From: Chiloscyllium plagiosum
Lineage: Eukaryota
DNA length: 33,207 nucleotides
NCBI RefSeq assembly: GCF_004010195.1
Contig: NC_057718.1
Location: 105,674,783-105,707,989 of the forward strand
Reading direction: 5' to 3'
The notes below the pieces were generated by a model. The model was not told where the DNA came from, did no database searches, and saw only the letters and a program-made list of their open reading frames with translations. The position numbers and the translations under genes were made by a program. Of the stretch, positions 1-33,207 are shown one piece after another. How positions within the stretch are numbered: position 1 is the first letter of the stretch; the number at the start of each line of letters is the position of its first letter.

Positions 1-331
1 GCTCGGAAATTGTTTCCGTTAGGCGAGGAGACTAGGACCCGTGGACACAGCCTTAGAATTAGAGGGGGTAAATTCAGAACAGAAATGCGGAGACATTTCT
101 TCAGCCAGAGTGTGGTGGGCCTGTGGAATTCATTGCCACAGAGTGCAGTGGAGGCTGGGACGCTAAATGTCTTCAAGGCAGAAATTGATAAATTCTTGAT
201 GTCACAAGGAATTAAGGGCTCCGGGGAGAATGTGGGTAAGTGGAGTTGAAATGCCCATCAGCCATGATTGAATGGCGGCGTGGACTCGATGGGCCGAATG
301 GCCTTACTTCCGCTCCTATGCCTTATGATCT
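1..331 (+). mobile_element. CR1 LINE 3' end (ORF2 C-terminus, 3' UTR, short tandem tail)
   Basis: ORF 10..249 TRGHSLRIRGGKFRTEMRRHFFSQSVVGLWNSLP is the typical CR1 ORF2 C-terminus; 3' UTR ends gggccgaatggcct...cctatgccttatg. Confidence 0.9.
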
Positions 332-1060
332 TATAGCTCCATAGTTCCCTTTATTTAATAGAAATATTATCACTTTCATTTGTACCCTCTCCCTCTCAAA
401 TTGCAGATTGAAGCTTATTGTATTATGGTCACTACTTCCCAATGGCTCCTTCACTTCGAGGCCCCTGATCAATTCTGGTTCGTTGCACAATACCAGATCC
501 AGAATTGCCTTCTCCCTGCACCAGCTGTTCTAAGAACCCATCTCGGAGGCACTCCACAAAGTCTCTTTCTTGAGGTCCAATACCATCCTGATTCTCCCAG
601 TCTACCTGCATGTTGAAATCCCCCATAACAACTGTAGTAACATCTTTGCGACAGGCCAATTTCAGCTCCTTATTCAACTTACATCAGACATTCAGACTAC
701 TGTTTGGGGGCCTGTAGATAACTCCCAAGAGGGTCTTTTTACCCTTAGAATTTCTCATCCATACTGACTCTACATCCCCTGATTCTAGGTCCCCCCGCAC
801 AAGGGACTGAATATCATCCCTTACCAACATGGCCACCCCACCTCCTCTGCCTGTCAGTCTGCCCTTACAATAGCACATATAGCCTTGAATATTCATTTCC
901 CAGGCCCTGTCCACTTGAAGCCACGTCTCAGTTATCCCTACAATATCGTATCTGCCAGTTTCCAAAAGAGCCTCAAGGTCATCCATCTTATTTCTAATGC
1001 TTCGTGCATTCATATAATATTTTAAATTTGTTACTGCCCTCACCCTTCCCATCAACTCCT
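332..1060 (-). mobile_element. CR1 LINE fragment, APE endonuclease region, decayed
   Basis: Minus-strand ORFs with YMNARSIRNK, DIVGITETW, RGGGVA, GVIYRPPN and VVMGDFN motifs spread over shifted frames. Confidence 0.88.
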
Positions 1061-1092
1061 ATTTCACTCAACCTTACAGCATGATCCCTTTT

Positions 1093-2501
1093 TGAGACAG
1101 AGGGTGGTGGTGGAGGATTGTTTTTCAGACTGGAGGCCTGTGACCAGTGGAGTGCCACAAGGATCGGTGTTGGGTCCACTGCTTTTTGTCATTCACATAA
1201 ATGATCTGGATGTGAACATAAGAGGTATAGTTAGTAAGTTTGCAGGTGACACCAAAATTGGAGGTGTAGTGGACAGTAAAGAAGCTTACCTCAAATTACA
1301 ACAGGATCTTGATCAGATGGGCTAATGGGTTGAGGAGTGGCAGATAGAATTTAATTCAGATAAATGAGAGGTGCTGCATTTTGGAAAAGTAAATCTTAGC
1401 AAGACTTGGAAAGGCAAGGACTGATTAGGGATAGTCAACATGGCTTTGTGTGTGGGAAATCATGTCTCACAAACTTGATTGAGTTTTTTGAAGAAGTAAC
1501 AAAGAGGATTGGTGAGGTCAGAGTAGTAGATGTGAATTATATGGACTTCAGTAAGGCGTTCGACAAGGTTCCCCATGGGAGACTGGTTAGCAAGGTTAGA
1601 TCTCACAGAGTACAGGGAGAACGAGCCATTTGGATACAGAACTGGCTCAAAGGTAGAAGACAGAGGGTGATGGTGGAGGGTCGTTTTTCAGACTGGAGGC
1701 CTGTGACCAGTGGAGTGCCACAAGGATCGGTGCTGGGTCCTCTACTTTGTCATTTACATGAACGATTTGGATACGAGCATAAAAGGTACAGTTAGTAAGT
1801 TTGCAGATGACACCAAAATTGGAGGTGTAGCAGACAGCGAAGAAGGCTACCTCAGATTACAACAGATCTTGATCAGATAGGCCAATGGGCCAAGAAGTGG
1901 CAGATGGAGTTTAATTCAGATAATGCGAGGTGCTGCATTTTGGGAAAGAAAATCTTAGCAGGACTTAGACACTTAATGGTAAGGTCCTGGGGAGTGTTGC
2001 TGAACAAAGAGACCTTTGAGTGCAGGTTCATAGCTCCTTGAAAGTGGAGTCGCAGGTAGATAGGATAGTGAAGGAGGCATTTGGTATGCTTTCCTTTATT
2101 GGTCAGAGTATTGAGTACAGGAGTTGAGACGTCATGTTGCAGCTTATTACATGCAATTCTGGTCTCCTTTCCATCAGAAGGATGTTGTGAAACTTGAACG
2201 GGTTCAGAAAAGATTTACAAGGATGTTGCCAGGGTTGGAGGATTTGAGCTATAGTGGAGAGGTTGAATTGGCTGGGGCTGTTTTCCCTGGAGCATTGGAG
2301 GCTGATGAATGACCTTATAGAGGTTTATAAAATCATGAGGGGCATAGATAGGATAAATAGACAAAGTCTCTTCCCTGGAGTCCAGAAGTAGAGGACAGAG
2401 GTTTAGGGTAAGAGGAGAAAGATATAAAAGAGACCTAAGGGGTGATTTTTCACGCAGAGGGTGGTACATATATGGAATGAGCCGCCAGAGGAAGTGGTGA
2501 A
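1093..2501 (+). mobile_element. CR1 LINE RT region, decayed, with internal ~310 bp duplication; interrupted at 2501 by a PLE
   Basis: SQHGF, SCLTNLIEFFEEVT, YMDFSKAFDKVPH, SGVPQGSVLGP and KFADDTK motifs with stops and frameshifts. Confidence 0.9.
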
Positions 2502-2592
2502 AACAAGGACTGCAGATGCTGGAAACCAGAGTCTAGATTAAAGTGGTGCAGGAAAAGCACAGCAGGTCAGGCAGCATCCGAGAAACAGGAAA

Positions 2593-2627
2593 ATCGACGT
2601 TTCGGGCAAAAGCCCTTCATCAGGAAT
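2593..2627 (-). ncRNA. Minimal type I hammerhead ribozyme motif (family A) in the PLE terminal repeat
   Basis: Reverse complement AUUC-CUGAUGA-A-GGGC(UUUU)GCCC-GAAA-CG-UC^GAUU: intact core, 4-bp stem II, palindromic ACGU stem III. Confidence 0.8.
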
Positions 2628-2641
2628 AGAGGCAGGGTGCC

Positions 2642-2947
2642 NNNNNNNNNNNNNNNNNNNNNNNNNNNNNNNNNNNNNNNNNNNNNNNNNNNNNNNNNNN
2701 NNNNNNNNNNNNNNNNNNNNNNNNNNNNNNNNNNNNNNNNNNNNNNNNNNNNNNNNNNNNNNNNNNNNNNNNNNNNNNNNNNNNNNNNNNNNNNNNNNNN
2801 NNNNNNNNNNNNNNNNNNNNNNNNNNNNNNNNNNNNNNNNNNNNNNNNNNNNNNNNNNNNNNNNNNNNNNNNNNNNNNNNNNNNNNNNNNNNNNNNNNNN
2901 NNNNNNNNNNNNNNNNNNNNNNNNNNNNNNNNNNNNNNNNNNNNNNN
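2642..2947. other. Assembly gap (306 N)
   Basis: Run of N. Confidence 1.
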
Positions 2948-3136
2948 CATGGCCAATTCACCTGACCTGCACATCTTTGGACTGTGGGAGGAAACCGGAG
3001 CACCCGGAGGAAACCCACGCAGACACGGGGAGAATGTGCAAACTCCACACAGTCAGTCGCCTGAGGCGGGAATTGAACCCGGGTCTCTGGCGCTGTGAGG
3101 CAGCAGTGCTAACCACTGTGCCACCGTACCGCCCAC
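2948..3136 (-). mobile_element. HE1-type tRNA-derived V-SINE (5' part) inserted in the PLE
   Basis: Reverse complement nearly identical to 12025-12212; Pol III A box tggcacagtgg and B box ggttcaattcc; V-domain gtttcctccgggtgctccggtttcctcccaca. Confidence 0.88.
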
Positions 3137-4679
3137 AATTGATTGGTGTGGGTGTCCCGGAGATGTTCCCTAAAGCGCTGGGTTAGGAGGCGTCCAGTCT
3201 CCCCAATGTAGAGGAGACCGCATCGGGAACAACGGATACAATAAATGATACTGGTGGATGTGCAGGTAAAACTTTGATGGATGTGGAAAGCTCCTTTGGG
3301 GCCTTAGTTGGAGGTGAGGGAGGAGGTGTGGGCGCAGGTTTTGCAATTCCTGTGGTGGCAGAGGAGGGTGCCAGGAAGGAAGGGTGGGTTGTAAGGGGGC
3401 GTGGACCTGACCAGGTCGTCACGGAGGGAACGGTTTTTGCAGAAAGCGGAAATGGGTGGGGAGGGAAATATATCCCTGGTGGTGGGGTCTGTTTGGAGGT
3501 GGCGGAAATGTCGTCGGATGATGTGGTTTATGCGAAGGCTGGTAGGGTGGAAGGTAAGCACCAGGGGGGTTCTGTCCTTGTTATGGTTGGAGGGGTGGGG
3601 TTTGAGGGCGGAGGGGCGGGATGTGGATGAGATGCGTTGGAGGGCATCTTTAACCACGTGGGAAGGGAAATTGCGGTCACTAAAGAAGGAGGCTATCTGG
3701 TGTGTTCTGTGATGGAACTGGTCCTCCTAGGAGCAGATACGGCGGAGGTGGAGGAATTGGGAATACGGGATGGCATTTTTGCAGGAGGTAGGGTGGGAAG
3801 AGATGTACTCCAGGTAGCTATGGGAGTCGGTGGGTTTGTAAAAAATGTCATTGTCAAATCGGTCATCATTAATGGAGATGGAGAGGTCCAGGAAGGGGAG
3901 GGAGGTGTCAGAGATGGTGAATTTAAGGTCGGGGTGGAATGTGTTGGTGAAGTTGATGAATTGCTCAAACTCCTTGCAGGAGCATGAGGTGGTGCCAATG
4001 CAGTCACCAATGTAGCGGAGGAAGCGGTGGGAGAGTGGTGCCAGTGTAACTACGGAAGATCAACTGCTCTACGTAGCCAACAAAGAGACAGGCATAGCTG
4101 GGGCCCATACGGGTGCCCATGGCTACCCCTTTGGTCTGGAGGAAGTGGGAGGATTCGAAGGAGAAATTGTTAAGGGTGAGGACCAGTTCGGCCAAACAAA
4201 TGAGTGCGTCGGTGGAAGGGTACTGTTGGGGACGTCTGGAGAGGAAGAAACGGAGGGCTTGGAGGCCCTGGTCATGGCGGATGGAGGCATAGAGGGTGGA
4301 TATCCATGGTGAAGATGAGGCGTTGGGGGCCAGGGAAACGGAAGTCTTGGAGGAGGTGGAGGGCATGGGTGGTGTCTCAAACATATGTGGGGTGTTCCTG
4401 GACTAGGGGTGATAGGACAGTATCAAGGTAGGTAAATAGGAGTTCGGTGAGGCAGGAGCATGCTGAGACAATGGGTCGGCCAGGGTGGTCAGGCTTGTGG
4501 ATCTTGGGAAGGAGGTAGAATCGGGCGGTGCGGGGTTCCCTGACTATGAGGTTGGAAGATCTCCGGAGGTGATGAGGTTCTGTATGGTCTGGGAGATGAT
4601 GGTTTGGTGATGGAGGGGTGGGGACATGGTCGAGGGGGCGGTACGAAGAGGTGTCTTCGAGTTGGCATCTGGCTTCAGC

Positions 4680-4862
4680 GAGGAAGTGGTGAAGGCTAAT
4701 ACAATTGAAACATTTAAAAGGCATGTGGATAGGTATATGAATAGGAAGGGTCTGTAGGGATATGGGCCAGGTGGGACTAGATTGGGTTGGGATATCTGGT
4801 CGGCATGGACGAGTTGGACCGAAGGGTCTGTTTCCGTGCTCTCTCTATGACTCAATGACTCT
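4680..4862 (+). mobile_element. Resumption and 3' end of the CR1 that starts at 1093
   Basis: Continues directly from the TSD (gaggaagtggtgaaggctaatacaattgaaacatttaaaaggc); ends ggaccgaagggtctgtttccgtgct...ctatgactcaatgactct. Confidence 0.85.
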
Positions 4863-4865
4863 AGT

Positions 4866-5028
4866 AGCAAGTACTAGCTTTCAGAATGCTGCTCCTTTGT
4901 CAATTACCTGATGAAGGAGCAGTGCTCAGAAAGCTAGTGCTTCTAAATAAACCTGTTGGACTATGACCTTGTGCTGTGCGATTTTTAACTTTGTCCACCC
5001 CAGTCCAACACCAGCTCCTCCACATCAT
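4866..5028 (+). mobile_element. Short PLE terminal fragment (family B) with inverted 5' piece
   Basis: 4866-4902 is a degenerate reverse complement of 4909-4942; tail matches 21632-21722. Confidence 0.7.
4905..4939 (+). ncRNA. Minimal hammerhead motif (family B)
   Basis: UAC-CUGAUGA-A-GGAGC(AGU)GCUCA-GAAA-GC-UA^GUG; palindromic AGCU stem III; one mismatch at the base of stem II. Confidence 0.7.
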
Positions 5029-5214
5029 AAGTTCACACAACTGAGTCTTATAGCCATATGCTGCAGCCATTTTGACAAGAGGGGATTGATGTGTTAATGA
5101 GGCAACTGTCCATACTGTTTAGCACAATGCATGAGGCCAATAAGTAATTTGTTATCTTGATTCTGATTCTTGGCAGCTAACCCCTCAAAATGGCATTCTT
5201 GGGTTTTCAGCAGG

Positions 5215-5605
5215 GGGCTGTCAGGACGTTTTTCACTGGAATGTAGGAGATTGAGGGGTGACTTTATAGGGCTTTATAAAATCATGATGGGCATAGAAAA
5301 GATGAATAATAAAGGTCTTTTCCCTTAGGTCGGGGAAGTTCAAAGCTAGGGGGCATATTTTTAAGGTGAGAAGAGAAAGTTTTAACAAGGACATGAAGAG
5401 CGGCTTTTTTATTGCACAGAGTGGTTTGTGTGTGGACTGAACTACCAGAGAAAATGATACAGTTATCGTGTATAAAAGATATTTGGACAAGTACATGAAT
5501 AGCAAAGGTTTGCAGGGATATGGGCCAAATGCAGACAAATGGAACATGGTCAGTGTGGATCAAAGGCTCTGTTTCCATGCTGTATGACTTTATGAATCTA
5601 TGACT
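5215..5605 (+). mobile_element. CR1 3' fragment, old
   Basis: gaggggtgacttta, ctagggggcatatttttaaggtgaga and (tatgac/tatgaa) tail similar to the other CR1 ends. Confidence 0.75.
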
Positions 5606-5771
5606 TGGGAGGGAAGCAGCCAGTTTGGCTGACAGGCTTACTGGTGAAATGTGGAAAGAAACTGGGTAGACAGCCTCCTGCTTTCTGTGAATACAGCAGA
5701 AAAAGGACATGAGGTCAATCAGATCACTCAGTGAAAGGTAATCCCCACTGAAGCCAGGTCAATTTAATTTT

Positions 5772-6088
5772 GAGTCCTGATGAAGGGCTTCTGTCCAAAA
5801 AATGTCAACTCCTCGGATGCTGCCTGACCTGCTGTGCTTTTTCCAGTGTCACATTTTTCAACTCTGACTCTCCAGCATCTGAGGAGAAAGTGAGGACTGC
5901 AGATGCTGGAGATCAGAGCTGAAAATGTGTTGCTGGAAAAGCGCAGCAGGTCAGGCAGCATCCATTCCTGAAGAAGGGCTTATGCCCGAAACGTCGATTC
6001 TCCTGTTCCCTGGATGCTGCCTGACCTGCTGCGCTTTTCTAGCAACACATTTTCAGCTCTCCAGCATCTGCAGTCTTCATTTTCTCCC
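5772..6088 (+). mobile_element. Nested family A PLE mini-elements (younger inverted-tail copy inserted in an older copy)
   Basis: Degenerate hammerhead at 5772-5810; 5882-5963 is an inverted copy of 6012-6088; 14-bp direct repeat ctctccagcatctg at 5868-5881 and 6057-6070. Confidence 0.75.
5964..5999 (+). ncRNA. Minimal hammerhead motif (family A)
   Basis: AUUC-CUGAAGA-A-GGGC(UUAU)GCCC-GAAA-CG-UC^GAUU. Confidence 0.78.
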
Positions 6089-6239
6089 TGTTTAATTCTT
6101 AGGCAGTCTATTAGCAATTTCAGTCACCAATCAGGACATGGTTTCTTAGTTTGTTATTGTTTCTTACTCAAGAGTGTGTGTAAAAACCTGGCACGTGGAA
6201 TATGTGGGGAATTGGGAGGTTATGCTTTTTGGCATTAAG

Positions 6240-7024
6240 AATAGAGGAGCTAAGTATTATTTAAATGGAGAAAGACTGCAGAATAGAGGGAGTAGAGAGT
6301 CCGCCTCCATGACTCACAAAAAGCTGGAATTCAAGTTCAACGGTTAATATGGAAGGCAAATGGAATGTCAGCCTTTATATCAAAGGGAATGGACATAAAT
6401 GGAGGGAGGCTCTGCTAAAACTATACAGGCATTGGTCAGACCATAGTTGGATTACTGTGAACAGCTTTAGGCTCCTTATCTAAGGAAAGATACGCTGGAA
6501 TTGGAGGCAGTCTAGACAATTTTCACAATGCTGTTACCTGTCATGGAGGGATTGTGTTAGGAGGACACGTTTAGTAGATTGGACCTTGGCTTGTTGGAAT
6601 ATTGAAGAATGAGAGGTGATCTTATTAAAACATGCAAGAGTTTTAGAGGACTTCACAAGATGGATGGTTGTTTTTCATCTAGAACTAGAAGGCATAATCT
6701 TAGAGTAAGAAGTTACATGTTTAAGACAGAAATGAGGAGAAATTTCTTCTCTCAGAGGATAGTGAATCTGTGGAATTCTTTACCACAGAGGGCTGTCAAC
6801 GCAGGGTCATTAAATATATTAAAGGCTGAGACAGATCAATTTTTAATCAGTAAGAGAATCAGATGTGATAGGTAAAAATCAGGAAAGTGGTTTGGATGCT
6901 GCCTGAACTGCTGTGCTCTTCCAGCACCACTAATCCAGAATTTAGAATAATCAGATCAGTCATGATCTCATTGAATGGTAGAGCAGATTTGATGGGCTAA
7001 TTGACCTAATTCTGATCTACGTAT
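6240..7024 (+). mobile_element. CR1 3' fragment, old; ~50 bp family A PLE-tail fragment inserted at 6891-6941
   Basis: ORF 6609..6875 MRGDLIKT..TRRHNLRVR..RRNFFSQRIVNLWNSLP; insert ggatgctgcctgaactgctgtgctcttccagcaccac matches the family A tail. Confidence 0.8.
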
Positions 7025-7094
7025 TTGATTTGATTTATTAATGTCACATGCCAGTAATTAACAAAGAGACGAAGGTAGGTGAGGACCTGAAAAC

Positions 7095-8721
7095 AGTCAT
7101 TATGGAAGAGGTTGTGTTGGGCAAGAAAATGGAGCGAAGGATAGACAAGTCTCCTTGCCCTGATAGAGTGCATCCAAGGTTCTAAAAGAGATGGTGGGAG
7201 AAACAGCAAGTGCACTTGTGGTAATTTTCCAAAATTCACTGGACTCTGGGGCAGTTCCAGCAAATTGAAAAACACCAAATGTGACGCCACTGTTTAAAAA
7301 GGGTGGTAGACAAAAGTCAGGGAATTATAGACTGGTTAGCTGAACTTCTGCAGTGGGGAAGACACTTCAGTCTATTACCAAGAAGAAATAGCAAGACATC
7401 TAGATAGAAATTGTCCCATTGGGCACACGCAGCATTGGTTTATAAAGGGCAGGTCATGCTTAACAAATCTCATGGAATTCTATGAAGACATTACTAACAC
7501 AGTGGACAACGGGGACCTAGTAGATGTGGTGAACCTAGATTTCCAAACGGCCTTCGACAAGGTGCCGCACAAGAGGCTGCTGCATAAGATAAAGATGCAT
7601 GGCATTATGGATAAAGTATTAGCATGGATAGAGGATTGGTTAACCAACAGGAAGCAAAGAATGAGGATAAATGAATGTATTCTGGTTGGCAATCAGTGAT
7701 CAGTGGTGTGCCTCAGGGATCAGTGTTGGCACCGCAATTATTCACAATTTATACAGATGATTTGGATGTGGGAACCACGTGTAGTGTGTCAAAATTTGCG
7801 GATGACACTAGGATGAGTGGCAGAGCAGTGTGCAGAGGACAGGGATACTTTGCAGAGGAACATAGATACTTTAAATGAGTGGGCAAAGGTCGGCAGATGG
7901 AATACAACATTAATAAATGTGAAGTCAACCATTTTGGTAGGTCTAACAGTAAAAAGGACTTTTACTTGCATGGTAAAAAGTTGCAGCATGTTGCTGTGCA
8001 GAGGAATCTGGGTGTCCTTGCGCATGAGTCACAGAAGGTTGGTCTGCAGGTATAACGAATGATTAGGAAGGCAAATAGAATTTTGTCCTTCATTGCTAAA
8101 GGGATTGAGTTTAAAAGCATGGAGGTTATGTTGCAGCTGTATAGGGTGCTAGTGAGGCTACACTGGTGTACTGTGTGCAGTTTTAGTCTCCTTATTTGAG
8201 AAAGGATGTACTGGCACCGGAGGAGGTGCAGAGGAGGTTCATTAGGTTGATTTGAGAGTTGAGGGGGTTGGGCTTATGAGGAGAGACTGAGTAGATTGGG
8301 ATTATATTCATTGGAATTTAGAAGAATGAGGGGGGTCTTATAGAAACATAAAATTCTGAAGGGAATATACAAGGTAGACATAGAGAGGATGTTTCCACTG
8401 GCAGGTGAAAAGAGGACAAGATGGCATCGCCTCAAAATTAGGGGGAACAGATTTAGGACTGAATCGAGAAGGAACTTCGTCGTCCAGAGGGTTGTGAATC
8501 TGTGGAATTCCTTGCCCAGTGAAGAGGTTGACGCTACTTCAGTGAACATTTTAAAGCTACAAGAGATTTTTCTTTGAACAATAAAGGAATTAAGGGCTAC
8601 AGAGAGAGAGCATGTAAGTGGAGCTGAGGCCACAAAAACATCAGCCATAACCTTACTGAATGGCAGAGCAGGCTCGAAGGGCCAGATGGCCCACTTTTGT
8701 TCCTAGTTCTTATGTTATGTT
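7095..8721 (+). mobile_element. CR1 LINE, RT to 3' end, inserted in the 3' UTR of a Rex1/Babar element
   Basis: LDFQTAFDKVPH, SGVPQGSVL, KFADDT, QRVVNLWNSLP; tail ttcttatgttatgtt. Confidence 0.88.
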
Positions 8722-9590
8722 CCGAAATATCGTGAAAAGTATTGTTTTGCTTGCTAATCAGACAAATCATACCTTGCATAAGTACATCAGATTAAGAGAA
8801 CAGAATGCAGAATATAGTTTTACAGGTATAAGAAGGTGCAGAGAAAGATCAATTCTAATAATATTAGAGACCCATTTGTAATTCTGATAACAGCAGGTAA
8901 GCTGTTCTTAAATCTGTCGGTATATGTTTTCAAGCATTTGCATCTACTGCCTGATAGAAGATGCTGGTAGAGAGTATAAATGGGGTGGAAAGGGTCTTTG
9001 ATTTTGTTGGCTGCTTTCCTAAGACAGCAGCAAGCGTAGTTGAAGTCAATGGAGGGAAGGCTGGTTTTCCTGATGGACTGTATTGTGTTCACAACTCTCT
9101 GTAATTTCTTGCAGTCCTAAGCACAGCAGATGTCAGACCGAGCTGTGCTGCATCCAAATAAAATGCTTTCTATGGTGCATCTATAAAAACTGCTATCGTG
9201 GACATGCCTAATTTCCTTCGCCTTCTGAGGAAGTAGAGCCGTTGGTGTAGCTTTCTTGACTGTTGCATCAACATGGATGGACCAGGATAAATCAGTGGTG
9301 ATATTTATTCGTAGAAACTTGAAGCTCTCCACCTCAGCACCACTGATGTAGACAGGGGCATGAACTCCACTCCGCTTCCTGAAGTTGATGACTAGCTCCT
9401 TTGTTTTGCTGACATTCAGGGAGAGATTGTTGTCTTTACACCATGCCAGTAAGCTGTCTATCTCCTTCCTGCACTGTCTTGTCATTGTTTGTATGGTGGT
9501 GTCATCAGCAAGTTTGTACTTGGAGTTAGAGCTGAATTTGGCCCCACAGTCGTGAGTGTAAAAGGAGTTAGAAAGAAGCTGAGTACACAG
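8722..9590 (-). mobile_element. Rex1/Babar-type LINE 3' part (its terminal tail is displaced to ~7025-7050)
   Basis: WCKDNNLSLNVSKTKELVINFRK, SFKFL.I.ITTDLSWS.H, FYRCTIESIL, IKDPFHP motifs on the minus strand. Confidence 0.8.
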
Positions 9591-9659
9591 TATAACTTAA
9601 GTGAAGTAGCTCAGATTTGAATATAACAGTGCGTAAAATAAAGCACCTTAACAAGTAGC

Positions 9660-10257
9660 TGGATTTCCATCATCATAACCACCTAATTTTGCTGTTGAAA
9701 CCCTCTTCCATGCCTTTGTTGCCTCCAAAATTCGCTATTCTACTGTACACCCAGCAAATATAACATACTACCTTCTGAACTTGCTCATCCAAATCCTGCT
9801 GCCTGTGCCTTCATTCACACCAAATTCCATTCACCCACCATCCCTGTGTTTACTGACCTCAATTGGATTCCATCGAATCAATGCCTTATAAAATTATCAT
9901 GTCTGTTTCCAAACTCTTAACCTTGTTAATGTCTATAAACTCATCCATTCCTGTAACGCTCTAAGATACTTGTGCTCTTCTAATTCAGGTGTCCTCCTGC
10001 TCACTTTTAATCATTCCACTATTAGAGGCCATGCTTTCAACTGCCTGGGGTCTAAGGCTGGAATTCCTATCCACGCCTCCTAAACCTTACTTTCCTCATT
10101 CAAATTAATCCTTCAAATCTGCCTCTGATCAAGATTTTGGTCATCTGTCCTAATATTTCTATGTGGCTCAGTGTCATACGTTTCTTTACACTTTGGAGGT
10201 GCTTTTGGATGTTTCAGCACAATAAAGGCATTCTAAACATATAAAGTTGTTATTGAA
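9660..10257 (+). mobile_element. Ancient L2 LINE 3' fragment
   Basis: gaaaccctcttccatgcctttgtt (ETL.HAFV), ctgacctcaattgg, ggctggaattcc and a terminal ataaagttgttattg typical of L2 ends. Confidence 0.65.
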
Positions 10258-10839
10258 CGTTATGGCAGTAAATGTAATATCCTGCTTAAACAGGAAGCTA
10301 TGGTTGTTTGGCCCTGGGTCACACTATCACATTTTTAGATGTTGAGAAAGGCACCTGCTACATATGGGAGCGACCAGCACCACCTACGGTGAAAAATAAG
10401 TCAGGTTTGAGATTTCTGTAGATTTTGACAGTGCTAGGATCTTAATTAACAGTGGTGGGAAAGGTGAATTAACATAATTAACATGTAAAATGGAACAAAA
10501 CAGACAACCACCAGATAAAGACAAGCAAAATCTGAAATGGTATGATTGGTAGCAAAAAAGAAAGTGAAGGAGAGAGAGTTTCAATTACAGACTTAGAAAA
10601 GATAGAAAAATAGGTAAGATAGAAATTCAACATTGAGGAGAAACTGCGTTAAAAAGAGACCAACAAGGAGAAACATACATTAGCATGACTTCAACTGGTA
10701 GAGAAACATACATTAGCATGACTATGTCCAGGAAGTCAGGTAAGGGCTTATAACTTTACAAAATTAAAATATTGCAAGTTTTAGAGACCACGAGCATTCA
10801 CGAGACTGAATGTATCATGGATAGCAGATATACATAGTA

Positions 10840-11010
10840 TATCTAAATATCTGTAAGGAAGAAGTAGATAAGATTCTTGACTTCCTAGGTAGCGAAAGAT
10901 GAGCAGAGATACACAGATTGCAGAGTTGAGGTTTAAAATCAGATCAGCCATAGTTTATTGAATGGGCTCAGGCTGGAAGGGCTGAGTCATCTATTCTTGC
11001 TCCTTGTTAA
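10840..11010 (+). mobile_element. Highly decayed CR1 3' UTR remnant
   Basis: atcagatcagccata...attgaatgg...gaagggctgagtcatctattcttgctcct resembles the other CR1 3' UTRs. Confidence 0.55.
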
Positions 11011-12008
11011 TATACAGAAAGGTGGTCACTCATAAGGCTAATGGTTCATAGGCAAGGAGGGGATGGTGACCACCAGACAGAGAAAGAGGACTAGACAGGC
11101 AGTGCAGGGGTCTCCTGTAGCTGTACCCCTGAAAAACAGATAGTTGCTTTGGATACTGATGGGAAGAATGGCCTCTTAGGTGAAAGTAGCAACAGCCAAA
11201 TTTATTGCATCACAAATCAGTTTGCTGCCTGAGAGAAGGAATAAGTGTGGGAATGCAATAGTAATAGGGGATTCAATTTAAGGAATATAGATGGACATTT
11301 ATGTGGCAGCAAACGAAACTCCAGGATTGTATGCTATCTCCTGGGTGCGAGGATTAAGGATGTCACAGTGACTACAGGACATTGTGGAGCAAAAGGGTGA
11401 ACAGTCAGTGGTTGTGGGAAACATCAGTACCATCAACATTGGGGGGAGAAAAAGAGACAAGGTCTTAAGGAGTATAATATAGGGAGTTAGAAAACAGTTT
11501 AAAAAGTAGGATCTCAATGGTAGTTATCGCAGGATTACTATCAGTGCCACATGTTGGTCAGAGTAGAAATAGGAGGATATTTCAGATGAATGTGTGGCTG
11601 GAAAGATAGTACAGAGCATGGTTTCAGATTCCAGAGATTTTGGGAGTGGATTTGGAGTAGGTGGAACCAGTACAAATCGGACGGTTTGTCCCTGGGCCGG
11701 ACTGGAACTGATGTCTTCGGAGAGTACTTGCTAGTGTGGTTGGGGAGGGTTTAAACTAAAATGGCAAGGGCTGGGAATATATACAGGGAGACAGAACAGA
11801 GGGGGACAAAGGCAAAAACAAAAGACAGAATGGGAAATAAGAGAAATGATAAACAGAGAATTTAAGTGCAAGAATTAAACAGGGTGTCAGTGCAAATAGG
11901 ACTAAATGCTAAAAAGTAACGCCTTAAGGCCTTGTATCTTAATAAGTGGAGCACTTGCAATAAAGTGGATGAATTTGTCGCACAAATTCACTTACAAATT
12001 CATCCACT

Positions 12009-12346
12009 GTGGGCGGCACGGTGGGTGGGCGGCACGGTGGCACAGTGGTTAGTACTGCTGCCTCGCAGCGCCAGAGACCCGGGTTCAATTCCCGCCTCAG
12101 GCGACTGACTGTGTGGAGTTTGCACATTCTCCCCGTGTCTGCGTGGGTTTCCTCCGGGTGCTCCGGTTTCCTCCCACAGTCCAAAGATGTGCAGGTCAGG
12201 TGAATTGGCCATGTTAAATTGTCCGTAGTGTTAGGTAAGGGTTAAATGTAGGGGTATGGGTGGTTTGCGCTTCGGCGGGTCGGTGTGGACTTGTTGGGCC
12301 GAAGGGCCTGTTTCCACACTGTAAAGTAATCTAATCTAAAAAAAAA
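12009..12346 (+). mobile_element. Full-length young HE1-type V-SINE
   Basis: A/B boxes, V-domain, CR1-like 3' tail gggccgaagggcctgtttccacactgta, (aatct)2 and A tail; many CpGs retained. Confidence 0.9.
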
Positions 12347-12799
12347 TAGATATCAATGGGTATGATACAGTTGAGGTTACAGAGACATGGCTGCAAGGTG
12401 ACCAGGGATGAGAATTGAATATCCCAGATGTACTCAGTTTTTAGGAAGGCCATGAAAAAAAGGAATAGCATTGCTGGTTAAACAGGAAATTATGCAACGA
12501 TGAGGAAGGATATTAGTTCTGGTGAAGTGAATTCTGTATGGGTTCAGCTTAGAAACACGAAGGGCCAGAGAACAAAAGATTTACAGACCATTAATCTGTT
12601 GCAATAATGCTGAGGAAGGCATTAAAAAGGAAATTAGAGATTCAAGAAATTAAGGTTTCAATGTGATCACGGGGGTCTTTAAGCTTCATTGGGCAAATCA
12701 AATCAATAATACCAAAGAGGAAGAATTCCTGGAGAAGGTGTGGGGTGGTTTTCTGGACCAATAAATTGAGGAACCAACTCGAGAACTGACCAATCTACA

Positions 12800-12947
12800 A
12801 TTGCAGGCGCTAGAGATCGGACACAAAAACAGAAATTGCTGGCGAAACTCAGTCAGGAAGCACCTGCGTGGAGAAAGCAAAGTTAACATTGAGTCATCTT
12901 TGGAGACTCTTCATCAGAATCCAGTTTTGCCAGCATTTTCTGTATTA
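12800..12947 (-). mobile_element. PLE mini-insertion (family C) with a degenerate hammerhead at 12881-12920
   Basis: Reverse complement AUU-CUGAUGA-A-GAGUC..GACUC-(GA lost)AAUGUUAAC; tail similar to 21955-22019; inverted piece at 12922-12946. Confidence 0.65.
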
Positions 12948-14823
12948 TTAGAGCACAGGCCAATCCCAGATTGGGCACTGTGTGATGAGAAAGAAATAAT
13001 TGACAATCTAGCTGTGTAAGACCCCTTGAAGAGTGACCATAATATAATAGAATTCTCCATTAAGATGGAGAGCAACACTGTTGATTTTGAGACTAGGGCA
13101 CAATCTAAATAAAGGGAACGATGGTGGTGTGAGCTCACTCTGATAAATTGGGAAACATTACTTAAAGAGATCATGTTGAAGAGGTAATGGCAAACATTTA
13201 AAGAGTGTATTGTCGAACTGCAACAATTGTTCATTTCTGTCTGGTACAAAAGTAAAGTAGGAAAGGTGGTCCAACCATGGCTAACAAGGAAAATTAGGGA
13301 TAGTATTAGATCCAAGGAAGGCACATACAAATTGGACAAAAAAAGCAGCAGGCCTGGGGAGTGGGAGCAATTTAGAAAGAAGGACAATAATGGAATTGTT
13401 TAAGAAGGAAAATAGAGTAAGAGAATAAGCTTGCAGACTGATACAAATGGATTATAAAAGCTTCTATGGGTAACTGAAGAGAATCAGGTTAATGTAGTCA
13501 AATGTAGGTCCCTTACAGTCAGAAACAGAGCAAGTTATTATGGGGAACTAAAAGATGGCAGACCAGTTAAATTCATATTTTGTTTCTGTCTTCACAAAGG
13601 ATGATACAAATAGCATCACAAAAATGTTGGGGAACACAGGGTCTAGTGAGAGTGAAGAACTGAAGGTAATCAGTATAGGTTTGAAAATGGTGTTGGGGAA
13701 TTTGATGGTATTGAAGGCCGATAAATCATCGGGCCAGATAATCTATATCCCAGAGTATTTAAGGAAGTGACCCTAGCAATACGATCGTCTATCAAGTTTC
13801 CATCGACACTGGAACAATTCTTACAGATTGGAAGTAGCTAATATAACCCGACCAATTAGAAAATAAGGGCATAGAGAGAAAATGGGGAATTATAGACCAG
13901 TTAGCCTGACATCACTGATGAGGAAAATGCTAGAGTCTTTTATAAAAGATTTAACAGCAGAGATTTAACTTGGATATCAGTGACAGAATTGGAAGGAGAA
14001 GTCATACTTGACGAATCTACTGGAACTTTTCGAGAATACGCCAATTAGAGCTGATAAGGGGAAGCCAGTGGTTGCTATTTACTTGTATTTTAAGGAGGTC
14101 TTGGATAAGATCCCACACGGAAATTTGCATGCAAAATTAAAGCACATGGGATTGGGGTTAATGTACTGACATGGATAGAGAACTGGTTGGCAGACAGGAA
14201 ACAAAGAGTAGGAATAAATCGGTCTCTTTACAGAGTGTCAGGCAGTGTCTAATAGGGTACCTCAGGGCTCAGTGCTGGATCCCAGTTGTTCAAAATATAG
14301 ATGCTTTAGATTTAGAGGAGAAAGCTAAATGTAATAACTTTGTGTTTGAAGATGACACAAAGTTGGGTGGGAGGGTGAACTATGAAGTGTCTGCAGAGAT
14401 ATTTTATATGATAGAGGCAAGTTGAGTGGGCAAAATCGTGGAAGGTGATATATATAATATGGATAAATATGAGGTTATCCACTTTGTTTGTATAAACAGG
14501 AAGGCAGATTATTATCAGAATAGTGATAGATGGGGAGATGGAGAAGTGCAGTGAGACCTAAGTGGCCTTGCATAGTGAAAGTAAGCATGCAGGTACACAG
14601 GCAGTGAAGGTGGTAAATGGCATGTTAGCTTTCATCATGAGGGGATTTGAGTGTATGAGCAGGGATGTCTTTTGCAATTTTACAGGGCTTTGGTGAGACC
14701 AAGGAGTATTGTGTGCAATTTTGGTCTCCTTTTCTTCGGAAAGAAGTTCGGTTTATGGAGGGAATGCAACAAAGGTTTACCTGACTGATTCCTATGATGG
14801 CAGGACTGATGTATGAAGAGAGG

Positions 14824-14990
14824 AGAAAGTGAAGACTGCATATGTTGGAGATCAGAGTTGAGAATGTGGTGCTGGAAAAGCACAGCAGGTCAGGCAGCAT
14901 CCGAGGACCAGGAGAACCGATGTTTCGGGCATAAGCCCTTCATCAGGAATGAGGCTCATTCTCCTGGTCCTCGGAGCCACACTCTTGACT
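14824..14990 (-). mobile_element. PLE mini-insertion (family A)
   Basis: TSD ctgatgtatgaagagagg (14806-14823) / ctaatgtatggagagagg (14991-15008); body matches 2502-2627 and 5882-5963. Confidence 0.8.
14916..14950 (-). ncRNA. Minimal hammerhead motif (family A), stem III CpG-decayed
   Basis: Reverse complement AUUC-CUGAUGA-A-GGGC(UUAU)GCCC-GAAA-CA-UC^GGUU. Confidence 0.7.
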
Positions 14991-15675
14991 CTAATGTATG
15001 GAGAGAGGCTGGGTCAGGTAGAACTATATTCATGAGAGTTTAGAAGGATGAGTGGGATCTCATACGAACATACAAAATTCAGACAGGATTGGGGCAAATA
15101 CAGGAAGGATGTTCCTGATGACTGAAGACTCTAGATTCAGGCATCATAATCTAAGGATATGGGTAAGCCATTTAGGACTGAGACCAAGGAGAAACTTCTT
15201 CAGACAGAGAGTGGCAAGCCTGTAGCCACAAGAAGCTGAGATCCAAACACTGATTGTTTTCTAAGAGTTAGATTTAGTTCTTATGGTAAAGGGATCAAAG
15301 GGTTAGGGTTAAGGCATGGGGAGAGAGAATAGGAACAGGATACTGAGATGGATGATTAAAAATCATCATACTGAATGGCAGACCAGGCTTGAAGAGCTGA
15401 ATAGTGTACTCCTGTTTCTAATTTCTGTTTCTATGAATTGCATTCAATGTTCTGCCATTGTTTACCAGAACATTTGCCTTCAGGGGTGGGAGAGCACTTT
15501 TTACATTCCAACAACTTAATGTTATCACTGCAGTCAAAAATATTATTAAATCTGATCGAGCAGGAGTATTCACATAACTTGCATTTTGCTCTCATATTCA
15601 AGAATTCAAATTACAGTATTTCACAATCAGTCCCATAATCAACGGAGTCAACCTTAGATAGTGGCAAATTATATA

Positions 15676-17358
15676 TAGAATATAGAATAGAATATAGAAC
15701 ATAACAGCACAGTACAGGCCCTTCGGCCCTCGACGTTGTGCCGACCTGTGAGACCAATCTGAAGCCCATCTAACCTACACTATTCCATTCTCATCCAAAT
15801 GTTTTTCCAATGACCATTTAAATGCCCTTAAAGTTGGCAAGTCTACTACTATTACAGGCAGAGCATCCTACGCCCCTACTACTCTCTGAGAAAAGCAATT
15901 ACCTCTGCCATCTGTCCTATATCTATCACCCCTCAATTTTAAGTTATGTCCCCTCGTGCTAGCCATCACCATCTGAGGAAAAAGGGTCTCACTGTCCATC
16001 CTATCTAACCCTCTCATTATCTTTTATGTCTCAACCTCTCAACCTTCTTCTCTCTAACGAAAACAGCCTCAAGTCCCTCAGCCTTTCCTCATAAGACCTT
16101 CCCGCCATAGCTGCAACATTTTTCAGCACTATCCACAGCTCCACCGACCTCAGTGCCATCTGCAAATTTACTAACCCATCCTTCAGTGCCATCATCCAGG
16201 TCTTTTGTAAAAATGACAAACAGCAGTGGACCCAAAACAGACCCTTGCTGTTCACCACTAGTAACTGAACTCCAGGATGAACATTTCCCATCAATCACCA
16301 CCCTTTATCTTCTTCCACCCAGCCAATTTCTGATCCAAACTGCTAAATCACCCTCAATCCCATGCCTCTGTATTTTCTGCAATAGCGTACCGTGGGAAAC
16401 CTTATCAAATGCCTTACTGAAATCCATATACACCACATCAACCACTTTACCCTCATCCACCTGTTTGGTCACCACCTCAAAGTACTCAATAAGGTTTGTG
16501 TGGCACGACCTACCCTTCACAAAATCGTGTTGACTATTTCAAATCAACTTATCTCTTTTGAGATAATTGTAAGTTCTATCTCTTAGAACTTTTACCAACA
16601 CTTTACCCACAACCGAAGTAAGGCTCACTGCTCCATAATTACCAGGGTTATCTCTACTCCCCTTCTTGAACAAGGGAACAACATTTGCTATCTTCCAGTC
16701 TTCTTGCACTATTCCTGTAGACAATGATGACATAAAGATCAAAGCCAAAGGCTCTGCAATCTCCTTCCTGGCTTCCCAGAGAATCCAAGGATAAATCCCA
16801 TCCAGCCCAGGAGACTTATCTATTTTCCCACTTTACAGAATTTCTAACACCTCCTCCTTCTCGTGAACCTCAATCCCATCTAGTCTAGTAGCCTGTATCT
16901 CAGTATTCCCCTGGACAACATTGTCTTTTTCCAGTGCGATACTGATGAAAAATATTCATTTAGCACTTCTTCTATCCCCTTGGACTCCATGCACAACTGC
17001 CCACTATTGACCTTGACTGGCCCTGTTCTTACTCCAGTCATTCTTTTATTCCTGATATACCGGTAGAAAGCCTTCAGGTTTTCCTTGATCCAATCTGCCA
17101 ATGACTTCTCATGTCCTTTCCTGGCTCATCTTAGTTCTCTCTTTCGGTCTTTCCTGGCTAGCTTGTAACTCTAAAGCATCCTAACTGAGCCTTCACATCT
17201 CATCCTAACATAAGTCTTCTTCTTCCTCTTGACAAGAGATTCAACTTCTTTAGTAAATTGCGGCGCCCTTGCTCTACCACTTCCTCCTTGCCTGACAGGT
17301 ATGTACTTATCAAGGACACATAGTAGCTGTTCCTTGAATAAGCTTCACATTTCAATTG
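15676..17358 (-). mobile_element. 5'-truncated CR1 with an internal deletion; same subfamily as 24750-28702
   Basis: IKENLKAFYRYIRNKR, EDWKIANVVPLFKKG, YMDFSKAFDKV, KFADGT; (ttcta)n-type tail at 15676-15700. Confidence 0.9.
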
Positions 17359-17689
17359 TTGGAGTTGAAGTAACAGTTACATCAGCCATGATATTATTGT
17401 TTGGTGGAGCAGGTTCAAGGATCTGAATGGTCTACTCCTTTGTCTTATTCATATCTTCATAATCCTGTAAATGATTTAAATTAAACTATCAAAAGTCCTG
17501 GTGCTCCAAATGAATTATTCCGAAAAGTGTAGTATATAGAGTCCTAACTCTACATTCTAACCAGTGATGATACTGTGTTCACTTTTTTAAATATTCAAAA
17601 TTTATCAACACATTCAGTTTAATTAATAAACAGTGTGGATCTCCAGAATTCTCAGTAATTTGCTTTGAGTGTTTAATTCACTGCTACTT

Positions 17690-18290
17690 GCCTTCTAGGA
17701 TTATCCTCCTCAAACAAGTTCTGCTCTTGTCTCCAACAGGATATCTATTTGAATTTTTCATCTTATTCACCTCCATTCCTTTCCATTTCTCTCTTGCCCT
17801 TTGATAATGAGTTTAGCAAAACCCACTTTACTAAATCTCCTTCCTCAGTAACTGCCTCTGGTTCCAACACATCCCACATTGGTTTCAATTGAAGTCCTAA
17901 ACTTCATGTTTCAAATCCACCCAGAATCATGGGCATCCCAGTGACACACAACACTCCTTGGACAGCTGATCTTGTGGCATCATGCGATCCACCCTTAATG
18001 CCATGTGTAACCACATGTACCCACAAAACCTCTCTCGCCATCAGCATCACTTCCCGCAGTCTCAAAGCTGTCCTCGGCACCAGTTCCATTTCATTCTTCA
18101 TCTCATTAAACACTCTTCCACTTTCCTCTTCCCTTCACAGGTTAAGGAACATCTGCTCCAACAACACATAGGTACTGATGCCCCTCCCTTTCTCTCTGAT
18201 CCCATTTCTTCTTCTAACCCTCCTCTTGGAGTTCTGAAGAAGTCATATCGGATTTGAAATATTAACTTTGCTCCTCTGTCAACGTAAGCT
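17690..18290 (+). mobile_element. Old PLE remnant (putative N-terminal region joined to a family C hammerhead remnant at 18230-18267)
   Basis: AGUU-CUGAAGA-AGUC..GAUUU-GAAA-UA-UU-AACU core remnant; pyrimidine/His-rich decayed ORF upstream. Confidence 0.45.
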
Positions 18291-18291
18291 G

Positions 18292-18860
18292 TGCTATGGA
18301 CCAGACCAAACTCCCTCAAAATATGTCAAGGATGTAGCCTGGACCCTAACTTTTATCTCATTTAAAAGAAAGTTTAAAGTGCTGTGTGCCAGATGTAATT
18401 TGACTGAGGGTCAAACTACTGGGCTTTAAGCAAAATACACTTTATTCTTACACTACAGTTAAAATACAAAAAACAGAGTTGGTGTAACTTTAATTCTATC
18501 GATAGATTCTTCCAATATAGCAGCATCCCTTAGCAAAGGCAAATTCAGCAAAACAATGTTATTCTCATATGAAGTCTTCTCACTCTAATCCAGCGGAACG
18601 AAATGATGAAAGAAACAGTCTAGAAGCAGAGAGAGACCTCAAGCTTTATGCAGCAGCAGAGAGAGAGCTGAATCTAGCAACTTCAGCTCCAAAACCCCAA
18701 CTTCAACAGCTGAAAGCAAAACTAAAACCCTGGGTCTGAGAGCGCCCAACTCTACCCACTCATGGATTTTTTTTGCCTACTTTTTAAAAAAATCCCAAAG
18801 TTTTTTTACTCCATTTTCCATGGAGCTATATTGCTTTCCAAACTACTAAGGGTCATAACT
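18292..18860 (-). mobile_element. Possible solo LTR
   Basis: Imperfect terminal inverted repeat tgctatgg...tcataac, ~570 bp, AATAAA on the minus strand near 18441; no clear TSD. Confidence 0.35.
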
Positions 18861-18979
18861 TAATAATTGCATGTATGTTTTTACACTTAATTTTTATTGG
18901 TGTGTGTGGAGAAATTCCTTTTATGAATAATAATCTTAGGGTAATAGCACAGATTTATCTAACATTTTAAAAAATATGA

Positions 18980-19340
18980 CAGAGATAAGGCGATCTAATT
19001 GAACCATACAAGAGTTATACAGAACTCAACAGAATAAGTGTAGAACATTTCCCTGGCTTAGAGTGAAAGAAGTCTCAGGATAAGGGGACAGGCGATTTAA
19101 GATTGTGATGAGGAGGAATTTCCTCCCTCAGCGGGTGGTAAAAGTTTGGAATTGTGGGGTAGAGGTTCGGTCATTCAGGCATTAAGACAAAGATCAACAG
19201 ATTACTCCAGGTTAAAAATATCAAGGGATATGGGAATAGCATGGGAAAATGGAAGTGAGGTCAAAGATCAGCCATGATCTTGTTGAATGGTTGAGCAGAC
19301 CTGAGGGGCTGAATAACTTATTCCTGCTACTAGTTCTGAA
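18980..19340 (+). mobile_element. Old CR1 3' fragment
   Basis: ggcgatctaattgaa, gatgaggaggaatttc, gatcagccatgatcttgttgaatgg. Confidence 0.7.
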
Positions 19341-20773
19341 ATTCCTATACATAATCTATCTATCATGTTCACAATAAGGGACAATGAATTTAAAAAAATG
19401 AAAAAAAATGAAACCATCAAGGGAAATTAAAAACTACAAGTGTTTACATGGCTTTCCTTTAATTTTTTGATATGCTACATATTAAAGTTTAAAATTTTTG
19501 TGAAGATCTGTAGCTCGGGGGCTACATATAAAAGTTGCATATTTTTAGGAAACAAAGTGGAATTTTAGTTACATAAGTCCAAAATAAATATTTAGCAATT
19601 CAATTAAAATTTCTTCAGCCCACAATAAATATTAGAAGCATTTCTTTATTTTGAATTCTTGAAAGACATGAAAGAGTGGTCACAAGTCCTTTTTAAAAAG
19701 CCTTGCGTTCTCCTTCTGCAAAACTCTAATACAGCAATGACAGGTTGATTGACAGACATCAATGCTGTCCATCAACAATAACGGCAACACTGGCAAAACT
19801 AAATATTTCTCAATACACAATACACTAATATTCATCAGCCAAGATCAGATTACAAGTAAATTCACGTGCTTTCAAAAACAGACTGTAAGAAACTATTAGG
19901 ATTTATGAATAATTTCATTTATTAATTGATATGCATCTGAGGCATTATTTAAACATGCATTTTCTTCTCGATTTCAATGAACTTAAACAGGGGTTATGAT
20001 CTGACCTGGTATTGGCTGTCACATAACAGTCATTCCTTCAATTTAACCTTTACTGCCCTTGCAATGATCACCTGCAACTTCATTTTAACTGGTAAATGGA
20101 GAGAAGGCAGAAAGACTCTGGCCTCAAAGAAAGCATTCATTCATTTTGTGTTGTTGTGTTAATTGGTTAGGAGGAGGAGATGTCAGAAACTTTATGCATT
20201 TGCATAGTTACTATACACAGGCATTGTTCTCCATTTTGCATTCATTCCAAACAAGGGCAGTAGGGGTTATCAGTCAGAACTGTGAGAAGAGAGGAAATAA
20301 ACCTGCAGGAAGCAACCAAGATACTCAATGCAGCTTTTAAACAAGAGGCAAAAGCACAAGGAAGAAGCCAGCTGCACAAAAGGAAAAATCTGTTTAAGAC
20401 AGCTCTGAAAACAGCTCTGCCTCATTTAATGACTCACAGCACAAATAAAATTTATAGAAATCAGTAATGCAATGGACAGATGAAGGTTTCTGTTAAAGCT
20501 TTTTCTCACCTTAAAAAAAAATCTGTTCCACAATACATGGATGAAAGCCACAGCAAGGTATACTGTATTACAGAGACTTTCTTCCAGAAGATTTAAAACG
20601 TTTGTGACCAATGCAAACAGGAGTCGATAATGCATCAGATAAACCGCAGTGGAGATTACCTTCCGCAAGCAGCAATTATAACCTTACAAAACAACCTCAC
20701 CTTCCAGGGATTACTAAAAGAGCACTGGTGAAACCAAAATTGCAGACATGTCATTTTCTGTGGTGGTTCTTAC

Positions 20774-20822
20774 CTTTTTGTTGTTTTCTTTAATATCCTG
20801 AGGATTCAGAGATTTGTAGTCA
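20774..20822 (-). CDS. EHBP1: EH domain-binding protein 1, internal 49-nt coding exon (CH domain: (I)DYKSLNPQDIKENNKK)
   Basis: ccccag|TGACTACAAA...AAAAAG|gtaaga; phase 2 to phase 0, joins the preceding exon in frame (AT|T = Ile); peptide matches vertebrate EHBP1 as I recall it. Confidence 0.93.
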
Positions 20823-21627
20823 CTGGGGCGAGAGTTTGGTATGCGCGGGGAAGGGGGGGTGGTAGGGAAGAGAAAATGATGAGAAAACAATGAATAGTTA
20901 ATACTCACTTCAAATGAAACACATACAACATGAAAATATTGATAGCAATAATGATATTATATAACAAGCAGTGATTTCATTGTAAAGCAATCAACAAAAC
21001 AAGCAGAGTGGAAAATAAAGAAACCTCAGAATCAAATTTTTCCCCCAAAGCCTTTCCATCTACCAGCGAAGAGAAGACATGAACATTAGATGCGAGCCTT
21101 TTAAAACACATTTAACATGCAGTAATCCTTTACTGTCAGCACACAGATGGGGTTCAGCTTATTGTCTTATCCATTTTAATAACAACATTTTATTTGTAAA
21201 TTTTGAAGGACAATTTAAAACATTATTTTAGCAATACAAAACCAAAGTGACAAAAAAGGGTTTCTCTTCCATCAGTAAAAAGGCAAACATTTCACACCAT
21301 GGGGGCAAGGAAAGATGTGAGGATGAAATTTAAATTTAGTAGAGGTACAAAGCTACTACACTCCCCCCAACCTATTAAGCTCCCTGCCCATACACAACAC
21401 GCCTGAGACAGTTGCTTCTGTTACATGCCCTGCCTAATACAGGCCCACTCAGTCACTTTATCACCTGTTACCATATCTAAACCCATTACAGCCTCCCGCT
21501 TCAATATATGCCCTGCCCTTTACAATCTCACACTGTTACATGTCCTGCGTAATCCATTACACATTCTTCAGAACACAATCCCCCGTCTTTACACACCCCT
21601 CCCAATGCAGCCTGCTTTGTTACACAC

Positions 21628-21722
21628 TAGTGTGCTTCCAATTAAACCTGTTGGACTATAACCTGGTGTTGTGTGATTTTTAACTTTGCACACCCCAGTC
21701 CAACACCGGCATCTCCAAATCA
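21628..21722 (+). mobile_element. PLE mini-insertion (family B tail only)
   Basis: Perfect 11-bp TSD ttgttacacac (21617-21627, 21723-21733); matches 4937-5027. Confidence 0.85.
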
Positions 21723-21917
21723 TTGTTACACACGGTGATTGATACAGTTCTGTTCCATTACACGTCCTCCCTCTGCGCTATTACATCCCGCCCCATTTTC
21801 CCATTTGACCTTCAATCAACTGTGTTCTATAACAGAAAGATTATCTGCAAATGCCCAATATGCATCCTCTGGCAAAGTTGAATTTCACCCAACTGATTGG
21901 AAAGAAATGATACACAG

Positions 21918-21953
21918 ATTCTGAGGAAGGGTCACCTGACCCGAAATGTTAAC
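21918..21953 (+). ncRNA. Minimal hammerhead motif (family C)
   Basis: AUU-CUGAGGA-A-GGGUC(ACCU)GACCC-GAAA-UG-UU^AAC. Confidence 0.7.
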
Positions 21954-22019
21954 TTTGATTTCTCTTTAGAGATGCTACCAAACCTGCTGAGCTTTGTCAG
22001 CAACTTCTGTTTGTGTTTC
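21918..22019 (+). mobile_element. PLE mini-insertion (family C) headed by a hammerhead motif
   Basis: Perfect 10-bp TSD tgatacacag (21908-21917, 22020-22029). Confidence 0.85.
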
Positions 22020-22069
22020 TGATACACAGGTCAGTTTTTTATATTAGTCAAGCTACGTTCAACACTCAC

Positions 22070-22248
22070 ATCAAGTCTGACCGGAAATGATTTAGAATTG
22101 CACAGAAAGCTAGTCCATTTCTCCATGATGTCGTGAAATTTGTGATCTTCACTCCTCTGTAGTTTTTTGTTACTTCTTTACACCAGGCAAGCAGTGACTG
22201 AGTGGCGTTTGGCTTTTTCCCCAGAACAGGACTTGGGATTGGGCTCGG
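22070..22248 (-). CDS. EHBP1: EH domain-binding protein 1, internal 179-nt coding exon (start of the calponin-homology domain)
   Basis: tttttttccttag|CCG...TTGAT|gtgagt; translates [59 protein letters not shown](I), with the CH-domain signature [20 protein letters not shown]. Confidence 0.95.
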
Positions 22249-23199
22249 CTAAGGAAAAAAAACAGAATAATAAAAAAGTTACGAAAATTAACACTAATTG
22301 ATCCAACTAGAAAGATTACAATTTTCTTATATCTGCCTCATTCTTCAATAATATTTAGTTTTTGCTAATCATTGTAAGAGATAATATTTATCCATCATCT
22401 AAATCCTATCTGCCGGCATTGATCTTGTAAAGCCAAGTCAGTATAGGTTACTAAGTATGTACACAGTAATAAGTCAAAAGCTATATGCAGTGATACATTT
22501 TGCCATTTGTGGGGTGAAGACCTCACACATTACCTCCTGTTACCTATAAAATAGCTGATATGTTTTGTAACCCTTTGTAAACGACATAATGCAAAGATAA
22601 AGTAATGAAGATTCATCCATGCATTTTTTTTCCAGCCAATTTTTAACAAGTTAAGTCACAATTCTTCATCTTTTAGGGAGCAAAATATATTGTCCACAAA
22701 GTGGAATTCTTGTGTTGAAAGTTTTACTGTTGGTGTGCTACTAAATTTTACGCAAATATACTAAACAGAGTAGTATATAATAACCAGTCAGATTTTCCAT
22801 CAGAATTACACGTAATATTGTTCAGTATTTTAATTAATAACAGTTTAGGACTCCTACTGTAAAATACATATTCCAGATTTAAAAATTACATTTACTGCCT
22901 TCAATCAAAACTTCAGCATTTAAAGCTGAAACATGAAAGCAAAATATCTGATATTATGTTTACAATTTATCATCTTCAATTTTTTCTTTTTATCAACACA
23001 TTCTGCCAGACCTCTTGGTAAGGCAACCCTAAATTAATAATAGTATCTATGTCTCCAATTTTTTGAATGCAATAAAATGTCTATTTATTAATCAAAAATG
23101 CACATAATGTAGTGCAAATCACTGCACCCATGATAAAACACTAATCATAGGTTGAAACATTATCAACTTAAATGTAATTATTGTTCCTCAGTGGATTTT

Positions 23200-23395
23200 A
23201 GAAAGAAAACCTTGCATTTCTATAGTACATTTCAGGACCTAAGAATGTACTCAAATGATTTTGTATTGTACTTGCCGTTTAAGTATAGCAAACTCTGCAA
23301 TCAATTTGCAGACAACAGCAAGCTCCCACAAACAGGAACGACTGGATAACCTAATGCTGTGATTTTATTGAGAACTAAAGCTTTGGTCACTTAGC
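23200..23395 (-). mobile_element. Ancient L2-tailed SINE remnant (DeuSINE/SacSINE1-like)
   Basis: ttgcatttctatag...caatttgcagacaacagcaagctcccacaaacag resembles the reverse-complemented 3' part of shark DeuSINEs (recalled, not aligned). Confidence 0.5.
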
Positions 23396-23425
23396 TAGGG
23401 ACTTAATGCACAAAAATAGTTTCTA

Positions 23426-23740
23426 GGGTGGCACAGTAGCGCAGTGGTTAGCACTGCTGCCTCACAGCACCAGGGACCCAGGTTTGATTCCACCTTCAGG
23501 CAACTGTCTGTATGGAGTCTCCCTGTGTCTGCATGGGTCCATAAGTGTGCAGGTTAGTTGGATTAGCCATACTAAATTGCCCAAAGTATCCAAGGATGTG
23601 TATGTTGTGTGGATTAGCCATGGGAAATACAGGCTTACAGGGATAGGGTAGTAGGGTGGATCTTGGTGGGATGCTCTTTGGAGTAACTGTGTGGACTCAA
23701 TGGGCGAATAGCCTGCTTCCACATTGTATGGATTATACGA
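23426..23740 (+). mobile_element. Older HE1-type V-SINE with internal deletions
   Basis: Collinear with 12025-12330 but CpG-decayed and missing most of the V-domain. Confidence 0.8.
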
Positions 23741-24749
23741 TCATTTTATGAAATTGAATAAAACAAAATTATAATATTATAATAGAATCCTCGGACTAAT
23801 TGTGAATGTTAGCTACATGGTTTGAAATACGCTCTTTATAGATTGCTTTCTCCATGAGTAAGACTTGTTGTCATAATTTGGTCATGAAAACAAAACCACT
23901 TTCAAATCAATATTTTAAAAGACTGTTTCAAAAGAACGTGGATGTTTAATCAGAAACGTAATTCACATCTAAGAAATCTGGTGTAGTGATTCAGAACAGA
24001 GCTTAAAGTAAATATCATAAATGCCCACTGTATCCATAAAACACAACAAACAGAAAATGTGTCAATTTAATAAAAGGTGACTATTAGAATATGATGAAGG
24101 TTGAGTATTAGAAAATGATTAAAAGGTTTTGAACCTTTACCATATCAGAAAGCTTAATTTCACTTTCCCATTTTATCTTCTCAGTACTGGTTAAATTTAA
24201 ACAAGACTGCATTACAGTTGTTTGTCAAATACTATCAAGATGAAACAACCAGAATACTTTAATTGTTGAGTAAAAATATTCTTTCAGTGATTGTCATTTA
24301 CTAATAAAAGATATGTAACATCTGCTGTGATTGTGGGTATGTTTGTCGATGTAACATCTCCTATGGAGATACATTTTACTTTATGTCTGTGGTAGTGTAG
24401 TTTTTAAAATCAAATAGGAGTCTGATTGATTGGGTTGTTTTGGACATAAACCCCCTCATATGGCCAACAAGTGCTACTACAGGTATACAGCATCAGGGTG
24501 AAGTTGTATTCTTTTATAGTGAACTTACTGCACATCTGATCATCATATTCCCCACACTGAAGTACTTCTGGTCAGGCAGTAACTTATTACTGTCAGTCAC
24601 AACACTAGGTAAATAAAGAGTGCGACTAATTGTTCAGCTGTTGTGAATAATATGTCCACAATGACTTAAAATAAGCAATGCTAATTCACTGAGCTGTATT
24701 GTTGCTTCATGTGCTTGCTGCAGTAAATATTCTATTAAGCATTTTAAAT

Positions 24750-27700
24750 ACATAGTTAATAAGGGAAACATTCCACTCCAGTAATGTCTCCTATCAATCC
24801 TCCTCCTCCTCTAACCAAACAAAAAAGGTTCTTTGCGTGGATTAGTAAGGTGACTAGTTTCTTTTTTTTGTAGTTTTTCAGTAGTTTCGTTGGGAATTTA
24901 GAATAGTGGGATTGGAGGTTAGGGCAGTTGAATGTTTCTACTGCAGAATGTGGAAGGTAAGGATCACCACTAGTGTCCCTGCTGACTTCACCTGTGGGAA
25001 GTGTACTTAACTCCAGCTCCTCGGAAAGCACGTTAGGGAACCGGAGCTGGAGCTGAATGAACTTTGGATCATTTGAGAGACAGAGGGAGTTATTGAGAGG
25101 AGTTATAGGGAGGTAGTCACACCTCAGGTAAAAGAAGAAGGTAGATGAGTTACCATCAAGGGACGGAAGGGAACTGGCAGACAGTGCAGGGATCCCCTGT
25201 GGCCGTTCTCTCAACGAGTATACCGTTTCGGATACTGTTGTGGGGGACAACCTACCAGGGGTAAGCAATGGGGCATAGGTCTCTGGCACAGAGTCTGTCC
25301 TGTTGCTCAGAAGGGAAGGGGGAAGAGGAACACAGCATTAGTCACTGGGGACTCCATAGTTAGGGGAACAGATACCAGGTTCTGTGGGAATGAGAGAGAC
25401 TCATGGTTGGTATGTTGCCTCCCACGTCCCAGGGTTCGTGATGTCTCGGATCATGTTTTCGAGATACTTGAGGGGGAGGGGGAGCAACTCCAAGTCTTGG
25501 TCCACATAGGCACCAACAACATTGGTAGGAAGAGAGATGGGGGGTTGAGGCAGAAATTCAGGGAGCTAGGATGGAAGCTTAGAGCTAGGACGAACAGAGT
25601 TGTCGTCTCTAGCTTGTTGCCCATGCCACGTGCTAGCAAGGCGAGGAGAGAGAAAAGTTGAACACGTGGCTACAGGGATGATGCAGTAGGATGGTTTTTG
25701 GACTCCTGGATCATTGGGGCTCTTTCTGGGGGTGGTGGGACCTCTACAGGGTGGTCTTCGCCTGAACCAGAGGGGTACCAATATCCTGGGGGCATATTTG
25801 CTAATGGTCTTTGGGTGGGTTTAAACTAATTCAGCAGGGGGATCAGAACTGAAATTGTAGTTCAAGTATACGGGAGGTTGAGAGTAGTGATGTCAGAACT
25901 AAGATTTCAAGATTGCATGAAGGTGAGCAAGAAGTTGGCTTGAAGTGTATCTACTCCAATGCCAGGTGCATCTGGAATAAGGTGGGTGAACGTGCCTGGG
26001 ATTTTGATGTTGTGGCCATTTCAGAGACATGGGTAGAGCAGGGACATGAATGGTTGTTGCAGATTTAGATGTTTCAGTAAGAACAGAGAAAATCGCAAAG
26101 GTGGGGGGGGGGACACTGTTTTTCAAGGACAGTATTACGGTTGCAGAAAGGACGTTTGAGGACTTGTCTACTGAGGTAGTATGGGCTGAGATTAGAAACC
26201 AGAAAGGAAAGGTTACCCTGTTGGGAGTTTTCTATAGGCCTCCAAATACTTCCAGAGATGTAGGGGCGAGGATTGCAAGGATAATCTTCAATAGAAGCAA
26301 GAGTGACAGGGTAGTTGTTACGGGGACTTTAACTTTCCAAATATTGACTGGAAATACTATAGTTCAAATGTGGGTCATTTTTTGTCCAATGTGTATAGGA
26401 GGGTTTCCTGAAACAGCATGTAGACAGGCCAACAAGGGGTGAGGCCACATTAGATTTGGTACTGGGTAATGAACCTGGCCAGGTGTTAAGATTTGGACGT
26501 AAGTGAGCACTTTGATGATAGTGACCACAATTCGGTTATGTTTACTTTAGTAATGGAAAGGGATGGGTATATACCGCAGGGCAAGAGTTATAGCTGGGGG
26601 AAAGGCAATTACGATGCAATTAGGCAAGATTTAGAATGCAGAGGATGGGGAAGGAAACTGCAGGGGATGGGCACAATTGAAATTTGGAGCTTATTCAAGG
26701 ACCAGCTACTGCGGGAGCCATGGTTTACTAAGGAAGTTGAATCTCTTGTCAAGAGGAAGAAGAAGGCTTATGTTAGGATGACATGTGATGGCTACATTAG
26801 GGCACTTGAGGATTACAAGTTAATCAGGAAAGACCTAAAGGGAGAGCTGAGAAGAACCAGGAGAGGGCATGAGGAGTCATTGGCAGATAGGATCAAGGAA
26901 AACCCTAAGGCTTTCCAAAGGTATATCAGGAATAAAAGAATGACTAATGTAAGATTAGGGCCAATCACACATAATAGTGGGAAGTTGTGCGTGGATTCAG
27001 AGCAGATAGGGGAAGTGCTACATGAATACTTTTCACAGTATTCACACTAGAAAAAGACAATGTTGTCAAGGAGAATACTGAGATGCAGGCTACTAGACGA
27101 GATGGGATTGAGGTGCAAAGGAGGAAGTGTTAGCAATTCTGGAAGGTGTAAAAATAGACAAGTCCCCTGGACCAGATGGGATTTATCCTAGGATTCTCTG
27201 GGAAGCCAGAGAGGAGACTGCCAAGCTTTTGGCTTTGATCTTTATGTCGTCATTGTCTACAGGAATAGTGCCAGAAGACTGGAGGATAGCAAATGTTGTT
27301 TTCTTGTTCAAAAAGGGGAGTAGAAACAACTCTGGAAATTATAGACCTGTGAGCCTTACTTCGGTTGTGGATATGGTGTTGGAAAAGTTATGAGTTAGGA
27401 TTTATAATCATCTAAAGAGGAATACGTTGATTAGGGATAGTCAACACGGTTTTGTGAAGGGTAGGTCGTGCTTCACAAACCTTATTGAGTTCTTTGAGAA
27501 GGTGACCAAATAGGTAGATGAGGGTAAAGTAGTTGATGTGGTGTATCTGGGCTTCAGTAAGGCATTTGATAAGGTTCCCCATGGTAGGCTATTGCATAAA
27601 ATACAGAGGCATGGGATTGAGGGTGATTTAGCTGTTTAGATCAGAAATTGGTTAGCTGGAAGAAGACAGAGGGTTGGTGGTTGATGGGAAATGTTCATCC

Positions 27701-28702
27701 TGGAGTTGAGTTAATGCTGGGGTAGTGCAAGGATGTGTTTTGGGTATACTGTCGTTTCTCTTTTTTATAAATGACCTGGATGAGGGCATAGAAGGATGTG
27801 TTAATAAATTTGCAGATGACACTAAGATCAGTAGAGTTGTGGATAGTGATGAAGGATGTTGTAGGTTACAGAGAGACATAGATAAGCTGCAGAGCTGGGC
27901 TGAGAGGTGGCAAATGAGTTTAATGCCAAAACGTGAGAGATGATTCACTTCAGAAGGAGTAACAGGAATGCAGAGTACTGGGCTAATGGTAAGATTCTTG
28001 GCAGTGTGGATGAGCAGAGAGATCTCGGTGTCCAGGTACATACAACCTTGAATGTTGCCACCCAGGTTGATAGGTTTGTTAAGAAGGCATATGGTGTGTT
28101 AGCTTTTGTTGGTAGAGGGTTTGAGTTTCAGAACCATGAAATCATGCTGTAGCTGTACAAAACTCTGGTGCGGCCACATTTGGAGTATTGCGTACAATCC
28201 TGGTGACCGCATTATAGGAATGATGTGGTAGCTTTGGAAAGGGTTCAGAGAAGATTAACTCAGGATGTTGTCTGGTATGGAGGGAATGTTTTATGAGGAA
28301 AGACTGAGGGCCTTGAGGCTGTTTTCATTAGAGAGAAGGTTGAGAGGTGACTTAATTGAGACATATAAGATCATCAGAGCATTCGACAGGGTGGACAATA
28401 AGAACCTTTTTCCTCAGATGGTGATGGCTAGCACAAGAGGACATAGCTTTAAATTGAGGGGTGATAGATATAGGACAGATGTCAGAGATAGTTTCTTTAT
28501 TCAGAGAGTATGAAGGCCGTGGAACGCACTGCCTGCAATAATAGAAGACTCGCCAACTTTAAGGGCATTTAAATGGTCATTGGACAGGCATATGGACAAG
28601 ATTGGAATAGTGTAGGTTAGATGGGCTTCAGATTGGTTCCAAAGGTCGGCACAACATCGAGGGCCGAAGGGCCTGTTACTGCGCTGTTATGTTCTATGTT
28701 CT
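24750..28702 (+). mobile_element. Essentially full-length decayed CR1 (zinc-finger/coiled-coil + esterase ORF1; EN/RT ORF2)
   Basis: ORF1 CFYCRMW..FTCGKC, LVTGDSIVRG, MVCCLP, HIGTNNIG; ORF2 GVFYRPPN, SDHNSV, KSPGPDGIYP, NYRPVSLTSV, KFADDTK; tail gttatgttctatgttct. Confidence 0.9.
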
Positions 28703-28829
28703 TAAAACAACTGGCTAGTATCGGTCAATCCTGTTTCAGCACATACAGTGCTTTTTGTCTCAGTAAGACTACAGGTGCCTGGTTTGTTGCTATTGAACAG
28801 ATTTCAATAATCTCACAATATTGTTATCA

Positions 28830-28970
28830 TACTTTTCAAATACTTCCAAGGTCTCACCCCCTCCTTAAATGTGTAACCTTCTCCACTAGCCTGACCAACC
28901 TTAGAGATGTCTTCTCGCCTCCAATTCTAGCCTCTTGCAAAGTCCCAATTTTAATCACTTCACTTTCACC
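28830..28970 (+). mobile_element. Ancient L2 fragment
   Basis: Similar to the 9905-10025 segment (ttcaaa...ccaattctagcctcttg...ttttaatca). Confidence 0.45.
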
Positions 28971-30009
28971 AGACTAATTTATTTTGAACAGCTCCAGCTC
29001 TTGTCAAACCTCATCAACCCATACTTGTTAATGAGTATCACAATTCTATTTTTTTTTTAACAAAATATACACATTCACAAAGAAAACTACCAAAAGTAAC
29101 TTTCCCTTGTTCAGTTCCTCTTTCCTTCTTGAAAACAAAAATTAGAAGCAGTAGATCATTCAGTCCACTTGAGCCCATTGTGCAGTTTAATAAGATCATA
29201 GCCGATCTGGTTGTGCCCTCGTCATCTACTCATCTGCCCTGAAAGTATCTGTTCTTTGCTGGAGATTAATTTAATTTCAAACCATTCCCAGCTGCTTGCC
29301 CACTGATTATTCTGTACATGCAAGTTTTGACAAGCTATGACAGCAAGTTTTATCCTGCCCTGAACTGTAAAGCACACAAAAACTCTTCCAATCAGGGGAC
29401 ATCAAAGAAGAATCAGGAGCCCTATTTCTCCTTGTGTAACCCTCTAGCTGCAAAAATGAATCCTCAATTCTTGTCCCAGCTGAAATCAGTTATTTCAGCA
29501 TCATCCAGGGATCAATTTGCAGACATTCCTCAATTGTACAGTTCAGTTATTAACTGCCAAACACACTTTACATTAAAGGAGACAAACAGATTCCAGAAGA
29601 TAACCAAATGACCAATTCTGTGAACTTTTAGACTGTATTAAACACAACTATAGATTATGCTCTGAGACTGAGAAGGTATTCAGACTTCAATAGAATTAAC
29701 AAAACAAATTGAACTGCACCATGTAATCTGTTAGCAAATGATTGATTACAGTATAACTCATTTCTTAACAAAATAATTTTGTTTCATATCACTTAGCCGT
29801 ATATAACAACATAATTAATGTATTTTTACAGGATGAATGTTACAATCCTACTTAATGAGCAAGTATCAAAACTTTCTGCACTAAACTGTCTGCATCTGGA
29901 CTCTGTCTAAGCAGTGGCATACTCCCATTAATCCCAGGGAAATACCAGTACATTACTGAAGAAGCCCCGGTAAATACTGGCACAATATTAAAAAAATGCA
30001 GGGGGATCT

Positions 30010-30018
30010 AAGATGGCG
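30010..30018 (+). promoter_or_regulatory. YY1 motif at the L1 5' end
   Basis: aagatggcg 10 bp from the element start; matches the YY1 consensus. Confidence 0.65.
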
Positions 30019-30185
30019 ACGATCTGAGAAGATCACACTGCAGAGCTTCGCATCGCAGCAGAAGCAGGATGGTCCTTTAACCCACCCAACTCAGGTCATC
30101 AGGATTTCTCGGGGGCGTTGGAAAGATTGCGGAGCCCCAAGAAATATTTAAAAATTGACTTACCTGTATTTTCAGCTGTCCAGAA

Positions 30186-30998
30186 ATGCCTAAAAAATTA
30201 GGAGGATCATCTGAGGCCGGGCCTGCAGCTCAGCCTGCAGCAGCCTCGGAGCAGATTACTCTCCAGGACCTGGTGAACCAGCTCTCGAAATCTCGTGAGA
30301 TGTTGGGGAAACAGATTGAAGAGAAGCTGGCTCCAGTCTCTCTCATGCTGCAGAAGCATGAGCAGCAGCTGGGAGACCTGGAGAAGAGGACGGATGAGGT
30401 GGAGCACAGGGTCACAGTGGTGGAAGCTGATGCCAGTTCATTCAATGAAGAGATCCAAGCCCTGAAGACGCAGGTTCATAATTTGCGTGACCAAGTGGCT
30501 GATCTTGAAAACAGGGATAGGAGAAAAAACATTTGGATCATCGGTCTGTCTGAGGGTAAGGAAGGTGAGCGGCCTGCGGAAATTGTTGAAGATTGGCTTC
30601 TGACATTCCTTGACTTGGAGACTGGCATGAGAGGATTGAAGATAGAGAGGGCTCACCGGGTCGCAGCACGGAGGTCAGGACTGGGGCAATGCCCTCGTCC
30701 TTTCCTGGTGTGGTTCCCTCATTACCGGGATAAGGAGAGAGTCATGGAGGCTTCCAGACTCCAGGGGAAGGATCCAAAGGCGCTAATTTACGAGGGGTCT
30801 AAGATCACGTTTTTTCAGGACTTTTCAGTGGCAGTGATCCAGAAACGAAAATCGTATGGTGTCAAGAGAAGACTGAAGGACCTTGGGATTCAGTACTCCC
30901 TGAGATATCCGGAAGTGCTTCAGATCACCTTAGATGGATCCATGCATCTCTTTGACAAATTGGAGAAAGCAAGAGACTTTGTGGACAAACTAACCTAA
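30186..30998 (+). CDS. L1 ORF1p (coiled coil, RRM, CTD), open 270 aa
   Basis: Heptad region LGDLEKRTDEVEHRVTVVE; DLENRDRRKNIWIIGLSEG, IERAHRV, ITFFQDFS and LRYP motifs. Confidence 0.88.
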   Translation: MPKKLGGSSEAGPAAQPAAASEQITLQDLVNQLSKSREMLGKQIEEKLAPVSLMLQKHEQQLGDLEKRTDEVEHRVTVVEADASSFNEEIQALKTQVHNLRDQVADLENRDRRKNIWIIGLSEGKEGERPAEIVEDWLLTFLDLETGMRGLKIERAHRVAARRSGLGQCPRPFLVWFPHYRDKERVMEASRLQGKDPKALIYEGSKITFFQDFSVAVIQKRKSYGVKRRLKDLGIQYSLRYPEVLQITLDGSMHLFDKLEKARDFVDKLT

Positions 30999-31588
30999 TT
31001 TAAACAATTGTAGTATGTATAAATATTGTTGCTTGGGTATGCGTTTATCATTCTGTAAAAGAAATGGAGGAAATCCGGTTGGAGCTTTGTTTTTCTCCTT
31101 TTTTTTCCTCTATTGATAATAATTTGGTTCAAACTATGTCTGGTGGTGGTTAAGATGTACATTTTAAATTTCTAAGTTAGGATGGGTGGGGTATTTATTC
31201 CTTTTTTTTAATAAAAGAATGCTTTTTTATTCATATTGATATTCTATGGGACGTTTATTCTTTTTAGCTTGTGCTTGCGATGCGCCTCTAGCTGGGAGAA
31301 GTGAAGGTGGTTGAGATGGTTAGATGCCTATTTATGGGCAGTTCAGTACGGGTAGTTGCCCCCTCCGGGCAGGGGGTGAGTTCCTCTACTCAGCGCTATT
31401 GGCGCTTTATATGTTGGTTTGTTTTCTGGTTTTTGTTGTTTTTTATTTTTAATAATTTTGTATGTTTGATAAATGTAGTGGTTTTAGTTTATGTAGTTTT
31501 TATATTTGGTGGACCATGCGACACTAAGGCTCAGCAATTTGTGGTAGGGTTCCTCCTCTCTGGAATTTAAATGTAATTGCAGAAGATT

Positions 31589-33207
31589 ATGGCTAATGAT
31601 TTGATTAAATGGTGTACCTGGAATGTCAAGGGAAGTCACTCACCAATTAAGAGAAAGAAGGTACTCTTGAGTTTTAGAAAGGAGAGGGTGGATATTGCTT
31701 TGTTACAGGAGGGGGAGATTTTAACTGCCTCATGGACCACATAGTAGACAGGTTGCCTAAAGGTCCCTCGATACCTTCTGCACAAACTAAACAGTTATTG
31801 GGTCTGTGTAGGGAATTAGGGTTGGGGGACATCTGGAGGTGTCTCCACCCTACAGGTAGGGATTTCACGTTCTTCTCCAATCCGCATAGATGTCACACGA
31901 GGATTGATTTTTTTCTGACCCCTGCGGTAACCCTGGATCTGGTGGCATCCTGTACGATTGGTAATATTGCCATCTCTGATCATGCTCCAGTGTACCTCAT
32001 GATTAAAATTAAGGATGTTACAGTGGATTCAAGGTACTGGTGAATGGACCCCTTTATGCTCATGGACAGCAAGTTTGTGGAGTATTTCTCTAGGGAATTT
32101 CGGGCATTCCTAGACATCAACATAGGCTCGGTTGATAGCTCATCTGTTCTCTGGGAAACTGCCAAAGCTTATGCCAAAAGGTTAGTTATTTCATATTCCA
32201 CAAGTAAGAAGCAGCAGAAGGGTGAGCAGCAATGTCTCCTTGAAGCACGGTTGAAGGCAGCCGAGAAGGCCTACTTTGACAGACCCTAGTTGGTCAAACT
32301 ACAGAGGATTACGGCACTGCGGTCTACACTAAATTCCATGCTCGTGCAGACGGCAAGGAAGGAGCTGGATTTTGCAAAGCAAAGGTTATACGAGCATGGT
32401 GGCAAGCCAGGCAAATGCTTAGCATACCTTGCCAGAAAGAGATGCGCCCCAGAAGCCATTACGGCGATTAGGGAAGGGTCTGGGAACCTAACATGTGATT
32501 CTAAAAAGATTAATGTGGCGTTCCATATTATAAGTTATATCAGTCTGAGAATTGTGAGGAGGGGCAGGCCAAAATGGAATTCTTTTTTAGAGATGTGAAG
32601 CTCCCGGATGTGACTCCTTTCTCAATGCCCCATTATCAGAGCAAGAAGTGCAGGAAGCTGTGAGGCAACTTCAGAGTGGAAAGGCGCCTGGTCCTGATGG
32701 ACTTCCCAGTGAATTCTATAAGGAATTTATAAGTATACTGTCAGGCCCGATGCTGAATGTGTTTAATGATTCATACAGTCATGTTTTTCTCCCACCATCT
32801 CTGAGAGAGGCCAATATTTCACTTATCCTTAAAAAAGGGAAGGATCTGGAAAACTGTGCTTCATACAGGCCCATCTCGCTCTTAAATGTGAACTTTAAGA
32901 TCCTCTCTAAGGCTCTTGCGTTAAGGCTGGAAACTGTGTTACCCTCTATTATTAAAGAGGATCAGACGGGCTTCATAAAGGGTCGCAGATCCTCCATTAA
33001 CGTTAGGAGGCTGCTTAACGTAATTCAAGCATGCCAACAGCAGTCAATACAGGGATTGGTGATTTCTTTAGATGCAGAGAAGGCATTTGACCGAGTTGAG
33101 TGGCCATACCTTTTCTATACTCTAGACCGGTTTGGTCTGGGCGAAGTTTTCATAAGATGGGTAAAGGTTCTCTACAGTGAACCTCTCGCTGCGGTCATTA
33201 TCAACGG
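31589..33207 (+). pseudogene. L1 ORF2 (EN + RT), disrupted
   Basis: MANDLIKWCTWNVKG, DIALLQE, GDFN, TRIDFF, SDHAPV, KAPGPDG, SYRPISLLN, DQTGF, SLDAEKAFDRV; stops at 32041 and 32288, frameshifts, EN deletion. Confidence 0.9.

Follow-up and report, generated by a model that had tools for sequence, protein, structure and literature searches.

The hammerhead motifs scattered through a 33,207-nucleotide stretch of Chiloscyllium plagiosum DNA (the window) are best read as end pieces, made up of a hammerhead and a tail, of protein-coding Penelope-like elements (PLEs) from at least three lineages. According to this reading, to which we give a probability of about 0.6, the abundant 90-130-base copies likely arose on an uncut, capped RNA, when the element's reverse transcriptase (RT) began within the tail, close to the front of this RNA, and then ran off its 5' end, which lies 4-8 bases ahead of the ribozyme core. 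The features of the window are listed in Table 1. Statements on published systems refer to the accessible text of the sources cited.

Table 1. Hammerhead copies, element pieces and host exon in the window (positions count from its first letter).
Feature	Position	Strand	Description
Family A1 pLTR end	2496-2641	-	Complete minimal hammerhead, C3 at 2623, predicted cut after 2596; full tail
Penelope-like ORF, broken, 5'-truncated	3133-4688	-	RT motifs, CX4CXXC linker, GIY-YIG endonuclease (PF01541 above cut-off); stops and frameshifts
Family B inverted arm	4862-4902	-	Decayed hammerhead; ends short of poly(A) signal
Family B copy	4903-5028	+	C3 4908, pair 10.1-11.1 broken; AATAAA signal; full tail; antisense to EHBP1
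Older family A copy	5770-5881	+	Core decayed, C3 5777; next element adjoins its tail
Family A2 inverted arm	5882-5964	-	Covers +43 to +122; without ribozyme
Family A2 copy	5963-6085	+	Starts 5 nt before C3 (5968); complete minimal hammerhead, full tail
Family A tail fragment	6894-6941	+	Without ribozyme
Family C copy	12799-12923	-	Core decayed, C3 12917
Family A copy	14821-14954	-	C3 14946; stem-III CpG lost; full tail
Inverted piece, 21 nt	14955-14975		Carries a private variant also in the copy at 14821-14954
Family C copy	18228-18290	+	Decayed, C3 18234; G immediately before A at -4, where the parent has C
Family B piece	21632-21723	+	Core absent; poly(A) signal and full tail
Family C copy	21918-22019	+	C3 21921; stem-III CpG lost; 10-nt target-site duplication (21908-21917 and 22020-22029)
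EHBP1 calponin-homology exon (host context)	22084-22245	-	Domain match

The intact core CUGANGA-A-(stem II)-GAAA was found at the five sites claimed in an earlier note on this DNA (C3 at 2623, 4908, 5968, 14946 and 21921; the positions given in that note were motif edges, not C3), compared to a mean of 0.22 and a maximum of 3 in 200 dinucleotide shuffles of the window. The four decayed copies that it listed were likewise present (4862-4902, 5777, 12917 and 18234); three of these were detected by a covariance model at E<1e-3, and the fourth belongs to family B, which was left out of the model. All of the stem I, II and III variants described earlier were seen in the sequence. The motifs carry the minimal type I signature, with a core of CUGANGA...GAAA...UH, a stem II closed by G10.1-C11.1, an extra base between positions 9 and 10.1 (A in families A, B, C and E; U in D), and a loop-less, palindromic stem III of ACGU or AGCU. 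The AUGU stem III of families C and E is probably a product of CpG decay. All features were kept in only two of the nine window copies (2623 and 5968), and the three other intact cores had lost either the G10.1-C11.1 pair or the stem-III CpG.

The checks on covariation and core constraint that had been proposed with these motifs did not refute them. Compensatory stem I and II changes were present between families, and in an alignment of 12 hand-picked copies (family B left out, two rows incomplete) six of nine pairs changed on both sides, 92.7% of cells were paired and the score was reached by 0 of 500 shuffles. The core was more constrained than the tail and loops, with mismatch at 3.3-3.6% in the core vs 7.1-7.5% in the tail. 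The proposed Rfam scan reported no hammerhead in the window even at E≤5; Rfam hammerhead models expect a folded stem III. An Rfam mir-335 match at 5928-6037 falls on a palindrome and was dismissed as chance.

The families had been taken to be distinct non-coding derivatives. This was not upheld, as each family was found to be the end of an RT/GIY-YIG parent in the genome that shares its terminal sequence. By sequence, each family is assigned to the hammerhead-plus-tail end (pLTR) of a Penelope-like element with a Neptune-type linker. At 17 of 30 RT loci, a family A core lay downstream in the same orientation. For family B, 15 of 25 loci chosen by the family B ORF end had a B core downstream, and 9 of the 25 had RT, linker or GIY-YIG matches upstream. 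For family C, RT-GIY was followed after 440 nt by a C core at a single locus. ORF identity of the parents to A1, listed after the A, B and C loci in that order, was 60%, 42-53% and 31-38%. Of the copies with an intact core, 24 of 92 in family A and 16 of 41 in family B continued into the parent 3' UTR.

An RT with a GIY-YIG endonuclease C-terminal to it was found in the window ORF, in an unbroken 725-aa relative elsewhere in the genome that matches RT (PF00078) proteins, and in the B and C parents. The CX2-5CXXC linker between RT and endonuclease, which defines Neptune and is common to Nematis (PMC8557442), was present in the A1 and B parents and was not intact in the single decayed C parent. 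The element at 3133-4688 likely terminates, on its 3' side, in the A1 end at 2496-2641, a layout found in the same 17 of 30 RT loci; the two are set apart by an inserted repeat and by the N gap at 2642-2947. EN+ PLE insertions are described as a pLTR, an inverted 5'-truncated copy and a 30-40-bp tail at one end (PMC8557442, PMC3846280), and the shark elements likewise had a hammerhead in the terminal repeat, a 30-40-bp tail at one end and an inverted truncated copy. A direct pLTR ahead of a full ORF (partial tandem) was found at none of 20 long loci, most of which are broken by N gaps. A downstream extension, as expected of a first tail running into the ORF, was shared by 0 of 232 full-tail copies, bar duplicate loci and one unrelated repeat, and no full-length element of this layout was seen, which counts against the proposed mechanism. 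Young copies were seen to sit in N gaps.

The nine motifs in 33 kb of the window compare to one core-covering copy per 6.2 kb and one intact core per 14.6 kb in a genome sample. By extrapolation from this 0.96-Mb sample, which was counted without family E, complete motifs number about 110,000 genome-wide, intact cores about 235,000 and tail-bearing copies about 1 million. A gapped genome pattern for family C (38 matches) was dropped as a count, since a narrower, ungapped pattern gave far more (1,739). The earlier description of very abundant, ribozyme-headed minimal type I hammerheads of about 100-150 bp, of Penelope origin and from at least three lineages, was right.

The hammerhead class itself is already published (Cervera and de la Pena 2014, PMC4209133). 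The minimal hammerheads reported there from metazoan PLE pLTRs are likewise type I with no stem-III loop and palindromic 15.2/16.2, share the extra base between 9 and 10.1, G10.1-C11.1 and covarying families, and occur mostly as solo copies tied to truncated elements, with opposite-strand pairs. The counts given there, about 4,000 in coelacanth and 9,000 in Xenopus, are well below the shark estimates, with descriptors that differ; its accessible text includes no shark, no 5'-edge pile-up and no extra G. No shark report on these families was found in the literature; Repbase, Dfam, subscription journals and the bioRxiv and 2014 supplements may hold them, and the supplements of bioRxiv 10.64898/2026.07.22.740005 name one chondrichthyan with retrozyme counts. 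What is added here to the published class is a 5'-edge pile-up with an extra G, a one-tailed pair rule and the polyadenylation of family B.

About 70% of the copies that reach the ribozyme stop at its 5' edge, with 5' ends within -14 to +12 in 89 of 126 family A, 21 of 30 family B and 22 of 28 family C copies, and edges spread from -12 to +12. At the ribozyme cut site, no excess of 5' ends was detected compared to the flanking 10-nt bins (A, 5 vs 8/5; B, 4 vs 5/3; C, 5 vs 13/12). An extra G directly precedes an initiator-like A in three of the four families tested, at an offset of -5 in A2 and C and of -9 in B. Among the first 100 A2 matches listed, judged by eye, G was found at -5 in 64, compared to 12 of 100 each at -4 and -7; such neighboring-position controls cover A2 only, and junction classes were judged on 12-15 letters. 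With unique flanks only, G was present in 25 of 39 A2, 18 of 31 B and 23 of 47 C copies (26% expected; p 5e-7, 1e-4 and 6e-4), and a script check of the first 30 loci each gave 11 of 21 for A2 and 8 of 12 for B. In family A1, G was not enriched at -5 (13 G, 18 A, 69 C), and the commonest edge in an unbiased family A set was -5 with C; thus, the RNA start is not one sharp point.

Under the proposed mechanism, transcription by polymerase II would start at the initiator-like A and the G would be copied from the cap, the interpretation given to untemplated 5' G at junctions of full-length L1 and SVA insertions (PMC4859970). Three other sources of the edge or its G were rejected. A splice acceptor is not indicated, as no AG precedes the boundary in A2, B or C; a jump to the 5' end of cut RNA fits A2 alone; and a target preference for G is absent at neighboring boundaries. 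A more substantial alternative is that long RNAs were primed at the last tail and the short copies result from ordinary 5' truncation, with a pile-up where the polymerase, having just passed the ribozyme hairpin, stalls or changes template. Truncation at the 5' end is the rule for these elements (PMC8557442), long copies occur in every family, and the spread of edges and the A1 junctions agree with it. Family D (outside the window), a weaker control for absence of pile-up than first thought, also has 6 of 15 ends at the ribozyme edge, and some stalling at the hairpin is therefore possible. Stalling does not, however, predict a G at one position only, nor its family-specific offset, and copy numbers in A2 fall from 7,031 with an edge at -4 to 1,684 at -6. 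We consider this explanation unlikely.

Half of the copies form head-to-head pairs, with 69 such pairs vs 2 same-strand neighbors among 277 copies, neither neighbor case being a double ribozyme. One tandem pair was seen among separately targeted loci. A long and a short arm, one tailed and the other tail-less, were combined in 52 of 59 pairs (50% expected, p 5e-10). Non-consensus letters were common to both arms in 160 of 353 cases vs 500 of 3860 for unrelated arms, a sharing that gene conversion could also produce. Target duplications of at least 10 nt, often 10-17 nt, flanked 55 of 139 pairs and 0 of 685 controls, and were rare at solo copies (5 of 130). The 3' ends fall into two classes about 35 nt apart, at approximately +85-92 and +120-127, in agreement with the pair of RT start sites that delimit the 'tail' of Anolis Poseidon (PMC11167929). 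Copying from an uncut RNA would then involve both DNA ends of a staggered cut, each priming one of two sites on the same RNA. L1 twin priming likewise yields inversion by priming at both DNA ends (PMC4859970), but the shark primings would be at two fixed internal sites with overlapping copied stretches, giving a palindrome rather than an inverted split.

Head-to-head repeats, a tail on one arm, target duplications, Inr-like pLTR sequence, an uncut RNA template and two start sites bounding the tail are all shared with EN+ PLEs and Poseidon (PMC8557442, PMC3846280, PMC11167929). By contrast to the accessible accounts of those elements, most shark insertions hold little beyond the end module, the one-tailed/one-tail-less rule was counted on 113 pairs, the putative RNA start overlaps stem I of the ribozyme, and the poly(A) site used by family B lies upstream of both RT starts. 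The latter was observed in one RNA run, in which family B was polyadenylated just downstream of the ribozyme and reads spanned its cut site uncut; the 3' product of a cut would escape detection because of its small size. Another RNA run (X19) had both strands for A2 and no pile-ups of starts or ends, and two more (X20 and X21) yielded no reads. No pile-up of starts was seen in the RNA reads, although a 3' poly(A) library cannot show a start.

The mini-copies could instead be self-propagating, non-autonomous elements of the retrozyme or SINE type, transcribed alone from their own pLTR promoters and mobilized in trans by Penelope protein. This is compatible with a capped start and differs only in the locus that makes the RNA; tail-bearing copies, 305 in the sample, are far more numerous than ORF remnants (17 of 100 loci, 0.9% of bases), trans action of pLTRs is possible (PMC3846280), and animal retrozymes have been proposed as non-autonomous PLE derivatives (bioRxiv 10.64898/2026.07.22.740005). 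Non-LTR retrozymes are also short, non-coding and pLTR-related with a type I hammerhead (PMC7229834 and the same preprint), and the axolotl count of 126,247 motifs in that preprint is of the same order in absolute number, the shark motifs being about 7-fold denser per Mb (28-Gb axolotl genome; descriptors differ). Retrozymes, however, are tandem repeats with units running from cut site to cut site, whereas the shark copies occur singly or inverted, have their start ahead of the core, and lack both head-to-tail ribozyme arrays and templates cut at the ribozyme. In addition, among the subfamilies examined, A1, A2 and its youngest variant, B and C1 all have copies with the parent's UTR. We judge this origin improbable.

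The copies do lie inside EHBP1, as the earlier note held: the calponin-homology exon is closest to EHBP1 (E 5e-26; best non-EHBP1 match 1e-12) and bMERB exons in the same orientation lie outside the window, 157 and 179 kb past its start, the exons being mapped in part. Since the density is genome-wide, nothing links the motifs to this gene, and the location itself is without meaning. That the intronic hammerheads regulate EHBP1 or other host pre-mRNAs by self-cleavage is very improbable: one complete motif (2623) is on the EHBP1 sense strand and complete motifs are numerous genome-wide, but seven of nine window copies are damaged, CpG decay strikes stem III (lost in 11 of 43 A1, 17 of 45 A2 and 12 of 17 C copies), paired copies are unable to form a tandem dimer in cis because they are on opposite strands, nearest-neighbor terms place the double-hammerhead fold 5-11 kcal/mol above the best dimer, and published minimal motifs fail to cleave as monomers and cleave poorly as dimers (PMC4209133). 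The decay of inserted copies resembles neutral DNA, and a same-strand partner is rare. Under the run-off mechanism inserted copies would be dead on arrival, and the ribozyme would be kept under selection only in active masters, where it would need a partner or the element's protein.

The mechanism of PLE transposition and the role of its hammerhead are still open (PMC11167929). As ribozymes the motifs belong to a known class, and their value is in their numbers: about 1 million end modules would record the RNA start, the uncut state of the RNA when copied and the use of one RT start site per DNA end, each of which yields a base-precise prediction. The poly(A) site in use in family B may shape host 3' ends. 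Tentatively, then, shark Penelope RNA may start inside stem I of the hammerhead, with cap-ended mini-copies mass-produced by priming at the first tail from one start site per DNA end; this could be the densest hammerhead set found on record, one in which the ready poly(A) signals dispersed by family B number well over 100,000, and would provide a fossil read-out of the whole insertion reaction in vivo.

The five intact hammerhead cores of the earlier note were borne out by a scan for CUGANGA-A-(stem II)-GAAA, compared to 0.22 expected in the window, and its four decayed copies were all found as well. All hammerhead features were kept only in the copies with the core cytosine (C3) at 2623 and 5968. 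The copies lie inside EHBP1, as had been proposed, since the window holds a CH-domain exon of this gene, and same-strand bMERB exons were found farther downstream, at 157 and 179 kb.

Intact hammerhead cores (position of C3) and the EHBP1 exon in the window
Feature	Position	Strand	Basis
Intact core	2623	-	core-pattern scan
Intact core	4908	+	core-pattern scan
Intact core	5968	+	core-pattern scan
Intact core	14946	-	core-pattern scan
Intact core	21921	+	core-pattern scan
EHBP1 exon, CH domain	22084-22245	-	domain and homology matches

The 3.56-Gb genome was found to contain 49,325 matches to an exact 30-letter pattern of family A and 4,080 to a family B pattern, with 0 for each reversed control. 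In a sample of 100 stretches of 10 kb, taken at round positions from 44 large contigs (961,721 non-N bases), an intact core with a four-pair stem II was detected at 67 sites, consistent with the high abundance claimed earlier; 66 of the 67 were of family type, and 32 were complete, with stem I, UH and a palindromic stem III as well. Summed over ten shuffles, there were 3 sites with core and stem II and 0 complete motifs. The same sample held 305 tail-bearing and 154 core-covering copies, as well as 155 matches to a covariance model built without family B, and copies plus matched UTR occupied 39,072 bases (~4%). Extrapolated genome-wide from these large contigs, small contigs lying outside the sample, the counts correspond to 114,000 complete motifs (Poisson limits, 78,000-161,000), 235,000 intact cores (182,000-299,000) and 1.08 million tail copies. 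Published motif counts are ~4,000 for coelacanth and 9,000 for Xenopus (PMC4209133) and 126,247 for axolotl (bioRxiv 10.64898/2026.07.22.740005), obtained with motif descriptors that differ from ours. The shark hammerheads are real, very abundant and of the published kind; no shark report on these families was found in the literature outside Repbase, Dfam, subscription journals and supplements.

By family, stem I was UC/GA, CAC/GUG, GUU/AAC or GUC/GAC and stem III ACGU or AGCU, and the stem II variants described earlier were confirmed to change in pairs between families. The stems covary: in an alignment of 12 hand-picked copies from families other than B, both sides were altered in 6/9 pairs, a score reached by 0/500 shuffles. 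When copies were aligned without requiring an intact core, non-CpG mismatch was lower in the core (3.3-3.6%), reported earlier as fixed, than in the tail (7.1-7.5%) or loops (12-17%), and between one quarter and two thirds of the copies had lost the stem-III CpG. Thus, the hammerhead would be constrained in master elements and would decay once inserted. By folding energies, in which tertiary contacts are ignored, the most stable dimer fold was not the double hammerhead, in agreement with the low activity reported for minimal hammerheads of Penelope-like elements (PLEs) (PMC4209133).

A broken RT-linker-GIY-YIG frame (3133-4688, minus strand) was oriented toward the ribozyme at 2623, and a family A core was located downstream on the same strand at 17 of 30 loci found with this RT piece. 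Family A2 had a separate parent of its own, family B a third and family C a fourth, the last known from one locus, and intact-core copies ran on into the parent UTR in families A (24/92) and B (16/41). Taken together, these results reveal that the hammerhead motifs are the pLTR ends of autonomous-type PLEs, as are those described by Cervera and de la Pena in 2014, mostly solo and 'probably related to truncated PLEs' (PMC4209133). The PLE derivation in the earlier note therefore stands, and its separate non-coding families are not supported, as A1, A2, B and C each have an RT/GIY-YIG parent. The A1 and B parents share with Neptune and Nematis (PMC8557442) a CX2-5CXXC linker, a likeness drawn from the linker rather than from a tree. 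Close named relatives of the element protein were from Chiloscyllium punctatum (91%), Mobula (69%) and Rhincodon (68%). An unbroken Penelope-like frame of 725 codons emerges from an assembly gap at another locus (L128:3741-5915), and young copies were nearly all within N gaps, which indicates recent activity.

Copy 3' ends fell into two classes ~35 nt apart, a spacing that matches the 'tail', or stretch between two RT start sites, described for an Anolis element (PMC11167929). Head-to-head pairs took in 138 of 277 sampled copies, and a same-strand neighbour within 40 nt was found for 2 of 277. Among 69 sampled pairs, a long (tailed) arm was joined to a short (tail-less) arm in 52 of the 59 classable (p 5e-10), and over all loci in 101/113; the window pair at 5882-6085, with two long arms, is an exception. 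A single tailed arm in inverted PLE pairs is qualitatively known (PMC8557442, PMC3846280). Duplications of at least 10 nt flanked 55/139 pairs, compared to 0/685 controls, and 5/130 solo copies. By the simplest reading, each end of one staggered cut would prime once, both on a single RNA. Non-consensus letters were common to both arms in 45% of cases, compared to 13% for unrelated arms, a likeness for which gene conversion could be an alternative source. A young A2 pair directly abuts an older family A copy on its tail side (5770-6085), which fits insertion into or beside pre-existing terminal repeats. A 21-nt inverted piece (14955-14975) has a private variant in common with the adjoining copy, ends at neither RT start site and resembles a fold-back product made at the 5' junction.

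Among copies reaching the ribozyme, 5' ends were within -14 to +12 of C3 in 89/126 (A), 21/30 (B) and 22/28 (C), with no enrichment at the cut site in these families. The non-parental base before the boundary was G in 64/100 A2 copies at -5, compared to 12/100 at -4 and 12/100 at -7 (tallied by eye on the first 100 listed of 7,031, 7,529 and 1,684 matches, respectively). With inverted-arm and long copies excluded, G was present in 25/39 for A2 at -5 (controls, 4/20 and 7/34), 18/31 for B at -9 and 23/47 for C at -5, with 26% expected in each; a scripted check, run for A2 and B on the first 30 loci of each, agreed (11/21 and 8/12). Family A1 displayed no G excess (18 A, 13 G), and in the unbiased family A set edges were often at -5 with C, which counts against a single G-marked start. 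The extra G precedes A in a pyrimidine-C-A context that we take to be polymerase II initiator-like. The promoter of Drosophila Penelope is within its pLTR. In L1 and SVA, an untemplated G marks capped templates (PMC4859970). The shark RNA, made either by full elements or by any copy retaining the promoter, probably begins within stem I of the ribozyme and is copied uncut, as is Anolis RNA in vitro (PMC11167929), and mini-copies would come from priming at its first tail.

A fourth family, D, absent from the window, was observed at other loci (L181:3016-3063, L188, L191:5253-5300, L200, L203 and L207), with near-identical, young copies, a longer and bulged stem II and an extra base of U rather than A. 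Upstream, it has a GIY-YIG frame and, ~50 nt from the core, a TATA-like box. Its 5' ends were more loosely tied to the ribozyme edge (6/15 within -14 to +12). A fifth family, E, was at loci L137 and L174. SINE-like copies, presumably V-SINE/HE1, were at 2948-3135, 12012-12340 and 23424-23740 of the window, one of them between the Penelope ORF and terminal repeat. By eye, we take 30000-33207 to be a LINE-like element (ORF1-type frame at ~30190-30990 and an endonuclease frame start) and much of the remaining window to be CR1-type LINE debris.

Family B reads were strand-biased (~1,980 vs 290 at peak) in X19, one single-cell poly(A) run of which ~2% of reads were examined with duplicates kept, and 1,644 of the 3,362 aligned had poly(A) at +53 to +58. 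This site is not A-rich and is ~10-15 nt past AATAAA/ATTAAA, one of which was present, close downstream of the ribozyme, in 32/41 B copies; signal and site together occupy +37 to +58 from C3 at L144:5749-5771. The mix of variants suggests that the RNA came from several loci. Family A2 reads were from both strands, with no such poly(A) ends among the reads listed. As the B site is upstream of both RT start sites, RNAs ending there would be unusable as templates. In the window, the signal occurs in the 4937-4942 region and at 21632-21723, both antisense to EHBP1. The value of these elements lies in their mechanistic footprints and not in the ribozymes or the EHBP1 location, and the B poly(A) signal, at ~50 copies per Mb, could terminate host transcripts.
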